NCBI GenBank assembly: GCA_039989855.1 | Contig: JBDXGZ010000018.1 | Location: 35,415 to 99,414 of the forward strand | Length of the DNA: 64,000 nt | Direction: 5' to 3' | Source of the DNA: Maricaulaceae bacterium | GTDB lineage: Bacteria; Pseudomonadota; Alphaproteobacteria; Caulobacterales; Maricaulaceae | Part shown: positions 1 through 64,000 of the stretch, one piece after another | Layout: every line of letters begins with the position of its first letter | Numbering within the stretch: position 1 is the first letter of the stretch | The notes under the pieces: generated by a model | Told to the model about the DNA's origin: nothing | Database searches by the model: none | Seen by the model: only the letters and a program-made list of their open reading frames with translations | Translations under genes and position numbers: made by a program

Positions 1-3000
1 GTTATTGCAGATAACCTTGAGCAATATTTGAAGCGGTCCGCGCCCGTTTCTGTGGCAAAGTCAAACTTATTTTCAAATGTTCATAGACGTGTCCGCATGG
101 ATTACGTCTCGGTCAATCAGTATAATGAAGCAGGTGACCTTATTGGTGAAACCCGTTTTGTCGGTCTTTTCACATCTGAAGCTTATAATATATCTCCTGA
201 AAAAATTCCTTTGGTTAGGCAGAAAATTAAAACTGTAAAAGCCCGGTCCAAAACATCCCCCGATAGTCATAACGGCAAACGCCTTGCGTATGTTCTGGCG
301 ACTTATCCGCGCGATGAATTGTTTCAGATTACCACAAAGGATTTATCAAGAATCGCCATTGGTGTGTCGCAAGCCTTTGATCGCCCGCGAACACGGCTAT
401 TTCTACGGCACGATCCATTTAACCGTTTTGTCTCGGCACTTGTTTATGTTCCGCGTGAAACCTATTCCACTAAAGTTCGCGGGGCCATCGGGGATTATTT
501 AGCCAAAGCTTTTAATGGGCGCGTGTCGGCTTTTTATCCGCAATATAGTGACGCGCCTATGGCTCGTGTACATTATATTATCGGACTAGACCCAGACGCG
601 GGTCGTTTTCCAAAACTCGATAAGTTGGAAGGTGACGTCGCGCGCCTAGCGACCCCGTGGGCCGATCAGCTAAAAGTCGTCGCCCAGACCTTTGACTTGC
701 CTTTAGTGCAATCTGCGGCAAACATTGATCGAAGCTTTGACGCGGCTTATAAATCGCGCTTTTCTGTGCAAGAGACCTTGCAAACCCTGAGTATTTTAGG
801 TCAACTCACAGAGGAATTACCCATAGCCGTTCGCCTTGGAGACATGTCAGAAGACGGCACGACCCATATGATAATATATCATCGCGGCAAGAAAATAGCA
901 CCGTCAGTGATTGTGCCGTTCCTTGCGAATTTCGATATCCAAGTCTCTCAAGAAACGGCCTACAATATATTCACAGAGGACACAGATACAGATTATTGGG
1001 TGCATGATTTTGAGGTCTTACTTCCCGGTGGCTTGACCCTTAACCGCACGATACGCGCCGCCTTTGAAACAACTTTTGTGCAGACTTGGCTTGGTAAAAA
1101 TGAAGATGACAGCTTTAACTCCTTAATCATACCGCAAGCGGCGGACTGGCGTGACATTGCATTTCTCAGACTCATTGCGGCTTATCGCCGTCAGTCTGGT
1201 CTTGACCCGTTAAAGGCGACACAAGTTGAAGCGTTGAAGCTTTACCCTGATATGACGCGGCAATTAATCGCCTTAAAAACAGCAAAATTTGCCCTCGACT
1301 TTGGCACTCTAGAGGAGCGAGAGACCGCTATCTCTAAGGCGCAAAAGGCGATTGAGTCAGGTTTAGGCAAGGTTAAACGTCTAGACCATGACCGTGTTTT
1401 ACGCCGTATGGCCGCCGCGATTACGGCGGCTCTACGCACGAATATGTATCAACTCAGCTCTGACGGAAAACCCAAATCCTATATGTCCGTTAAGTTCAAT
1501 AGTCGTGACATAGAAGACCTGCCAGCCCCGAAACCTTACCGGGAAATATTTGTCAGCTCGCCTGTTCTCAACGGGGTCCATCTTCGCTTTGGCCCTGTCG
1601 CGCGCGGCGGATTACGGTGGTCTGACCGACCAGAGGATTTCCGCGCCGAAGTCCTAGGGCTTGTAAAAGCTCAGCAGGTGAAAAATTCTGTGATTGTACC
1701 CGTTGGCTCTAAAGGCGGGTTTTTTCCGAAACAACTCCCTGTCGGCGGCACGCGGGACGACTATATTGCAGCCGGAGTGAAAGCCTATAAATTATTCATA
1801 TCTGGCCTACTTGATATTACGGATAATTATGTGGGACGCGGCGTGCAAGCCCCACCAAATTGTATCTGTTGGGACGACCCCGACCCCTATCTTGTTGTCG
1901 CCGCTGATAAAGGAACCGCAACATTCTCAGACATCGCCAATGGTGTCGCCTCAGATTACGGTTATTGGCTAGACGATGCCTTTGCGTCAGGTGGGTCTGT
2001 TGGTTATGATCATAAAGTGATGGGCATTACCGCGCGAGGCGGCTGGGAAGCGGTCAAACGTCACTTCCGTGAGCGCGGCAAAAATATTCAAAAAGAACCC
2101 TTTTCGGTGATTGGGGTCGGAGATATGTCGGGCGATGTGTTTGGCAATGGCATGTTACTATCAAAGAAAATTCGCCTGAAAGCCGCCTTTGACCACCGAA
2201 ATATTTTCATTGACCCCGACCCAGATATTAAAAAAACGTACCGTGAGCGCGCCCGCCTGTTCAAGAAAGGGCGATCATCTTGGGCTGATTATAATCAGGA
2301 CTTAATCTCTAAGGGCGGCGGAATTTTTTCCCGCGCGGACAAATCGATCACTCTAAGTCCGCAGATACAATCTCTAACGGGGTTAGGCGCACAATCCGTG
2401 ACTCCAGATGAGCTTATTCACGCGCTTTTAAAATCGGAGTGTGAGCTTTTATGGTTTGGCGGAATTGGGACTTATATCAAAGCCAGTCATGAAAGCCACG
2501 CAGACGCCATGGATAAAACGAATGATGGCATTCGTGTCAATGCGGCCGAAGTTGGAGCCGCAGTCATTGGTGAAGGTGCAAATTTAGGACTAACGCAAGC
2601 AGGGCGAATTGAATTCGCTCATGAGGGCGGAGCCGTTAATACGGACGCAATTGACAATTCTGCGGGCGTCGACTCGTCAGATAATGAAGTGAACATAAAA
2701 ATTCTCCTGAGTGAGGCGATCACCCAAGGTGAGTTAAAACCTAAAGCCCGCAATAAGCTTTTAGCCGATATGACAGACGATGTTGGCCGCCTTGTTCTAA
2801 AACATAATTATGATCAGACAGGCGCCCTATCCGTCGCGCAACACCATGCACAATTTGATCATGGTGGCTATGAGCGCTTGATGCGCTTGCTCGAAACAGA
2901 CGGCCTACTCGACCGCGCGGTTGAAGGTCTTCCCAGCACCAGCGATATGGATGTTCGGCGGAATGTCGGGCAATATTTAACCCGGCCAGAAATTGCCGTT

Positions 3001-3999
3001 TTAATGGCTTACGTTAAGAATGTTACGTTTGATGACTTTATAAAGACAAATATTGCTAATGACCCGGCTCTTGAAACTCTGTTGGTCGATTACTTCCCAC
3101 CTACCTTGCTCGGCTTTAAGAAGGCCCAAAAAAGTCATCGCTTACGGCGTGAAATTATTATATCTAGGCTTGTCAATGATATGGTTGATATGGGCGGCCC
3201 TCTTTTTGGATTACGTGTATCTGAGCAAGTTCAAACAACAGCTGACGTCTTAGCTAAAACATTTATGATTGCGCGCAAGGCTTTGGGGCTTGATAATCTT
3301 TTAGCCGAAATTGCGGCCCTTGATAATAAGGTGCCGGCCGCTGCACAAATTGCCATGCAACGGGAAATTTCCAATGTCGTATTACGGGTGTCGGTTTGGT
3401 TAGCACGAAATGGTGTTCGAGGCCCACTTGAGAGCCATTTGACGCGCTTCATGCCGATACAAGATTTGATTAACAATGACTGGACGAACCACCTGTCTGC
3501 GTATGACCAAAAACGAGCCAAAGAACGTCAATCGGCGTTTGAAGCACAAGGCGTTCCGTATGAAGTTGCCATGAAGGTTTCACTACTAAGGTCTCGTGCA
3601 TCTGGTTTCGACCTCACCCGTCTTGGCGAAGAAAGCGGGATTGACATACATCTTACACCTAACCTTTTCTACCAAATGGGCGCCGTATTTTGGGTTGATC
3701 GTATTCGCAACGCCCTATTTGAAACCATAGGTGACGGTCATTGGGACCGTTTGGCTTTACGTAAGCTTGCTGATGACTTTTATGTCCTACAACGCAAATT
3801 TGCCGCTATTTACGTTAAGGACCAAATGACGTCTGGGGATGAAATCGTTAGTTTAGGTGAGTTACGGCAGTGGTCAAAACAGAGATTTGATGGTTTAGGG
3901 GCTTATTTTACAAGAGTTCGAAATATATCTGCAACAGATAATTGGTCGGTTGCGAAATTCTCTATTCTATACGCACAGTTGCAAGAGGTCCTGAAATAA
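1..3999 (+). CDS. gdhB: NAD-specific glutamate dehydrogenase, large bacterial type (5' end truncated by window edge)
   Basis: Frame is open from nt 1, with no in-frame stop before the TTG at 28. More than 1320 aa. GSKGGFFPK, VAADKGTATFSD and GVGDMSGDVFGNGML motifs as in the ~180 kDa Bac_GDH family. Confidence 0.85.
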   Translation, partial: VIADNLEQYLKRSAPVSVAKSNLFSNVHRRVRMDYVSVNQYNEAGDLIGETRFVGLFTSEAYNISPEKIPLVRQKIKTVKARSKTSPDSHNGKRLAYVLATYPRDELFQITTKDLSRIAIGVSQAFDRPRTRLFLRHDPFNRFVSALVYVPRETYSTKVRGAIGDYLAKAFNGRVSAFYPQYSDAPMARVHYIIGLDPDAGRFPKLDKLEGDVARLATPWADQLKVVAQTFDLPLVQSAANIDRSFDAAYKSRFSVQETLQTLSILGQLTEELPIAVRLGDMSEDGTTHMIIYHRGKKIAPSVIVPFLANFDIQVSQETAYNIFTEDTDTDYWVHDFEVLLPGGLTLNRTIRAAFETTFVQTWLGKNEDDSFNSLIIPQAADWRDIAFLRLIAAYRRQSGLDPLKATQVEALKLYPDMTRQLIALKTAKFALDFGTLEERETAISKAQKAIESGLGKVKRLDHDRVLRRMAAAITAALRTNMYQLSSDGKPKSYMSVKFNSRDIEDLPAPKPYREIFVSSPVLNGVHLRFGPVARGGLRWSDRPEDFRAEVLGLVKAQQVKNSVIVPVGSKGGFFPKQLPVGGTRDDYIAAGVKAYKLFISGLLDITDNYVGRGVQAPPNCICWDDPDPYLVVAADKGTATFSDIANGVASDYGYWLDDAFASGGSVGYDHKVMGITARGGWEAVKRHFRERGKNIQKEPFSVIGVGDMSGDVFGNGMLLSKKIRLKAAFDHRNIFIDPDPDIKKTYRERARLFKKGRSSWADYNQDLISKGGGIFSRADKSITLSPQIQSLTGLGAQSVTPDELIHALLKSECELLWFGGIGTYIKASHESHADAMDKTNDGIRVNAAEVGAAVIGEGANLGLTQAGRIEFAHEGGAVNTDAIDNSAGVDSSDNEVNIKILLSEAITQGELKPKARNKLLADMTDDVGRLVLKHNYDQTGALSVAQHHAQFDHGGYERLMRLLETDGLLDRAVEGLPSTSDMDVRRNVGQYLTRPEIAVLMAYVKNVTFDDFIKTNIANDPALETLLVDYFPPTLLGFKKAQKSHRLRREIIISRLVNDMVDMGGPLFGLRVSEQVQTTADVLAKTFMIARKALGLDNLLAEIAALDNKVPAAAQIAMQREISNVVLRVSVWLARNGVRGPLESHLTRFMPIQDLINNDWTNHLSAYDQKRAKERQSAFEAQGVPYEVAMKVSLLRSRASGFDLTRLGEESGIDIHLTPNLFYQMGAVFWVDRIRNALFETIGDGHWDRLALRKLADDFYVLQRKFAAIYVKDQMTSGDEIVSLGELRQWSKQRFDGLGAYFTRVRNISATDNWSVAKFSILYAQLQEVLK

Positions 4000-4167
4000 C
4001 GTCTAAATCAAGGCCTCAACGGTAGAAAATCGAGCGATTTGTATCAATTGAGTCATAAACTGACATATTTTGTGTCTCGTTTACCTTCTTATTCTAGGCT
4101 ATTCTCTATGATATTAGCTTTACAAATACGGGCAAATTTTCAATAAGATGCCTAAAAAGGGAGGGCG

Positions 4168-5961
4168 TTGCTACGCCTATTGACATTAACGGGATTGATA
4201 ATGACAACGAACCCATGCCCCACAGCACGCGGTATCACACTACAACATAGTCCTTTTACTACCCTTACTGAGGGTCTTGACTATGCGGCCAAAGCAGACA
4301 CTGGTTTTAATTTCTTTGACGCGCGCGGGAATCTCAAAACAGTTCTCAGCTATAAAGAAATGCGTGAGCGAGCGATTGACGTCGCGAAAGGCCTTGTCGG
4401 CTTTGCTGACCTTAACGCACGCATTGGTATCGTCGCGACGACCTCGCCAGAATTCGTGATTTTATTTTTCGCCTGCCAATATGCAGGCCTTGTCCCCGCG
4501 CCCCTTCCATTACCTGTAACGCTTGGCGGCCGCAGCAGCTATGAGCGGCAATTACAACGTATGGCGGATACGGCTGATCTTCGTGCTTTATTCACACCGG
4601 CCTCTATGGAGCCGATAATGAGCGCGGCGTTAAATGATCATATCACGCCGATTTTGACTTTTGAAGATGCGTTTGAACTTCCAAAGTCTGGAGAGCTTCG
4701 TGCGCATGGACCAAACGATCTGTGCTACATTCAGTATTCTTCCGGCAGCTCAAGCTCGCCAAAAGGGATTATTGGCAGTCAAAAGAGTGTCACCTCTAAT
4801 TGTTTAGGGATCACCCGCGACGGCCTGCAAGTCAATGAAACCGACCGCGGCACAAGTTGGCTGCCAATGTATCATGATATGGGTTTAATTGGATTTATGG
4901 TTGCACCGATGATGTGTCAGCTCTCAGTTGATTATATGGACCCGCAAGATTTCACACGTCGTCCGATAACGTGGTTGCAACTTATTTCTGATCACAAAGG
5001 CACTTTGTCTTATAGCCCGACCTTTGGGTATGAGCTATGTGTCCGCCGTTGGCGCGAAGACCGTGAGCTTGATCTATCGTCTTGGCGAGCGGCGGGTATT
5101 GGCGGCGATATGGTTCGCCCAGAACCGCTCACAGAATTTTCTGATCTTTTTAGCCCTATGGGCTTTGATACGGGCTGTTTCACCCCAAGCTATGGTTTGG
5201 CTGAAACGACTTTGGCCGCGACCTTTACGCCACTTGGTCAAGGTCTCAAGCAACATACGATTGATATGAAAGTCGCCAATGCGGACAGCATTGCGCAAGC
5301 GGCGAATGATTTGACTCCGCTGGAAGACCAGCGAACCTTCGTGGCCTGCGGGACGGTTCTACCCGACCACACCATCGAAATTCGTGATTTTGGCAATAAT
5401 GTCCTTGAAGGCGAGGGTAAAATTGGCCGTATTTGTCTCCAAGGCCCGAGCGTATCTCCCGGCTATTTCCGCAATAAATCAGCGACTGAAGCCGCCTTTA
5501 GTGAAGCTGGGTGGCTTGATACAGGTGATCTAGGTTATTGGCTTGAGGGTCAGCTTGTCGTAACAGGCCGCTCTAAAGATCTTATTTTATGGCATGGTCG
5601 TAATATTTGGCCACAAGACCTTGAATGGGCCGCGCAAGCTGCAGCCCCCCATCGGTGTGGACGGGCCTGTGCCTTTTCCTCTGGCGGTGTGGGTGACCAA
5701 AAAGAAATTCGGTTGCTGCTCGAATGTAGAACACGCGACCCTAAATTGCTGGATGAAATTCATACCGCCGTATCAGCAGCGATACGCCTTGAAGTCGGGG
5801 TTCCTGTAAAACTTCAGCTTGTTCCGCGTAGCTCTATGATTATTACATCGTCTGGTAAGCTCGCGCGAGCGCGCGTTAAAGAGAAATTCTTAGGCGGTGG
5901 GATTATTGACCTTCAGAACGAAACGCCTCTGACTGTTGTTGAGACAGCTGCGAAGGGCTAA
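4168..5961 (+). CDS. Fatty acyl-AMP ligase / acyl-ACP synthetase (adenylate-forming enzyme)
   Basis: AMP-binding signature YIQYSSGSSSSPKG, later SYGLAETT and TGDLG. AAGGGAGGG Shine-Dalgarno just upstream of TTG 4168 (alternative ATG at 4201). First gene of a synthetase-reductase-ACP-Spt block. Confidence 0.8.
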   Translation: MLRLLTLTGLIMTTNPCPTARGITLQHSPFTTLTEGLDYAAKADTGFNFFDARGNLKTVLSYKEMRERAIDVAKGLVGFADLNARIGIVATTSPEFVILFFACQYAGLVPAPLPLPVTLGGRSSYERQLQRMADTADLRALFTPASMEPIMSAALNDHITPILTFEDAFELPKSGELRAHGPNDLCYIQYSSGSSSSPKGIIGSQKSVTSNCLGITRDGLQVNETDRGTSWLPMYHDMGLIGFMVAPMMCQLSVDYMDPQDFTRRPITWLQLISDHKGTLSYSPTFGYELCVRRWREDRELDLSSWRAAGIGGDMVRPEPLTEFSDLFSPMGFDTGCFTPSYGLAETTLAATFTPLGQGLKQHTIDMKVANADSIAQAANDLTPLEDQRTFVACGTVLPDHTIEIRDFGNNVLEGEGKIGRICLQGPSVSPGYFRNKSATEAAFSEAGWLDTGDLGYWLEGQLVVTGRSKDLILWHGRNIWPQDLEWAAQAAAPHRCGRACAFSSGGVGDQKEIRLLLECRTRDPKLLDEIHTAVSAAIRLEVGVPVKLQLVPRSSMIITSSGKLARARVKEKFLGGGIIDLQNETPLTVVETAAKG

Positions 5962-5979
5962 CGCCCTCGTCTCTGCTTT

Positions 5980-6879
5980 ATGATGCGCCCTTTAACGATT
6001 GCGATGACGGGCGGCACTGGATTTTTAGGCCCTTATCTTATTCAAGAAGCCGCCTCTCGCGGCCATAAGCTTCGCGTGCTTGCGCGCAATCCCGCTAAGC
6101 TATCACCTAATTTGGGTGAAAATATGACTATCCATCAGGGCAGCCTATCTGACATTCCTCCTGATTTCATTTCAGGCGCAGATGTCGTCTTACACATGGC
6201 AGGACTTATTAAAGCCCCGACACGTGAAGCCTTTTTTGAGGTTAACGGCACAGGAACAGGGCAAGTTGCGGCACTTACTCAGGCCCACGCTGTGCCGCGT
6301 TTTGTCTATCTTTCCTCTCAAGCTGCGACTCAACCGCAGCTTTCTGATTATTGCGCGTCCAAACGCGCAGGTGAGATAGAGCTTGCTGATAACTATACAG
6401 GCGAAGCGGTCATCATTCGAGCCCCTGCCGTCTTTGGCCCAGGGGATGAGGCGACGGCTCCCTTCTTTGCTTTTATGAAGCGTGGCCTCTTGCCTGTTCC
6501 AGGTGGGCGTGGGTGGCGCACACGGAAACTGTCTCTTGTTTATGCTCCTGATTTGGCACGGTTTATCATCGACCAAATTGAAAAGGGCTCCATAATCGAT
6601 CAGCCACTGATACCGGCATCCGTCCCAAGCCTTACATGGCAAGACTTTGCAGATACGGCAGGAGACATCATGGGCCGCACAATTAAGGTCGTGCCTTTAC
6701 CTATAACGATCTTAAAAGTGATTGCAGGGATAAATTCGGCCCTGTTACGCCGACTAATTAACCCGCACTTGACGCTAGGCAAACTTTCCGAGTTCCTATA
6801 TGACGACTGGAGTGTGGCTGAGGCGATTGAGTCTCCCACCGCATTAAAAACAGCTTTAAGAGAGACACTTGAAGCTTAA
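5980..6879 (+). CDS. cerR: NAD(P)-dependent epimerase/dehydratase-fold SDR, candidate ceramide reductase
   Basis: N-terminal Rossmann motif MTGGTGFLGPYL; 299 aa. Sits between the acyl-ACP synthetase and ACP/Spt genes, as the ceramide reductase gene does in Caulobacter (recalled synteny, not searched). Confidence 0.6.
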   Translation: MMRPLTIAMTGGTGFLGPYLIQEAASRGHKLRVLARNPAKLSPNLGENMTIHQGSLSDIPPDFISGADVVLHMAGLIKAPTREAFFEVNGTGTGQVAALTQAHAVPRFVYLSSQAATQPQLSDYCASKRAGEIELADNYTGEAVIIRAPAVFGPGDEATAPFFAFMKRGLLPVPGGRGWRTRKLSLVYAPDLARFIIDQIEKGSIIDQPLIPASVPSLTWQDFADTAGDIMGRTIKVVPLPITILKVIAGINSALLRRLINPHLTLGKLSEFLYDDWSVAEAIESPTALKTALRETLEA

Positions 6880-6925
6880 ACCACGAAACCGCCCTCACGC
6901 GGCAAGAATATGAGATATCGACCTT

Positions 6926-7171
6926 ATGGCGAGTAATGACGAAATTTACCAAAAAGTCTGCGAGCTTTTAAAGCCTTATAACCCCGAGAAACGTCCGATC
7001 TTAATGCAAAGCGGTATCGTCAGTGATCTTGAGGTGGACTCTGTAGCCGTATTTGATTTGGTGATGGGCCTCGAGGATCATTATGATATTTCAATCCCTA
7101 TGGAGATGGTCACAGATATCAAAACCGTCGGTGAGCTTGTGAATGCCATTCAGCAGCTCACGTCAAAATAA
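6926..7171 (+). CDS. Acyl carrier protein (dedicated, sphingolipid-type)
   Basis: 81 aa acidic four-helix-sized protein. Phosphopantetheine attachment context LEVDSVAVFDL. 14 nt upstream of the alpha-oxoamine synthase gene. Confidence 0.8.
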   Translation: MASNDEIYQKVCELLKPYNPEKRPILMQSGIVSDLEVDSVAVFDLVMGLEDHYDISIPMEMVTDIKTVGELVNAIQQLTSK

Positions 7172-7185
7172 CGGAAGCTATAATT

Positions 7186-8409
7186 ATGTCTTTGTTCGAT
7201 AAATATGCACCGCTGCAAAAGCGGATCGATGTAATGACGAAAATTGGCCGTGACGCGCTCGGAGTAAAATTTGATGATATCATCGACGCCACGCGTGGCC
7301 GTGTCGGGAACCGCGAAATTTTACTTGCAGGGACAAATAATTACCTTGGTCTGACCTTTGACGAAGATTGCGTTGCAGCCGCAAAAACCGCGATTGATAA
7401 ATACGGCACTGGAACCACGGGTTCACGTATTGCCAATGGAACTTATACTGATCATATTGCCTTAGAAGACGCCCTAGCCGCGCATTTAAACATGCCGAGC
7501 TGTATTGTTTTCTCCACGGGTTATCAGACTAACCTCGCCGCCATTTCGGGCTTGGCCGGGGATAAGGATGTCATCTTTATGGATGCTGATGCTCATGCTT
7601 GTATTATTGACGGCACACGCCTGACGGGGGCATCAACTATTCGCTTCCGCCATAATAATCCCGAAGACTTGGATAAGCGCTTGCGCCGCCAAGGAGAAAT
7701 TGAAGGCGGGAACGCGCTCGTGGTCATCGAAGGCATGTATTCCATGTTTGGTGACATTGCGCCGATTGATGAATTTCTTGATGTCACTCATAAGCACGGC
7801 GGCTATCTCTATATTGATGAAGCCCATAGTTACGGCGTGTTCGGCCCAACGGGTTGCGGTATTGCCGAGGAACAAGGTGTTCTTGACCGCGTTGATTTTA
7901 TCTCAAGCACATTTTCAAAATCTCTCGCATCGATTGGCGGCTTTTGCGCATCGAAACACCCTGAATTTGAAGTCACCCGCAAAGTCATGCGCCCCTATAT
8001 GTTCACCGCCTCACCGACTCCGTCGAATGTGGCTGCAGCGCTCGCAGCCGTGGATAAAATTAAAGCCGGCGGGCATTTGCGCGATAATCTAAAAGTGCGC
8101 GCGCAGCAGCTTCATAAAGGCCTCAGTGATTTGGGTTATGATCTTTGTGCAGACCCCAGCCCTGTGATTGCGGTGCGACGTCCAAATGAGGCGATTTGTG
8201 CGATGGAATGGAACTGGCTGCTTGATAATGGTATTTACGTCAATCTCGCTGTGCCGCCCGGAACACCCGAGAGCTCAAGCTTGCTCCGCATTAGTCTTTC
8301 TGCGGCCCATAGCGAAGCCGAGGTTAACGAAATCATCGCAAAATTCCGCGACCTCAAAGGCATGGAAGCCCAATTAATGAAAGAGCTGATGAGCAAGATT
8401 ACAGGGTAA
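7186..8409 (+). CDS. spt: Serine palmitoyltransferase-like PLP alpha-oxoamine synthase
   Basis: 407 aa AOS fold: GTGTTGSR, HAxIIDG, DEAHSxG, and the PLP-lysine context STFSKSLASIGG. Linked to its own ACP and acyl ligase rather than to bio genes. Confidence 0.7.
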   Translation: MSLFDKYAPLQKRIDVMTKIGRDALGVKFDDIIDATRGRVGNREILLAGTNNYLGLTFDEDCVAAAKTAIDKYGTGTTGSRIANGTYTDHIALEDALAAHLNMPSCIVFSTGYQTNLAAISGLAGDKDVIFMDADAHACIIDGTRLTGASTIRFRHNNPEDLDKRLRRQGEIEGGNALVVIEGMYSMFGDIAPIDEFLDVTHKHGGYLYIDEAHSYGVFGPTGCGIAEEQGVLDRVDFISSTFSKSLASIGGFCASKHPEFEVTRKVMRPYMFTASPTPSNVAAALAAVDKIKAGGHLRDNLKVRAQQLHKGLSDLGYDLCADPSPVIAVRRPNEAICAMEWNWLLDNGIYVNLAVPPGTPESSSLLRISLSAAHSEAEVNEIIAKFRDLKGMEAQLMKELMSKITG

Positions 8410-8747
8410 GGGGTAAGGCTGTTTCATATAACACCTCCCTGCCCCGCTAAGGCGTAATGAAGCCAAACAGTAACACCATCACAATACCTCACATCACTCC
8501 AGACTTTAACGGCCTTAAAGAATAAAGGCGTGTGACATAGAGTTGACGCCATAGCTGGGGCTGAAGCCGCTCGGTATTATTGCGGCGCCACAAATCAACG
8601 TCTTCAAAGTTATTCTTATCATCAATGATAATTTTAGCTTATCAGACAGCCTCATTCCTTGCCCCTATGCACCTTCACTCTACACATTCTCGTGTTCAGA
8701 GGGCTTAACCATATTTTTTGCTTGATATTTATAGAAATTACTTTTAC

Positions 8748-8765
8748 CTATCTACCATTAGATAG
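8748..8765. promoter_or_regulatory. Perfect inverted repeat CTATCTA-N4-TAGATAG upstream of the bicupin gene (candidate operator)
   Basis: Read directly: 7-bp arms at 8748-8754 and 8759-8765, 29 nt before ATG 8794. Confidence 0.3.
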
Positions 8766-8793
8766 ACAAAAGCATGAACAATAAGAAAATTCA

Positions 8794-9453
8794 ATGAACT
8801 TAAATGATGACTTTTCCATTCCTGTCACTCTCAACAGCAATGTTTTGCCGTGGGAAGATTCGCCAATGGCAGGCGTGCAGCGTCGAAAGCTTGACCGTAT
8901 TGGGGATGAAGTCGCGCGAGCGACCTCCCTCGTTAAATATGCGCCCAAATCCTATTTCAGCCCTCATACCCACGGCGGGGGCGAAGAAATTTTCGTGCTT
9001 GAAGGCGTCTTCTCCGATGAGCATGGTGATTATCCCGCGGGCACTTATATCCGTAATCCTATTGGCACGACCCATAAACCGCACAGCGAAGACGGTTGCG
9101 TAATATTTGTAAAGCTGCATCAATTTCATCCCGATGACACAAAACAATTCACGGTTGATACCAACACAGCTGAATTCTTACCAGGGAGCGCTCCAAACTT
9201 AACTGTTCTGCCCCTTCATAGCTTTGAAGGCGAATCCTGCGCTCTTGTGCGCTGGGCCCCCGATACAAAATTCAACCCGCATAAACATTTTGGCGGTGAA
9301 GAAATACTCGTCCTTGAGGGAACTTTTTCCGATGAAAAGGGCGATTATCCCAAAGGTACATGGCTGCGAAGCCCGTACCTTTCCGCTCATCATCCATTCT
9401 CAAAGGACGGATGTTTGATTTACGTTAAAACGGGCCATCTCCCCTTAGGGTAA
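8794..9453 (+). CDS. Bicupin protein with two ChrR-type cupin repeats and no anti-sigma zinc-binding domain
   Basis: Internal duplication is visible in the translation: HTHGGGEEIFVLEGVFSDEHGDYPAGTYIRNP...DGCVIFVKL versus HKHFGGEEILVLEGTFSDEKGDYPKGTWLRSP...DGCLIYVKT. Confidence 0.7.
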   Translation: MNLNDDFSIPVTLNSNVLPWEDSPMAGVQRRKLDRIGDEVARATSLVKYAPKSYFSPHTHGGGEEIFVLEGVFSDEHGDYPAGTYIRNPIGTTHKPHSEDGCVIFVKLHQFHPDDTKQFTVDTNTAEFLPGSAPNLTVLPLHSFEGESCALVRWAPDTKFNPHKHFGGEEILVLEGTFSDEKGDYPKGTWLRSPYLSAHHPFSKDGCLIYVKTGHLPLG

Positions 9454-9497
9454 GGCCTAAACTTTCCCTCATCCATAACTCCCTGAAAGGACATATT

Positions 9498-9860
9498 ATG
9501 ATTGGATATACTACGATTGGTGTCAAAGACATCGAAGCTGCTAAAAAGTTCTACACAGAGCTATTTGACGCTGAAGTCCTCGTGGACGTTGGCCGCCTTG
9601 CTATGATCGGCACTGACATTGCCGCACCTAAAGTCGCTGTGTGTGAGCCGTTTAACGGTGAAGCTCCAAGCTGCGGCAACGGTTCTATGATCGCATTCCC
9701 AGGCGGCTCACGCGAAGGTGCTGATGCGCTTTATCACAAAGCTATTTCACTCGGTGCCACATGTGACGGTGAGCCAGGTTCACGCATCGAAGGCCAGTTT
9801 TACGGTGGATATGTAAAAGATGCAGACGGCAATAAGCTTTGCTTCTTTGACTTTAGCTAA
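9498..9860 (+). CDS. VOC (glyoxalase/bleomycin-resistance) family protein
   Basis: 120 aa. IGVKDIEAAKKFY start and YVKDADGNKLCFF end are typical of the paired beta-alpha-beta-beta-beta fold. Confidence 0.65.
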   Translation: MIGYTTIGVKDIEAAKKFYTELFDAEVLVDVGRLAMIGTDIAAPKVAVCEPFNGEAPSCGNGSMIAFPGGSREGADALYHKAISLGATCDGEPGSRIEGQFYGGYVKDADGNKLCFFDFS

Positions 9861-9870
9861 ACCAAAATCT

Positions 9871-9899
9871 GAAGCGCAGAGTATTAAGCCCTGCGCTTC
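9871..9899 (+). terminator. Stem-loop GAAGCGCAG-N11-CTGCGCTTC after the VOC gene
   Basis: 9-bp perfect arms read directly. The T-run (9908-9912) is displaced 8 nt from the stem, so it is not a canonical intrinsic terminator. Confidence 0.35.
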
Positions 9900-9929
9900 A
9901 TCCCTCATTTTTAAATAGGTTTGAAACAG

Positions 9930-10766
9930 ATGCTCACGGATACTCTTAAGCCAAATATGCAAGTTTCTGGTGATGTTACAGCCAAACTTAATTACATCAA
10001 GCCAGACAGTACACTCACCCCCGAGGTTATCTATTCAGGCGGCGATGCCCCGCAAAGCTATAATGAAGCTTATGCTTTTATGGAGGCCCCGATTTATGAC
10101 GGCCGCGCCCATAGCGACACATTTGATATTCACAAACAAGGTTTCCAGTTGATCACCTCTCCGACACAGGTCCGCGACTTTTCAATCCAAGAAAATATCG
10201 AAGGCCCTTATTACGACGAAGTCAAAGCTATAGTTCGAAATGTAACGGGCGCAAAAGAGGTTTTTGTATTTGATCATATTGTCAGGCTTGGCGAGAATAA
10301 TAGCCGCCGTAAACCCGCCCATCATGTTCATAATGATTATTCGGAACGCACCGCCCATATCCGCGCCGAAGAACGCATTGGCGCCGCAAATTTCGCCGCG
10401 TTGAAACATCGCCGCATGATACAAATTAATGTCTGGCGACCATTGGTGGAGCGCGTTCAGCGCTCGCCCTTGGCCTTTTGTGATGCGGCGACAATTGAAG
10501 TGAAAGACCTCATTCCAACGAAAATACTTTTTCCAGATACAGGCCATGTCGGCGAAATTTATGCGCTGCGTAAAAACCCAAACCAGCGTTGGTCATATTT
10601 CTCTGAAATGACCCATGACGAAGTTGCACTAATAAAAGGCTATGATGACAGCCTCACGGAAGGTGTCGCTCGCTTTACCCCACATACAGCCTTTGAATAT
10701 TCCGACCAAGATCCGAGCGTTGGCCCACGTAAAAGTATAGAAACACGCACCTTTGCGTTTTACTAA
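9930..10766 (+). CDS. CmcJ/NvfI-family (AsaB-like) oxidoreductase/hydroxylase-like protein
   Basis: LNYIKP near the N-terminus, HVHNDYS, INVWRPL, FCDAATI, RFTPHTAFEY and C-terminal SIETRTFAFY fit my recollection of this family. The ORF opens at TTG 9921; the first ATG is at 9930. Confidence 0.55.
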   Translation: MLTDTLKPNMQVSGDVTAKLNYIKPDSTLTPEVIYSGGDAPQSYNEAYAFMEAPIYDGRAHSDTFDIHKQGFQLITSPTQVRDFSIQENIEGPYYDEVKAIVRNVTGAKEVFVFDHIVRLGENNSRRKPAHHVHNDYSERTAHIRAEERIGAANFAALKHRRMIQINVWRPLVERVQRSPLAFCDAATIEVKDLIPTKILFPDTGHVGEIYALRKNPNQRWSYFSEMTHDEVALIKGYDDSLTEGVARFTPHTAFEYSDQDPSVGPRKSIETRTFAFY

Positions 10767-11171
10767 ACATTAAACCAAGCCCACTGAAACCTATATTTTT
10801 AGAAACATTATTGGCCTTCTTCACGCCTCTTAGATGTCGCGGCTCTTTATCGTCTTAGTAACCAATGTATTGTCCAATGATATATGGATAAATGGGCATA
10901 TTATTGTGAACATACAGAATGTAACCTTTCAGCGTTACATTGGCACCAAAGCTTACAGAACGTGATGCCTACTGACTCTCTATGAGATGCAACATAAGCC
11001 AAAAGCCGCATTGATGCCCCGACCTAATTTTGGGACATAGGCGCTGGTGTCAGGCAATTTTCAGTAGATTACCGTTTAAGATAAAAGATTGATAACCCTA
11101 AAATAATTTAGAGCATCATCACAAACGTAAGCCTTGTAAATTCTGCAATTAAGTGTTTATGTCTTACGCTA

Positions 11172-11783
11172 ATGACCTCTAAAATACTAATTGTAGATGA
11201 CCACCCCCTAGCCCAGCAGGGAATAAAATCTGTTATCGAGTCTCTACCAGAATTCACGGTTTGTGGAATTCTTGATCGTGCTAGCGCGGTTTTACCATTT
11301 ATTAAAACTCAACTACCAGATATAATTCTCTTAGACTTAAATTTACCTGACCGTAACGGTCTAGATATTTTAGCCGAACTTGTTGGCGCCTTTGACTTAA
11401 CTATAATTATATTAACCGGGGAAGCGAACGCTAAAAAAATAAATAGATGCTTAAACCTTGGCGTGAGAGGAATCGTCAGCAAGGGAGACAAGAGCCAAAA
11501 CATTGTTGATGCAATGAGGCAAGCATTGGTCGGTGATATTTACCTATCCCCAGATATCATCAGTATCACAAGAGCAGCCAAACAATCAAAAATTGACTTA
11601 TCACCTCGTCAGATGGCTATCTTACATTTTCTATCAGATGACATAACAAACAAAGAAATAAGCTATAGATTAAAAATAGCCGCGCCTACAGTTTCATTTC
11701 ACATTGGTGAAATTAGAAAAAAACTAAACGTCTCTAATAATAAGAAAATTCTATCACGAGCTAAAGAGCTTGATTTGATTTAG
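11172..11783 (+). CDS. Response regulator, REC domain plus LuxR/FixJ-type HTH
   Basis: KILIVDDHPL, acceptor-Asp context IILLDLNLPD, C-terminal LSPRQMAILHFL...ISYRLKIAAPTVSFHIGEIRKKL. AT-rich codon usage. Confidence 0.85.
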   Translation: MTSKILIVDDHPLAQQGIKSVIESLPEFTVCGILDRASAVLPFIKTQLPDIILLDLNLPDRNGLDILAELVGAFDLTIIILTGEANAKKINRCLNLGVRGIVSKGDKSQNIVDAMRQALVGDIYLSPDIISITRAAKQSKIDLSPRQMAILHFLSDDITNKEISYRLKIAAPTVSFHIGEIRKKLNVSNNKKILSRAKELDLI

Positions 11784-14007
11784 CCTCTATCAACATTATC
11801 TGTGCAGCATACTCTTTACATAAAGGCATATACATTACCATTTGATAGTTAGAACTAATGCGATCCCTTGCAACGGCTGAATCATCATAAGTCACAGCAA
11901 TCCGCTTTGAATGATTAAATACATCAAAAGAATCATCATCCTCATAAGGGTCATATTCTTCAATATCAATTTCAGGCAACAATTGACGGAATTCGTCCAA
12001 TGAACAAGGGGTGTATGTCTTTTGCATTGGTAGGCTTACAGTCACCTTGGCATTACCCTTCTTGCCCGACGATATAGTTACAAGCCCACCGATACTATTA
12101 ATAAGGTTTTTTGAAAAGAGGTAGCCTGAGCCCGTACCGCTAGTTTCTATATCGCTATGGATTCTGTGTTTGTTTGCACCATTCAATTTTTTTAATATTT
12201 CTTCGGACACCCCAACACCCGTATCCTCAATCTCAATAATGTAATTCGCATCTCTTTTACACCCGCTAACTAAAACCTTACCGGCAGGTGTGAAATTCAG
12301 AGAATTACTAATAAAGTTAGAAAGACATCGAGTTAAAATGGCGAGATCGCTTATTAGAAAATCGCTTGAAGAATAATGAAAATCTAAGATCAAACCTTTT
12401 TGCAAAGCTTGTCGCTTGTACAACATATCTAATGATGTGAAAATATCATCAGAGGAAAATCGGGATAAACCAATAAACTCGGTTCCCACTAAGGCTATTC
12501 TAGCGCCTGATAAAGTCGATGATATTATTTTCTTTAGGTAATCTGATGATGATTCAATAATCTCTTTCAGTTGCGTTTCATTATTCTTATGACTCCCTTT
12601 ATTCAATAGAAAAACAGCTGAATTTAAAGCTGAAATCACTTGTCTGCTGTCATGTCCAGATGCGTGAATCAAGTTACTCTGCTGTCCAATCACGGCTATT
12701 GCGTCCGCCTTTTCTTCAGCAAGCAGCCTCGCCTTTTCGCTTAACCCTAATCGTTCTTTAAAAGACTTCGTAAGCAATGATTGGTTCTTCAAACTTTCCT
12801 TATAAATGCTACCCGTCTGCAAGCTAAGCGCGAGACTCGCAAGGATGATTTCGATTAACCCCACAGGCCCAATTAATTCAGGCACAAGCGGTAATATTTG
12901 GAATAGATCCAGTGTGTGAACTAAGCCATATAATATAAATAACGCAAAAATCATCCACGCAACGCTTAAAGGCCAATAATTCCTATTAATATTTATTGTC
13001 GCAGTAACCGCAACGTAAGGCAGTATCAGCGCAATTATTAAAGTTAATATCCAACTCATGCTCAGTGACATTACGTTGAAACCACCATTCGTGACTTGAT
13101 AGTAAACAGTGTGAAAAAATATCATGAATGCGAACAGTATTAAGACTGTTAAAGCTTTATCTATTTTTGGATAATTCTCTTTTGTGAGAATAAAATCTTT
13201 AGCAAATTTTGCCATAGAGGCTGAAAAAAAACATTTAGCCGTTATGCTAAAACTATTACTAAAAGCTGGATCACTAAACCCGTAAAAATAGTTAGCATAG
13301 CCTCCCGAACTAAATATTTCTAAAGTATAAAAAGCCTCTGCAATGGCCAACCATATGAATTCTTTTCTATTGGTAAAAACGAAAAAACTTACGTTCACGA
13401 CGACGAGAACTAATATTCCAAAAATTGACCCAAAAATTAAAGCATCTTTTATACGCCGTGTGTGATGATAATTATCAATAGTTTTCACTGAGATTGGTAA
13501 ATAAAAAGAATTCTTAGGCTCAAATACAACTGCATAGGTTTTTTCTTCATTCGGGTTCAACCTTATGGGTGACGCAAGTGTCATGTAGCTCCATGTAAGT
13601 TTTCTAACTTGCTCCAAATTTAAGTTATCTATAATTAAGTCTACACGATCATCTTTTAGTTCAAATAATTTGAGGTCATAAAAAGTTGTTCGACCCATGG
13701 AGAGTATCCAATCACCAGGTTCTTGACCGTTGTTCCTTAGCTTAAATACGACAGTTACTGGGTCCTTAGTCATACCAAATTCAATGGAGGACGAGTCTGT
13801 TCGTTGAAAAAGGTGAATGTTTTTCTCGATCGAAGGCAGAAAGAGCTCACCCTCATAGTTTTCACTGAAGTAAACATAATTATTAATTAAAGGTGAGTCC
13901 TGATCAGGCTGTAAAGGAACGGCTTCCAATTTAGCAAAACTATCTACACCCGAAAATAAGGCCAAGAATAAAACTAAGAAAAACTTACATAAATAATTCC
14001 CGACCAT
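11761..14007 (-). CDS. Sensor histidine kinase with 7TMR-DISM-type extracytoplasmic and seven-TM input modules
   Basis: Signal peptide, ~170-aa extracytoplasmic domain and seven hydrophobic helices. H-box-like ASGHDSRQ and ATPase boxes (SNSLNF, EDTGVGV, GTGSGY). 3' end overlaps the regulator gene by 23 nt. Confidence 0.7.
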   Translation of the reverse strand: MVGNYLCKFFLVLFLALFSGVDSFAKLEAVPLQPDQDSPLINNYVYFSENYEGELFLPSIEKNIHLFQRTDSSSIEFGMTKDPVTVVFKLRNNGQEPGDWILSMGRTTFYDLKLFELKDDRVDLIIDNLNLEQVRKLTWSYMTLASPIRLNPNEEKTYAVVFEPKNSFYLPISVKTIDNYHHTRRIKDALIFGSIFGILVLVVVNVSFFVFTNRKEFIWLAIAEAFYTLEIFSSGGYANYFYGFSDPAFSNSFSITAKCFFSASMAKFAKDFILTKENYPKIDKALTVLILFAFMIFFHTVYYQVTNGGFNVMSLSMSWILTLIIALILPYVAVTATININRNYWPLSVAWMIFALFILYGLVHTLDLFQILPLVPELIGPVGLIEIILASLALSLQTGSIYKESLKNQSLLTKSFKERLGLSEKARLLAEEKADAIAVIGQQSNLIHASGHDSRQVISALNSAVFLLNKGSHKNNETQLKEIIESSSDYLKKIISSTLSGARIALVGTEFIGLSRFSSDDIFTSLDMLYKRQALQKGLILDFHYSSSDFLISDLAILTRCLSNFISNSLNFTPAGKVLVSGCKRDANYIIEIEDTGVGVSEEILKKLNGANKHRIHSDIETSGTGSGYLFSKNLINSIGGLVTISSGKKGNAKVTVSLPMQKTYTPCSLDEFRQLLPEIDIEEYDPYEDDDSFDVFNHSKRIAVTYDDSAVARDRISSNYQMVMYMPLCKEYAAQIMLIEAKSNQAL

Positions 14008-14492
14008 GAAAAATACACCATAACTTTCTATCTATGCGCCTCTAGCTTTGCAGACACCTTGTTACTTCATTTTGTTGTCATTTCACATTCAACGGGTGAC
14101 AACACACTATTTTTAGCATGCATATGTTTTGGATTGTAGAACAATTCGGTATAATCGAACGTGCCCTGACTGGCAGATGAGCTTAAACGCAAGTCAATAC
14201 GCTGACGTTGGCTCATAGGACAACTGTGCCACGCCCGAAACTCTCGTGATGTTACGGCTCATATCTGACAAAACCGCTCAATAGCATAAGCTCTCTTCAA
14301 CGTTTTAATAAAGGATAAGCGCTTCAGTCTTAACTCACAAAGAACATCATGGCGTTATAATATCGATCTATCAAAAAGTTCCAGCCGCCGACAATTGGCA
14401 CCCAGTTTACAATGCACAACAGAAATAACTGTTTTCATATAAAAAAAGGCTAGTAATTTTGGTTCGAGCCTCTATATAGCTCTCACTTCTAA

Positions 14493-14569
<77 letters not shown>

Positions 14570-14593
14570 ACTTAATGACCGACTAGAGACGCC

Positions 14594-14616
14594 GCCCTGA
14601 TTTATCAGGGCTTTTC
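14594..14616. terminator. Bidirectional stem-loop GCCCTGA-TTTA-TCAGGGC plus T-run between the tRNA and the nadE 3' end
   Basis: 7-bp perfect stem read directly, followed by TTTT. Lies between convergent tRNA-fMet and nadE (stop at 14625). Confidence 0.7.
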
Positions 14617-14624
14617 CATATGTG

Positions 14625-16280
14625 TCACACCACATCCCGGTATTTATTCGTGATCGGGTAGCGGCGGTCTTTGCCGAAATTTTTTGTGCCAATTTTCACA
14701 CCGGGCGGAGCCTGACGGCGCTTATATTCAGCTATATATAAGAGATGCTGGATACGTTTTACGTCCGCCTTTGTGTGGCCGCGTGCTAGGATGTCTTCGA
14801 CGCTCGCTTCTTCCTCTATCAGGCCAAACAAAATATCGTCGAGCACATCATATTCAGGCAGACTGTCACTGTCTTTTTGATCATCGCGCAGTTCAGCTGT
14901 CGGGGGCTTGGTAATCACATCGATCGGTACGGGGGCCTCCCCGCCCAAAAGATCGTCAGGATTATGATCGTTCCGCCAATGAGCGAGGGCGAAGACTTCG
15001 GTTTTATACAAATCCTTCAGCGGATTATAACCGCCGCACATATCCCCGTAGAGCGTCGCGTACCCCACCGCCATTTCAGATTTATTACCCGTCGTCACAA
15101 GCATCGGCCCGAACTTATTAGACAAGGCCATAAGGGTTACAGCGCGAATACGCGACTGCATATTTTCTTCGGTCGTATTCGGCTCTGTGCCCTCAAAGAG
15201 CGGCGCGGTCATAGAGAGCAGCGCATCAAACCCCGCTTTGATCGGAATTATATCATAACGGCAACCGAGGGCGGCTATACAGTCTTTGGCGTCTTTCAAA
15301 CTATCATCCGATGTATAGCGCGAGGGCATCATCACGCACCAGACACGCTCTGGCCCGAGAGCGTCAACCGCAATCGCCGCAGCCATAGCGCTATCAATCC
15401 CGCCAGACAATCCTAGGATGACCTGCTTAAATCCGTTCTTATTGACGTAATCGCCAAGACCGAGACAAGCGGCGCGCCAATCCGCTTCATAGCCCGTCAG
15501 TTGTTTTTCTTGCTTGGCTTGTGTGCAAACCCATTCGCCGTCTTGTATCTCCCACGTAGCGACATCGTAATCTTCAACAAAGGATTTAAGGGCCTGCACA
15601 ATCGTGCCGTCCGCCGCCATAGAAAAGCTCGAGCCGTCAAAAACCAGTTCGTCTTGGCCGCCAATTTGGTTGACGTAGATCAGCGGCAAGCCTTCATTAT
15701 GGACTTTCTCGCCGAGGGCCTCGACACGCTCTGACAGAGCTGTGCGCCGCCACGGAGAGCCGTTAGGGGAGATCAAAAGCTCTGCTCCGTAGTCAGCAAG
15801 ATGGCTCGCGACACCCGGTTGCCACAAATCTTCGCAAATCGGAATCCCGAGCGTCACACCTTTGAACATTACGGGCTTAGGCAGTGGTCCGCGTGTGAAG
15901 ATGCGAAACTCATCAAACACGCCGTAATTAGGCAAATGATGTTTCATGCGCACATCACTAATCGCGCCGTCTTGCATAAATAAAGCCGCATTATAAAGCT
16001 GACCGTCCTCAAGCCACGGCAGATTGAAAACCACCGCAGGGCCGCCTTTGGTCTCTGCGGCAAAGCTTTCCGCCAAGGCACGGCAATCAGCCACGGCGGC
16101 AGGTTTAAGCACCAAATCCTCAGCAGGGTAGCCAATGATGCACTGCTCAGGCAGGACGAGAATATCGGCCCCGTCCGTTTTGGCGCGCGCGTAAGCCGCG
16201 CGAATTTTATCCATATTCCCAGACAGATCTCCGAGATGCGGATTAATCTGGGCCGAGGCGATTTTAAGCTGTGTGGTCAT
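14625..16280 (-). CDS. nadE: Glutamine-dependent NAD+ synthetase
   Basis: 551 aa. N-terminal nitrilase-type glutaminase domain (PICEDLW) fused to an NAD synthetase domain with the SGGIDS PP-loop. Confidence 0.9.
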   Translation of the reverse strand: MTTQLKIASAQINPHLGDLSGNMDKIRAAYARAKTDGADILVLPEQCIIGYPAEDLVLKPAAVADCRALAESFAAETKGGPAVVFNLPWLEDGQLYNAALFMQDGAISDVRMKHHLPNYGVFDEFRIFTRGPLPKPVMFKGVTLGIPICEDLWQPGVASHLADYGAELLISPNGSPWRRTALSERVEALGEKVHNEGLPLIYVNQIGGQDELVFDGSSFSMAADGTIVQALKSFVEDYDVATWEIQDGEWVCTQAKQEKQLTGYEADWRAACLGLGDYVNKNGFKQVILGLSGGIDSAMAAAIAVDALGPERVWCVMMPSRYTSDDSLKDAKDCIAALGCRYDIIPIKAGFDALLSMTAPLFEGTEPNTTEENMQSRIRAVTLMALSNKFGPMLVTTGNKSEMAVGYATLYGDMCGGYNPLKDLYKTEVFALAHWRNDHNPDDLLGGEAPVPIDVITKPPTAELRDDQKDSDSLPEYDVLDDILFGLIEEEASVEDILARGHTKADVKRIQHLLYIAEYKRRQAPPGVKIGTKNFGKDRRYPITNKYRDVV

Positions 16281-16336
16281 ATTAGCGGTCTAGCGCTCAG
16301 GCTTTCGCTGTGCAAGCAAGATTGCAGAGACAACCT

Positions 16337-16885
16337 CTATTCAACCGTCGCTTTTTTCGGGGCGTCCCCAGCGATGTGGATGGTGACCTTATCTTCACCC
16401 GCCAATCCCGAGAGTAACGTCCGACCATCTGGCATGAGGCGAAACTCGCCATACTTTGCATCCGCATAGCGCTCCGCCGTGCCTGATTGGAAATAATAGC
16501 GCGCCCCGCCGTAAGTATAACCACCCCAACGTGCGCTCGTTCTCCTGTAGCGAATGAGGCGCTCATTCTCTGCAAGGGTTTCCGCCTCACCCGCAAGACG
16601 GACAAATTTAACAATATCATCACCGTCCAGACGAATAACGGCAAGTCCTTTATCTTTAGGGGCCTTATTATTAGAGCTCTTCGGCAAAGCCTCTCGGTCA
16701 TATCTCAGCGCCATGTAATCCCCGAGAAAAAGGCCCCTGGGGTCAATGGGGCGAAGCTCAATTAAAATACGCTCACCGTTCTGTCTTATGTCTTCGGCCG
16801 CGAGCGTCCCCGATATAAATTTCAACGCGCAAAGCATAACCCCCACCGCAATCAGGCCGTACCGCCATGTTGTTTGCACACTCAT
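16337..16885 (-). CDS. GDYXXLXY-domain protein, membrane-anchored or secreted
   Basis: N-terminal hydrophobic anchor and the literal motif GDYMALRY. The start overlaps the upstream stop by 4 nt. Confidence 0.7.
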   Translation of the reverse strand: MSVQTTWRYGLIAVGVMLCALKFISGTLAAEDIRQNGERILIELRPIDPRGLFLGDYMALRYDREALPKSSNNKAPKDKGLAVIRLDGDDIVKFVRLAGEAETLAENERLIRYRRTSARWGGYTYGGARYYFQSGTAERYADAKYGEFRLMPDGRTLLSGLAGEDKVTIHIAGDAPKKATVE

Positions 16886-18867
16886 GTCGTCGCCTCCGTG
16901 GATGAGACTTGCAATAGCTTACGGCGGGAGACATGCCATATGCCGAGGAAGATTATACCCGAAATAGCCAGCACCGCCGATAGCTCCATCAAGGTGAGGC
17001 GCAGATCATAATAGGCGGCAAAGAGAAAATAGAGCGCGGCCAAACTACCGAGATGGAAATAACTACGAAGTCCTGCCGCGTAGCCGATGAGCAAGAGCAA
17101 CGCCGCCCCTGCCGCGCCGCCAGGGAGGAGCGCGACAACCCCTGTGATGGCGGCTAATATCGGCCACGGGGGTAGAGTTCGGCGCAAGCCAAGCACCCAA
17201 AACCCTGCCAATGCGGCTGCAAAGCTTGCTGTGCGGAGCGCCATAATAACCAAACTATTTTGTCCGTCCTCTAAAAGCCCGCGCGTCTCTCTTAGGAACT
17301 CGGGGTTAAACAATCCTGCAAAAAGGGCCGCGAGTAAGAAGACGACCGTCGCCGCTTTCAACCACGGTTTGCCATTTTGCGCCTCGCCCTCCTGCGGACG
17401 AATAAAGAAACAGATGCCTGCAAAGCCCGACAATATGAGGAATAAGAGCGGCTCAAGCCATAACGCCGGCAGTTGGCTATAGCCCCCGAAAGCCTCAGCG
17501 AAAATAAAGAAGACGGACGCCGCGATAATCACGCTTTGTATGACTTCCATAATGCGTTGCCGAATGAGCCATAAAACGGGCGCAGCGAGTGCGATAGATA
17601 CCAAGCCCATAAGCTCAGGCTCCCAGCCAATAAAATCCGCAAGGCCTATGGTCGCCGTGATCTGACCGATCAGTAAAAAAGTTCCAAAGAGATAACGAAG
17701 ATATGGGCTGCTCACTTTAAGGCGTCGCCAGAAAAACAGACCATAAAGCCCGAGGCCCACGACGGACATTATGAGCTCTTCAAGGCCCGAGAGCGCAGCA
17801 ATGACTCCAAGAAATGCCCCGATAAAAAGGGTAGCAAAAATAGCGGTCAAAATACCGCCAAGGGCGATTAACACATCCATATACCAAGGGGTTTTATCCG
17901 TGGATATGTCAGACTTAACATCCTCATCCGCGCCGCTCTGTGCCTCAGATGTTTGAGCTTTGATATATCCATACCGCTGACGATAATGGAGAAAAATGCG
18001 AACTAACGCAAAAGTCGCTGCACCAAAAGTCAAAGCAAGAAGAAGCATTATAGCGTAGACATGATCAAGACTGTTGATGATAACTTCAACTAACAAGGTA
18101 ACGGGCAAGCTCAAAGCGACAACGCTATATAGACTTAGCGCAGCCAAAGCTTCACGCCGCATATAAAGCCACACGGCCACGCCTAACGTGATCACACTCG
18201 CCACTATTAATATCCAAAGTTTCGCCCCGTCCCAGATGGAAAATTGCAGGCTTAGAAGAAGAAACCCTGCCGCCACTAAGGCCACCGCTGTCGACAACCA
18301 TATGGGAGCCTTAAGCCGTACAGCTGCAACAAAGATAAGCGAGAAAATCGCACCCCATGACAAAACCATAAGCTCTGTCCCCATATCGTTATAAAGCGCA
18401 CCTAAATACTGTCCCGCTGGATTTGCTGATATGCCAAAAATTAGCGCAATCCATACCGCCCAATGCGCCGCATGTTTAGAGGCGAGTACGAATGGCAGCC
18501 CCAACACTGCCCATATGATCAGCAGATCTTGTAGACCGCCCGGCGCTTGATAGAGCTGCCCCGCCGCGGCAAGCCAGACACCGATCAGGACTTGCGCGGC
18601 GATACCCGCCATAACCGCGCCCGTGGTTTTATCCAGACCGAGTTTTATCCAAAGCCCAACGGCGGCGAGCAAGAGCGCGCCAATGCCGAGTAATTTCCCA
18701 ACGGTTGAGAGATAGGTTAAATTATGAGCCGTAAACGTCACTATGGCGGCCAACAGGCTGACGAGGCCAAAAATGAAAATTAGGCGAAGACCGCGGATAT
18801 GCCAAATTTGTGTATCTCGATTATCCATGTCTAAAGACAACACGTTCTGCGCTACATTTATATCCAT
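16882..18867 (-). CDS. Large polytopic membrane protein (DUF2157/DUF4401-like partner of GDYXXLXY proteins)
   Basis: 661 aa, almost entirely hydrophobic helices with one short acidic cytoplasmic linker (SEAQSGADEDVKSD). The family assignment is recalled from typical neighbourhoods and was not searched. Confidence 0.5.
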   Translation of the reverse strand: MDINVAQNVLSLDMDNRDTQIWHIRGLRLIFIFGLVSLLAAIVTFTAHNLTYLSTVGKLLGIGALLLAAVGLWIKLGLDKTTGAVMAGIAAQVLIGVWLAAAGQLYQAPGGLQDLLIIWAVLGLPFVLASKHAAHWAVWIALIFGISANPAGQYLGALYNDMGTELMVLSWGAIFSLIFVAAVRLKAPIWLSTAVALVAAGFLLLSLQFSIWDGAKLWILIVASVITLGVAVWLYMRREALAALSLYSVVALSLPVTLLVEVIINSLDHVYAIMLLLALTFGAATFALVRIFLHYRQRYGYIKAQTSEAQSGADEDVKSDISTDKTPWYMDVLIALGGILTAIFATLFIGAFLGVIAALSGLEELIMSVVGLGLYGLFFWRRLKVSSPYLRYLFGTFLLIGQITATIGLADFIGWEPELMGLVSIALAAPVLWLIRQRIMEVIQSVIIAASVFFIFAEAFGGYSQLPALWLEPLLFLILSGFAGICFFIRPQEGEAQNGKPWLKAATVVFLLAALFAGLFNPEFLRETRGLLEDGQNSLVIMALRTASFAAALAGFWVLGLRRTLPPWPILAAITGVVALLPGGAAGAALLLLIGYAAGLRSYFHLGSLAALYFLFAAYYDLRLTLMELSAVLAISGIIFLGIWHVSRRKLLQVSSTEATT

Positions 18868-18952
18868 AAAATAACGCTATGTGTTCAAAGCTTCAATGTC
18901 CAGACGTCTCTTGGCGGCCTTTATATTTGAAGTTCCGATAAAAGCTCTGGCT

Positions 18953-19876
18953 TTATAGCCCTTTCCCTAAAATCAGGGAGTCAATTTCTAAAGCCCATTC
19001 AAGCGCCCTCATGCCGTCCTCAGGGGGAATGGTCGATGATGTGCCGCCAATGACAGCATCAAAAAAAGCATGATCTGAGGCCCCCAGCGCATCACGGGCT
19101 CGCGGGTCATCTCCAAAATTTTCATTGAGCATGAAGGGCGAATTATTGACCAAGGTTTTGGCGTTGAAATCTATTTCAATCGTACCCTCAGGGTAGACAA
19201 TCAACATTGTACGGCGGGCCTCATTCGCCACACGGCTCGTATGAATAACGGCTTTCGTTTTATCAAAAATAAGCTCTGCACGTGAGTGATCAATAAATGC
19301 TGTTTCCACCGAACGTCCTGTCGCCAAAACCCCGAGCGGTTCCCCGCCCATCAACCACATAACCATATCCATATCATGCACCGCCAAATCGAGTGTTGAC
19401 GACACATCTGTACAACGTGGACTATAAGGACTCTCACGATAAAGCTCTATCAGTTTTGGTTTTGAGACGATTGAGTTAAGCCCAATGGCTTCAAGGACGT
19501 AACGTTCCTGATGGCCCACATGCACGATTAAATTCTTTTCACGTGCCAGATCACAGATATCCTGTGCTAAAGACAGTTCATGCGCCAAAGGTTTCTCAAT
19601 CAGACAATGCCGACCTGCTTTTAATGATTGAAGGGCCAATTCAGCATGGAACGTTGCTGGGCTTGCTATGATCACGGCATCGCAAGACGCTAGGGCGTCC
19701 TCAAAGGTCTCAATGACATCAAGGCCTAATTCATCCCCAATAGAGCGAGCTCGTGATATATCAAGGTCATATATTGAAACGGAAGAAACCTTCTTATGGG
19801 CCAGAGCTTTTTGCGCGTGATATCGCCCAAAAACACCCGCACCTATAATCGCAACTTTGAGTGAGGTTAACCCCAT
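18953..19876 (-). CDS. Gfo/Idh/MocA-family NAD(P)-dependent oxidoreductase
   Basis: Rossmann start KVAIIGAGVFGRYH directly after ATG 19876. The longer ORF to 20038 only adds 54 low-complexity residues. Confidence 0.75.
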   Translation of the reverse strand: MGLTSLKVAIIGAGVFGRYHAQKALAHKKVSSVSIYDLDISRARSIGDELGLDVIETFEDALASCDAVIIASPATFHAELALQSLKAGRHCLIEKPLAHELSLAQDICDLAREKNLIVHVGHQERYVLEAIGLNSIVSKPKLIELYRESPYSPRCTDVSSTLDLAVHDMDMVMWLMGGEPLGVLATGRSVETAFIDHSRAELIFDKTKAVIHTSRVANEARRTMLIVYPEGTIEIDFNAKTLVNNSPFMLNENFGDDPRARDALGASDHAFFDAVIGGTSSTIPPEDGMRALEWALEIDSLILGKGL

Positions 19877-20161
19877 AATGAACTCCGCTAATTCGTGTGT
19901 GGGCCTACGCGGTTTTCCATAAAAATGGAAATAATATTCGCAGACGCTTATCTCATGTGATTCTTTCTTTATGGCTTTTCCGTGAGTGCGGCTAACTTTC
20001 TTAAAAAATAAGAGCGATTTAAAGTCGAAAACCCCCATAAAACCACGCTATATACAGTTTTTTGTGAGGCATGACCCTTTTCTTTACGACTTGTTAATTC
20101 TTTCCGTTAGGATTGTGTTAACGCCCTTAGGGGGATCGGATGAAACCAAAGGAGAGTATTC

Positions 20162-20428
20162 ATGAATAAGAAAGAATTAATTTCAGCGCTCGCAAGTCAA
20201 TGCGATGCAAGCAACGCTGAAGCGAGTCAATTTGTTGATGCTTTTTGCTCAACAATTGTCGGTGAGCTTAAAGATGGAAACCCAGTTGCTATTCCTGGAT
20301 TTGGCCAATTTATCGCCAAGCACCGCCCATCACGCGAAATGCGCAATCCTGCAACGGGCAAAACAATGATGAGCAAGGCCAAAACATCTTGCCAGTTTAA
20401 GCCGTCAGTCGGCCTCAAAGATCTATAA
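20162..20428 (+). CDS. hup: HU-family nucleoid DNA-binding protein
   Basis: 88 aa. MNKKELI start, GFGQF and RNPATG beta-arm motifs. AAGGAGAG RBS. Confidence 0.9.
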   Translation: MNKKELISALASQCDASNAEASQFVDAFCSTIVGELKDGNPVAIPGFGQFIAKHRPSREMRNPATGKTMMSKAKTSCQFKPSVGLKDL

Positions 20429-20457
20429 AAGACTTACTCACACTTTGTCTTAGAGTT

Positions 20458-20485
20458 AAGCCGCGAGTAAATCGCGGCTTTTTTT
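20458..20485 (+). terminator. Rho-independent terminator of the HU gene
   Basis: AAGCCGCGA-GTAAA-TCGCGGCTT followed by TTTTT, read directly. Confidence 0.8.
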
Positions 20486-20507
20486 GTGAGAACATTAAAA
20501 GAATTTC

Positions 20508-21911
20508 TTAAGCAACAATCCGCGCAGCGCCATCATCTTTGCGGTAAGCTTTAAGCTCCTCGGCCACAAGGAAAGCCAGTTCTAGCGCTTGATCGGCATT
20601 CAATCGCGGATCACAATGGGTATGGTACCGAGAGGATAAATCGGCTTCGCGCACAGCCCGTGCCGTACCCCCAATGCATTCCGTAACGTTCTGTCCCGTC
20701 ATCTCAAAATGTACCCCCCCTGGCCAACAGCCCTCAGAGTGGAGCACTTGCATAAAGCTTTTTACTTCAGTCAAGATGCGGTCAAAGGGGCGGGTTTTAA
20801 ATCCGCTATCTGTCTTCAACGTATTGCCGTGCATCGGATCACATGACCAAACGACATGACGACCCTCGGCCTTAATCGCGCGGGCTAATTGCGGCAAGCC
20901 ATTATGAACATTATCATGACCATATCGCGCAATCAGGGTCAGGCGTCCCGCTTCATTATTAGGGTTCAGCACGTCGATGATTTTCAACAATTCATCTGGC
21001 GACAGACCTTCACCAACTTTCATGGCGAGCGGATTATTAATACCTCGGAAATATTCCACATGAGCATGATCAAGTTGCCGCGTGCGGTTGCCAATCCACA
21101 GCATATGGCCAGAGGTCGAGAACCATTTGTTTGACACATGATCCATGCGCGTCATGGCTTCTTCATAGCCAAGCAGCAGACCTTCATGGCTCGTGTAAAA
21201 TTCTGTCGCCGACATTTGCGGCGTATTATGTGAGGTCACCCCGCAAGCTTCCATAAATTCCATGGCGTCGGAAATTTTATCGCAAAGCTCTTGATAGCGC
21301 TTAGAGGTCTCCGACCCGCCAACAAAACCAAGTGTCCATTTATGGATATTGCGTAAATCCGCCAAGCCACCATTACTATAGGCACGCACCAAATTCAGGG
21401 TTGCCGCAGACTGACCATAGGCTTTCAACAAACGCTGCGGGTCGGGAATACGGCTCTCTTCCGTGAAGTCCATGCCGTTGATATTATCGCCACGGTAACT
21501 CGGTAAGGTGACGCCGTTGATCTCTTCTACGGGCGAAGAGCGCGGTTTCCCAAATTGTCCCGCAATACGGCCAACTTTCACAACGGGTTGTCCTGCGCCG
21601 TAGGTCAATACGACGGCCATTTGCATCATGACGCGGAAGGTCGCTTGAATATTATCGGGATGGAACTCTTTAAAGCTCTCGGCGCAATCACCCCCCTGCA
21701 GGAGGAAGGCTTTGCCCATCGCCACATCGGCGAGCTTGTCTTTTAAGCGAATGGCCTCTCCCGGGTAGACCAACGGAGGGCAGCTTTTCAGATCGGTTTC
21801 AACATCGCGCAAGGCCTGCGGATCTGGATAGTCATCCGGTATATGTTTAGCCGGAAGGCCGCGCCAACTGGAGGGCGTCCACCGTGGACGAGGTGTATAT
21901 TTTGCAGACAT
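20508..21911 (-). CDS. 3-deoxy-7-phosphoheptulonate (DAHP) synthase, class II
   Basis: 467 aa. LLQGGDCAESF and GQFGKPRSS motifs; length typical of plant-like class II enzymes. Confidence 0.9.
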   Translation of the reverse strand: MSAKYTPRPRWTPSSWRGLPAKHIPDDYPDPQALRDVETDLKSCPPLVYPGEAIRLKDKLADVAMGKAFLLQGGDCAESFKEFHPDNIQATFRVMMQMAVVLTYGAGQPVVKVGRIAGQFGKPRSSPVEEINGVTLPSYRGDNINGMDFTEESRIPDPQRLLKAYGQSAATLNLVRAYSNGGLADLRNIHKWTLGFVGGSETSKRYQELCDKISDAMEFMEACGVTSHNTPQMSATEFYTSHEGLLLGYEEAMTRMDHVSNKWFSTSGHMLWIGNRTRQLDHAHVEYFRGINNPLAMKVGEGLSPDELLKIIDVLNPNNEAGRLTLIARYGHDNVHNGLPQLARAIKAEGRHVVWSCDPMHGNTLKTDSGFKTRPFDRILTEVKSFMQVLHSEGCWPGGVHFEMTGQNVTECIGGTARAVREADLSSRYHTHCDPRLNADQALELAFLVAEELKAYRKDDGAARIVA

Positions 21912-22051
21912 GGGGCCGCCTCACTTGATTTCGACCCACTCCTTAGCATAAATTTTGCGCGACCCGCTAGACCAAATCGCCGCAGAGGTAAATGTTTCCA
22001 CCTATAGCGTTAATGGGCGGAAACTATATTGCCTAAAGGTAAGAGCTTGAT

Positions 22052-23416
22052 CTAATCCCGTCGCGAGAGAGTCACAATTTCCTCGGCTAAGGTCGGGTGA
22101 ACCGCGCAAGTAGCGTCAAAGTCAGCTTTTGTCAGCCCCGCTTTTACAGCAATACCGAGCGCTTGGATAAGCTCACCAGAATAGTCGCCAACCAAATGAA
22201 TGCCGATGACTTGTTCTTTTTTGCCCTTGGTAATCACCTTCATGTAAAAACGGTGCTCAGAGCCATTCAGCGCGTTTTTCATCGGGCGGAAATCGGTCTG
22301 GTAAACATAGATATTTTTCGCACCGTGCGCCTCGGTCGCTTGCTCTTCCGATAGGCCAACACTGCCGATAGGTGGCTGCGTGAAGACCGCACTGGCAATA
22401 TCGCTATGGTCATAGGCACTTGGATTATCTTTATAGACCGTCTCAATGAAGGCCACCCCTTCGCGGATAGCGACGGGCGTAAGGTTCACGCGGTTGGTGA
22501 CATCGCCGACGGCGTAAATATTGGCCGTAGAGCTTTGCGAATATTTATCCACTTTAACCGCTCCGACCTTATCTAGCTCGACGCCCGCTTTCTCAAGTCC
22601 AAGACCAACTGTATGGGGACGACGACCTGTGGCCATCATAATAAGATCTGTACCAATTTGCGTACCATCATCAAAGGTGACTTTGTAACCGCCGCCGACT
22701 TTTTTAATTTCCGTAGGCGAGATATTAAATTTACATTCAATGCCGTTGACCGCTTGCAGCTTATCACAGCGCGTACGCACATCCGCATCAAAGCCGTTAA
22801 GCAAGCTATCACCACGGTAAGCCTGCACCGTCTTCACACCGAGCCCTGCGAAGATACCCGCGAATTCGCAAGCGATATAACCGCCGCCAATCACAAGTAC
22901 CCGCTCTGGTAATGTGTCTAAAAGAAATGCCTCATCAGAGGTAATGGCATATTCGCTGCCCTTAAGTCCTGGCATCCACGGACGCCCACCCACGGCGACC
23001 AAGATCGTCTCGGCTGTAATTTCCTTACCAGAGGTCGTGAGGCGTACTGTATGAGCGTCGACAAATTCGGCCCGTTCAGAAAACAAGTCCGCGCCGTTGC
23101 GCTCTAAGATACCTTCATAAATTCCAGACAGACGACTAACCTCATTCTGAATAGCATCGCGAAGCTTTGCCCACTCAAAACGCGGTCTACCGCCCACGTC
23201 CCAACCATAGCCTTCGGCCTGTTTAATGTATTTTCCGTATTCCGCTCCGAAAACGAGATATTTCTTCGGTACGCATCCGCGCACCACGCACGTCCCGCCC
23301 GGACGGCTTTCCTCGGCCACACCGACGCGTTTACCAAGCTGCGCCGCAAGACGCGCTGAGCGCACGCCGCCAGACCCTGCGCCAATAACAAATAAATCAT
23401 AATCATATTGAGCCAT
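22052..23416 (-). CDS. gor: Glutathione-disulfide reductase
   Basis: YDLFVIGAGSGG, redox-active GGTCVVRGCVPKK, C-terminal HPTLAEE. ATG 23416 follows the upstream stop by 1 nt. The ORF extension to 23518 was rejected. Confidence 0.85.
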   Translation of the reverse strand: MAQYDYDLFVIGAGSGGVRSARLAAQLGKRVGVAEESRPGGTCVVRGCVPKKYLVFGAEYGKYIKQAEGYGWDVGGRPRFEWAKLRDAIQNEVSRLSGIYEGILERNGADLFSERAEFVDAHTVRLTTSGKEITAETILVAVGGRPWMPGLKGSEYAITSDEAFLLDTLPERVLVIGGGYIACEFAGIFAGLGVKTVQAYRGDSLLNGFDADVRTRCDKLQAVNGIECKFNISPTEIKKVGGGYKVTFDDGTQIGTDLIMMATGRRPHTVGLGLEKAGVELDKVGAVKVDKYSQSSTANIYAVGDVTNRVNLTPVAIREGVAFIETVYKDNPSAYDHSDIASAVFTQPPIGSVGLSEEQATEAHGAKNIYVYQTDFRPMKNALNGSEHRFYMKVITKGKKEQVIGIHLVGDYSGELIQALGIAVKAGLTKADFDATCAVHPTLAEEIVTLSRRD

Positions 23417-23417
23417 G

Positions 23418-23984
23418 TTAATTGCCACTCTGTTCTTTGAGGAGTTCTGTATAGCGAGGAACAACGTGATCAGTACTCCAAGTCTCCGCAACAGGAAGAG
23501 CCTTTTGCTGAAGATCAACCGATGTTGCCGTAAACTTTTCCATCACGGGTTGGCTGAAGACCTCGATCAGCTGTAATAACTCGTCTGGCGTAAAAAACTC
23601 TTCATAAACCTTAGCCGCATCACGCACATAAATATAAATTTTTTCATCAACCGCTTGTGTAAGCGATGCAAGATTCCCACGCAACGCATCTGCCTGTTTC
23701 TTATTCCCTGTTGCCTCAAATGTCTTAATTTGTCCGTCTAGAATAATAAGCATGGCTGATTTGGTTGCTGTCGGAACATCCAAAAGATATAAAAGCTTTT
23801 CAGCATCTGTATCACCCGGTAAATTCGCAATATCTATAGCTTCGCTTGGCTTAATATTATCCAACTGCTCGTGCAGGCTTTTATTCACCTCTGCATCATT
23901 CGGCGCGCTTGTACTCGCCCCTCCGCAAGCCGCAACTACAGTCAAAGCTGAGAGGAAACATACTGTTTTTGATAACTTATTCAC
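23418..23984 (-). CDS. Lipoprotein with DUF2059-like C-terminal domain
   Basis: Lipobox LTVVAAC. C-terminal FFTPDELLQLIEVFSQPVMEKF resembles DUF2059. Overlaps the rpiA stop by 8 nt. Confidence 0.5.
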   Translation of the reverse strand: MNKLSKTVCFLSALTVVAACGGASTSAPNDAEVNKSLHEQLDNIKPSEAIDIANLPGDTDAEKLLYLLDVPTATKSAMLIILDGQIKTFEATGNKKQADALRGNLASLTQAVDEKIYIYVRDAAKVYEEFFTPDELLQLIEVFSQPVMEKFTATSVDLQQKALPVAETWSTDHVVPRYTELLKEQSGN

Positions 23985-24681
23985 GGGCTAACTCCATAAC
24001 TTTGGCATGGTCTGTTTCACCAACGACAATCACATCGGCGATATCAATGAACAACCCATGTTCCATAACACCCGGAATTTGACTTAATTTCAGCGCCGTA
24101 TCTACGGGCGAGGGTATCACCTCGCATTTACAGTCTAGGATATAATGCCCTCCGTCGGTGATCAACGGCCCTGTACCCTCTTTATTTTGCCGCAAAGTCG
24201 TTTGTGCATTTTTACAACCTGATGATTTTAACGCCTCATAAATTTGCTCTGCCGTGACGGCCATACCAAACGGGTCAACTTCCACAGGCAAAGCAAAGGC
24301 CCCGAGAGTATCAACCATTTTTGTTCCGTCAGCAATCACCACCATTTTATCAGACGCATTGGCTATTATCTTTTCGCGCAGCAAGCACGCCCCGCCGCCC
24401 TTAATGAGATTAAACACGGGATCAACTTCGTCCGCCCCGTCAATAGTCAGGTGGATACGCGTCACGCGGTCAGCCTCGATCAACGGCACACCGTTTTCAC
24501 GTGCGCAAGCCGCCGTTCCCTCTGACGTCGGGATGCCTTGAACCTTCAAGCCCCCCGCAACTTTTTCGCCGAGCATCTCGATAAAAATTTCAGCCGTCGA
24601 ACCAGAGCCGAGGCCAAGGGTCATTCCGTCTTTGACATATTCCAGTGCAGCAGATGCGGCATTTTCTTTGGCTTGGGACAT
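23977..24681 (-). CDS. rpiA: Ribose-5-phosphate isomerase A
   Basis: LGLGSGSTAE, TIDGADEVD and KGGGACLLREK motifs. Confidence 0.9.
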   Translation of the reverse strand: MSQAKENAASAALEYVKDGMTLGLGSGSTAEIFIEMLGEKVAGGLKVQGIPTSEGTAACARENGVPLIEADRVTRIHLTIDGADEVDPVFNLIKGGGACLLREKIIANASDKMVVIADGTKMVDTLGAFALPVEVDPFGMAVTAEQIYEALKSSGCKNAQTTLRQNKEGTGPLITDGGHYILDCKCEVIPSPVDTALKLSQIPGVMEHGLFIDIADVIVVGETDHAKVMELARE

Positions 24682-24717
24682 GTGTCTCTTTCTCTAAAAT
24701 TACATTTGTCTTTAGGT

Positions 24718-26088
24718 TTATTTTTTAGCTTTACGTTTTTTCTGAGTCGCGTGATAGCGCGCCGCCCAGCCGTCTTTATTGACTTGCTCGCTTCGCGCCA
24801 AAGCCAAAGAATCGGCAGGGACGTCCTTGGTGACAACCCCGCCAGAGCCGAGGAAGGCGCCTTTCCCGATAGTCACAGGGGCCACGAGGGAAGAATTTGT
24901 GCCAATAAAGGCCCCGTCTTCTATAGTCGTGATATGTTTGAAGTAACCATCGTAATTACAAGTAATCGTCCCCGCGCCAATATTGACCGCCTCGCCCACT
25001 TGCGCGTCGCCAATATAGGATAGATGATTGATTTTAGAGCCCTTACCGATTTTAGCCTTTTTAGTCTCGACAAAATTGCCAGCTTTGCTGCCTTCGCCCA
25101 TTTCTGTGCCGGGGCGAAGACGTGCGAATGGGCCTATCTGTGCACCCCGTCCGATAGTTGTGCCTGCAAGGTGGCAGAAGGGATGAATAACCGCGTCAGA
25201 GGCGATGCTCACGCCGGGGCCGAAAACACAATTCGCGCCAATATCTGCGTCCGCGTCAATCTGCGTATCATAAGAGAAATAAATGCTCGCAGGGTCACGG
25301 AGCGTCACACCTTTAACCATCATACGGCGACGCATACGGGTTTGAAACGCCAGCTCTGCCTCCGCTAAATCAAGACGGCTATTGACGCCTAGCACATCGT
25401 CGGCATCCGCTTTCACGGCCACAGCTTTCAGCCCGTCACCGCGCAAAATTTCGATAATATCCGTTAGGTAATACTCACCCTTCTTATTATTATTATCCAC
25501 ACGGTCGAGAGCCGAGAACATATGGGCCGCACTCGCCGCCATGACGCCGCTATTACAGAACCCAACCGCAAGTTGTTCAGGCGTGGCCTCTTTGGCTTCG
25601 ACAATCGCGGTGAGTTCATCCCCGTCCATAATCAAGCGACCGTAAGCGGCAGGCTCTTCAGTTTCAAAACCAAGCACACAGACATCACCGCCCTGATCCA
25701 AACCATCAAAGACAGCGTCAAGTGTTGGGTTTTCAATCAGCGGCGTATCCGCATAAAGCACAGCTACATCGCCGTCGAAATCGCCAAGAGCCTCTTTCGC
25801 CGCGAGAACCGCATGGGCCGTCCCAAGCTGAGGCTCTTGCACCGCTATTTGCAGTCCTAATCCTTCGGCGTGGGCGCGAACATCTGCGTTCATTTCGCCG
25901 ACGACGCAAATAATTGGATCGGCCTTAACCGAGCGCGCCAAATCCGTCACCCAATCCATCATCGCGCGTCCGCCAACCTTGTGCAGAACTTTGGAGGTAT
26001 GGGATTTCATCCGCGTACTTTTACCTGCTGCAAGAATAATCGCAGCGCGCGGCGCGTTTTTCCGTTTGGTCTTTTCATTCACGGACAT
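24718..26088 (-). CDS. glmU: Bifunctional UDP-N-acetylglucosamine pyrophosphorylase / glucosamine-1-phosphate N-acetyltransferase
   Basis: AAIILAAGKSTRMKS nucleotidyltransferase motif and C-terminal hexapeptide-repeat beta-helix. ATG 26088 has an AGGGG RBS; the upstream ATG at 26109 has none. Confidence 0.9.
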   Translation of the reverse strand: MSVNEKTKRKNAPRAAIILAAGKSTRMKSHTSKVLHKVGGRAMMDWVTDLARSVKADPIICVVGEMNADVRAHAEGLGLQIAVQEPQLGTAHAVLAAKEALGDFDGDVAVLYADTPLIENPTLDAVFDGLDQGGDVCVLGFETEEPAAYGRLIMDGDELTAIVEAKEATPEQLAVGFCNSGVMAASAAHMFSALDRVDNNNKKGEYYLTDIIEILRGDGLKAVAVKADADDVLGVNSRLDLAEAELAFQTRMRRRMMVKGVTLRDPASIYFSYDTQIDADADIGANCVFGPGVSIASDAVIHPFCHLAGTTIGRGAQIGPFARLRPGTEMGEGSKAGNFVETKKAKIGKGSKINHLSYIGDAQVGEAVNIGAGTITCNYDGYFKHITTIEDGAFIGTNSSLVAPVTIGKGAFLGSGGVVTKDVPADSLALARSEQVNKDGWAARYHATQKKRKAKK

Positions 26089-26203
26089 TTTGGCCCCTAT
26101 TTCATTCATTTTATGGATAAAGCCGCTTATAGACCCATTTTACTTCCCACAGGGCGGCTTTTATCTGATGATAGCGCATATTGCACGATTCGATTGTTGA
26201 TTT

Positions 26204-26920
26204 ATGAACCATTTTACCCCGCGACCCCAGAATAAATTCAGGTATAATTTCAAAGGTCACAGCTTTTGTTTTGATCTGGACGGAACCTTGGTGGATACAG
26301 CCCCCGATCTTGTGCGTGTACTCAATGAAGTGACCGCCCCTGTGGGCGTTCCGCCTGTGAATTATCAAAAGGCGAGAAACCTTGTTGGCTACGGGTCAAT
26401 GGCGCTCATAAAGATAGCCTTTGAGGAGGCGGGGCGAGAGCTGCCAGACCCGCTCGCGAAAGATATGCAGGCGCAGTTTCTTGAGATTTATGCGAACACG
26501 ATTAATCAGTTGAGCCAACCTTTTAGCGGCGTGGTCAAAACCCTTGTTGAGCTTCGCCGCGCAGGGGCGGACCTCTCAGTTTGTACCAATAAACCCGGAT
26601 GGCTCGCGCGGCCCCTGATTGAGAAACTCGGATTAACGCCTTTGTTCACCCGCATTGTCGGGTCAGATGACGTGCCCCATAAAAAGCCCAACGCGGGACA
26701 TGTTTTTGCCGCCGCAGGGCACTCTGACGCCCACCGCATTATCATGGTCGGAGATAGCCGCCCTGACCTTGAAGCCGCAAAGAATGCTCGCGTGCTCTCC
26801 GTCATGGTCGATTACGGCTATTGCCCCGAACCCATACGCGGTATGGGCGGCGAAATTGTCATCTCAAACTTCCGCGACCTGCCCGAAGTTGTGCATCGCC
26901 GCAAGGCGCGTTTACAATGA
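26204..26920 (+). CDS. HAD-superfamily phosphatase, phosphoglycolate phosphatase-like
   Basis: FDLDGTLVDT (motif I), CTNKP (motif II), VGDSRPD (motif IV). Confidence 0.7.
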   Translation: MNHFTPRPQNKFRYNFKGHSFCFDLDGTLVDTAPDLVRVLNEVTAPVGVPPVNYQKARNLVGYGSMALIKIAFEEAGRELPDPLAKDMQAQFLEIYANTINQLSQPFSGVVKTLVELRRAGADLSVCTNKPGWLARPLIEKLGLTPLFTRIVGSDDVPHKKPNAGHVFAAAGHSDAHRIIMVGDSRPDLEAAKNARVLSVMVDYGYCPEPIRGMGGEIVISNFRDLPEVVHRRKARLQ

Positions 26921-27021
26921 TGGGTGGCTTAAAACGCCCAAAGAAGGCCGCTCTCTTAGGTCGGCTAATCACAGAAAATGTCAGGTTAACTCGATCAAAT
27001 ATTTCTTTCTGATATGTCAAG

Positions 27022-27409
27022 CTAACCCAATATTGCTATACGGGCCTGATAAGTTCCTTCAGATATTGATAAGCCAGACTCTTCTCGAAAAGGCGCGCCG
27101 TCGAAACAGTGACTATCAGCAATACCAACATATTCAAGCGGGTAAGCGCGGATACGATTACAGGTCATTCTAGACGAATCCTCGATTGTAATGACGTCAG
27201 GTGCATAGGCTTCCAAACGATCCAATAGTGGGTTGATATTTTCCAATGTGAGATCATTACGATAATTGGATAGGTGGACTGTACCCAACACCATAATTTG
27301 TGTGGGAGGGACGGCAAGAGCAGGATTGACGCCGCTAAAATCTAATGAATCGGTATTGCTGCAAGAGGCTAGTCATCGAAATGGCGATACTTCCAACAAT
27401 AGGTTTCAT
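27022..27409 (-). pseudogene. Remnant of a secreted-protein gene: frameshifted signal peptide plus truncated body
   Basis: ATG 27409 opens MKPIVGSIAISMTSLLQQ and then hits a stop. A shift of frame continues as SNTDSLDFSGVNPALAVPPTQIMVLGTVHL into the 90-aa ORF, which ends only ~100 nt from the neighbouring gene. Confidence 0.4.
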
Positions 27410-27531
27410 ACAGATACCCTTTATGCGACGGTCTTATCGTGTCATGTTATGGCGTTGGGTTTATTGATATCAATAAAAATTATCTAAAAGACATTCATTC
27501 AAAACCCTCGTAACGGAGATTCAAAGTGCGT

Positions 27532-28464
27532 TTAACGTGCATCCTCACAATAAATATTTGCAACATTTGAATCCTTAGAGAATTCTATTCTAACGCATTC
27601 TCCAAGAAAGTCTTTGGTGAGAAGTAATGCGGGTTTGAATTTACTGCTTTTTTTCTGTGTCCCCTTTACAATAATTTCATCGTAATCTTTTGAACCCACC
27701 TCAAGAGCTGATGTGTTGATCTGAATGTCAATAGTTGGAACCTTAATTCCGAAAATGTTTGCAGGGTTTTTGAATGTCGTTTTGGCAACCTGAGCTTGGA
27801 CGCCAAACTCTCTTCTAAAATCATGCACTCTGGTATCATCTAAGGTTATAAGTTTATGATGCCTAAGGGTTTGCGAGAGAACAAGATTCGCGCGCGACGA
27901 CTCGAGATGTGGTTTAAAGCTGACGGTAACTTCTCTTGGTAGTTCATCATGAAAAGTTATCGGAATTCTCCAATCATTTTCAGAAATTGTTTCTAATGGC
28001 TTCTTGATATATTTTTTTCCATTTGTTTCTGGAATGAAAAACGACACCTTATCGTACCCCAGACGAGACGCACTGATGACACCATCAAATGAATCCCAAT
28101 AGTCTCTTTCTATCCAATAGATTTTACGTTTTTTCTCTTTGCCTTGATTTACTTTTATTTTGACTTTGTCGCTCTTTACATCAAATATTTCGCCATCAAC
28201 GTCTGCTTGGATTGAAAAAATACCGGAATTCTCTAATCCCAATTCTTTGGCGATACTCGGGTTAACAAGAAATCTACTTTTCTTTAAACTCGGGTCGACA
28301 AGAAAGTTATAAGACGTTCCGGAAATTTCCACATCTACGCTTGGAGCGCCTTTTGTTAAGTCAAACTCTATGATTGATCTATTTTGGGTGTCATCAGCGG
28401 CGCTCTCTATTGCCATTAATGTTGCCGACAAAGCTAACCCAACTGAGACCGTTTTACGAAGCAT
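27532..28464 (-). CDS. Hypothetical secreted protein (AT-rich gene)
   Basis: 310 aa with a clear signal peptide (GLALSATLMAIESAADD). Lys/Asp-rich and visibly lower G+C than the flanks. No family recognised. Confidence 0.6.
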   Translation of the reverse strand: MLRKTVSVGLALSATLMAIESAADDTQNRSIIEFDLTKGAPSVDVEISGTSYNFLVDPSLKKSRFLVNPSIAKELGLENSGIFSIQADVDGEIFDVKSDKVKIKVNQGKEKKRKIYWIERDYWDSFDGVISASRLGYDKVSFFIPETNGKKYIKKPLETISENDWRIPITFHDELPREVTVSFKPHLESSRANLVLSQTLRHHKLITLDDTRVHDFRREFGVQAQVAKTTFKNPANIFGIKVPTIDIQINTSALEVGSKDYDEIIVKGTQKKSSKFKPALLLTKDFLGECVRIEFSKDSNVANIYCEDAR

Positions 28465-28695
28465 AGAAGCCCCCTGCTTTTTATTAAATGCTTGGAAAAT
28501 AGATTGTTAAAACCTGTACCAGAAGCGTTGCGCCTATAAGCTTAAGCCATCGTTTGCAAATGTATTTCTGGTAACGAATGGCTAAGACTGCCTAATAAGA
28601 GATAATTGAGCGCTTAAAATCACCGAAAGTTTGACCCACACCATCACGAAATTCACAGACGACCAAGCTCCGCACCACACCCTCAAAACATCCAC

Positions 28696-28721
28696 AAAAA
28701 AACGGCCCCATAAGAGCCGTT
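28696..28721 (-). terminator. Rho-independent terminator downstream of the small ORF at 28756-28956
   Basis: On the minus strand, AACGGC-N9-GCCGTT is followed by a run of seven T. Read directly. Confidence 0.5.
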
Positions 28722-28755
28722 AAGTCGAGAGAGAGACTGTAATTAAATGTCGCGT

Positions 28756-28956
28756 TTAGGCGAAATTTTCTGTTGATGCGGTAGGCACACCGTTGATCAT
28801 ATTCGAGCGAACATCCGTTCGTGCCGAGCGCATCGACGCTAGAAATCCGCCTTGGATCAGATTAACCGTCACCGCGTGGCCGCGGTCCGCCCAATAGGCT
28901 TCGATTTGTTGTTTAAGGCGTAACGCGCCTTCACGTGTGCAATAATCACCGCTCAT
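28756..28956 (-). CDS. Small hypothetical protein (66 aa)
   Basis: ATG 28956 is preceded by an AAGGAAA RBS and the gene has its own terminator. The longer 84-aa ORF start lacks an RBS. Confidence 0.45.
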   Translation of the reverse strand: MSGDYCTREGALRLKQQIEAYWADRGHAVTVNLIQGGFLASMRSARTDVRSNMINGVPTASTENFA

Positions 28957-29239
28957 TTTCTTTTCCTTTCTTCGTGCCAACCATGTTGCGTAACATCGTA
29001 TGTTGGCCATCTAAAAACTACAATCCTACATAGGTCGCAAAAGCTGAACGCTAACTGAACGCATTAGTTTCCTTAATAAAACCGCACTAAGAGCATCTAT
29101 TGCCTAAAACCATTATTTTGGTGGAATCATTTTTCTTAGACCTTAAGCGATGGTAATCTAGTTTAAATAACTGTAATTAAACGATTTTTTTACAGACTTC
29201 GCGTTTGGGGCGAAATGTTAAACATGTCCATTATAAGCC

Positions 29240-29280
29240 TTGACCTGCAATCTTGCTATAAATTATAAGTTTTACTTATA
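29240..29280 (+). promoter_or_regulatory. Candidate sigma70 promoter (TTGACC-N18-TATAAG) overlapped by the palindrome TATAAGT-TTT-ACTTATA
   Basis: Hexamers and the 7-bp-arm inverted repeat (29264-29280) were read directly, 30 nt upstream of the XRE regulator ATG. Confidence 0.4.
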
Positions 29281-29309
29281 TTTACGAAGTAAAAGCAGAT
29301 AGGGACAAG

Positions 29310-29888
29310 ATGGCCATTCACGAACGCCTCAAACAAATACGCCTTGAACATAATTTATCTCAGAGTGATTTCGCGCAACTGGCGAGTGTCTCGCAACCGA
29401 CTATCGCTAATTGGGAAAATGGCAGCCATGTGCCGCACCGTGAAAAGCTCGAAACTTTATCTCAAGCGCTTGGTTTTGACCTCTTATGGCTCTTGAGCGG
29501 TGACGGTGACGCGGAGCGCCGCATGGCAAACCCATACCTCATGCAGCCTATTCACCATATCCCAATTTATGATTGGCCCGAAGAAGCCCAAACAATCGAT
29601 GGCCTTAAACCTATTGGATATCTTCCCTTTGCCGCCCGCAAACAACCGCTCTTTGCGTTTAGGCGACCTCAAGTCAAAAGCGGGCGGGATCGGTTTTGGC
29701 TTATTGATACGCCCAAGAATGCGGATAGTGAGCAGCCCCACCTCATCCGTCGTGAGCGCGCCTACCGCATCGTGCCTAATTACGCCGCCGCAAAAGGCGA
29801 TCCTATCATTGGCCCCGTCTTAGCCAGCATCTATCTTTATGCGCCGATTGACCAAGGCTATGAAATGCCAACAGGCATGCCCGCTTAA
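29310..29888 (+). CDS. XRE (Cro/CI)-family HTH regulator with a CI/LexA-sized C-terminal domain
   Basis: N-terminal LKQIRLEHNLSQSDFAQLASVSQPTIANWENG HTH. The C-terminal ~120 aa has no recognisable Ser-Met nucleophile motif. Confidence 0.75.
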   Translation: MAIHERLKQIRLEHNLSQSDFAQLASVSQPTIANWENGSHVPHREKLETLSQALGFDLLWLLSGDGDAERRMANPYLMQPIHHIPIYDWPEEAQTIDGLKPIGYLPFAARKQPLFAFRRPQVKSGRDRFWLIDTPKNADSEQPHLIRRERAYRIVPNYAAAKGDPIIGPVLASIYLYAPIDQGYEMPTGMPA

Positions 29889-29891
29889 ATA

Positions 29892-30707
29892 TTATGACTT
29901 ATCTGCAGGGTCGCTCATTTTTTCGAAATTGGCATCATTTTGCCGAATGGCTGCCTCAAGACGAGCCTCAGCGTCTTGCAGGTTTTTCTTCGGGTCTTGG
30001 TAAAAGGCCGTCAATTTCATGATCTGCAAAAAGGCTTTATTGAGGAACCGTCCCCAGAATTTCATCGGGCGGTCAAAATCAAACAGCAAGATCACCCGCT
30101 CTTCGTCGGTGTCATTCCACACTTCATGCTCATAAGTATCGTCAAAGACAAAGATCTCACCCTCTTTCCATGGGGTGATAGTATCATCAACGCGGATACG
30201 GCACTTCTCGCGGTCTTTCGGGATAATCAAGCCAAGATGCGAACGAAGTATGCCTTTCGTCACGCCCTTATGCGCAGGGATATGATAGCCTGGGGCGAGG
30301 ATAGAAAACATCGCCGTTTGTAAATTCGGGACACTTTCCAAAATATCCGCCGTCTTCGGTGTCAATACCGTGTTTTTCTCAAGCCTCTGTCCAAAGCCGT
30401 AGAGCACAAAGGTCTTCCAATTCTGTTCTGTTGAGAGACGGTATTGATCGGGCGAGATTTCATGGAAGCTCGGGATCGTGTTACGAAATTTTAGCACGTC
30501 CTGCGCCTCATCGCGAATGGTTTCCCAATTATCCGTAAAGATATTTAAGAAATCAAAATGTTCATTGCTGAGCTTAGGCGTATCAGGCACTTGCGATTGA
30601 CGTGTTTGAAAGCTCGCAATTTTACGCACGAGCTTCTTGCCAGTTTTTTTCACAAAAGCCCGGCGAGGATTGTTCAGTTTTTTCGGTTTTTCAACTGCGG
30701 TGGCCAT
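29892..30707 (-). CDS. Aspartyl/asparaginyl beta-hydroxylase-family dioxygenase (LpxO/OlsC-like lipid hydroxylase candidate)
   Basis: HIPAHKGVTKGILRSHLGLIIP and FDDTYEHEVWN motifs of the Fe(II)/2-oxoglutarate Asp/Asn hydroxylase fold. Basic N-terminus. Last gene of the operon. Confidence 0.7.
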   Translation of the reverse strand: MATAVEKPKKLNNPRRAFVKKTGKKLVRKIASFQTRQSQVPDTPKLSNEHFDFLNIFTDNWETIRDEAQDVLKFRNTIPSFHEISPDQYRLSTEQNWKTFVLYGFGQRLEKNTVLTPKTADILESVPNLQTAMFSILAPGYHIPAHKGVTKGILRSHLGLIIPKDREKCRIRVDDTITPWKEGEIFVFDDTYEHEVWNDTDEERVILLFDFDRPMKFWGRFLNKAFLQIMKLTAFYQDPKKNLQDAEARLEAAIRQNDANFEKMSDPADKS

Positions 30708-30722
30708 ATCGTCTACTTTTAA

Positions 30723-32006
30723 TTAGGCTTTGGTCTTAGGGGCTTTACGCGCGCGTTTTTTGGGCGTCTTCTTTTTTAGAATCTTCGGAGCGGCAATTCG
30801 CGCTTCTACCTCGTGCATATAATCTCGCGATATCGGCAAAGCGTTAACATCTTTCGCGAGTTGGATTTGGAAATTCATATGCTTGCCGTGACGGAACGAA
30901 AATTCTGACACAATCAGGTAAAACTCCCACATGCGTGCAAATTTTTCGTCAAACATTTCAATCACAGAATCGCGGTTCGCTTGGAAGCGCTTATCCCACT
31001 CAAGCAAAGTCTCGGCATAATGAAGTCGAAGGATTTCCGTATCCGTCACCCAAAGCCCTGCCTTTTCAATTTCAGCAAAGGTCTCAGATAGAGCCGGCGA
31101 ATAACCGCCGGGGAAAATATATTTTCTAATCCAAGCGCCCGTTGTGCCCGGCCCGCCCTTGCGGCCAATAGAATGAATAAGCGCGCAACCGTCATCGGTT
31201 AAAAGCTCGCGAATCTTGGAGAAATATTCTTGGTAATGAGCAATACCCACATGTTCGAACATGCCGACGGAGACAACACGGTCAAAGGATTCTGTGAGGG
31301 TCCGGTAATCTTGCAGACGCAAATCAACTTTGTCTTCAAGGCCTAGCTCTTTAACCCGCGCTTTACCGAGGGCTAGTTGCTCGTCGGACAAAGTCACACC
31401 TATAACTTTACAGCCAAAGGTCTGCGCCAGATAAATCGCCATGCCGCCCCAACCGCACCCAATATCGAGGACGAGCATACCCTCGCCCGTTTCAGGTGTA
31501 ATATTAAGCTTGGCCGCAATATGAGCCTTCTTAAGGCGTTGCGCCTCTTCTAGGGAAATATCCAACCTCGGCCAATAGGCGCAGCTATATTGCAAATCTT
31601 CATCTAAAAAGAGGCGGTAAAAATCGTTCGACAGATCATAATGATGCTGCACATTTTTACGAGATGCGCTCTTTTTATTACGCTGATGCCAACGGCGAAT
31701 TTTCTTGAGATAGCCTTTAAGCGCCTTTTGTAACGGATGCCCGCGAAGGCCGCCTCGGTTATGGGCGAAGACCTCTAAGAGATTGCGAATACCGTCTTCG
31801 CAAATCAAGGTCCCATCCATATAGGCCTCACCCGCGCGAAGTTCGGGATTTAGAAACAGGCTTTTATAGAGCGCCTTATCGGTAATTCGAATCGTCGCTT
31901 GCGGCTGTCCGCCGGGGCCGTGAACATGCTTATTGCCGTCGACATCAATGATTGTGAGCTGCCCGACTTTTACAAATTGGGCCATCATGGAATTCAGTAA
32001 TTTCAT
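30723..32006 (-). CDS. Cyclopropane-fatty-acyl-phospholipid synthase-family SAM methyltransferase
   Basis: VLDIGCGWGGMAIYLA SAM motif, HYDLSNDFY and SVGMFEHVG, all typical of the CFA/mycolic-acid methyltransferase family. Unusual Lys-rich tail KKKTPKKRARKAPKTKA. Confidence 0.8.
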   Translation of the reverse strand: MKLLNSMMAQFVKVGQLTIIDVDGNKHVHGPGGQPQATIRITDKALYKSLFLNPELRAGEAYMDGTLICEDGIRNLLEVFAHNRGGLRGHPLQKALKGYLKKIRRWHQRNKKSASRKNVQHHYDLSNDFYRLFLDEDLQYSCAYWPRLDISLEEAQRLKKAHIAAKLNITPETGEGMLVLDIGCGWGGMAIYLAQTFGCKVIGVTLSDEQLALGKARVKELGLEDKVDLRLQDYRTLTESFDRVVSVGMFEHVGIAHYQEYFSKIRELLTDDGCALIHSIGRKGGPGTTGAWIRKYIFPGGYSPALSETFAEIEKAGLWVTDTEILRLHYAETLLEWDKRFQANRDSVIEMFDEKFARMWEFYLIVSEFSFRHGKHMNFQIQLAKDVNALPISRDYMHEVEARIAAPKILKKKTPKKRARKAPKTKA

Positions 32007-32025
32007 TCGTACAGGCTTTCTCTAT

Positions 32026-33627
32026 CTATGCGGAGAGCTTTTGCCCTAAATGATCCCCTAAACGCAAGGCCAAAGCCATAATTGTGACCGTGGGATTGGC
32101 CCACCCCCCCGTTGGGAAAACACCACTACTGGCAACATAGAGGTTTGGGCTCTCAAAAAGCTTACAATTGGCGTCAACAACGCCCGTTTGGTCGCTGTCG
32201 CCCATACGAACGCCGCCCATATGGTGATAACCACCGATAGGGTGAGCAGAGATTAGCTTATCCGTTCGCCATGTCACATTTTCGTCAGATAGCCATTTGG
32301 ACGGAATAACCTCTCCCCAACCCAGACGCTTATATTCATCCGCTAAAGTCTCCATCAGAACTCTGACGCTATGACGATCAATATCAAGAAGCTGCCAATC
32401 AAGTTGCGCGCGACGCACACCGAACGCGTCGGTCGCCTCGCCAAGCACAATACGACTATCAGGGTTCGGAGCTTGCTCCGCGCGAACAACCGCAAAGACG
32501 CCGAGTTTCTCGCCCTGCAATTTCATAGCGAGCATGGTCGATTTCGGGTCTGTCTTCTCAAGCCCTTTGATCGCAAGGCCTTTGGCGCGTTTGTAAAGCG
32601 TTCGCCAGAACTTGCTCGACGGTAGGCTATGTTTCAACCCATGAGTCAGGCGGTTGTGCATTTCCATACTCTCTCCGGCACGGCGACGCGCGGCAAAGCT
32701 AATAGACGTGTTGAGAATACCTTCTTTACGTTGAAGGTCTGGAGCGGGACGCATATAGGCGGCGTAGCGCTTACCCTCGACCCGCAGCGCGCGCGGTAGA
32801 ACCGTCAAAGCATGAGCGAGATCGTTTGGAATAATTTCACCGCCGCGCGCATGAGGGTGCTCCATAAAGAAGCGGCCTAAAATATCGTTATCATTACCTA
32901 TACCGTTTGGGCGGCTTGGCACGGCGGCCATTAAAATACGCGCCGATTCAATCGCGCCTGCGGCGACAACAAAGCAGCGGGCGACAACTCGCACTGTTTT
33001 ATCATTTAGAGCTTTAGCCGTTAAACCCGTGACCTCACCTTGTTCAGACACATCAATATCTGTGACCGTGGCGCCAAGTAATATATCGGCCACGTCTAAT
33101 CCATCGCGTGAAAGGTTGGTAAACCGTTCCCCGTTTTCATCAAACACCCATAGGTCTGTGTCGAGTTTCTTAGGATCAAATTCAGGGGCTTCGCGGTCCA
33201 CCACAGGCCAGAGACGGCCTTCTCCAGGACGCTTCAACCCAAGAGACGCAAAAGCTGCGTCGTAATAGGGATCAAGCTCTGACTTTGGAAAGGGCCAGCC
33301 ACTATGAGGGAGATAATCACGCTTTTCAAAATCAATCGGATCAAGCTCCGCACAGCGCCCGCCCCAAATCGCCGCCGTCCCGCCAAACAAGCGCAAGCGA
33401 GAGCTTTCAAGCGGGTAATAGTCTTCGCCGATATTTTCGCCCTGTGCGAGGGTTTGGATATCTTTACGAAAGTCACGCTCTCCGCTCTCAAGAATTAAAG
33501 TCTTGAGATTATAACGAGAAAGTTGTTGCGCCAACGTCTGCCCTGCTACACCGCCGCCGATAATACATATATCAACGTCGAGCTGAGATGGTAGGTCAGA
33601 ATTTAAAAGTGAAGTACGTAGAGCCAC
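32026..33627 (-). CDS. GMC-family FAD-dependent oxidoreductase
   Basis: DICIIGGGVAGQTLA dinucleotide fold. C-terminal HPIGGYHMGG...VVDANCKLFESPNLYVASSGVFPTGG GMC_oxred_C-type motif. GTG start. Confidence 0.8.
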   Translation of the reverse strand: MALRTSLLNSDLPSQLDVDICIIGGGVAGQTLAQQLSRYNLKTLILESGERDFRKDIQTLAQGENIGEDYYPLESSRLRLFGGTAAIWGGRCAELDPIDFEKRDYLPHSGWPFPKSELDPYYDAAFASLGLKRPGEGRLWPVVDREAPEFDPKKLDTDLWVFDENGERFTNLSRDGLDVADILLGATVTDIDVSEQGEVTGLTAKALNDKTVRVVARCFVVAAGAIESARILMAAVPSRPNGIGNDNDILGRFFMEHPHARGGEIIPNDLAHALTVLPRALRVEGKRYAAYMRPAPDLQRKEGILNTSISFAARRRAGESMEMHNRLTHGLKHSLPSSKFWRTLYKRAKGLAIKGLEKTDPKSTMLAMKLQGEKLGVFAVVRAEQAPNPDSRIVLGEATDAFGVRRAQLDWQLLDIDRHSVRVLMETLADEYKRLGWGEVIPSKWLSDENVTWRTDKLISAHPIGGYHHMGGVRMGDSDQTGVVDANCKLFESPNLYVASSGVFPTGGWANPTVTIMALALRLGDHLGQKLSA

Positions 33628-33650
33628 GTTATAGCCTAAACAGATAGGGT

Positions 33651-34406
33651 TTAAACTACAGAAAAGCGCTTACGCGTTTGTTCTTCTCCACCGAAAATCT
33701 CGCGGCAAACTTCATAATCTTCCGGTGTATCAAGCTCAGCCCACTGGAAGCCCTTAATCAAGGTTGTGTTAATCTCAACACCGCTTTTTGCCAACCCGTG
33801 AATAGCCGATAAATACCAACTTTTGGTTCCATCTTTCGTCCGCATTAACCGTTCTAATTCATCTGTGAAAATCTTAGGTCCATCGCCCATAAAGCGGAGC
33901 ATACCTATCGATTCACCGTTTGTCGCGTCCGCGGACAATGTCTTACCAATCGCCGTTAGCTGACGACCCTCAAGGGTAACCTTCATGTCATCGCCGTCAT
34001 AATAATCTTTTTTATCAATCGTCACAGCAATATCTGATTGCGGTGCATCCAGCACTTTGCGGATAATATTTGGGCTAAAAAGTGTGTCGCCATTTATAAT
34101 GAGGAAGTCTTGTACCATAGATTTACGTACCATCCAGCAAGAGGCTAGATTATCCGCGACTTGGTAGAAGGGATTAAACAATGTCGTAACCTCTGGGCCT
34201 TTTTGACGGCTGGCAAGTTCAGCCTCAACTAAATGCGAATTAAACCCTGTAACAATCGTCGCCGTCTTCACGCCTGCCGCATATAAAGTATCCAGCTGCA
34301 TCCCTAACACCGTCGTGAGACCGATGGGTAGAAGACATTTAGGGAGATCCGTTGTAAGGGGTAATAACCGGGACCCTCGTCCGGCACTTAGAATAATTGC
34401 GTGCAT
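33651..34406 (-). CDS. Sugar/alcohol-phosphate nucleotidyltransferase (LicC / IPCT-like)
   Basis: MHAIILSAGRGSRLLPLTTDLPKCLLPI is the G-x-G-(S/T)-R signature of the NTP_transferase fold. 251 aa. Confidence 0.75.
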   Translation of the reverse strand: MHAIILSAGRGSRLLPLTTDLPKCLLPIGLTTVLGMQLDTLYAAGVKTATIVTGFNSHLVEAELASRQKGPEVTTLFNPFYQVADNLASCWMVRKSMVQDFLIINGDTLFSPNIIRKVLDAPQSDIAVTIDKKDYYDGDDMKVTLEGRQLTAIGKTLSADATNGESIGMLRFMGDGPKIFTDELERLMRTKDGTKSWYLSAIHGLAKSGVEINTTLIKGFQWAELDTPEDYEVCREIFGGEEQTRKRFSVV

Positions 34407-34430
34407 TGTTTAACTCTCTTTTTTACAATA

Positions 34431-35129
34431 TTACCAATGACTTATGCGCCACCCTTCTTCTGACGCATGTTGTGATAGTTTCCTATCAGGATGTATGGCA
34501 ACACATACATTAGCAAGACGAAACATCGCAAGGTCAGAATAGCTATCAGAGTAAAACGTTATATTTGTGATATATTGTTTCAAAACAGGGTTTTCATCTA
34601 TTAAACTATTGAAACAATCTACTTTTTGACCGCCGTAACAATTCGGCGTATTGAAGTTTGATTTCAATATATTACAATCATCGAACCCCATTTCAGTTGA
34701 AATCACATAATCAAACTTAAGTAGCTCTCCAATAGGTTCCGCAATAACATCAACGGCGGCGCTAATCATAACAAGAATATCGCCTTGGTCGCGGTGCATT
34801 TTAACAGCCTCTAAAGCCCCTGGACGCAGTCCATTCGCAAATTCTCTTTGCGCAAATAACTGACCTTTTGAGAAAAGCTTATCCCGAGACGCGCCGGCCA
34901 TAGCCCAACACATCATCTTTCGTTTTACATCCACTCTAGGGCAGAGCCCGCGCTTATATTTCCACTGCGTCCATCCGGCCGACAACAAAAGCGGCAACCA
35001 AATATGAGGGCGAAACTTTACCCAACTCCAAACAAACCGCCCCCATGTCCCGCGCTTGGTCAGTGTGTAGTCGAGGTCAAATACGGCCAACCCTGGTGTT
35101 ACCTCATCGGTGAGACTCGCACTCATCAC
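34431..35129 (-). CDS. HAD-IB family phosphatase
   Basis: FDLDYTLT (DxDxT) motif I and SDSYSDL motif IV, with a cap-sized insertion. 4-nt overlap with the upstream gene. Confidence 0.7.
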   Translation of the reverse strand: MMSASLTDEVTPGLAVFDLDYTLTKRGTWGRFVWSWVKFRPHIWLPLLLSAGWTQWKYKRGLCPRVDVKRKMMCWAMAGASRDKLFSKGQLFAQREFANGLRPGALEAVKMHRDQGDILVMISAAVDVIAEPIGELLKFDYVISTEMGFDDCNILKSNFNTPNCYGGQKVDCFNSLIDENPVLKQYITNITFYSDSYSDLAMFRLANVCVAIHPDRKLSQHASEEGWRISHW

Positions 35130-36235
35130 TTAGAGTCCATCCATGATTGGATTTTTCCACGTCTCAAGAATCCAACACAGACCACAGCAACATTAAAGGC
35201 GATACACACCCATGTCCAAATAGCGACCGTGTAAAAGCCCCAACGGCCTGCTTCGGGCCAGATGCCCATCAACATAATAGCGATCATGAAAATAAACGTA
35301 TTCGGGTTACGGCGCGCAATGATAAACCGCAAAGCCGAATTTATTGGTCGCCACACATGGATATGAAACCCGTGTTGAGCAATAAAGATACCTTCAACAA
35401 TACGGTCAACCACATAGCCGACTAAAATCGCCACAAGCGCAAATGCCATCAGATCCGTCGTGATATTCGGCCAGACAAATACTCCACCGAGCCCGACAAA
35501 CCAGGCCCAATACCAAAAGGGTGGGTGAATGAGATCAATGCCGTGGTCATAGACATTCCCCCATTTAGAGAAAGTCATGGTCGTGCGCGCAAGTTTCCCG
35601 TCCACAGTATCTAAAAAGGTCATGAACCAACCCGTAACAAAGCCTAACGCCCACTGTCCTTGCAAAAAGAAATAAAAGGCCGCCACCGTCATAACTAGGC
35701 TCAGCGTCGTGACCATATTGGGCGTAATGCGTAAATTGGCGCAAAAGCGCGTGGCGTAAAAGGCTGGAACGGGCCAAAAGAATTTAGTTACGAAATCAGT
35801 GATACCCTTATAGGAGCCTGCAAATTGCTGCTTCATAATCACGTCAGGCGACGTGGTACGAACATCAAGCGCATACGGCGCTTCTGTTTTACGCAAGGCT
35901 TTATCATAGGAAGACACTAATTGATCGGGTCGAGCCGTGCGTAAATCCTCAGCCGCAGACGCGGGCCGTCCCAACATGTCTTTATGCCCGCCCGAAACAC
36001 CGATAATGTGACCGTCAACGATCAGCGCAACATTATCACTTTGTGCAAAGGCTTTTAGGAGATTATTGGACAAGACGAAATGTGCATCTAGAAAATGAGA
36101 CACGTCTTGACCATTTTGAGACAACGACAGACCGAATTTTTTATAGGCTCGGGCTTGCCATTCTAGCACCTCAAGCCCCCAGAGCTTCGCCGTGGGCGTC
36201 CCAACAAGATGGATATGACGTACTATGTTTGACAC
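35126..36235 (-). CDS. CDP-alcohol phosphatidyltransferase-family enzyme with ~150-aa soluble N-terminal extension
   Basis: Complete signature DTVDGKLARTTMTFSKWGNVYDHGIDLIHP (D-x2-D-G-x2-A-R-x8-G-x3-D-x3-D) inside a multi-TM C-terminal half. 369 aa, far longer than a PgsA-type enzyme. Confidence 0.8.
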   Translation of the reverse strand: MSNIVRHIHLVGTPTAKLWGLEVLEWQARAYKKFGLSLSQNGQDVSHFLDAHFVLSNNLLKAFAQSDNVALIVDGHIIGVSGGHKDMLGRPASAAEDLRTARPDQLVSSYDKALRKTEAPYALDVRTTSPDVIMKQQFAGSYKGITDFVTKFFWPVPAFYATRFCANLRITPNMVTTLSLVMTVAAFYFFLQGQWALGFVTGWFMTFLDTVDGKLARTTMTFSKWGNVYDHGIDLIHPPFWYWAWFVGLGGVFVWPNITTDLMAFALVAILVGYVVDRIVEGIFIAQHGFHIHVWRPINSALRFIIARRNPNTFIFMIAIMLMGIWPEAGRWGFYTVAIWTWVCIAFNVAVVCVGFLRRGKIQSWMDSK

Positions 36236-36236
36236 T

Positions 36237-37607
36237 TTATTCCTTAAATTTCACACGTTGCTTTAAAGTATGCTTAGCCATAATCGTGACAATAATAACT
36301 GTAAAAAGATTTCCAACGAAAACCGCCCATGCCGCAGACATAGGGCCGACGGCCTTGGCCATTGCAAACAGTGCTACCAAATAGACAATCACTCCTGCGC
36401 CCCTCGCAATAATCGCTCGTTCTGGATGATCGGCTGCAAAAAATATAGGATATAGCGGGGCGGCAGCACCCATAAGCGCTGCGGCGGGAACTAAAATCAT
36501 GGCTATAGGCACAGCAGGTTCAAACCCTTCCCTAGCAATTAAGAGCAAGATATTTTCACCAAACACAAAAAACACGCCTGACATAAAGCAGCCAAACAAA
36601 AATAAGATAGCCGCCGCACGCGTCGTTAATTTCCAAATTTTTTCCACTTTTCCTTCGGTCACCATACGCGCTAATTCTGGATATATTACCTGATCGAGGA
36701 GTTTAAACCCTTCCGAGAGAAGCTTAGCAATTTCTTCAGCGATTTTGTAAATTCCGTTCCAAACAGGGCCAAAGATAGCAAATACAAGTAAATTAGGCAG
36801 ATGCACCGTCGCGGCGCCTAAGGTCGAATCAATGTTGGATTTAATAACAAAACTCCAAAGCCCTTTGCGCTTAGGTTTAAAAAAATTGATCTTGGCTTTA
36901 AAGACTGACTTTAATAAATGTCGCCGTTTTAATTCCCGTAAGGCCATAAATGGTAAGAATATATAGGCCGCTAGAGAGCCACAGAACCACGCGAGTAAAA
37001 AGCCCTCAAAGCCCGCATTTGTTACCACGGCTGTCACCGCCCCGATAAAGCGCACAACTGGCATGACGACCGCTTTAACGGCAAGAACATTAAATTGATC
37101 AAATAAACGGAAAACGCCAATAGACGCACCGCGTTGCCTCAGCAGCACCAATATACAATAAAGCGCCGCGTAATTTCGAACATCTTCTAAAGTAAACTTT
37201 TCACCTAAATTTATTCCATCGCCATAATTTTGCCCCATCCAGACTGAAAAGCTGAACAATGCGATCGCTAAAACATACGCAAAAACCGCAGAAATAGCAT
37301 CCAGCTTAATCCCAAAATTAATCAACTTACTCAGCTTAGAGCTATCTTTATTGTGCAGATCATCAGTTCCGTAACGAATAATCGCTTGCCAAGATTGAAA
37401 GGCCGTCACTTCTGAAAAAAATGACATATAACCATGAAGGAAAACCAGAACGCCAAACTCAGTTGGGGTCAGAAACTTTGTCCCCAAACTGAAGCTACCT
37501 AAGCCGACGATCACCCCTAAAAACTTCGACCCCACCATAAGGCCGCCGTTCTTTGCGATACGTTTTTGCCGAGAGTGTTTAGAATTCACCGATAGATCAG
37601 GGCTCAT
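36237..37607 (-). CDS. MOP/Wzx-type polytopic flippase-like membrane protein
   Basis: 456 aa with ~12-14 hydrophobic helices and the polysaccharide-biosynthesis (Polysacc_synt) type of layout. 1-nt gap and 4-nt overlap with its neighbours. Confidence 0.65.
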   Translation of the reverse strand: MSPDLSVNSKHSRQKRIAKNGGLMVGSKFLGVIVGLGSFSLGTKFLTPTEFGVLVFLHGYMSFFSEVTAFQSWQAIIRYGTDDLHNKDSSKLSKLINFGIKLDAISAVFAYVLAIALFSFSVWMGQNYGDGINLGEKFTLEDVRNYAALYCILVLLRQRGASIGVFRLFDQFNVLAVKAVVMPVVRFIGAVTAVVTNAGFEGFLLAWFCGSLAAYIFLPFMALRELKRRHLLKSVFKAKINFFKPKRKGLWSFVIKSNIDSTLGAATVHLPNLLVFAIFGPVWNGIYKIAEEIAKLLSEGFKLLDQVIYPELARMVTEGKVEKIWKLTTRAAAILFLFGCFMSGVFFVFGENILLLIAREGFEPAVPIAMILVPAAALMGAAAPLYPIFFAADHPERAIIARGAGVIVYLVALFAMAKAVGPMSAAWAVFVGNLFTVIIVTIMAKHTLKQRVKFKE

Positions 37608-38383
37608 GACGTCTCTCGCTTTATTGACCGCTCTGCCTCTTTGATCAGTATCTGCTCAACCAATATACGGTCCGAGGGCTTATCGACATCAATCGCGGCT
37701 TCAGGGACCGACATCAGTACAGGGGCCGCTGTAATGCCGAGAGTTTTGGACGCATAAGCCAAGGCTCCGTCCAAGGTTAACTTACCACGCCAATAGCGCC
37801 AAAATAGCGGCAAGCTAATTTTACGCGCTAATTTTAAAGGCTGCTTTCTAAAATGCTGTGCGTCTTTCCAAAATTCAATCGCGGCAAGGCCTCGCTCATT
37901 AGCAATGTAAAAAAGATTGCATCCCGAAACGGCATGGTCAGCAAAGCGTAAATAGGTCCGCTTTACATGCGGGTATGCCGGGTGGATAATCGTCTCTTCG
38001 GCCAGACCGAGACAAAAATCAGCATCCGTAGCTTGGGATTTTTCGATAAATTCTCTAATCATATCCGCCGTTAAAAGCGGATGGTCGGCGGTGGTCATTA
38101 GCACGGGAAATGACATGCCGTGGCTCAAGGCGGCGAGCGCACTACCAGCAGGGCCGGCCTCAGACGGAGCTTGCGTCAACCGCTTATCAACACTGGCGGG
38201 GCAACCGCTAATATGAAACGGCTCCTTTAGAGCCGCCGCATCCAACGCATCCACAACATAACTCAACATAGGACGCCCCAAAATTGGGACTAACGCTTTT
38301 CGCGGCTCACCTGTATCAGCGCAAAGCGGGTCGACAACACCCTCACGTTGTCCTGCCAATATAAGAACATTAACGGATGTCAC
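37604..38383 (-). CDS. MobA-like (NTP_transf_3) nucleotidyltransferase-family protein
   Basis: VLILAGQREG...ALVPILGRPML N-terminal nucleotide-binding loop and MTTADHPLL. 259 aa. Confidence 0.6.
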   Translation of the reverse strand: MTSVNVLILAGQREGVVDPLCADTGEPRKALVPILGRPMLSYVVDALDAAALKEPFHISGCPASVDKRLTQAPSEAGPAGSALAALSHGMSFPVLMTTADHPLLTADMIREFIEKSQATDADFCLGLAEETIIHPAYPHVKRTYLRFADHAVSGCNLFYIANERGLAAIEFWKDAQHFRKQPLKLARKISLPLFWRYWRGKLTLDGALAYASKTLGITAAPVLMSVPEAAIDVDKPSDRILVEQILIKEAERSIKRETS

Positions 38384-39531
38384 GCGCTCAACACCTTTTC
38401 ATACATGCGGTAGGTCTTATAAAGTTTTGCGTCCGCTTGCTCACATATGCCCCGCATGCCTTTATTATCTTCTAATATCCAAGACAGTTCGCACATATCG
38501 TAGCCTTGGGCCGCCCCCGCTTTGAACACATCTTCGCAAATACGGCACAGAGCGGCAAGACCGCGCTTTGTATTTTGATGCTCTTTCCTCAGCCCCATCA
38601 AAGGGATGCGGGCCGACTTGATTTTCTTACCCTTCAAGCGCGCGATGAGTTTCGCCCAACCAAAGGGCCATAATCGACCATCGAGGTCACGGGTCGCCTC
38701 ATTAATATTGGGGATCATCCAAATGAAGGCCGCTGGCTCCCCGTCAATCATGGCGAGGCGGTAACCTTCTTTAAAGATAATCGGCTTTAGCTCTTTGGCT
38801 GTATGGGCAATTTGTTCATCCGTTAGCGGCACAAAACCCCAATTATCAGACCACGCATCATTAAAAATCGACATCGCTAAATTAACTTCATCTATGAATT
38901 TTGTGGGATCCAACGTGCGAAAGCTAATCCCTGCATCACGCTCAACGATTTTGTTTAGGCGGCGCATAAACGGCCCCGGTGTAAAGCCTTCTGCTAAATC
39001 CGCACGGTAAGCCAAGAGGTCAATCGCTTTTTCAAGGCCTGCGCCTTCAATCATGTCTATATAGTCAGGACGACCGTAAGGCATCATCAACACATTGGGA
39101 TGCTCAAATCCGTCAATCAACAGACCACTTTCCTCATTCACGCTATGATTAGACGGGCCAATCATTTTACGTGCGCCCTTGGCCCGTAGCCAGTCCTCCG
39201 CTCGCTTTAATAAAGCCGCGCCCGTTTCCGCCTGCGCTTCGCAATCAAAATAGCCGAAATGCCCAGCTTCGTCATTATAGCGCTCGCGGTGATGAGGATT
39301 AAGGAAGGCCGCAATACGGCCCACAACCACATCGCCGCGTTTGGCAATAAACAACTGACGCTCAAGATGGGCCGCGTTCGGGTTTTTAATCTGAGAAATT
39401 TGATCAGCGCGCTCAAAGCGGAGCGGCGGATGCCACGTCGCCTGTCCACGGTATAGACCGTAAGGCACATCCAGAAAGGATTTAAGCTGCGCTTTATCCT
39501 GATCATTGATAGGTAAAATATTGACCGACAC
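38380..39531 (-). CDS. Two-lobed GNAT-like N-acyltransferase (candidate bacterial ceramide synthase-type enzyme)
   Basis: 383 aa. C-terminal lobe RIPLMGLRKEHQNTKRGLAALCRICEDV resembles the GNAT acyl-CoA binding segment. GTG start with an AGGAAAAGG RBS. First gene of the operon. Confidence 0.5.
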   Translation of the reverse strand: MSVNILPINDQDKAQLKSFLDVPYGLYRGQATWHPPLRFERADQISQIKNPNAAHLERQLFIAKRGDVVVGRIAAFLNPHHRERYNDEAGHFGYFDCEAQAETGAALLKRAEDWLRAKGARKMIGPSNHSVNEESGLLIDGFEHPNVLMMPYGRPDYIDMIEGAGLEKAIDLLAYRADLAEGFTPGPFMRRLNKIVERDAGISFRTLDPTKFIDEVNLAMSIFNDAWSDNWGFVPLTDEQIAHTAKELKPIIFKEGYRLAMIDGEPAAFIWMIPNINEATRDLDGRLWPFGWAKLIARLKGKKIKSARIPLMGLRKEHQNTKRGLAALCRICEDVFKAGAAQGYDMCELSWILEDNKGMRGICEQADAKLYKTYRMYEKVLSA

Positions 39532-39613
39532 GACCTTTTCCTAACCCTTTACAGGCGAATGAACCAATCGTGGCCTGACGTCAATTCGTTAAATGGCCGC
39601 TTACGGGAAAAGT

Positions 39614-40159
39614 TTAAGATTTCTTCTTTTTACTTTTGCCAACTTTTTGGAAGAAGATCTCAATATCCGTGCCCTTTTCTCCCACATTAAAAGCGGCGTC
39701 GTTAAATTTCGGCAACTTCTTCTTATATTCTGGGTTGTTTGACAGGCCGTACGGCTCTTTCGGGGTGAAGTCCCACTTTTGCTTCAACTTCCGGTTTCCG
39801 TCTAAATCGTGATAGCCTGCTACCGCATACATTCCCGCCTTCGGCACATTAATACAGACCACCATCGGGCTATCTTTGGCTTCAACGCGCACACGGTGCA
39901 ACCGGCCTTTTTTATATAAAAACCCATCTTTACTATTATAAAGCTCAAGCTTTAAAATACCTTCCGCGTGGATATTATGCGCTGTGACACGAATTTGAGT
40001 CGTATCCGCTACACATTCATCGGCCGCGTCACGTTCATAAAGCTCTAAAGTTGGATGCACCACAGGCCCATAATCTTCATCAGCTCCCGCTAGAACGGAA
40101 CCGTTCACATACAGTAGAAGTGCGACAAACATTAAGCCTTTGATAGATATGAACTTCAT
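39614..40159 (-). CDS. DUF2141-like secreted protein
   Basis: Signal peptide. GYHDLDGNRKL...PKEPYGLSNNP resembles the DUF2141 signature. Lys-rich tail GKSKKKKS. 82 nt upstream of the operon on the same strand. Confidence 0.6.
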   Translation of the reverse strand: MKFISIKGLMFVALLLYVNGSVLAGADEDYGPVVHPTLELYERDAADECVADTTQIRVTAHNIHAEGILKLELYNSKDGFLYKKGRLHRVRVEAKDSPMVVCINVPKAGMYAVAGYHDLDGNRKLKQKWDFTPKEPYGLSNNPEYKKKLPKFNDAAFNVGEKGTDIEIFFQKVGKSKKKKS

Positions 40160-40178
40160 AATTGCCTTTATGGTGTTA

Positions 40179-40192
40179 ATTCCCTAGGGAAT
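40179..40192. promoter_or_regulatory. Perfect 14-bp palindrome ATTCCCTAGGGAAT in the divergent DUF2141 / lptF intergenic region
   Basis: Read directly. It lies 20 nt from the DUF2141 start codon and 67 nt from the lptF start codon. Confidence 0.3.
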
Positions 40193-40258
40193 GCCTTAAA
40201 TTATTATACAATATGGTCATCGACCGCGAAAAGTAAACTTACGATTGTTACACTTACA

Positions 40259-41464
40259 ATGAACCGCCTGAACAGATACTTAATGAAAAACGCTTTAACC
40301 AGCATTGGTGGCCTCATTGTCTTCGCGATTGTGGTTCTTTTGCTTGAACGGCTATTACGAATTTTTCAAGTTATTACTAACTCGACTCAACCCGCATTAG
40401 ATGCTGGATCAATGATCGTCTTTCTCCTCCCGCACTATCTCGGCATTGCCGTTCCAATGGCTTTGCTTTTAGGGATCATCATTACAATTGACCGTTTTAG
40501 TCGATCCAGTGAGCTAACCGCCGCCTACGGCGCAGGCATATCACTGTTCCATATTACTAAACCCTTCATTTTAATTGCCGTAATATTAGCAAGCACCACG
40601 GTATTTATTGAAGGATATATGCAACCCATCGGGCGCTACAATTACCGACAGGTCGAACATAATGTGAAACAACAATCCTTTGCGGCGATTCTCCGTGAAG
40701 GGACATTTACCGAAGTCGGCAACCGCATGTTTTATGCAGGCACCGAAAAACCAGGCAAAGCCATTGGACCTATTTTTATCTATGAACAAGTAAAGGATAA
40801 AACAGACGCAATATCACTTCGCATCACAACCGCCGAAGAAGGTCAGCTCATCATCAGAGAGGAAACAGGGGAGCCCGTCCTACAATTGGCTGAAGGGCAA
40901 GGTTATCGTATTTTAGACAAAACCCGCTTAAGAGGCGACCTATCCTTTGAAAGCAGTTCTGTCGCAGGAACCGCAGAGGTAACACAATTTCGACCACGCG
41001 GTGACGATGAGCGTGAACTGACCTCTCTTGAACTTATAAAAAACCGTGATGGGAGCGTCTATACGACCGTCAGTCCTGATGTAAATAATGCGGCCCTCCA
41101 CCTACGAATTGCACGAGCGACTCTTTTATTAATCATACCCTTTATTGCGGTCCCTTTTGGATTGAACTATGGTCGCAACCCATCATCGACTGGGCTTTTT
41201 GTCGGTGTGGTTATGCTCGTGTCTTGCCAAAAGGCGTTAGAGTTTGGGCAAAGCCTTGGGGCAAAAAACATCTTACCCGCATGGGCCGGCGTTTGGTTTG
41301 TCATTTTAATTGTCGCCATTTTTGCCTTTTACATCTTCACCAAGAGTGCTTTCAAAATGGGGCAGCCTCCCTTGACGTCGATAAATATGGGCATCAAAAA
41401 TATGAAAATGGCAATGTCAGGTCGCATCAAACGACTTCGTCGCGCATGGGTAGAGTTGAAATAA
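40259..41464 (+). CDS. lptF: LPS export ABC transporter permease, YjgP/YjgQ family
   Basis: LNRYLMKNAL start, three plus three TM segments flanking a large periplasmic domain. TAATG junction with its paralogue. Confidence 0.75.
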   Translation: MNRLNRYLMKNALTSIGGLIVFAIVVLLLERLLRIFQVITNSTQPALDAGSMIVFLLPHYLGIAVPMALLLGIIITIDRFSRSSELTAAYGAGISLFHITKPFILIAVILASTTVFIEGYMQPIGRYNYRQVEHNVKQQSFAAILREGTFTEVGNRMFYAGTEKPGKAIGPIFIYEQVKDKTDAISLRITTAEEGQLIIREETGEPVLQLAEGQGYRILDKTRLRGDLSFESSSVAGTAEVTQFRPRGDDERELTSLELIKNRDGSVYTTVSPDVNNAALHLRIARATLLLIIPFIAVPFGLNYGRNPSSTGLFVGVVMLVSCQKALEFGQSLGAKNILPAWAGVWFVILIVAIFAFYIFTKSAFKMGQPPLTSINMGIKNMKMAMSGRIKRLRRAWVELK

Positions 41465-42549
41465 TGTATAAAATTTTCACCTATTTATCTGGAAGCTATA
41501 TCCGTATTTGGCTGACCACCGTTTTTGGTTTCCTTGTACTTATTGGGCTACTGGATTCACTCGCCAACGGCGGAGATATTATCGGCAATGGCGGCCAATT
41601 CACAGATACGTTTAAATATATGGCCTACCGTGCACCTGTCATTTTTGATAGAATTTTTGTCTTCACTCTCGTGGTCGCAATCTTGCTTTTATTTGTCAAA
41701 CTTATCAGGCAGCATGAATTAGTCGCGCTTTTAGGATTTGGCATATCCGCCCCCAAACAGCTTATGCTTCTCACACCTGTTGTTGTCGGCGCAGCACTTG
41801 TCTCTATTACAATCATCAATACAGCCATGCCGCAGTCAGTTCGGGCCCTACAAGCGTGGGGTATCGGCGAATATAAAATTAAAAACATCTCACCCGAAAA
41901 CCCTTTATGGTTCGAAGATAACCGCGAAATCGTCCGCGCCTCTTTACGTTTTGGAATGGATGATCTGGGAAATATCGAAATTTTTTCACGTGAAATTGAC
42001 GGCCGCATAAATAGCTACATAATTGCCAACCGTGCGACATATGATTTTGACGCCCAGCATTGGAAACTAACAGGTGTTAAGCAATTAGATATTGCCAGTG
42101 CCGACGGGCGACCTGTGAATGCCAAATCTGTGAATGAACCACTCGTTTGGAATTCTGCACAAAACCCTGAGTCCATTGCTCGACTTGCAGCCGAACCAAG
42201 AGACCTCGATTTAACGGACATGAAAACATTTAGCGAAAAAGGTAATTCGGGCAGTAAGCCACGCTTTGCTTATGAGTTTTGGTATCTACACCGTTTAACG
42301 CGTCCAATTGCGGCCTTTATACTGCTACTTTGTGCCGTGCCAATCATGCAACGCGTAAGACGACAGGATACGGGCGATAAGGCCCTCATTATCGGTATTA
42401 GTATGGGTTTTATCTTCCTCATTATTGACGGCGCATTAGCCACATTTGCGACAACTGGCGGCATGACCGTGTTGACAGCTATTATATCGCCTCTGATACT
42501 CTTTGGTTTGATAGGAACTTATCTCTGTCTTCAAACGGAAACTCTATAG
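41464..42549 (+). CDS. lptG: LPS export ABC transporter permease, YjgP/YjgQ family
   Basis: ATG 41464 (MYKIFTYLSGSYIRIWL) shares one nucleotide with the lptF stop codon. Same three-plus-three TM layout. The ORF extension back to 41224 was rejected. Confidence 0.75.
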   Translation: MYKIFTYLSGSYIRIWLTTVFGFLVLIGLLDSLANGGDIIGNGGQFTDTFKYMAYRAPVIFDRIFVFTLVVAILLLFVKLIRQHELVALLGFGISAPKQLMLLTPVVVGAALVSITIINTAMPQSVRALQAWGIGEYKIKNISPENPLWFEDNREIVRASLRFGMDDLGNIEIFSREIDGRINSYIIANRATYDFDAQHWKLTGVKQLDIASADGRPVNAKSVNEPLVWNSAQNPESIARLAAEPRDLDLTDMKTFSEKGNSGSKPRFAYEFWYLHRLTRPIAAFILLLCAVPIMQRVRRQDTGDKALIIGISMGFIFLIIDGALATFATTGGMTVLTAIISPLILFGLIGTYLCLQTETL

Positions 42550-42561
42550 CGAGCGGCCCTT

Positions 42562-43512
42562 ATGACCGATCGTATAATATTTTTCTCCAATTCAAAAAGC
42601 CAAGGCGTTCGCCGCAAAGGCAGTCGATTACTCGCCTTTTACACAGCCCATAAAACTAAAAAGTACATCTATACTGATGATCCAGCTGCACTGTTACAAA
42701 TCGAGTTTACGGCGCAAGACCATCTCTTTATCGAAGGTGGTGACGGGACCTTACAAAAGACTATCACAGGCTTGCTCAATTCGCTCACCGATATTGCTCA
42801 CTGTCCGAAACTCTCAATCGTAGCAGGCGGATTGACCAATCAAATCGCGGCCAATATTGGCCTTAAAGCGAAACAAGACGCAGACATAAATGACGCCATA
42901 ATCGCACCGCAAAGAGGGTTGCGCCCAACACCCATCCTCAAGCTCGACTATATGGGGACCCAATCCCAATATGGCTGCCTGTTTTCAACAGGGGCCTTGC
43001 CATTCGTTACAGATTATTATGAACAGAAAATCCGCGCCAACCCGACAGGCGGAACATCTGGAATCGTAACGACATTGATTAAGGCTGTGTCGGGCAACCA
43101 AGCGGCAAGGGATAAATTGATGCCGGCTACAGAACTTGAACTTGTCTTGAGAAACGGCAAGCAAGAGATATTGAAAACAGGGGCGCATCTCGGCACTATC
43201 GTAACAACCCTACCGTCACTTATGATGGGGCTTGATCCGTTTTGGGGTCAAGGCGAAGGAGATTTGCGCGTCCTTTATGCGGATGGGCGCGCACGGCGTT
43301 TAGTCCGTAATCTGACAGGGGTTTGGTTGGGGCGTAAGTCCATTGACCGCTCAGCCGACGGGCTTGAAAGCTTTCAAAGTGATAGGCTCACCTATCATTA
43401 TAACGGTCCCAAAATTCTCGACGGGGAGAAACTCGAGACGGGAGAAAATAATGGCCCTCTCACCATCAGCGCAACACCGCCCTTGCCCTTTGTTGCAACA
43501 CCCAAGTCATGA
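42562..43512 (+). CDS. DAGK-catalytic-fold lipid kinase (diacylglycerol/sphingosine/ceramide kinase superfamily)
   Basis: FIEGGDGTLQKTITGL (GGDGT signature) and IVAGGLTNQIAANIGL (the GT-x-N segment). 12 nt after lptG. Confidence 0.6.
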   Translation: MTDRIIFFSNSKSQGVRRKGSRLLAFYTAHKTKKYIYTDDPAALLQIEFTAQDHLFIEGGDGTLQKTITGLLNSLTDIAHCPKLSIVAGGLTNQIAANIGLKAKQDADINDAIIAPQRGLRPTPILKLDYMGTQSQYGCLFSTGALPFVTDYYEQKIRANPTGGTSGIVTTLIKAVSGNQAARDKLMPATELELVLRNGKQEILKTGAHLGTIVTTLPSLMMGLDPFWGQGEGDLRVLYADGRARRLVRNLTGVWLGRKSIDRSADGLESFQSDRLTYHYNGPKILDGEKLETGENNGPLTISATPPLPFVATPKS

Positions 43513-44462
43513 CGGACCCCTCTCAAGTTATCACTGACATTAAAACCGTGCTCTCTACGGAGACCGCTATTGCCAGTGCGCGGATTGAAAAAACCTGCAC
43601 CGATATTGCAGAGGCCCACGCGAGCTCCCAAGGTAGCCATGTGCTAGGGTTTCTATATTACGGCTCTTCTTTACGGGACGTCGATGACGCCTCAAAAATG
43701 CTAGATTTCTACGTCATCGTTGATAGCTATAAGACAGTTCACAAAGGTCGCCCTGTTCGGCAAATCATCAATCGTTACCTTCCGCCTGTGGTCTATTATT
43801 ATGAGCGCGAAGACGCGGACGGCACCCTGACGACCTGTAAATATTCACTGATTTCCCTACCTGAATTTGAGCGGCGCTGTGGAAGCTCAGCCTTCTTATC
43901 CATCATCTGGGGCCGCTTTTCTCAGCCGAGCTTATTATATTTTCCCAAAGATGAAACGATTGAAAATAAAATCCTCACCGCACGCGCTAACGCTGTCTTA
44001 CATGTCGCCCGTTGCACCGAAGGTTTATTTAACCACGCACCGACGTTTATAGAATTTTGGGCGCGCGGCTTTCGTGAAAGCTACCGCACAGAATTGCGCC
44101 CTGAAAGCTCCGAGGCACGGTCTCGGGAAATCGTCGCCAAATATTCCGATCGTTATGAAAAATTGATGCAGACCATTTACGGCGCGCCCAATGAAGAGGC
44201 GGCATATGCTCTTCCGACATCGTCAAGCCGATCAAAAGCGGCGCGGCAATGGTTCCTTCGCCGCCTCATGGGGCGACCGATAACGGCCATACGCGTGCTG
44301 TGTAGTGCGGCCACTTTTGACGGCGGCCTTGACTATGTCTTGCGCAAAATCGAGCGGCACTCGGGCGTGACCCTTGAGCCGAGCCCGTTTCAACGCAAGC
44401 ACCCCGTTCTTTGCGCTCCCGTACTTGGGTGGAAGCTTTGGCGCAAAGGCGCGTTCGGCTAG
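43509..44462 (+). CDS. Tam41/Mmp37-like nucleotidyltransferase (candidate CDP-lipid synthase)
   Basis: FLYYGSSL...MLDFYVIVD...VVYYYE...TCKYSLISL...IWGRFSQPSLL follows the pattern I recall for the Mmp37/Tam41 phosphatidate cytidylyltransferase family. ATGA overlap with the kinase gene. Confidence 0.5.
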   Translation: MTDPSQVITDIKTVLSTETAIASARIEKTCTDIAEAHASSQGSHVLGFLYYGSSLRDVDDASKMLDFYVIVDSYKTVHKGRPVRQIINRYLPPVVYYYEREDADGTLTTCKYSLISLPEFERRCGSSAFLSIIWGRFSQPSLLYFPKDETIENKILTARANAVLHVARCTEGLFNHAPTFIEFWARGFRESYRTELRPESSEARSREIVAKYSDRYEKLMQTIYGAPNEEAAYALPTSSSRSKAARQWFLRRLMGRPITAIRVLCSAATFDGGLDYVLRKIERHSGVTLEPSPFQRKHPVLCAPVLGWKLWRKGAFG

Positions 44463-44496
44463 GCTAAGCAGTCCCTCACATTCACAATCAATAAAA

Positions 44497-44523
44497 AACG
44501 CGCCTGACATAATCAGACGCGTT
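44497..44523. terminator. Bidirectional stem-loop between the Tam41-like gene and acnA
   Basis: AACGCGCCTGA-CATAA-TCAGACGCGTT (one mismatch), flanked by an A-run and a T-rich run. Read directly. Confidence 0.6.
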
Positions 44524-44564
44524 TGAATTTTGATCGCCCCGTGACGGGACGGATGAGTTTAAAC

Positions 44565-47243
44565 TTACGCCGCAGTCGCGAGGTTCCGTAGCACATAATG
44601 AAGAATACCACCATTTTTGTAATATTCATGCTCATTATCTGTATCAATACGAACCTTCACTGTGGCTGTTTTAGTCGAGCCATCGGCAAATGTAATGTTC
44701 ACGTCTAACTCACCGCGTGGCTTAAGCCCTGCAATCCCAGAGATGCTGACAGTTTCAGATCCGTCCATGCCCATAGATGACCAGCTATCGCCATTTTGGA
44801 ATTCTAGCGGAAGCACACCCATACCGATCAAGTTAGAACGGTGAATACGCTCAAAACTTTCAGCGACAACCGCTTTAACACCGAGGAGGATCGTTCCTTT
44901 CGCCGCCCAATCGCGCGACGAGCCGTTTCCGTAAAGACCGCCAGCAAAGACAACCAAGTCTTTCTTATCAGCCGCATACTTTTCAGCCGCGTCAAAGATC
45001 GACATGACCTCACCCGTTGGAACATATTTGGTCACGCCGCCTTCTGTGCCTGGAGCCATTTGGTTTTTGATCCGAATATTGGCAAAAGTACCCCGCATCA
45101 TGACTTCATGATTACCACGACGAGAGCCAAATGAGTTAAACTCAGGCTTTGGAACGTCACGGGCTGAGAGATATTCACCCGCTGGGCCATCATGCTTAAT
45201 CGCGCCCGCAGGAGAGATATGGTCAGTTGTGATTGAGTCGCCGAGTAGTGCCAAAATATTCGCGTCTTTGACATCTTTAACAGGATCTGGCGTGGTCGTC
45301 ATGCCGTCAAAATATGGCGGGTTACGCACATATGTTGATTTTGGGTTCCAACCATATGTTTTGCCGCCTTCAACCTTAATGTTCTGCCATTGCTTGTCGC
45401 CTTTAAAGACATCAGCATAGCGTTCTGTAAACATTTTACGGTTGATGATCTTGCGGACAACGTCAGCAATTTCTTTTGAGGTTGGCCAGATATCTTTCAA
45501 GAATATCTCTTTACCATCAGCGTCAACACCGAGCGCGTCATTATCAAAATCATGATGCATAGAGCCCGCGAGCGCATAGGCCACAACAAGCGGCGGAGAC
45601 GCGAGGAAGTTCGCTTTAATATCAGGGCCAATACGACCTTCGAAATTACGGTTACCCGAGAGAACCGAACAAGAGACCAAATCACCATCTGCAATGGCTT
45701 TGGCATATTCTGGCGCGAGCGGGCCAGAGTTACCTATACAGGTCGTACAACCATAACCGACAACGTCAAATCCGAGACCATCAAGCTCATCTTGGAGGCC
45801 TGATTTTTCAAGATATTCACCGACAACTTGTGAGCCCGGTGCGAGTGATGTCTTCACCCACGGCTTCACTTGCAAGCCTTTGGCGCGTGCTTTTTGCGCC
45901 ACAAGACCGGCCGCCATCATGACCGATGGGTTCGATGTATTGGTACAAGAGGTAATCGCTGCGATGAAAACATCACCGTGATCAAGCGCGTAATCCTTAC
46001 CTTCGACCTGAACGGCCGTGCCTTCGCTTGGCGACTTCTTATATTCATCGCGAAGGATTTTTGCGAAATGTACATTTGCACCTGAGAGATCAAAACGATC
46101 TTGCGGACGTTTCGGTCCAGAAATCGCAGGCTTAATCGCCGCCATGTCGAGTCCGAGTGTGTCGGTATATTCGGCCGTGCTATCATCACGCCAGAAGCCT
46201 TGAACCTTGGCGTAAGCTTCGACCAATTCGATACGTTGCTTATCGCGGCCTGTCACTTCGAGGTAACGCAGCGTGTCCGCGTCCACAGGGAAGAACCCGC
46301 AGGTCGCGCCATATTCAGGCGCCATGTTAGAAAGTGTCGCTTGATCTTCGAGGGATAGATTGTCGAGTCCTGACCCGTAAAATTCAACGAACTTACCAAC
46401 CACGCCTTTAGCGCGGAGCATTTCAACAACACGAAGCACAAGGTCCGTCGCGGTTGCGCCTTCTGGGAGCGCGCCTTTCAGTTCAAAACCAACAACTTCA
46501 GGGATTAGCATAGAGATCGGCTGACCGAGCATCGCCGCTTCGGCTTCGATACCGCCAACACCCCAACCGAGAACAGACAAGCCGTTAATCATAGTTGTAT
46601 GGGAATCCGTTCCGACAAGCGTATCAGGGAACGCATATGTTTTGCCGTCTTGCGTTTTCGTCCAAACGGTTTGCGCCAAATGCTCGAGGTTCACTTGGTG
46701 ACAAATCCCTGTTCCCGGAGGGACAACAGAGAAATTATCAAAAGCTTCTTGGCCCCACTTAAGGAAGTCGTAACGCTCGCCGTTACGCTCATATTCGCGT
46801 TTCACATTTTTCTTGAAGGCATCTTGCGTCCCGAAATAATCAACCATCACAGAATGGTCGATAACCAAGTGAACAGGATTGAGCGGATTAATCGCAGAGG
46901 CCTCTTTACCCAAATTCTTCATGGCGTCACGCATAGCCGCCAAATCAACCACCGCAGGAACACCTGTAAAGTCTTGCATCAAAACGCGTGCCGGGCGGTA
47001 AGCAATTTCATGCGTCGATGTTTTGGTCTTAAGCCAATCCGCAATCGCTTGAATATCTTCCTTCTTAACGGTGTTGCCGTCTTCGTGGCGCAAGAGGTTT
47101 TCAAGAAGCACTTTAAGTGAACGGGGAAGTTTGGAAATGCCGGACAATCCGTTCTCTTCCGCGACTTTCAAATCATAATATGTATATGTACCGCCGCGAA
47201 CCGTAAGTTCTCGCTCGCACTTAAAACTGTCTAAAGACGCCAT
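44565..47243 (-). CDS. acnA: Aconitate hydratase A
   Basis: 892 aa. Fe-S ligand motifs ITSCTNTSNP and GCTTCIGNSG. Confidence 0.95.
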   Translation of the reverse strand: MASLDSFKCERELTVRGGTYTYYDLKVAEENGLSGISKLPRSLKVLLENLLRHEDGNTVKKEDIQAIADWLKTKTSTHEIAYRPARVLMQDFTGVPAVVDLAAMRDAMKNLGKEASAINPLNPVHLVIDHSVMVDYFGTQDAFKKNVKREYERNGERYDFLKWGQEAFDNFSVVPPGTGICHQVNLEHLAQTVWTKTQDGKTYAFPDTLVGTDSHTTMINGLSVLGWGVGGIEAEAAMLGQPISMLIPEVVGFELKGALPEGATATDLVLRVVEMLRAKGVVGKFVEFYGSGLDNLSLEDQATLSNMAPEYGATCGFFPVDADTLRYLEVTGRDKQRIELVEAYAKVQGFWRDDSTAEYTDTLGLDMAAIKPAISGPKRPQDRFDLSGANVHFAKILRDEYKKSPSEGTAVQVEGKDYALDHGDVFIAAITSCTNTSNPSVMMAAGLVAQKARAKGLQVKPWVKTSLAPGSQVVGEYLEKSGLQDELDGLGFDVVGYGCTTCIGNSGPLAPEYAKAIADGDLVSCSVLSGNRNFEGRIGPDIKANFLASPPLVVAYALAGSMHHDFDNDALGVDADGKEIFLKDIWPTSKEIADVVRKIINRKMFTERYADVFKGDKQWQNIKVEGGKTYGWNPKSTYVRNPPYFDGMTTTPDPVKDVKDANILALLGDSITTDHISPAGAIKHDGPAGEYLSARDVPKPEFNSFGSRRGNHEVMMRGTFANIRIKNQMAPGTEGGVTKYVPTGEVMSIFDAAEKYAADKKDLVVFAGGLYGNGSSRDWAAKGTILLGVKAVVAESFERIHRSNLIGMGVLPLEFQNGDSWSSMGMDGSETVSISGIAGLKPRGELDVNITFADGSTKTATVKVRIDTDNEHEYYKNGGILHYVLRNLATAA

Positions 47244-47399
47244 CGTGAAACCTCTAATGGAAATTGAATATATTGGCAGCGCTTATATCACGCATAACGC
47301 GAGGCGCAATTCTAAATCCCGTGACAATGGCGTGATTATTAGCCTCAAGGCCTGATAAATTTGCGAATGCCTCGCAGTCTTATAGCGTGACAAGACTAT

Positions 47400-48020
47400 C
47401 TATTTTGCTGTGTCTTCGGTCTTCACGCTTCCGTTCTTCATAATAAACGGTAATTGCGACATGGTGAACAAAATCGTCAGCGGCAGGAATCCGAAGACCT
47501 TAAACTTGACCCAAAAATCCTCACCATATGTTCGCCAGACAAATTCATTTATTCCCGCCAGAATAAAAAAGAATATCCCCCACCGTATGGCGAGCACATT
47601 CCACGCCTTGAGCGGCATCTCAATCGCAGAGCCCATAATCATTTGAATGACGTTTTTCTTAACCAAAACGCCGCCAATCACAGCCACGCCGAAGAGGGAA
47701 TTAATCACCGTCGGCTTCATATAGATAAACCGCTCGTCTTTAAAAAAATAAGCCAGCGCCGCCGAGCCCGAAACAAGCACCGTCGTAAACACAAGCATCA
47801 TCGGCAAGCTGCCATATTTAATTCGCGAATAAATCAAGGTCAAAACCGACAGTCCCGCTAACACCGCCGCCGCAATATAAAGCGCATTATCTGGCTGTGA
47901 TTTTTTCAAAACTTGATAAAGAATAAAAAAGACTAATAGCGGCCCAAATTCCAACATTTGAGACGGCTTTTGTTTCTTCGCGGCAGGCGTTTGAGGCGGC
48001 GTTTGAGATGTATCAGTCAT
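47400..48020 (-). CDS. yciB: Intracellular septation protein A (YciB/IspZ family)
   Basis: Five TM helices with an EFGPLLVFFILYQ start of the conserved core. Pro/Lys-rich N-terminal extension. Confidence 0.7.
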   Translation of the reverse strand: MTDTSQTPPQTPAAKKQKPSQMLEFGPLLVFFILYQVLKKSQPDNALYIAAAVLAGLSVLTLIYSRIKYGSLPMMLVFTTVLVSGSAALAYFFKDERFIYMKPTVINSLFGVAVIGGVLVKKNVIQMIMGSAIEMPLKAWNVLAIRWGIFFFILAGINEFVWRTYGEDFWVKFKVFGFLPLTILFTMSQLPFIMKNGSVKTEDTAK

Positions 48021-48102
48021 GAGCGGGATGTGCCCGATTTGAAGGGTGGGGGCAACAGTTTAGCAAATTATAACCTATTATATTTATGATTAAAGTCATG
48101 GG

Positions 48103-49767
48103 TCATTCAAACATGTCGAGTTGACCGTCGCGAAATTTTTCAAGAAACTTTTCATTAACTTTTCTACTTCGAAAAATATTATATTGAGATTTATCGCTTA
48201 CTGTTTCGACAACATCGGAAACATATGTGACTGCTTTATCTATATATTCTGATACCCTATCATTAGGAGGGAAGGTGTTTTTCTCTTTTCTACATATTAA
48301 CGCGACAGCAGAAAGAATAAACCAGTATCCGTAATTCAAAACATAATATTTGCTGGGAAGCCTATTCCCGATAAAATTGTGACCTTGTTTTTGAAATTCA
48401 GCACGCGTTTTCATTATTTCTTGATAACAAAAATTCAAATTTGAGATATAGCTCCCATCTAAATCTGCATTGAAAATTTCACTGTAAAAATCGCCAAATA
48501 TATGATCAGATTCGGTTTTACATTTATGTGGCTTATTTAATTTATATGCCATAATCATTTGACCCAACTTCATAGCATCAATGGAGGTTTCGAGCTTAGG
48601 GGTTTCTAAATTTAAATCATCACCCCTCCTTCTCAAGTAAGTTATACCCTCTTCTTTAAGAACCTTCTCAATTAAATGTTGAATTTTATCATTAGCTCTT
48701 AAATCTCTAGCGTATATCGAAGCTTGACTATTAGTCGCAATTGTTACTTGCTGAGCGATTTCTTTATTGTCAGTCTCATAAATCTTCACAAGCAGAACTA
48801 TTTGAGATGCAATTTCAGGCTCATCCTCATATGCTCGCCATATTGAAAAAGAAGTTTGCGCCCCATTCACTATACGAAAATTTTCAAGCTTTAGAGACGC
48901 CCCACTTATTTGCTTTTGATATGTGGCTTTATCACATACAATTGTGATACCATTATTAAGATACCAAAATAAGTGATTATCCACCCTTAAGGCGCTCGAT
49001 AGAATATCCTTGTTGTATCCTGAATTTTTACCAAGATATGATCTAATATTCTCATCAAAAAGGTAGCGTTTAATGGCGCCAGACTTATTAGATATTGCAT
49101 CAACAAAGGAAGTAACATCAATATTTGCGACTATCCCCTTAATATCGCCATCCGTTCTTTCATATATTTGTTTATCTATAATTTTAAGCTCACATGACTC
49201 TCTTTTTTCAGCTTCATAAAATATATGGTTATAAATATCTTCGAAAGTTAGTTCATGAAAGTATGATTGGTCATCAGATAAAACCGTTGTCGCTTTCTGC
49301 AAAGCTTGTGGCGACAACCCTTTTTGATTCGAGCATACATAAAAGTTAAACTCGCAGATATTACCTGCTTCAAATAACTCAAAAACTGCTTGTACCTGTT
49401 GATCGAAAACTCGGTTGCCTGTTGATGTTAAACCAACATCCTTATCTCTCAATCTTTTCAAAAAGGTATGGAGTTTATGAATTGCATTCTCTTTAATATG
49501 AGACGAACAATTTTTTTGTAAATTCGTATACTTAGTTTGAATAATGTGAATTTTGTAGCGTGTGTCACCAGGCTCTATAATTAACGCGTCAACACCCTGA
49601 TCAGATGAGCCTTCGGTGATAATTTCATCAAATCTATCTGTAATACTCGGAACAACCAAATTTATCACATAACGTAAGAAAGCTTGGTTGGTATCGATAC
49701 TATGTGTTGTAGCGATTTTTTCTATTTTCGATTTAACTACTGAAAAATTTAACTTATTTACCGCCAC
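48103..49767 (-). CDS. AIPR-family abortive-infection (phage resistance) protein
   Basis: N-terminal nuclease-like GSSDQGVDALIIE...IIQTKY and central IVNGAQTSFSI, as in AIPR proteins. GTG start with an AAGGGAGAT RBS. Strongly AT-rich. Confidence 0.7.
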   Translation of the reverse strand: MAVNKLNFSVVKSKIEKIATTHSIDTNQAFLRYVINLVVPSITDRFDEIITEGSSDQGVDALIIEPGDTRYKIHIIQTKYTNLQKNCSSHIKENAIHKLHTFLKRLRDKDVGLTSTGNRVFDQQVQAVFELFEAGNICEFNFYVCSNQKGLSPQALQKATTVLSDDQSYFHELTFEDIYNHIFYEAEKRESCELKIIDKQIYERTDGDIKGIVANIDVTSFVDAISNKSGAIKRYLFDENIRSYLGKNSGYNKDILSSALRVDNHLFWYLNNGITIVCDKATYQKQISGASLKLENFRIVNGAQTSFSIWRAYEDEPEIASQIVLLVKIYETDNKEIAQQVTIATNSQASIYARDLRANDKIQHLIEKVLKEEGITYLRRRGDDLNLETPKLETSIDAMKLGQMIMAYKLNKPHKCKTESDHIFGDFYSEIFNADLDGSYISNLNFCYQEIMKTRAEFQKQGHNFIGNRLPSKYYVLNYGYWFILSAVALICRKEKNTFPPNDRVSEYIDKAVTYVSDVVETVSDKSQYNIFRSRKVNEKFLEKFRDGQLDMFE

Positions 49768-49823
49768 TATATCTCCCTTAAAATAGATAAGTCGATTGTT
49801 AGCTAATAAATTAAAATATACAA

Positions 49824-50621
49824 CTAGTTCATCTTGTTATGCGCCGCGTCTGCGAGTGATTTAATCAAGCCGAGCGTTTTATCAAGCCCGTCTTCGTGCA
49901 AGCTCTTCACAATCGCAGTGCCGACGACGACGCCGTCGGCGTCTTGGGCGACGGCCCGTGCGCGCTCTGGAGTTTTGACACCGAAGCCAACGACCACAGG
50001 GAGGTTCGCCGCCGCGCGGATAGTTTTAACTTGTTCTTTCACAGAGGCCGCTTGGGTGAAACTCGCGCCTGTGATGCCTGTCATGGAGACATAATAGACG
50101 AAGCCCTTTGTGCCGTTCACCACTTTCGGGAGGCGCTGCGCGTCCGTGGTCGGCGTTGCCAAGCGTATCAGTGCGAGGTCATGTTCGTCAAAAGCCGCAC
50201 GTAGCTCGCTATCTTCTTCAGGGGGTAGATCGACAATAATCGCCCCGTCGACGCCTGCCGCTTTCGCCGCAGCGGCAAACGCAGCGTAGCCCATATGGTG
50301 GATTGGGTTGCAATAGCCCATCACAATGATCGGTGTTGTGCTGTTAGTTTTGCGAAAGCTCCGCGCCATGTCGAGTATGCCGCCGAGGGTCATGCCGGCT
50401 TCGCGGGCGCGGATGCCTGCCTCTTCAATCACGGGGCCGTCGGCCATTGGATCGGTGAAGGGGACCCCCAACTCGATAATATCCACCCCTGCTTTCGGCA
50501 TGGCCTCAAGCAATTTTTGCGAGGTCGCAAGGTCAGGGTCGCCGCCCATCATATAGGCAACAAAGACCGCCTGCCCTTTGGCTTTACGATCTGCGAAAGT
50601 TTGGTCGATACGCTGTGTCAT
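49824..50621 (-). CDS. trpA: Tryptophan synthase alpha chain
   Basis: ELGVPFTDPMADGPVIE and GFGV motifs. Start taken at ATG 50621 (MTQRIDQTF). Confidence 0.9.
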   Translation of the reverse strand: MTQRIDQTFADRKAKGQAVFVAYMMGGDPDLATSQKLLEAMPKAGVDIIELGVPFTDPMADGPVIEEAGIRAREAGMTLGGILDMARSFRKTNSTTPIIVMGYCNPIHHMGYAAFAAAAKAAGVDGAIIVDLPPEEDSELRAAFDEHDLALIRLATPTTDAQRLPKVVNGTKGFVYYVSMTGITGASFTQAASVKEQVKTIRAAANLPVVVGFGVKTPERARAVAQDADGVVVGTAIVKSLHEDGLDKTLGLIKSLADAAHNKMN

Positions 50622-50678
50622 AGGCGCGCTGTTTAAGGGGTTTAGGCCAAAAAGCAAAGCCCAATATTTACTGCAAGA

Positions 50679-51209
50679 TCAACCGCTATCTGCAAGCGCT
50701 CTCACCGTATCATAATGGTGGTCGCAACGTCCTTCGCCTTCAAACTCCGTGACGAAAACAATTTGACGGTAATCATTACGGGTCATGTCAGAACGGCGCG
50801 GTTCGTTCATGCTACGGTCTTTCCACACCATCATCGATAATTTCGAACCGCATCCAAGCGCATCCTGACGGACAAATTTTTTCTTATTCGCTTCTTGTTC
50901 AGATACATCAACCGTCCAACCTGCTTTAAGCAAATCATCAACATACAGGTCTGCGACACTGTCATGCTTAGAGATCGGGTGATAAGGCAGAAGCTTTTCG
51001 CAGGCGATGAGCAAAAACCCGCCGTCCATTTTAAGGCCCTTTTGCGGCTTGGCACAGCCGTCAATTGGCGCGGTTTCAATTTGCCGCGGTAGGTCAAGCA
51101 CGCCCGATAAAACAATATTATCCGCTGATTGCGCCGTCGCTATGATAGGCCCACTTAAAATACAAAGACTCAAAATTCTTATTATGCTGCGCAAATCTCT
51201 CTCCCTCAT
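50679..51209 (-). CDS. Hypothetical secreted protein with four Cys
   Basis: Signal peptide ILSLCILSGPIIATAQS. No family recognised. 57 nt upstream of trpA on the same strand. Confidence 0.55.
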   Translation of the reverse strand: MRERDLRSIIRILSLCILSGPIIATAQSADNIVLSGVLDLPRQIETAPIDGCAKPQKGLKMDGGFLLIACEKLLPYHPISKHDSVADLYVDDLLKAGWTVDVSEQEANKKKFVRQDALGCGSKLSMMVWKDRSMNEPRRSDMTRNDYRQIVFVTEFEGEGRCDHHYDTVRALADSG

Positions 51210-51316
51210 TCCTTGAGCAACGCTAACCCAAATATTGATAGAGCGTTAATGAAACCGCTCAAATAAGTTAATGCGGGGTTAAGCGCAGAGGTCTCTAAAA
51301 CCTATTTTTTCGCTAC

Positions 51317-51353
51317 AAACATGTATTGCACTTTAACCTTGCATAACATGTTT
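51317..51353. promoter_or_regulatory. Imperfect 14-bp-arm palindrome AAACATGTATTGCA-N9-TGCATAACATGTTT (candidate PadR operator)
   Basis: 12 of 14 arm positions are complementary, with ATGT/ACAT cores like known PadR operators. Ends 19 nt before padR ATG 51372. Confidence 0.5.
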
Positions 51354-51371
51354 ACTGTGCTATAAGGGCCT

Positions 51372-51710
51372 ATGAATATTGATAATTGGAAAACACAAAT
51401 GCGAAAGGGTGCGGCTGAATTGACGGTCTTATCCGTTCTAAACCGGCAAAGCCTGTCAGGCATAGGCTTGCTGAGTTACCTTAAGCCTTTTCCAGATATT
51501 GGCCTCTCAGAGGGCACGCTTTACCCCCTGCTTAAACGGCTAGAGCGCGACGGTCGCCTTATCGGGGAATGGCAATTGCCCGAAAATGGAGGGCGGCCGA
51601 CAAAAACTTATACGCTCTCCCCCGATGGGGACGCAGCCCTAAAATCTATGTTGACGGTTTGGGCGAGCTTTCGCGACACGCTATCAGACATCACAGGAGA
51701 GACTATATGA
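51372..51710 (+). CDS. PadR-family transcriptional regulator
   Basis: 112 aa winged helix. LTVLSVLNRQSLSGIGLL and EGTLYPLLKRLERDGRL signature. Confidence 0.85.
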   Translation: MNIDNWKTQMRKGAAELTVLSVLNRQSLSGIGLLSYLKPFPDIGLSEGTLYPLLKRLERDGRLIGEWQLPENGGRPTKTYTLSPDGDAALKSMLTVWASFRDTLSDITGETI

Positions 51711-52285
51711 CCGACGCTAAAAAAGTTGAGACCTATACACATGCGCTGTCAAAAGCGCTGCGTGGCCTATCAAATGATGAGCTCTCAGATATTGTCGCTG
51801 AAATCCGCTCACACCTCGAACACCGCGCAGCAGAGGGCCAGCTTGACGCGGCGATCAAAGGGCTTGGAACCCCTGCCATCTGCGCCCGCGCCTTTCGAGA
51901 TGAATTGACGCTACAAGACGCCTTTAATGCGGGCAGCCCTGGGCGCACATTTAGCGCCCTTATAACCTTAGCCACACGGCGCTTTATTGCCGCGATGGGC
52001 TTATTCTTTGCCAGCCTGTTTCTCATGACATCCATAGGCCTCGCCTTTAGCGCGGTCGCTAAAATTTTTGCCCCCAACGCCGTCGGGTTTTGGGTCGATA
52101 AAGGGACGAAGGACTTTATGTTTGGGGTTTTACCAACAGCACCAAAAGCAGGCTACGCCGAAGTCCTCGGCCTATGGTATGTGCCTATGGCAGGCATCGT
52201 CGCTATTGGACTTTTCCTTTTTGGCCACCAGATAGGTCAGCTGTTTTTGAAATTAATGATGAGCCGCCATCGTCCGCTGGGTTAG
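51707..52285 (+). CDS. Membrane protein partner of PadR (DUF1700/HAAS-like helical N-domain plus TM segments)
   Basis: ATGA overlap with the padR stop. N-terminal YTHALSKALRGLSNDELSDIVAEIRSHLEHR followed by 3-4 hydrophobic helices. The ORF extension to 51569 was rejected. Confidence 0.5.
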   Translation: MTDAKKVETYTHALSKALRGLSNDELSDIVAEIRSHLEHRAAEGQLDAAIKGLGTPAICARAFRDELTLQDAFNAGSPGRTFSALITLATRRFIAAMGLFFASLFLMTSIGLAFSAVAKIFAPNAVGFWVDKGTKDFMFGVLPTAPKAGYAEVLGLWYVPMAGIVAIGLFLFGHQIGQLFLKLMMSRHRPLG

Positions 52286-52303
52286 TGTGGGAAACACTTA
52301 AAT

Positions 52304-53563
52304 TTAATAAGCCTTCGTGTTCACCCCGTCTGTGCCTTCGGAAATTTCTTCGCCGAGGGCCTCGGCAATGGTGAAGACGTCTTTATCACCGCGGCCGCAC
52401 ATATTCATGATGATGAGCCCGTCTTTGCCCAGTTCTTTGGCGAGGTCTAGCGTGCGCGGGAGGGCGTGGCTTGGCTCTAGCGCAGGGAGGATGCCTTCGA
52501 GTTTGGCGCAAAGTTGGAAATGCTCGAGCGCTTCGGTGTCTGTCGCGGAGACATATTCCGCGCGGCCCATATCATGCAGATACGCATGTTCAGGGCCAAT
52601 GCCGGGATAGTCTAGCCCTGCGCTAATCGAATGGGCGTCGGCGATTTGGCCGTGCTCATCTTGCAGCAAATAAGTTCGGTTCCCATGCAGCACGCCCGGT
52701 GTGCCGCCTGTCAGTGACGCCGCATGCAATCCTGTTTCAACGCCGCGTCCTGCAGCTTCGACGCCGATCAAGCGCACAGATGTATCGGGGACAAATTCAT
52801 GGAACAGACCCATGGCGTTAGAGCCGCCGCCAATACAGGCGACCACCGCGTCGGGCAAGCGGCCTTCGCGGTCTAGGATTTGCGCCTTGGCTTCACGGCC
52901 AATGATCGCTTGAAAGTCGCGCACCATCGCAGGGTAAGGATGCGGCCCAGCGACCGTACCGATACAGTAAAAGGTCTCAGATACATTTGTTACCCAATCA
53001 CGCAGCGCTTCGTTCATAGCATCTTTCAGGGTCGCCGTGCCGCTATGGACGGCGCGGACTTCGGCCCCAAGTAAGCGCATGCGAAACACATTGGGTTTTT
53101 GGCGGACAATATCCGTCGCGCCCATATAGACGATGCACTCCATACCAAGACGCGCGGCGACTGTCGCCGTCGCGACCCCGTGCTGCCCTGCGCCCGTTTC
53201 GGCAATGATACGTTTCTTGCCCATACGCTTGGCGAGCAAAAGCTGGCCCATGCAATTATTGATCTTGTGCGCGCCCGTATGGTTCAGCTCGTCGCGCTTG
53301 AAATAAATCTTGGCGCTCTCGCCGTGGGTCTTTGCCACATGTTCCGTCAGGCGCTCGGCAAAATAAAGTGGACTTGGGCGGCCGACATAATGGTTGAAAA
53401 ACTCGTCGAGCTCTTCGAAAAATTTAGGGTCGGCCTTCGCCTCTTCATAGGCTTTCTCAAGCTCGAGGATCGGCGGCATCAAGGTCTCGGCTACGTAACG
53501 CCCGCCAAAATCACCGAAACGGCCATTTCCATCAGGAACCGTTTGATTATCCATTTTACCCAT
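52304..53563 (-). CDS. trpB: Tryptophan synthase beta chain
   Basis: [12 protein letters not shown]-lysine motif, GGGSNAMG, 419 aa. Confidence 0.95.
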
Positions 53564-53689
53564 AATGCACTCTTATTCTTCGGTAGAAAAACTAAGCTCG
53601 CCCTTTACGTTATTGAGCGAAAAGGTGCAATGAAAGATAGAGATGTTGTTGAGTGGAAATTCTAAAACCTTAAAGGGCTGACACATAGC

Positions 53690-54322
53690 TTATAGAGCGT
53701 CGAAGAAAGCTTTGATCTTCGCAGGATCTTTAACACCTGCGGACAGTTCCACGCCCGAGCTGATGTCAAGAATGGACGCGCCTGTTCGCTTTGCGGACAG
53801 AGCGGCGTTATCTGGATTAAGCCCGCCTGCGAGCATAAAGCCTTTCGGTGTTGGTGCGCGCTTTATAATGTCCCAATCAATCGTCACCCCGTGCCCGCCG
53901 CGCACTTTAGACCCCTTTGGCGGTTTTGCGTCATACAAAATGAGATCCGCAACCCCGCTATAGCTTTCGGCGCGAACCATATCACCGTCAGCAGATACCG
54001 CGATGGCCTTAATGGTTTTGACATTATGGACACGGCCAATCTCGGCCACACGTTCAGGGTTTTCATCCCCGTGGCACTGAATATAGTCAGGGGCCATCTC
54101 TGCCATAATAGAGCGCAACAGATCGTCACTCGCATTTACCGTAACGGCGACACGCGGGGTAATGCCTGCTGCAGGGCGGGTAAGCCGCGCCGCTTCGCTA
54201 ACGCTCAACCGACGCGGGCTAGCCGCTTCGACGATGAAGCCAAGATAGCTTGCACCTGCGGCAATAGACGCTTCAATGTCCTCTGGTCGCATCAAACCGC
54301 ATATTTTTACAGAAATCGTCAT
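53690..54322 (-). CDS. trpF: Phosphoribosylanthranilate isomerase
   Basis: MTISVKICGL start at ATG 54322 and ~210 aa TIM-barrel length. Upstream of trpB. The ORF extension to 54454 was rejected. Confidence 0.85.
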   Translation of the reverse strand: MTISVKICGLMRPEDIEASIAAGASYLGFIVEAASPRRLSVSEAARLTRPAAGITPRVAVTVNASDDLLRSIMAEMAPDYIQCHGDENPERVAEIGRVHNVKTIKAIAVSADGDMVRAESYSGVADLILYDAKPPKGSKVRGGHGVTIDWDIIKRAPTPKGFMLAGGLNPDNAALSAKRTGASILDISSGVELSAGVKDPAKIKAFFDAL

Positions 54323-54598
54323 GGCCTCGCCCGTAGCTGAGCTTCGGTTAAATATCAACTGTGATAGGGTGAATAAGACTTCTAGTAGACAAAACGCACA
54401 GATTTGTGCTATAATGGGACGAAATACGGGGCAAATACTCAATAAATTACGCAATTTCGCTCAAGGCGAGGTGAAATGCTATGAAATAAGCTCGCCTGAG
54501 GCGTGATCACCTATGAATCCATATGGCACGAAATTTGCTCTCCTCTAACACGAGAACATATGGGCAAACGGCCCCCAAAAGAAAGATTAGGACAAGAT

Positions 54599-55003
54599 AT
54601 GACAAATGAAGTTGATCATCATGTAGGCCACCGCTTACGCCGTAGACGTCGTCTTATGGGATTCACCCAACAATCACTCGCTGAATCGGTTGGTGTTCGT
54701 TTTCAACAAATCCAAAAATATGAATGTGGGGCGAACCGCATCAGTGCAGCCAGATTATTTGAGTTAGCCGAAGCTCTCAATGTTCCCGTGCAATATTTCT
54801 ATGACGGACTGTCAGAGCGCGATCATGTGGACGCCGAAGAACTGCCTGAGTTTATGGCTCCTGACATTATGTCAAAGAAGGAAACAATGGATTTGGTGCG
54901 GGCTTATTATTCGATAGGCGAGGGCCCTCGGAAACATTTGCTCGATCTTGCGAAATCATTAGAGTTGCGGGAAAAGCCAAGACTCGGTCTGGTTACGTCA
55001 TAA
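54599..55003 (+). CDS. XRE-family HTH transcriptional regulator
   Basis: HVGHRLRRRRRLMGFTQQSLAESVGVRFQQIQKYECGANRISAARLFELAEAL HTH_3-type domain. Start could also be ATG 54560. Confidence 0.75.
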   Translation: MTNEVDHHVGHRLRRRRRLMGFTQQSLAESVGVRFQQIQKYECGANRISAARLFELAEALNVPVQYFYDGLSERDHVDAEELPEFMAPDIMSKKETMDLVRAYYSIGEGPRKHLLDLAKSLELREKPRLGLVTS

Positions 55004-55059
55004 AAAATAGTTCATGCCGAGAGTAGCCGTCTAGTTATCGCTCGTGTAAGGCATACGCT

Positions 55060-55908
55060 ATGACCGAGTATAATTCTGCAACTTCAGAGCTAACCAAACG
55101 ACTTCAGCTTTTTCCCCGCCTGCGCACCGCCGCACGGGGGATAAGCCTACCTTTGTTTACAAGCCCGCAAGGCATAAGAAACAATACAGAAAACAAATCA
55201 ACTCAAGATTATGATCCTGTCACCTCCGCCGATATTGAAGCCGAGTTAAAACTTCGCGAGATCATCCAAGACGTTTTTCCTGATGACCATATTACGGGGG
55301 AAGAGCATCAAGACATTATTGGATCAAATAACTTCACATGGACTCTTGACCCTATTGACGGCACACGCGCCTTTGTTGCAGGTGTTCCTGTCTGGAGCAC
55401 CCTCATCGCCCTCTCTGAAAATGACCACCCCTCCCTTGGTATGATCGACTTACCTGCCTTGGACCGAACCTATATGGGCGCGCCAAATGAGCGGGGAGAA
55501 AAAATAGCATGGGTTGAAGAAGCAGAACATAAGCGCCCGTTAAAGTCCGCCCCCTGCTCGGCGCTAAAACACGCCATAATTGGCTGCACCGAACCTCTCG
55601 CCATGTTTAACGCTGGAGAATTAGCTGCCTATAATATTATTCGACACGGGACAAAGTTTTCAAGGCTTGGGCTTGATGCCTTAGGGTATGGGTTACTATC
55701 TGAGGGCCGGATGAACATCATCATAGAGTCGAGCTTAAAACCCTGCGACGTAAGAGCCCTCATACCTGTTATCGAAGGGGCTGGCGGATATATCACGAAT
55801 TGGCACGGTGGTTCCTGCGTGAACGGAGGCCAAGTTGTTGCCGTATCCGACAAAGCCTTATTAGAAGAGCTATATATTTATCTCGGGCGAGCCATGAGTC
55901 CATCATAA
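55060..55908 (+). CDS. Inositol-monophosphatase-family phosphatase, HisN-like (possible histidinol-phosphatase)
   Basis: DPVTSADIEAE, GEEH and WTLDPIDGTRAFVAGVPVWSTLIAL motifs of the IMPase fold. The last resembles HisN-type enzymes. Confidence 0.55.
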   Translation: MTEYNSATSELTKRLQLFPRLRTAARGISLPLFTSPQGIRNNTENKSTQDYDPVTSADIEAELKLREIIQDVFPDDHITGEEHQDIIGSNNFTWTLDPIDGTRAFVAGVPVWSTLIALSENDHPSLGMIDLPALDRTYMGAPNERGEKIAWVEEAEHKRPLKSAPCSALKHAIIGCTEPLAMFNAGELAAYNIIRHGTKFSRLGLDALGYGLLSEGRMNIIIESSLKPCDVRALIPVIEGAGGYITNWHGGSCVNGGQVVAVSDKALLEELYIYLGRAMSPS

Positions 55909-55937
55909 CATAAGGATGAGAACTCACACGCCTTTTA

Positions 55938-56906
55938 CTAAAATGCGTTCTTATCCAAAAATATGTCAACAGATTCAAAAAACTGATCGCGAAACTCATC
56001 GGCTTCAAGAAAAAGTTCATGACGCGCACCAGGAATAATTTTTAAGGTTGCCCCAGATTTTTTTGCAAACTGAACATGTGCCGCAGGGTCTACAATCGGG
56101 TCCGCGCCAGCAGATAAAAGCAATGTCGGGGTCTTAACTTGCGCCGCATTTCGGTTAACAAACCGCATGGCTGTTAAGGCTCCTCTGAGCCAGCCTATGG
56201 TCGGCACAGAAACTCGAAGCGCGGGAATATGGGTGAAATAAGACGCCCACCTTGTAAACCGTACAATATCCGAGGTTAGTTTATTTCGCTTAAACTTAAC
56301 AGGAAGCCCATTTGTCTTCTTCATCAATGGCACATTTTTTGTTGACTGACCCATCGCGGCCAAACCTTTAATAAACCATTGCAAGGGGGCGGTGTGAAGA
56401 TCATATAAGCAGAGCATGGGGGCTGAACAAATAAGGGCGGCAGGATTTAATGTTCCACTAATGACGGATTGAAAAGCAACGCATCCCCCCATTGAATGAG
56501 CCACAATGATTTGAGGCTTAGGAAGATGAGAGCCAAGCTCGTCGACAATAAACCCTAAATCATCCGCATAATCTTGAAATTGCTTAACGTAAGATTTCAA
56601 TGGATCATCAAGTAGACGGCTCGATAAGCCTTGACCTCTATGATCAATTACAAGCACTGCAAATCGACGGTTTAAAAAATCGTCGACCATTTCGAAATAT
56701 TTTTCAATAAATTCTGTACGTCCCGGCACGATAATAATCGTACCGCGCGCGGCAAAATCAGGGTTTTTCGCCAGAACCACTCTTAAATTAATATCTTCAT
56801 GGGGGATATAAAAAGCATGAAGATAGGGCGCAAGGTCAACCGGAACAGGCGCGCCGGGAGGGGCCATTATATCGGCCGAAGCATATGCAGATAAGGGCTT
56901 AACCAT
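55938..56906 (-). CDS. Alpha/beta hydrolase, lysophospholipase (PldB)-like
   Basis: GRTEFIEKYFE, IDHRGQGLS and the nucleophile elbow AHSMGG. Confidence 0.7.
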   Translation of the reverse strand: MVKPLSAYASADIMAPPGAPVPVDLAPYLHAFYIPHEDINLRVVLAKNPDFAARGTIIIVPGRTEFIEKYFEMVDDFLNRRFAVLVIDHRGQGLSSRLLDDPLKSYVKQFQDYADDLGFIVDELGSHLPKPQIIVAHSMGGCVAFQSVISGTLNPAALICSAPMLCLYDLHTAPLQWFIKGLAAMGQSTKNVPLMKKTNGLPVKFKRNKLTSDIVRFTRWASYFTHIPALRVSVPTIGWLRGALTAMRFVNRNAAQVKTPTLLLSAGADPIVDPAAHVQFAKKSGATLKIIPGARHELFLEADEFRDQFFESVDIFLDKNAF

Positions 56907-56966
56907 CAGGCTTTAAAGCAGACAATAAAAAAGGGGGCCATGCCCCCTGTTTCACAATCGTTTAAA

Positions 56967-57260
56967 TTACATGGAGCTAAAAAGGCTCTGTAAGCCCATC
57001 GCAACGGACATGTCACCGTCTACTTTAAGCTTGCCAGACATAAAGGCCATCATCGGATCAAGATCACCGCCTGCCATGGCGATGAAGTCATCTTTTGCAA
57101 CGCTAATCGTACAATCAGCGTCTTCATCAGAGGCCGTCGCTTCTGTACCAGAGGCAAAAACTTGACCATCATCACCAAAGTTAAATTTGACAGATTTGTC
57201 AAGACCACCACTAGATCCGAGGGCTTCGTTCATTTTTGCAATAATATCATCAAGGCTCAT
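56967..57260 (-). CDS. SCP2 (sterol carrier protein 2) domain protein
   Basis: 97 aa. KFNFGDDG..., DCTISVAKDDFIAMAGGDLDPMMAFMSGKLKVDGDMSVAM is the classic SCP2 C-terminal pattern. Confidence 0.75.
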   Translation of the reverse strand: MSLDDIIAKMNEALGSSGGLDKSVKFNFGDDGQVFASGTEATASDEDADCTISVAKDDFIAMAGGDLDPMMAFMSGKLKVDGDMSVAMGLQSLFSSM

Positions 57261-57368
57261 AATTATTCCTTTCACTAAAGATTAAGGTCTTATGCCGCGA
57301 GAAAGGCGTTAAGGCCAGAAAAAATTCAGCCTTAACTATCATGCATGACGGCTATATAAAATTCACGT

Positions 57369-58244
57369 CTAGAGCGGCTTGCGGAACTTAAGGGTTGCGC
57401 GGTCGCTTTCGCCGATATTTTTGAAATACTCTGGATTAAACCCTTCAGGGGCTGGACGTCTCTCATTGCCCGTAAAAGAAGCAGGGGGTAGCGTCCAGAC
57501 ACCAAAAGGATGGTCTGCTGTGTCTTTCGGGTTCGCATTCACTTCGCTAGAGGCAACAAATTCAAATCCCGCCTCAATCGCCTGAGCCTTCATAAAGCTC
57601 TCTTGCACATAACCTGTTGACCCTTTTGGGTTTTGCTCAGCAGATTCTGGGAGGCGATGTTCAACAACACCTAAAATTCCGCCCGGCTTAAGCGCTTTAT
57701 AAAACGCGCCGTACGCTTCAACGCCGTACTCACCACCCATCCAATTATGAACATTTCGGAAAGTCACAACAACGTCAAGCGAGTTGGGCTCAACAATATC
57801 ATAATAGTCTTTAGCAAATGCTCCAAATTCCATATCTCCATAAACTGACGCATCAGAGTATGTCTCTTTAAAAGCTGCATTTCGATCATCATTTCGATCG
57901 CTCAAGCCATCTGGCCTTAAAACAGCCACATAGGTCCCGCCATTTTCCGCAAGGTAAGGTGCAATCGCATTCGTATACCAACCGGGCCATATTTCAGCGA
58001 CCTTTTTACCCGGACCAACTTCGAAAAACTCAAGCGTTCCTTTCGGGTTGCGGAATTGATCACGTTTGGCTTGTTTAGCACGACGTGGGTGTGCAAGCAC
58101 ATCATCAAGAGACACGGTCGCAACCTTAGGAGCTTCAGCCTCTGTGACTGGAGCAGATGTCTCCGATGATGGGGAACAAGCTGTGAGCCCCGCTACAAGT
58201 ACTAACGATAAAGCCGTCATCGATATTTTTTTAGTCATAGTCAT
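57369..58244 (-). CDS. Exported (lipobox) class I SAM-dependent methyltransferase-like protein
   Basis: Lipobox VAGLTAC. Core VAEIWPGWYTNAIAPYL...GILGVVEH resembles COG4798-type predicted methyltransferases. GGGAG RBS before ATG 58244. Confidence 0.55.
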   Translation of the reverse strand: MTMTKKISMTALSLVLVAGLTACSPSSETSAPVTEAEAPKVATVSLDDVLAHPRRAKQAKRDQFRNPKGTLEFFEVGPGKKVAEIWPGWYTNAIAPYLAENGGTYVAVLRPDGLSDRNDDRNAAFKETYSDASVYGDMEFGAFAKDYYDIVEPNSLDVVVTFRNVHNWMGGEYGVEAYGAFYKALKPGGILGVVEHRLPESAEQNPKGSTGYVQESFMKAQAIEAGFEFVASSEVNANPKDTADHPFGVWTLPPASFTGNERRPAPEGFNPEYFKNIGESDRATLKFRKPL

Positions 58245-58355
58245 ATACCACTCCCATTGGTTCATTACAATTTAAGAACTGGATAGGCACGATTTGTCTC
58301 AGGTGCAAGGCTAAAGCCTTTCTGTAATCTGACATTTTCGTCATATATCCACCCC

Positions 58356-58383
58356 CTTGATCCTAAAATAATCATTCCTACTT
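58356..58383 (+). promoter_or_regulatory. Candidate sigma32-type heat-shock promoter (CTTG-N17-CCTAC-T-T)
   Basis: Matches 4 of 5 positions of the alphaproteobacterial CTTG-N17-CYTAT-N-T pattern. It would give a ~110-nt leader for the hsp20 gene. Confidence 0.3.
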
Positions 58384-58480
58384 GAATAGTAGAGACGCCG
58401 TAATGGGTCTCATATTTGAAACGGGATCGCCCATTTGGGGATCCTCAACATTGACCAACCACACTCTGGTGTGACGCACA

Positions 58481-58504
58481 TTGCTTTTAAAAGGATGACT
58501 TATG
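58481..58504 (+). promoter_or_regulatory. Possible ROSE-like RNA thermometer segment (UUGCU opposite the AAGGA Shine-Dalgarno)
   Basis: TTGCT at 58481-58485, AAGGA at 58491-58495, ATG at 58502. A CACAC-TCTG-GTGTG hairpin lies at 58460-58473. Confidence 0.25.
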
Positions 58505-58984
58505 CGAAACTATGATTTTTCCCCCCTATACCGCTCTTTTGTTGGGCTTGACCGAATGGCCGGCCTCATTGACGCCGCGAGCCAACAGGTTGACGCCAAC
58601 AAATCTTACCCTCCTTATAATGTCGTACAAATTGGCGAAGACGCCTACCGTATTGACCTCGCTGTCGCAGGATTTTCCGAGGACGACATCGACATAGAAA
58701 GCCACGAGAGCGTTCTGACAGTAACGGGCCACAAAGCCCCGATTGAAAGTGATGATGATATGCAATATCTCCACCGCGGGATTGCTGAACGTGGGTTTGA
58801 GCGTCGATTCCAGCTTGCCGATCATGTTATAATTGAAGGCGCAGACTTGAAAAACGGACTGCTGAGCCTCTCGCTTCGTCGCGAACTGCCGGATGCCTTA
58901 AAGCCGCGTAAGATAAAGATAGGCGAGAAATCTAAACAAAGTTTAATCAATTCGTCACCAAGCCGTAAAGGTAAGGCTGCGTAA
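58502..58984 (+). CDS. Hsp20/alpha-crystallin small heat-shock protein (IbpA-like)
   Basis: MRNYDFSPLYRS start, YPPYNV, alpha-crystallin core AVAGFSEDDIDIE...GLLSLSL. Confidence 0.9.
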   Translation: MRNYDFSPLYRSFVGLDRMAGLIDAASQQVDANKSYPPYNVVQIGEDAYRIDLAVAGFSEDDIDIESHESVLTVTGHKAPIESDDDMQYLHRGIAERGFERRFQLADHVIIEGADLKNGLLSLSLRRELPDALKPRKIKIGEKSKQSLINSSPSRKGKAA

Positions 58985-59114
58985 TGTATATAAGTGCTTC
59001 TAGTCCTTCCCCTTAGACTGGTCGCTTATAAAGCGGCGTCGTGCTCCTCCCCCTCCCAGTACCACGACGTCGCAATTTTACTGAGGGCAACGCCCTTAAC
59101 TCCATCTCCATGGA

Positions 59115-59149
59115 AAATAAAAAACCGCCTTCAATTAGGCGGTTTTTTT
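59115..59149. terminator. Bidirectional terminator between hsp20 and the DUF1134 gene
   Basis: AAAACCGCCT-TCAATT-AGGCGGTTTT flanked by an A-run and a T-run. Read directly. Confidence 0.8.
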
Positions 59150-59170
59150 AATCAAGATATGTTGCCGCGC

Positions 59171-59815
59171 CTAAAACGGTATCAAAGAGCGGTTTCTCGT
59201 ATAGCTCGTATAACCGATATTTGCGCCCAAACGCACGCCAACACCGGCACGAACCGGCGCCAGGGTTACGCCGTTCGCTCTCTGGTAATTTACAGCCATG
59301 CCCGCAACAAGGTAAGCGCTTCCCTCAGCCCCTGGAAAGCGTTGAAAGATATATTCAGCGTCCTTAAGATTATAGACTAAAGTGAAAACCTTCGAGGCTT
59401 CCGCCCCAACATCAAAGCCAATTGTTGGCCCTTGCCAGTAAATGTTTTTTGTATCGCCATTTTTCATCCAAAGCGTGCCCTTACCGTAACGTGCACCAAT
59501 GGTGAGGGCCCCGCCCCCTTCTTCACCCGTAATATAACCAACAGGGCGGCCTTGTTCTCTAAATAATCTTTCAATCGCGCTCGCCGCCGATTCTGATGTC
59601 ACGCCGAGGTGCGTTGAAATAGCTGATGCTAATTCATTCTCATTAAACGTTTCCGCTTGACCAATATTATTTGCATCTGCCGTTGAGGCATTATTATTCA
59701 CATTTTGATTGCTCGGAGAGCTGGCGCAACCACTCAAAAGCGCAACGCCAGAAACTATCAGAGATAAACATTTAAGTTTGCGTCCAATCATTGTCATCAT
59801 TTTGTCCTGTTTCAT
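59171..59815 (-). CDS. DUF1134-like lipoprotein
   Basis: Lipobox LLSGCAS. GYITGEEGGGALTIGARYGKGTL...YWQGPTIGFDVG...GAEGSAYLVAGM matches my recollection of DUF1134. Confidence 0.6.
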   Translation of the reverse strand: MKQDKMMTMIGRKLKCLSLIVSGVALLSGCASSPSNQNVNNNASTADANNIGQAETFNENELASAISTHLGVTSESAASAIERLFREQGRPVGYITGEEGGGALTIGARYGKGTLWMKNGDTKNIYWQGPTIGFDVGAEASKVFTLVYNLKDAEYIFQRFPGAEGSAYLVAGMAVNYQRANGVTLAPVRAGVGVRLGANIGYTSYTRNRSLIPF

Positions 59816-59910
59816 CTCTATTTACCTCGGCCGATCTCACATTGAACTGACGGATTATGGTTAATAAAATTAAAAGATTTCAAAAATTACACATTACAAA
59901 TTCATTAGAA

Positions 59911-59946
59911 ATAAAAATAAGGGCACGCCACTTAAGGCATGCCCTT
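59911..59946 (-). terminator. Rho-independent terminator of the TonB-dependent receptor gene
   Basis: On the minus strand, AAGGGCATGCC-N6-GGCGTGCCCTT (one mismatch) is followed by a T-rich run ATTTTTATTT. Confidence 0.65.
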
Positions 59947-60001
59947 TAAATTTCATTCGCTCGGAAAAGATAAACCGAAGCGAAAAATAGAGACGGTTCG
60001 C

Positions 60002-62062
60002 TTAAAAAGCAGCCCGAATGTTAAAGCGGAAGTTCCGTCCTGGCAACGGCACAGTATCTTTCAAGAAAGATGCGTGTTGACGCCCATCAGTATCAAAGAG
60101 GTTTTGCACAGATACTGACGCTTTCACATCTTGTGCCTCAATAGGTAAGTTCCATGTGGCAAACAGATTAACGAAAGTGAAGTCATCTGTTGGCAGTTCA
60201 AACTCGGTAATATCGTTTTGTTCCGCCGTATATTCAACTTCGCCTCTGAAACTTAATCTGTCCACATCTACGTCAAAACCTGTCAAAACTGACAAGGGCG
60301 GAATACGTGGAAGGTCTCCACTATCAGTTTCCGCGCTAACATATTCCACAAGGCCATCCCATGAGACCGCCGCATTGCCGAAGGTCGCCACAGGCGAACT
60401 TGCTGCAACTTCAAAGCCGCTAAACTCAGCATCATCACCGACAAATTGGAAGACATCTAAGCCGTCTTCGATTTCGCCTGTTTGAACTTCAAAGATATAA
60501 TCTTCATAGTCCGTGTAGAACGCATTAAGTGTCAAGCGCGCTTCGCCGTAATTAACCCGCAAAGCCGCTTCAACACCCGTTGCCACTTCTTTATCGAGAT
60601 CAACATCACCGATTTCAAATTGGCTTGTGGCTAAATGCGGACCATTGGAGAAAAGCTCTTCTGTTGTTGGTGCGCGTTCCGTACGGAAAACAGTACCGCC
60701 GAGACGAACATTTTCTGTGAAGTGATAATCACCACCAACTGAGGCTGAAATCAAATCAAAGTCACGTTCTACACCAGTGACATCGTTTTCATGATCAGTC
60801 ACTTCATAACGAACAGCGCCTTCAATATGCGCTTGCCCGAAATCAATTTGCTGGAAGGTGTAGATACCATATTGGTCTGTCGTTGAGGGTTCAACAAAAG
60901 CTTCTTCGCCAATCGCTGAGAAATCACGCGTACGGTATTGTACACCGTAGGCGGCTTGCCAGCCATTGTTTTCACGTTGAATGGCTTCAATGCGAACTTC
61001 ACCGCCTTCATTGGTAAATACGGTTCCAACTTCGCCTGGGCCTTCAAACTCAATATGCTCATAATCAGCATACCCACCGAAAACTTGCACTTTTTCGAAG
61101 AAACCGTCGAGTTCAAGGGCTCCGTTTACATCGACACGGAACTGATCTTGATCAATGAAGACCTCTTCTTCGCCTTCTTCCTCTTCGCCCTCTTCTCCGC
61201 CTTCTTCTTCACCTTCTTCTTCCTCATGACCGCCTGGGAGGCCATAAGTGGAATTGAATTGATGAACAGCAACGCCAAAGAACCCACGTTCACCAACATA
61301 GGAAATGCCGCCTGTATAAGAATCGCTCTCAGCAAAAGAATTATCTAATCTTTGACGATCATCATCCTCGTCTGGGTCTTCGCCTTCAGATAAGAGTTGA
61401 ATTTCACTCTCTGGATTACCTGGGATACGGAAATCGCTGCTATCACGGCGAGTCGCATCAAGATGCACAACAATGTTATCGGTTACGCCCCAATCCAGTG
61501 ACGCCGCAGCTTCTTGGCCTGTATCAACGGATGACGCGCCAAAACGAACGGCCCCATCAAGGCCGTCTTCAGGCACACTATCAGGAATACGACCATCAAG
61601 GACATTGATGATCCCACCAGACCCAGAAGAGCCGTAACGTAGCAGCGATGCGCCGCGCAGAACTTCGATGCGCTCAGCCTGTGCTGGCACGGCAGCCACC
61701 GCATGATCGGGTGACGCGGCAGAAGCATCAATAGAGCCAACGCCATTGTTTAAGACGCGAACCCGGTCTCCGCCTTGACCGCGAACGATGGGACGTGACG
61801 CGCCTGCCCCAAAGAAGGTAGATGATAGGCCTGGCTCAGATTTAAGCGTTTCGCCAATGGTCGCGGCCAAACGGTCTTGGAGCTCATCGCCCGTAAGGAC
61901 GGAGACCCCAGTAATCGCCTCGTCTAGCGAACGCGAGAGAGGTGAGCCTGTGACGATGATTTCGTCCTCAGAGCTCGTATTAGTTTGTGCGCTCAAATGT
62001 GGCGCATAAAGGAAAAAGGCGTGAGCCGTACCCAAAAGGGCAATAGATTTAATCGGTGACAT
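60002..62062 (-). CDS. TonB-dependent outer-membrane receptor with an acidic Glu/Gly-rich loop
   Basis: Signal peptide, TonB-box/plug (DEIIVTGSPL), C-terminal NLFDT...RNFRFNIRAAF terminal-Phe barrel motif. Start taken at ATG 62062. Confidence 0.85.
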   Translation of the reverse strand: MSPIKSIALLGTAHAFFLYAPHLSAQTNTSSEDEIIVTGSPLSRSLDEAITGVSVLTGDELQDRLAATIGETLKSEPGLSSTFFGAGASRPIVRGQGGDRVRVLNNGVGSIDASAASPDHAVAAVPAQAERIEVLRGASLLRYGSSGSGGIINVLDGRIPDSVPEDGLDGAVRFGASSVDTGQEAAASLDWGVTDNIVVHLDATRRDSSDFRIPGNPESEIQLLSEGEDPDEDDDRQRLDNSFAESDSYTGGISYVGERGFFGVAVHQFNSTYGLPGGHEEEEGEEEGGEEGEEEEGEEEVFIDQDQFRVDVNGALELDGFFEKVQVFGGYADYEHIEFEGPGEVGTVFTNEGGEVRIEAIQRENNGWQAAYGVQYRTRDFSAIGEEAFVEPSTTDQYGIYTFQQIDFGQAHIEGAVRYEVTDHENDVTGVERDFDLISASVGGDYHFTENVRLGGTVFRTERAPTTEELFSNGPHLATSQFEIGDVDLDKEVATGVEAALRVNYGEARLTLNAFYTDYEDYIFEVQTGEIEDGLDVFQFVGDDAEFSGFEVAASSPVATFGNAAVSWDGLVEYVSAETDSGDLPRIPPLSVLTGFDVDVDRLSFRGEVEYTAEQNDITEFELPTDDFTFVNLFATWNLPIEAQDVKASVSVQNLFDTDGRQHASFLKDTVPLPGRNFRFNIRAAF
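61163..61225 (-). repeat. Low-complexity GAA/GAG/GGN coding tract (EEEEGEEEGGEEGEEEEGEEE)
   Basis: Seen on the plus strand as reiterated CTTCTTC/CTCTTC units inside the receptor gene. Confidence 0.8.
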
Positions 62063-62153
62063 TTTAAAGTCTTTCAATAACAAATAGATAGAAATAGCCC
62101 AAAGCGCCAAACCTTATGTTTGACGTCGTTAGGACGTTAAAAATAGAACTTTG

Positions 62154-62474
62154 TTAGTGAATTGGCGGAGAGCGGCCCGGCGGCGCGCGGCCATCTGGTC
62201 GAAGATATTTTGGGCTCTGCGGGACGCTATATACGAGCTGTGTAATATAGCTCTCAGGCTCGGATATAATCACAACAGGCGGCATAACCACATCCACATC
62301 TGCCGCAATAAACATCACGTCACAGACGACACCGTCATGTTCATGATGCTCACCATTATGCTCAACAGCGTGAGATAGTGTCAGGCTTTGGATTATGAAA
62401 AACGCAGCAAGACATAAGGCTCTAAAGGCAGATCCTTTATGTTTACCGATGGTGTCAAATACCGTTTTAATCAT
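62154..62474 (-). CDS. Small His-rich exported protein (DUF2946-like), upstream of the receptor
   Basis: 106 aa, hydrophobic N-terminal segment, then HAVEHNGEHHEHDGVVCDV. Same strand as the receptor and 91 nt upstream of it. Confidence 0.4.
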   Translation of the reverse strand: MIKTVFDTIGKHKGSAFRALCLAAFFIIQSLTLSHAVEHNGEHHEHDGVVCDVMFIAADVDVVMPPVVIISEPESYITQLVYSVPQSPKYLRPDGRAPPGRSPPIH

Positions 62475-62532
62475 AGCGCGACAGCCTATAGCGGCAGTGA
62501 CGATATAAAGTAAATCGAAAAATACTTGAAGC

Positions 62533-62566
62533 GACGGTTGATCAAATTAGGGGCAGATCAACCGTC
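62533..62566. promoter_or_regulatory. Perfect 11-bp-arm hairpin GACGGTTGATC-N12-GATCAACCGTC in the leader/promoter of the His-rich protein-receptor operon
   Basis: Read directly. Lies 59-92 nt upstream of start codon 62474. On the minus strand a T-run follows after 8 nt. Confidence 0.35.
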
Positions 62567-62753
62567 TTTAAAACTACTTGAAATTATATGGGCAACCACA
62601 AGCAGTTTATCTTCAAATGTAAATTTTGAATACGATATACTGACTTTCAAATAAAACCTATTGATTCTATAGAGTTGATTTGCGAAACCTATCGAACTTA
62701 TATATATCAATATTATACGCACCGCGCATAAAGACATAAACTATGGATATAAA

Positions 62754-63665
62754 ATGAATTTACGTGATCTCGATTATATTTGCGCCGTCGCAAACACGGG
62801 CCACTTTGGTCGTGCGGCAGAGATATGTCACGTCAGCCAACCGACCTTGTCGGGGCAAATAAAAAAGCTTGAGGACTATCTCGGCGTCCCTTTATTTGAG
62901 CGCGCGCGGACTGGGGCCAAACTAACGGATGTAGGGCGAGATATTGTCGCTGTTGCCCGCGCTATTCAAACGGATGTAAAACGTATCAAACTCTTAGCGG
63001 ATACGCATAAAGACCCCTTTTCAGGCACTATGAGCCTTGGCATTATTCCAACATTAGCGCCCAACATCATTCCTTTATTTGTACCAAATATGGCAACAGC
63101 CTTTCCACGCCTGTCGTCACAATTTGAGGAAGACCAAACCCCGCGCTTAACGGAACGACTCGTCGGCGGGAGCCTCGACATTGCTCTCCTCGCGACTCCG
63201 CCAGAGCATGATGCGCTGATACAAGTCCCCATCTTCTCAGAGCCCTTTTGGCTCGCCTACCCAAACGGTCATGCTATCGGCACATTAGACACCCTCACCT
63301 TAGCAGATTTGAATGTTGACGATTTAATGATGCTCAGCGAAGGGCATTGCCTACGCGACCAAGTGCTTGAACTTTGCTCCGTAACAGGGCGACCTGATCA
63401 CGGCTTAAAAGCGGCCAGCCTCGATACGCTAATCAAGCTGACGGCGGCCACGCAAGCCATGACCCTCGTCCCGGCCCTTGCCGTCAAGCCTGAAAGTTTT
63501 AGCGCCCTTGGCCTCTCCGTCAGGCCGATTGACGACGCTGCCGCAAGCCGTATCGTCAGCCTCACCTTCCGCAGCTCTCTGCCGCGCAAAGACCTCGTCG
63601 ACGGCGTTGCTAAACTTATCGTCAGCAACCTCCCCGAAAGCGTCACGCCGCTTTACCGTATTTAA
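62754..63665 (+). CDS. oxyR: LysR-family peroxide sensor OxyR
   Basis: N-terminal LysR HTH (FGRAAEICHVSQPTLSGQIKKLE) and the redox pair context EGHCLRDQVLELC, with the C199/C208 spacing of E. coli OxyR. Confidence 0.85.
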   Translation: MNLRDLDYICAVANTGHFGRAAEICHVSQPTLSGQIKKLEDYLGVPLFERARTGAKLTDVGRDIVAVARAIQTDVKRIKLLADTHKDPFSGTMSLGIIPTLAPNIIPLFVPNMATAFPRLSSQFEEDQTPRLTERLVGGSLDIALLATPPEHDALIQVPIFSEPFWLAYPNGHAIGTLDTLTLADLNVDDLMMLSEGHCLRDQVLELCSVTGRPDHGLKAASLDTLIKLTAATQAMTLVPALAVKPESFSALGLSVRPIDDAAASRIVSLTFRSSLPRKDLVDGVAKLIVSNLPESVTPLYRI

Positions 63666-63670
63666 TTCGT

Positions 63671-64000
63671 TTAAATGTAAAGCTCACCCTTGAGGATGAC
63701 TTGCGCTTGCGCCGAAATTATCAAGCCCTCATTCGGCGTGAAGTTTAAATTCATAAAACCACCCCGCGCGGAGCATTGAAGGGCCCGCATCGAGGTCTTG
63801 CCCAAGCGCGCATACCAATAAGGCGCCAACATAGAATGGGCCGACCCCGTCACAGGGTCTTCATCCGTACCGCTCCACGGCCAGAAATAACGGCTCTCAA
63901 AATCATAGCCCGTTTGATCTGAGCGCGCCGTGACGCAGACCCCGTCAATGCCCGTATGAGACGCGACAAGTGCGCTATAGTCTGGGGTGAGCTTTCGCAA
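63671..64000 (-). CDS. PhzF-family isomerase (3' portion; gene continues beyond the window)
   Basis: DEDPVTGSAHSMLAPYW and a C-terminal ...ISAQAQVILKGELYI pattern typical of PhzF-like proteins. The ORF runs to the window edge. Confidence 0.7.
   Translation of the reverse strand: MRKLTPDYSALVASHTGIDGVCVTARSDQTGYDFESRYFWPWSGTDEDPVTGSAHSMLAPYWYARLGKTSMRALQCSARGGFMNLNFTPNEGLIISAQAQVILKGELYI

Follow-up and report, generated by a model that had tools for sequence, protein, structure and literature searches.

The protein encoded by bcerS, a gene on the minus strand of the window (the whole 64 000-nucleotide stretch of DNA that was analysed), is very probably the orthologue of bCerS/CerS, the bacterial ceramide synthase of Caulobacter (CC_1154 = CCNA_01212, UniProt A0A0H3C8X0). 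A sequence-only reading of the window had put the gene forward as a bCerS candidate, and a reciprocal best match with the Caulobacter enzyme, the presence of a homologue in the CC_1154 slot and co-occurrence with Spt in 43 of 43 genomes support that interpretation. The gene is an ordinary example of the published pathway, a marine bacterium's copy of the ceramide synthase studied in Caulobacter, and the guess thus holds. The same reading had also noted, correctly, that the spt block lacks an N-acyltransferase; the block holds aasR, cerR, a gene for an 81-residue ACP and spt, with no acyltransferase among them. The coordinates of these features are collected in Table 1.

Table 1. Features of the window discussed in the text, with strand and the evidence for each assignment.
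Feature	Coordinates	Strand	Evidence
bcerS, 383-aa tandem-GNAT N-acyltransferase orthologue (P0001)	38380..39531	-	reciprocal best match, synteny, Spt co-occurrence, fold
DUF2141 protein, 181 aa, N-terminal hydrophobic segment, CC_1157-slot homologue	39614..40159	-	PF09912 3.9e-26
MobA/CofC-like nucleotidyltransferase, CC_1153-slot homologue	37604..38383	-	PF12804 8e-14
456-aa polytopic membrane protein, CC_1166-slot homologue (putative sphingolipid flippase)	36237..37607	-	8 hydrophobic segments
CDP-alcohol phosphatidyltransferase, CpgA (CC_1159/CCNA_01217)-like	35126..36235	-	PF01066 1.6e-10
HAD-IB phosphatase	34431..35129	-	PF12710 5e-24, TIGR01490
sugar/alcohol-phosphate nucleotidyltransferase, CC_1152-like	33651..34406	-	PF00483 1.4e-12; 48-52% identity to CC_1152-slot gene
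ceramide backbone block aasR-cerR-acpR-spt	4168..8409	+	Pfam + homology to Caulobacter loci
aasR	4168-5961	+	
cerR	5980-6879	+	
acpR (81-aa ACP)	6926-7171	+	
spt	7186-8409	+	
divergent operon lptF2-lptG2-cpgB-cpgC (sphingolipid export pair, ceramide kinase, CpgC)	40259..44462	+	tblastn synteny with CC_1156, CC_1155, CC_1160, CC_1161 slots

The reading frame proposed for the gene is real. In the ORF list and its translation, bcerS runs on the minus strand from a GTG at 39531 to a TGA at 38380 and encodes 383 residues; only three in-frame codons precede the GTG before a stop is reached, giving an open frame of 386 residues. The plus strand of the same interval was ruled out as the coding strand by its many stops. 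The ribosome-binding site, previously described as strong, does consist of a purine-rich stretch, AGGAAAAGG, that stops 3 nt short of the GTG, but it is only moderate and falls short of a full AGGAGG. The 4-nt coupling to the next gene was correctly identified, being a GTGA overlap at 38383-38380.

The similarity to the Caulobacter enzyme is clear, the bCerS protein being 42% identical to the ceramide synthase of Caulobacter sp. BE264 (WP_310216496.1) across 382 of 383-384 residues, with an E value of 1e-92. That protein in turn shares 98% identity with C. vibrioides WP_096051747.1 and 90% with C. segnis WP_013079826.1, and all three carry the NCBI name ceramide synthase. The C. vibrioides sequence came from the species representative genome (4,144,051 bp), and the tie to bCerS of strain NA1000 (ACL94677.1 / A0A0H3C8X0) is made through this C. 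vibrioides orthologue and the published gene order. Searches with tblastn in both directions, over the whole 2.71-Mb source genome, returned one match each way; in that genome the Caulobacter ceramide synthase finds this ORF alone, the next match having an E value of 2.8. The gene is therefore single-copy, and the better bCerS homologue that might have lain elsewhere did not appear: tblastn with both queries gave no paralogue or superior candidate in this genome, which is 99.96% complete.

In four Caulobacter genomes, the homologue of the protein occupies the CC_1154/CCNA_01212 slot, between lptG2 and the CC_1153-like nucleotidyltransferase gene. The order in these loci (L013, L014, L015 and L017) is (aasR)-cerR-spt / cpgC-cpgB-cpgA / (DUF2141) / lptF2-lptG2-[homologue]-CC_1153-like / CC_1152-like, with aasR falling inside the compared stretch in L013 only, and it is the same as the published cluster order from CC_1165 to CC_1152, with bCerS at CC_1154 (PMC11324152). 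The bcerS family is thus found in genomic association with spt, cerR, cpgABC, lptF2/G2 and CC_1153. The sphingolipid neighbours of bcerS in the window are also present in the related locus L028, and individual neighbours can be traced further. The product of the gene overlapping the end of bcerS is 36-39% identical to that of the gene immediately following the bCerS homologue in the four Caulobacter loci; the 456-residue membrane protein, which matched nothing in Pfam or NCBIfam, is 28.5% identical (E 1e-45) to the product of the ORF that immediately precedes aasR in Caulobacter locus L027; and the CpgA-like protein is 39-42% identical (E about 1e-80) to that of the CC_1159-slot gene, the function of CpgA having been described previously (PMC9393093). 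No counterpart of the HAD-IB phosphatase was found in loci L013-L017; one is present in L028.

Among 121 Caulobacterales genomes, a strong bCerS homologue (E <= 1e-73) is present in 43, and these are the same 43 that have Spt (E <= 1e-90). The genomes are related rather than independent samples; the match also holds, genome by genome, inside genera in which the pathway is patchy (5 of 14 genomes in g18 and 4 of 7 in g24). In 8 of 13 genomes of the same family the homologue and spt are about 5 kb apart, and in G020 only 235 bp apart, whereas the 30 kb separating the two genes in the source genome is further than in most relatives. Five genomes have only a relative at 23-27% identity and all five are without Spt; the superfamily thus extends beyond ceramide synthesis. 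These distant relatives are one reason to consider that the protein might be a tandem-GNAT N-acyltransferase for some non-sphingoid substrate (an amino sugar, an amino acid or another amino lipid), resembling bCerS at the superfamily level only; the nearest solved folds, which acetylate glucosamine, mycothiol precursors or proteins, and the unrelated name 'dATP pyrophosphohydrolase' borne by many database copies of the family, close relatives also being entered as 'hypothetical protein', point the same way. We regard this as very improbable, given the full-length identity to the Caulobacter ceramide synthase and the reciprocal best match, the homologue in the CC_1154 slot, the perfect co-occurrence with Spt, and an identity to the solved tandem GNATs of only 11-14%.

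Assignment of the protein to a family was impossible from profile libraries: the Pfam model PF00583 (Acetyltransf_1) scored 17.5 bits, on the N-terminal lobe only, against a cut-off of 20.7, a search of NCBIfam with the 383-residue protein gave no match, and no other model in either library recognised it. The protein is therefore placed in the GNAT superfamily by its predicted fold rather than by this Pfam model. The AlphaFold2 model (pLDDT 87.1, pTM 0.85) found as its best Foldseek matches the solved tandem-GNAT proteins 2wpw, 5kf1, 7q3a, MshD 1ozp and VipF, with NMT and the C-terminal domain of MprF more distant; for these solved folds, E values ranged from 3e-15 to 1e-8 and TM scores from 0.55 to 0.61, at the low identities given above. 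The modelled protein is thus a tandem GNAT, in agreement with its earlier description as two-lobed and GNAT-like. A sequence search of the PDB returned a single insignificant match (4fbd, E 0.076), and neither this search nor Foldseek found a solved structure of any bCerS. The protein has no predicted transmembrane segment or signal peptide, its maximum 19-residue Kyte-Doolittle hydropathy being 1.03, and a tandem-GNAT fold of this kind fits the Caulobacter bCerS, which is reported to be cytoplasmic and peripherally membrane-associated (PMC11087976).

Seventy positions are invariant between the protein and its Caulobacter or Hyphococcus orthologues, and they include the motifs NEExGLLxxGF, NDAWxxNWG, ARxPLMG, ExSWxL and YKTYRxYEK. 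The C-terminal segment RIPLMGLRKEHQNTKRGLAAL, quoted in the sequence-only reading, lies at residues 308-328. This lobe has an invariant strand, R308-x-P-L-M-G313, and after it G324, where the following helix starts, whereas the N-terminal lobe shows no conservation in the corresponding loop; for this reason we infer that acyl-CoA binding and catalysis belong to the C-terminal lobe. Other invariant residues of the C-terminal lobe are E348 and Y371/Y374, and the NEE motif (N132/E134) is situated shortly past the core of the N-terminal lobe. The conserved CoA-binding loop is usually absent from the non-catalytic lobe of tandem GNATs. Its absence from the N-terminal lobe could also be taken to mark a decayed or non-catalytic copy with a structural or regulatory role, a reading for which there is no direct evidence and which we find scarcely credible, because the frame is intact and full length, the 70 positions are invariant even with distant orthologues, and no second copy exists in the genome, which retains the complete Spt/CerR/CpgB/CpgC set.

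As an active ceramide synthase, bCerS would be a soluble or peripherally membrane-bound cytoplasmic enzyme of the tandem-GNAT type, moving a fatty acyl chain from an activated donor, which the published model takes to be acyl-CoA, to the amino group at C2 of the long-chain base that Spt, encoded together with AasR and AcpR, is predicted to supply. On the Caulobacter model, the acceptor would be 3-ketodihydrosphingosine, and the oxidised ceramide would be exported and only then reduced by CerR; CpgB may subsequently phosphorylate the ceramide, with extension by CpgC, by the CpgA-like transferase and by the CC_1153- and CC_1152-like nucleotidyltransferases encoded alongside. The activity, the donor, the acceptor and the order of steps are all predicted here from sequence, and nothing in the sequence fixes the acceptor. 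The order might instead be eukaryote-like, CerR reducing 3-ketodihydrosphingosine to sphinganine, which the same acyltransferase would convert to dihydroceramide; this was the original proposal of Olea-Ozuna et al. for CC_1164 and CC_1154, as summarized in PMC11324152 and PMC9386255. By analogy with Caulobacter, in which oxidised ceramide accumulates in a cerR mutant, we consider that order unlikely in the present organism and favour acylation before reduction.

The description of bcerS as operon-leading is doubtful, because the DUF2141 gene is found 82 nt upstream in the same orientation and the pairing is conserved in relatives, the order DUF2141-then-GNAT recurring in L016 and L028; a DUF2141 gene also stands in the CC_1157 position in L014 and L017. 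A simple scan of the gap between the two genes found no intrinsic terminator and no sigma-70-like promoter. The sole terminator-like site on the minus strand (39535-39523) spans the bcerS start codon and probably arose by chance, since two sites were found where 1.3 were expected. It seems probable that bcerS is the second gene of its transcription unit and the DUF2141 gene the true first. We also entertain, tentatively and as a rather doubtful extension, the reading that the gene for the DUF2141 protein, taken as secreted, forms one unit with bcerS and the downstream line, that this marine lineage makes an undescribed, chain-tailored phosphosphingolipid related to CPG2, and that the DUF2141 protein is an unrecognised component of the pathway. 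The downstream line, so read, consists of the CC_1166-like flippase candidate, the CpgA-like transferase, the HAD phosphatase and two nucleotidyltransferases and, further on, a GMC oxidoreductase, a cyclopropane-fatty-acid synthase and an OlsC-like acyl hydroxylase. Were this so, the phosphosphingolipid chains would be hydroxylated and/or cyclopropanated.

In its length (about 383-384 residues), its full-length identity to the C. vibrioides-group orthologue, its conserved motifs, its tandem-GNAT fold, its lack of a transmembrane segment and its restriction to Spt-bearing genomes, the protein resembles bCerS of Caulobacter crescentus/vibrioides, and in both organisms a CC_1153-like gene follows with overlapping stop and start and lptF2/lptG2 adjoin. 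The arrangements differ in that the Caulobacter gene comes after lptG2 in the same orientation, with spt about 7 kb away, whereas in the window bcerS follows the DUF2141 gene, is divergent from lptF2, and precedes a longer co-directional string that includes the genes for the CC_1166-like membrane protein, the CpgA-like protein, the HAD phosphatase, the CC_1152-like protein, the GMC oxidoreductase, the CFA synthase and the OlsC-like hydroxylase. A close parallel, compared by published order, is Hyphomonas neptunium, in which the CerS orthologue HNE_1584 and its neighbours HNE_1583-1578 run cerS, CC_1153-like, CC_1157-like, CC_1159-like, (one gene), CC_1152-like (PMC11324152, S2A Table), against cerS, CC_1153-like, membrane protein, CpgA-like, HAD and CC_1152-like in the window; the DUF2141 (CC_1157-like) gene precedes cerS in the window but follows it in Hyphomonas. 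The proposed physical link between ceramide formation and the head-group genes (CC_1153-like, CpgA-like and CC_1152-like) is not new, having been published for Caulobacter (CC_1154-CC_1153) and Hyphomonas (HNE_1584-1579).

Further afield, YghO of E. coli BL21 (ECD_02850), the acyl-CoA N-acyltransferase 'aca' of a sphingolipid-type cluster in E. coli B, is listed as the CC_1154 homologue (PMC9386255), and a function for it in E. coli has only been proposed. The solved tandem GNATs (the clavulanate-pathway protein 2wpw, the glucosamine N-acetyltransferase 5kf1, MAB_4324 in 7q3a and MshD in 1ozp/2c27) share the two-lobed architecture, with Foldseek E values of 3e-15 to 5e-9 and TMq of 0.54-0.61, but are shorter, at about 290-340 residues, and work with acetyl donors, not long-chain acyl ones, on water-soluble acceptors. 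Eukaryotic ceramide synthases (Lag1/CerS) likewise catalyse, overall, the N-acylation of a sphingoid base, with an unrelated polytopic TLC-domain membrane fold, in contrast to the bCerS protein with its lack of transmembrane segments. The bacterial and eukaryotic enzymes are regarded as convergent.

Beyond completion of a pathway and correction of annotation, bcerS adds no new biological principle. The label 'dATP pyrophosphohydrolase' on its relatives is wrong. The family has no model in either Pfam or NCBIfam, so an HMM built for it would put thousands of records right. For the organism itself, bCerS joins Spt, AcpR, AasR and CerR in filling the apparent gap in the ceramide pathway of the genome, and this marine member of the Caulobacterales is therefore predicted to make ceramide-based anionic lipids like those of Caulobacter.

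P0001, the 383-residue product of a minus-strand ORF that the sequence-only reading had put forward as a candidate for the missing bacterial ceramide synthase (bCerS), belongs to a very large family, with more than 7900 proteins at E <= 1e-3 among the 8000 candidates scored; among the matches listed, most homologues are unnamed or 'hypothetical', the closest named ones being from Fretibacter, Litorimonas and Maricaulaceae. Window proteins were compared with the 20 kb surrounding the strong match in each of four large genomes from a single family (loci L013, L014, L015 and L017). The order there begins (aasR)-cerR-spt, aasR lying within the fetched stretch in L013 only; after spt come cpgC-cpgB and a CDP-alcohol transferase on the opposite strand, then, in L014 and L017, a DUF2141 gene, and finally lptF2-lptG2, the P0001 homologue and homologues of the window nucleotidyltransferases NTase259 and NTase251. 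This is the order published for Caulobacter crescentus CC_1165 to CC_1152, where CC_1154 (CCNA_01212) encodes the ceramide synthase (PMC11324152; PMC9393093). An exact-sequence look-up showed the P0001 homologues of these loci to be Caulobacter proteins, and the NCBI name 'ceramide synthase' is carried by WP_310216496.1 (Caulobacter sp. BE264), WP_096051747.1 (C. vibrioides) and WP_013079826.1 (C. segnis), the first two being 98% identical. P0001 shares 42% identity with WP_310216496.1 over 382 residues (E 1e-92), bearing out the proposed homology. Its own genome (2.71 Mb, 99.96% complete) contains no second copy, other tblastn matches having E >= 1, and the Caulobacter ceramide synthase finds this ORF only (E 4e-82; next E 2.8); the match is single in both query directions, and there is therefore no better homologue elsewhere in the genome. 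On these comparisons, P0001 is very probably the ceramide synthase of this unstudied marine lineage, orthologous in a straightforward way to an enzyme already known.

Neither NCBIfam release 20 nor Pfam holds a family model for bCerS. The older name 'dATP pyrophosphohydrolase', evidently wrong, stands beside 'ceramide synthase' in NCBI and is still attached to many bCerS orthologues in NCBI and UniRef, among them the C. henricii, C. segnis and Hyphococcus proteins; it is a propagated misannotation.

The distribution of P0001 was compared with that of Spt (the window protein as query, E <= 1e-90) in 121 genomes of the same order, related genomes being non-independent samples. P0001 had a match in 48, strong in 43 (E 3.6e-74 or better, 39-59% identity) and weak in five (E 1e-18 to 1e-30, 23-27% identity). 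Spt was found in exactly the 43 genomes with a strong homologue and in none of the five with a weak relative only. Because the agreement holds genome by genome inside patchy genera (g18, 5/14; g24, 4/7), it implies repeated joint gain or loss of the two genes. The distant relatives (approximately 370-400 residues), in the Spt-less Caulobacterales G003, G023, G073, G104 and G119, form an uncharacterised tandem-GNAT sister family, whose substrate cannot be an Spt-derived base.

Sequence searches with P0001 gave no NCBIfam match, no significant PDB match and, in Pfam, only a below-threshold match of its N-terminal half to PF00583 (17.5 bits against a cut-off of 20.7). An AlphaFold2 model built with 34 homologues as input was confident (mean pLDDT 87.1, pTM 0.85), and Foldseek placed it among tandem-GNAT proteins in the PDB: the clavulanate-pathway tandem GNAT 2wpw (E 3e-15), glucosamine N-acetyltransferase 5kf1 (TMq 0.61), MAB_4324 (7q3a), mycothiol synthase MshD and VipF, with N-myristoyltransferase, FemX and the MprF C-domain more distant, all at only 8-14% identity. 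The description of the protein as two-lobed and GNAT-like is therefore correct. P0001 has no hydrophobic segment.

Alignment of P0001 with Maricaulaceae-type, Hyphococcus and five Caulobacter orthologues revealed 70 invariant positions, grouped into motifs (see table). The ARxPLMG...RG strand-loop-helix, overlapping the motif quoted earlier (RIPLMGLRKEHQNTKRGLAAL, residues 308-328), lies where GNAT domains bind the CoA pyrophosphate; the equivalent N-lobe loop shows no conservation between lineages. Other tandem GNATs, such as MshD, have a catalytic C-lobe and an N-lobe contributing to the acceptor site. We infer that the C-lobe of P0001 is the acyl-CoA-binding catalytic lobe and that the N-lobe helps to form the lipid-acceptor site.

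Coordinates of window genes, DUF2141 genes and invariant P0001 motifs
Feature	Position	Strand	Remark
bcerS (P0001)	38380-39531	-	GTG at 39531
DUF2141 gene, window	39614-40159	-	181 aa; PF09912 at 4e-26
DUF2141 gene, L016	9208-9576
DUF2141 gene, L028	8218-8703
DUF2141 gene, L014	6677-7027
DUF2141 gene, L017	5966-6373
CC_1166-like polytopic protein	36237-37607	-	456 aa; ~8 hydrophobic segments; no Pfam/NCBIfam match
HAD-IB phosphatase	34431-35129	-	4-nt overlap with CpgA-like gene; also in L028
GMC-family FAD oxidoreductase, cyclopropane-fatty-acid synthase, OlsC/LpxO-like acyl hydroxylase	29892-33627	-	end of co-directional string
spt (Spt query)	7186-8409
spt block	4168-8409
block ~30 kb from spt block	38380-44462
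GRI	near residue 71
GPxNxS(V/I)NEExG(L/M)LxxGF	residues 125-142
NDAWxxNWG	residues 224-232
LPF(G/N)W and RLK	residues 287-300
ARxPLMG	residues 307-313		then G324
ExSWxLxxN	residues 348-356
YKTYRxYEK	residues 371-379

The gene is a single ORF; a plus-strand reading was ruled out, being full of stops. Its start is well placed, because just three in-frame codons precede the GTG before a stop and nearly all homologues are 379-388 residues long. The supposedly strong ribosome-binding site, AGGAAAAGG, is a reasonable, if imperfect, Shine–Dalgarno stretch, and the claimed 4-nt coupling is present, the stop codon sharing GTGA (38383-38380) with the GTG of the next gene. The view that the gene leads its operon is doubtful: a DUF2141 gene of the same orientation precedes it by 82 nt, a simple scan found no terminator-like site in the gap, and bcerS is probably not the first gene of its transcription unit. 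The same DUF2141-then-GNAT order occurs in a Hyphococcus genome (L016) and a same-family genome (L028), so that DUF2141 directly precedes bcerS, on the same strand, in three lineages; in these and in L014 and L017 it always lies at the promoter region divergent from lptF2. The encoded protein, with an N-terminal hydrophobic segment, is a homologue of CC_1157, which has been called 'probably unrelated' (PMC11324152); its conserved placement suggests that, contrary to that assessment, it may be part of the sphingolipid system.

The physical link proposed between ceramide formation and head-group machinery is real, yet is already known from the published maps of CC_1154-CC_1153 in Caulobacter and HNE_1584-1579 in Hyphomonas (PMC11324152). 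The longer co-directional string downstream of the window bcerS differs in content from that of Caulobacter. It includes a polytopic protein homologous (28.5% identity, E 1e-45) to the ORF that immediately precedes Caulobacter aasR, the CC_1166 slot (a putative sphingolipid flippase); in the window this gene has been relocated to the bcerS operon. The HAD-IB phosphatase has no counterpart in the Caulobacter loci examined, where the unrelated phosphoesterase CC_1158 is found instead, and may be a case of non-homologous replacement, serving the dephosphorylation step in CPG2 synthesis. The GMC oxidoreductase, cyclopropane-fatty-acid synthase (NF053839, 536 bits, just below the cut-off of 600) and hydroxylase, likewise lacking counterparts in the Caulobacter loci of 20 kb, might modify acyl chains, either those of the sphingolipid or those of other lipids in the membrane.

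Two-component, cupin and other genes lie between the two blocks in the window. The P0001 homologue is approximately 5 kb from spt in eight of 13 same-family genomes, and 235 bp from it in G020. In the close relative L028, aasR, spt, cpgC, cpgB, lptG2, lptF2, DUF2141, cerS, the CC_1153-like gene, the membrane protein, the CpgA-like gene and the HAD gene are contiguous, which suggests that the separation of about 30 kb in the window arose by a local, lineage-specific rearrangement. In G110, a genome of the same family, cpgC directly adjoins the spt block, giving a single cluster of all the sphingolipid genes detected.

Modelled on the Caulobacter work (PMC11087976; PMC9393093; PMC11324152), the pathway would begin with loading of AcpR by AasR and condensation of the acyl group with serine by Spt to give 3-ketodihydrosphingosine. 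This would be N-acylated by P0001, acting as a cytoplasmic, membrane-peripheral enzyme, and the oxidised ceramide would be flipped and then reduced by CerR, the order of acylation and reduction still being debated (PMC11324152; PMC9386255). CpgB would phosphorylate the ceramide, CpgC, CpgA and the CC_1153/CC_1152 nucleotidyltransferases would supply the phosphoglycerate head groups, and LptF2/LptG2 are thought to help in export. For every gene of this Caulobacter-model pathway, the window contains a homologue.

Follow-up and report, generated by a model that had tools for sequence, protein, structure and literature searches.

Genes and Features of the Locus

The window analyzed here is a stretch of 64,000 nucleotides, and the four genes of interest come from a Maricaulaceae MAG. 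They lie together on the plus strand and encode two LptF/LptG-family permeases, a lipid kinase, and a protein with a Tam41-type nucleotidyltransferase fold; further genes related to sphingolipid synthesis lie elsewhere in the window (Table 1).

The four genes are closely packed, as the first-pass annotation described. The TAA stop codon of the lptF2-like gene (41462-41464) shares its final A with the ATG of the lptG2-like gene (41464-41466) in a TAATG junction, a 12-nt spacer (cgagcggccctt) separates the lptG2-like gene from the kinase ATG at 42562, and the kinase stop overlaps the start of the Tam41-like gene in an ATGA at 43509-43512. The stem-loop reported to follow the unit is present, flanked by the CpgC-like stop (44462) and the convergent aconitase stop (44565). 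A scan scores it as a minus-strand terminator, and on the plus strand TTTGAATTTT lies 3' of it; it therefore probably serves both genes and is likely a bidirectional terminator. A single transcript for the four genes is suggested by the overlapping stops and starts and by the one terminator, which follows the last of them. Such a transcript would couple export capacity to the making of a charged, potentially toxic intermediate. Judged by position, the promoters of both operons presumably lie in the divergent intergenic region, in which a promoter scan finds no convincing sigma-70 match.

Table 1. Features of the four-gene unit, its flanks, and related genes in the window
Feature	Coordinates	Strand	Size or evidence
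Ceramide-backbone genes (next four rows)	4168..8409	+	35-57% identity to HNE_1590-1593-position genes
Acyl-AMP ligase	4168-5961	+	NCBIfam fatty acyl-AMP ligase model, 654 bits
CerR-like reductase	5980-6879	+	HNE_1590-1593-position counterpart
Acyl carrier protein	6926-7171	+	ORF read
Serine palmitoyltransferase (Spt)	7186-8409	+	NCBIfam model, 540 bits (cut-off 500)
CpgD-like NTP transferase, CTP:phosphoglycerate cytidylyltransferase type	33651..34406	-	Pfam NTP_transferase; 60% to HNE_1579-position gene
HAD-family hydrolase	34431..35129	-	Pfam HAD, E = 5e-24; 31% to HNE_1580-position gene
CpgA-like CDP-alcohol phosphotransferase	35126..36235	-	Pfam CDP-OH_P_transf; 45% to HNE_1581-position gene
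Flippase-like membrane protein	36237..37607	-	30% to HNE_1594-position gene, itself Pfam Polysacc_synt
CC_1153-like MobA/CofC-type nucleotidyltransferase	37604..38383	-	Pfam NTP_transf_3; 40% to HNE_1583-position gene
Bacterial ceramide synthase-like protein, CC_1154 type	38380..39531	-	44% to HNE_1584-position gene; weak GNAT match only
DUF2141 protein, first gene of divergent operon	39614..40159	-	Pfam DUF2141, E = 4e-26
Divergent intergenic region	40160..40258	.	99 nt, between DUF2141 gene (-) and lptF2-like gene (+)
lptF2-like permease gene	40259..41464	+	401 aa
lptG2-like permease gene	41464..42549	+	361 aa
CpgB-like lipid (ceramide) kinase gene	42562..43512	+	316 aa
CpgC-like gene, Tam41-type nucleotidyltransferase fold	43509..44462	+	317 aa
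Stem-loop, G+C-rich, 13-bp	44496..44524	.	between convergent cpgC-like and acnA genes
Inositol monophosphatase family gene	55060-55908

The four-gene arrangement is not a chance one, because in a sample of 80 related genome loci the kinase gene lies immediately 5' of the Tam41-like gene in 78 and the full LptF-LptG-kinase-Tam41-like order is intact in 70. The 4-nt overlap seen in the window recurs in 47 of the 78 adjacent pairs. Nearly all of the 80 loci place the unit within a sphingolipid gene cluster, with spt directly 3' of it in 49, and most also contain the HAD hydrolase gene and keep the DUF2141 gene at the same position. The proposed ceramide context thus holds up, given spt and other ceramide genes in the window and next to the unit in most relatives.

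Relationship to the Caulobacter Sphingolipid Locus

Fifteen window genes have one single best match each among 17 Hyphomonas neptunium genes numbered HNE_1578-1594, at 30-60% identity; these numbers were assigned to the H. neptunium locus by gene counting from the kinase. Fourteen of the 15 appear in Table S2A of PMC11324152 as orthologs of CC_1152-1166, a published set that includes LptF2/LptG2, CpgB (ceramide kinase), CpgC, Spt, CpgA, and CpgD. The link to Caulobacter is a two-step one via H. neptunium, not a direct comparison to Caulobacter sequences. Within the unit, the lptF2-like product is 36% identical to that of the HNE_1586-position gene (the CC_1156/LptF2 ortholog), the lptG2-like product 34% to that at HNE_1587, the kinase 32% to protein P0483 at the HNE_1588 position (the CpgB ortholog), and the fourth protein 41% to that at HNE_1589 (the CpgC ortholog). 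In the same source, HNE_1579, HNE_1581, HNE_1584, and HNE_1594 are the orthologs of CpgD, CpgA, CC_1154, and CC_1166, respectively (PMC11324152). The four genes are very probably the phosphorylation-activation and export module of a bacterial anionic sphingolipid pathway, matching Caulobacter LptF2, LptG2, CpgB, and CpgC.

Caulobacter crescentus CpgB-CpgC (CCNA_01218-01219/CC_1160-1161) convert ceramide to ceramide phosphoglycerate (CPG) and, as in the window, comprise a DAGK-fold kinase immediately followed by a ~310-aa protein without a Pfam domain. Their genes adjoin spt and other ceramide genes, with cpgA 5' of cpgB and spt 3' within one operon, whereas in the window lptG2 is 5' of the kinase gene and spt is 35 kb away. 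Identities are low along the chain, with the Hyphomonas kinase and CpgC orthologs only 28% and 30% identical to those of Caulobacter. The earlier belief that the arrangement was undescribed does not survive, as the genes are neighbors in H. neptunium (HNE_1586-1589), N. eutropha (Neut_1102-1106), S. wittichii, and Z. mobilis (PMC11324152, Table S2). The four-gene module is already in the literature, and the first-pass deduction of its function is largely right.

Permeases

Both permeases belong to Pfam LptF_LptG (E = 7e-58 for the 401-aa protein and 1.2e-43 for the 361-aa protein). They had been labeled LPS-export permeases, probably wrongly: the first scores 208.5 bits against the NCBIfam LptF equivalog TIGR04407 (cut-off 230), the second 167.9 bits against the LptG equivalog TIGR04408 (cut-off 240), and their counterparts are the sphingolipid-locus copies. 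Caulobacter LptF2/LptG2 (CCNA_01214/01213) are likewise LptF_LptG family members encoded inside the sphingolipid locus. Their genes lie three genes away from cpgB, whereas in the window and in H. neptunium the codons that join the permease genes to cpgB-cpgC overlap or nearly abut.

A 2026 preprint shows that LptF2/G2 handle sphingolipid export (bioRxiv 10.64898/2026.04.12.717747). Caulobacter tolerates deletion of lptF2, lptG2, or lptC2 only in strains that lack spt or cpgB, and LptB co-purifies with LptF2/LptG2; S. wittichii reportedly has the sphingolipid-type LptF/LptG pair only (same preprint). The outer-membrane destination first suggested for the product fits these genetics.

The Lipid Kinase

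The third gene encodes a lipid kinase of the DAG/sphingosine kinase fold, as was first proposed. The protein matches Pfam DAGK_cat with 31.1 bits (E = 1.9e-7), above the 23.6-bit cut-off, its GGDGT motif at residues 59-63 is invariant in 47 homologs, and a profile of its family matches DgkB, YegS, and AGK chains. The predicted model (pLDDT 89.9) has sphingosine kinase 1 as its best structural match (E = 2.5e-15, TM 0.69). With sphingosine kinase 1, DgkB, and YegS it shares the two-domain lipid kinase fold and the GGDG nucleotide-binding motif, at 13-16% identity. Eukaryotic ceramide kinases carry a CxxxCxxC motif, which the window kinase, with two cysteines in total, lacks. NAD kinase identity is rejected: NAD kinases are absent from the matches of the family profile, and structural matches to them reach only E >= 4e-8 and TM of about 0.47.

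The Tam41-like Protein

The sequence of the 317-aa protein alone has no match in Pfam (Tam41_Mmp37 model included), NCBIfam, or PDB sequences. Several lines of evidence nevertheless identify it as a distant Tam41/Mmp37 relative, as had been recognized from its YYGSS, MLDFYVIVD, KYSLISL, and GRFSQPSLL blocks, all of which fall in highly conserved columns. Its model (pLDDT 86.1, pTM 0.83) has as top structural matches the Tam41 CDP-diacylglycerol synthases 7ECD (a Firmicutes bacterium), 6IG4, and 6IG2 (both S. pombe), with E = 2.9e-7 to 3.8e-5, although the TM-score is only about 0.5 and identity about 14-16%. Sixteen of 88 relatives touch PF09139, and a subfamily profile built from its relatives, the same family as the 317-aa protein (hhalign probability 100%), matches S. 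pombe Tam41 with E = 3.4e-7. This match to Tam41 runs through the blocks recognized at first; those aligned are KYxVxS, GRFxxP, SYxxD/ExR, and AE.

Conserved residues point to a catalytic role. Invariant in 88 diverse relatives are G52, D66, P93, K111, R136, Q139, E195, R197, E199, Y276, K280, and G286. Only D66 of the classic nucleotidyltransferase acidic triad is kept, with Y68 in place of the second acid; Tam41 likewise has a single acid in this motif (PMC11646218).

Gene context favors ceramide-1-phosphate as substrate, where Tam41 uses phosphatidate. A glycerolipid pair, in which phosphatidate from a DAG kinase is turned into CDP-diacylglycerol by a Tam41-type enzyme as an alternative to CdsA, co-transcribed with an ordinary LPS exporter LptFG, is very improbable indeed. 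It draws on the CDP-DAG synthase activity of Tam41 enzymes, a bacterial one included (PMC11646218), on the NCBI annotation of the kinase as a "diacylglycerol kinase family protein," and on in vitro phosphorylation of DAG by CpgB about as well as ceramide (PMC10331486). However, the surrounding sphingolipid cluster and the sphingolipid-type permeases speak against it, Caulobacter phosphatidate levels are unchanged on cpgB deletion (PMC10331486), and deletion of cpgC leaves ceramide phosphate but abolishes CPG (PMC9393093).

A second alternative is that the protein is not a cytidylyltransferase and that glycerate is added directly to ceramide-1-phosphate, that another activated donor is used, or that the protein assists the kinase without catalyzing a reaction itself. 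Direct addition was proposed from mutant lipid profiles (Zik et al., 2022; PMC9393093), and genetics has turned up no further enzyme that would act as transferase on a CDP-ceramide intermediate. The lack of a Pfam match is also compatible with it, as is the location of the best-conserved family block, residues 262-316, outside the part that aligns with Tam41 in sequence and without a demonstrated Tam41 counterpart. However, unactivated esterification of a phosphate monoester is energetically unfavorable (PMC11324152), the fold and the conserved polar residues agree with those of Tam41, an enzyme crystallized with CTP-Mg, and the invariant Asp, Lys, Arg, and Glu residues favor catalysis over scaffolding; we consider this alternative unlikely. 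A cytidylyltransferase also accords with published opinion: CC_1161 has a CDP-DAG-synthase-like InterPro domain, and the idea that it "might form an NDP-activated ceramide" appeared in 2024 (PMC11324152). A May 2026 preprint still calls the mechanism of CpgC "unidentified."

A Proposed Pathway

Ceramide would be made by Spt, acyl carrier protein, acyl-AMP ligase, reductase, and ceramide synthase, all encoded in the window. The CpgB-like kinase would then use ATP to form ceramide-1-phosphate, the activity demonstrated for Caulobacter CpgB in vitro (PMC10331486) and assigned here by two-step orthology. The translationally coupled CpgC-like protein, a putative peripheral Tam41-type nucleotidyltransferase, most likely moves CMP from CTP to the phosphate of ceramide-1-phosphate, yielding CDP-ceramide and pyrophosphate, as its fold and conserved residues suggest. 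Displacement of CMP by a hydroxyl of glycerate or a phosphoglycerate would yield ceramide phosphoglycerate. No enzyme is known for the reaction of CDP-ceramide with glycerate. In Caulobacter genetics, the first phosphoglycerate forms without need for CpgA or CpgD; the scheme therefore needs a further transferase or a second activity of CpgC.

The divergent operon may then extend the head group and flip the lipid through its CpgD-, CpgA-, and CC_1153-like enzymes, the HAD hydrolase (possibly a phosphatase step), and the flippase-like protein, which itself has no Pfam match. The same outline could end in a different head group, inositol-phosphate or another alcohol phosphate, given that the best NCBIfam matches are archaetidylinositol phosphate and PIP synthases for the CDP-alcohol transferase and IPCT/DIPPS for the CpgD-like enzyme, and that an inositol monophosphatase family gene lies in the window. 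This is quite improbable: all matches to inositol-phosphate enzymes fall far below family cut-offs, the CpgD-like enzyme shares 60% identity with its H. neptunium ortholog and the CpgA-like enzyme 45%, and Caulobacter CpgD makes CDP-glycerate although the structure closest to it is that same inositol-phosphate cytidylyltransferase. The LptF2/LptG2-like permeases, probably powered by the cell's LptB, would finally draw the anionic sphingolipid out of the inner membrane and pass it on toward the outer membrane, a step backed in Caulobacter by genetics and pull-downs (bioRxiv 10.64898/2026.04.12.717747).

The four-gene unit

Four ORFs run head to tail on one strand and encode two permeases, a 316-aa lipid kinase and a 317-aa protein. 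ORF 1 and ORF 2 meet at TAATG, where the last base of the TAA stop is common to the next ATG; 12 bases separate the ORF 2 stop from the ORF 3 ATG, and the ORF 3 stop overlaps the ORF 4 ATG as ATGA. These junctions and the closing stem-loop, all described in the first-pass annotation, are borne out by reading the sequence, and the gene functions deduced there from raw sequence were correct.

Coordinates of the four-gene unit and of other features in the window
Feature	Position	Strand	Match or remark
Ceramide-backbone cassette	4168-8409	+	
Acyl carrier protein, 81 aa	6926-7171	+	unlisted ORF
Serine palmitoyltransferase (spt)	7186-8409	+	NCBIfam 540 bits, cut-off 500
NarL-type response regulator	11172-11783		
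Hybrid histidine kinase	11761-14007		
ORF, ~300 aa	27532-28464	-	no Pfam match
Ten-gene cluster, divergent from lptF	29892-40159	-	DUF2141 protein; 383-aa protein (weak GNAT match); MobA-like nucleotidyltransferase; flippase-like membrane protein; CDP-alcohol phosphotransferase; HAD hydrolase; second NTP transferase; GMC oxidoreductase; CMAS-like methyltransferase; Asp/Arg beta-hydroxylase
Last three genes of that cluster	29892-33627	-	
ORF 1, LptF_LptG family (lptF2-like)	40259-41464	+	Pfam E = 7e-58
ORF 2, LptF_LptG family (lptG2-like)	41464-42549	+	Pfam E = 1.2e-43
ORF 3, CpgB-like kinase	42562-43512	+	DAGK_cat match above Pfam cut-off
ORF 4, CpgC-like / Tam41-like protein	43509-44462	+	Tam41 fold match and subfamily profile
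Stem-loop, 13 bp, G+C-rich	44496-44524		between the ORF 4 stop and the stop of the convergent aconitase gene
AIPR (abortive-infection-type) protein	48103-49767	-	in a low-GC island
ORF, ~300 aa	57369-58265	-	no Pfam match

The window also encodes a complete ceramide-backbone cassette, in which genes for a fatty acyl-AMP ligase, a CerR-like reductase and a small acyl carrier protein lie directly upstream of spt. The Asp/Arg beta-hydroxylase, CMAS-like methyltransferase and GMC oxidoreductase extend the sphingolipid operon on the opposite strand and may modify ceramide tails; many relatives also have the hydroxylase and methyltransferase genes in linkage with the locus.

The lipid kinase

The third gene had been read as a member of the diacylglycerol/sphingosine/ceramide kinase fold, and several lines of evidence uphold that reading. 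Its product scores 31.1 bits on PF00781 (DAGK_cat), where the cut-off is 23.6, and its GGDGT motif (G59-G60-D61-G62-T63) is invariant in 47 homologues. The family profile matches DgkB, YegS, BmrU and acylglycerol kinase chains. A predicted structure (pLDDT 89.9) has human sphingosine kinase 1 as its best structural match (E = 2.5e-15, TM 0.69). NAD kinase identity was considered and is ruled out by both approaches, as the profile search returned no NAD kinase at E <= 1 and NAD kinases match the model only at E >= 4e-8 with TM ~0.47.

A distant relative of Tam41

The fourth gene product belongs to a well-conserved family of ~300-330 residues (735 database clusters at E <= 0.001; 1171 representatives at 50% identity) whose members, where annotated at all, are called "hypothetical protein." The first-pass annotation assigned it to Mmp37/Tam41. 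That call stands as distant homology, seen in the fold and in profile comparisons, but not as membership of the Pfam family PF09139 (Tam41_Mmp37): the 317-aa protein alone has no match in Pfam even at E <= 10, in NCBIfam or, by phmmer, among PDB sequences. Relatives come nearer. PF09139 is weakly matched by 16 of 88 diverse relatives (best E = 3.3e-6), and for some database relatives a match to it is precomputed.

Neither a profile of close relatives (A1) nor one of the 88 diverse relatives found Tam41 among PDB sequences. The sole profile to reach it there was built from a subfamily of eight relatives touching Tam41_Mmp37 (A5), which matches Schizosaccharomyces pombe Tam41 over 130 residues at E = 3.4e-7. 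This alignment passes through KYxVxS, GRFxxP, SY..D/E.R and AE, the blocks named in the first-pass annotation, and the A5 profile aligns over its full length with A1 (hhalign probability 100%, E = 7e-71).

Structural comparison points the same way. An AlphaFold model built with 26 homologues (pLDDT 86.1, pTM 0.83) has as its top four Foldseek matches in the PDB three Tam41 entries, 7ECD, 6IG4 and 6IG2, at probability 1.00, E = 2.9e-7 (7ECD) to 3.8e-5 and TM 0.44-0.56. 7ECD is a Firmicutes Tam41 with bound CTP-Mg, and 6IG4 and 6IG2 are S. pombe Tam41. The predicted model has the overall Tam41 fold, a nucleotidyltransferase domain plus a winged-helix domain, whereas the next family, the ANT(4') aminoglycoside nucleotidyltransferases, reaches a TM of only ~0.26. 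Because checks for a wrong family refuted neither enzyme, both calls, kinase and Tam41-like protein, stand.

Twelve positions are invariant across the 88 relatives: G52, D66, P93, K111, R136, Q139, E195, R197, E199, Y276, K280 and G286. A single acidic residue of the classic nucleotidyltransferase three is retained, with D66 invariant and Tyr at position 68 in >=90% of relatives; Tam41 likewise retains a single acidic residue of this motif (structural survey, PMC11646218). Conservation in the family is highest in a C-terminal block, residues 262-316, with Y276, K280, H284, G286 and a basic-aromatic tail, WKLWRKGAF. Sequence alignment with Tam41 does not extend to this block, which might serve in membrane binding or have a second activity.

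Correspondence with the Caulobacter sphingolipid system

The sphingolipid locus of Caulobacter crescentus, CC_1152-1168, has been dissected genetically and partly biochemically (PMC10331486, PMC9393093, PMC12275187). The link from the window to this locus is two-step, through Hyphomonas neptunium and a published orthologue table, since HNE gene numbers were set by gene counting. The kinase search returned a protein from H. neptunium ATCC 15444 (P0483) whose locus comprises 17 consecutive genes that fit HNE_1578-1594 in order and domains. Within this set, fifteen genes of the window find one best match apiece, with identities of 30-60%. As bridge steps that connect only indirectly to CC_1160 and CC_1161, the window kinase is 32% identical to P0483, at the HNE_1588 position (E = 7e-22), and the 317-aa protein 41% identical to the protein at the HNE_1589 position (E 3e-71 to 5e-70).

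The second step is taken from Table S2A of PMC11324152, which pairs as orthologues HNE_1586/1587 with LptF2/LptG2, HNE_1588 with CpgB, HNE_1589 with CpgC, HNE_1590 with Spt, HNE_1581 with CpgA, HNE_1579 with CpgD, HNE_1583 with CC_1153, HNE_1584 with the ceramide synthase and HNE_1594 with the flippase. HNE_1588 and CC_1160 are 28% identical (E = 4e-13), and HNE_1589 and CC_1161 30% identical (E = 3e-37). In N. eutropha, S. wittichii and Z. mobilis, too, the four genes lie side by side according to this table. The locus is a known Caulobacter-type sphingolipid system, not a new one, and the kinase/Tam41 pair with lpt genes, of which the first-pass annotation knew no description, has a published precedent (PMC11324152 Table S2A). 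Junctions differ in detail: H. neptunium has ATGA overlaps at all three, as opposed to the TAATG, 12-nt gap and ATGA of the window. Two other routes to the Caulobacter protein were tried. A profile search with high-GC representatives gave matches from Competibacteraceae, Kiloniellaceae and Dongiaceae, among others, with none from Caulobacter, and published cloning primers give the gene ends only and were not decisive.

Both permeases belong to the LptF_LptG family in Pfam and are 36% and 34% identical to the genes at the HNE_1586 and HNE_1587 positions. Neither reaches its NCBIfam equivalog cut-off (208.5 where 230 is needed; 167.9 where 240 is needed), which is only a hint of divergence. They lie inside the sphingolipid locus, a position kept in 70 of the 80 closest of >=583 related loci, and no second lptF/lptG copy occurs within the 64-kb window. 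In Caulobacter, CC_1156/1155 are LptF2/LptG2; lptF2, lptG2 and lptC2 tolerate deletion only in strains lacking spt or cpgB, and in pull-downs each of LptF2 and LptG2 brings down the other as well as LptB (bioRxiv 10.64898/2026.04.12.717747).

Conservation across related loci

With an alignment narrower than that of the 88 relatives (A3), scanning one genome per species gave at least 583 loci that encode a relative. The closest 80, which were kept for comparison, belong to Hellea, Robiginitomaculum, Algimonas, Litorimonas, Hyphomonas, Henriciella, a Roseovarius, Kiloniellales and one gammaproteobacterium; none is from Caulobacter. Mapping the window proteins onto these loci placed the Tam41-like gene directly after the kinase in 78 of the 80, with the 4-nt overlap in 47 of those 78, and the full LptF-LptG-kinase-Tam41-like order was present in 70. 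Within Caulobacterales and outside them, the kinase/Tam41-like pair is the conserved core of the pathway, and translational coupling of its two genes is the rule. The locus shows kinase, putative activator and dedicated exporter joined in one translationally coupled unit in these marine Caulobacterales lineages.

The ceramide context proposed in the first-pass annotation would be open to objection if this arrangement were conserved without spt. That objection falls away because spt lies within the locus in 56 of the 80 and is the convergent next gene after the Tam41-like gene in 49.

In four Robiginitomaculum, Hellea and alphaproteobacterial loci (L017, L018, L027, L039), the kinase-Tam41-like pair adjoins a ceramide synthase-like gene with no lptF/lptG between, and fusion to exporter genes is therefore not universal. 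A gammaproteobacterial metagenome-assembled genome (L079) has a different organization, its Tam41-like gene following a ceramide synthase-like gene with no adjoining kinase.

A candidate role for CpgC-type proteins

Caulobacter CpgB (CC_1160) is a ceramide kinase that also takes diacylglycerol in vitro (PMC10331486). Deletion of cpgC (CC_1161) leaves ceramide phosphate and abolishes ceramide phosphoglycerate (CPG), and CpgC was reported to lack conserved domains and to have homologues in Caulobacterales and Sphingomonadales only (PMC9393093). The second phosphoglycerate is the work of CpgA and CpgD; CpgD makes CDP-glycerate, and the first phosphoglycerate forms without either enzyme (PMC12275187). 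Conversion of ceramide-1-phosphate to CPG is the only step of the Caulobacter pathway without a known mechanism; the mechanism of CpgC is still called unidentified in two later Klein laboratory papers. The anionic sphingolipids of Caulobacter can partially replace LPS and are the target of colistin there.

By extension from steps demonstrated elsewhere, the window kinase would make ceramide-1-phosphate, and LptF2/LptG2 with LptB would take the anionic product out of the inner membrane. Between these, the Tam41-like protein might use CTP to form CDP-ceramide, from which a glycerate hydroxyl could then displace CMP. The CDP-lipid scheme, which the first-pass annotation also put forward, already stands in the literature as a guess on CpgC. 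The predicted structure and profile matches strengthen that guess, that CpgC may be a Tam41-type cytidylyltransferase. A literature search on CpgC with CDP-ceramide returned unrelated papers only.

We put it at somewhat short of an even chance that CpgC-type proteins are CTP:ceramide-1-phosphate cytidylyltransferases, with CDP-ceramide, a so far hypothetical lipid-nucleotide intermediate that would be the sphingolipid counterpart of CDP-diacylglycerol, as product. The weak point of the CDP-ceramide scheme is the missing transferase; neither CpgA nor CpgD is needed for the first phosphoglycerate. In a bolder version, the invariant block 262-316 would have a further activity, transfer of the ceramide phosphate to glycerate, which would account for the failure of genetics to turn up a separate transferase. 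D66, K111, R136, Q139, E195, R197 and E199 are candidates for mutagenesis in CpgC-type proteins. The locus adds no new system, and its value lies in a sharper, testable case for CpgC as a Tam41-type cytidylyltransferase.

A possible rearrangement in the window

Gene order in the window departs from that of most relatives in the position of spt. Instead of following the Tam41-like gene, spt sits 35 kb upstream on the strand of that gene, and acnA occupies its place. A single inversion of ~8.5-44.5 kb (~36 kb) would explain both placements; a search for inverted repeats at its two junctions gave only chance 7-9-mers. The flippase gene also differs, lying within the minus-strand operon of the window and beyond the acyl-AMP ligase in relatives.

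Two regions stand out in base composition. The AIPR protein is encoded in an island with a GC of 0.36, as compared with ~0.48 elsewhere, and a second low-GC stretch (10000-14000, GC 0.37-0.41) holds the hybrid histidine kinase and the NarL-type response regulator.
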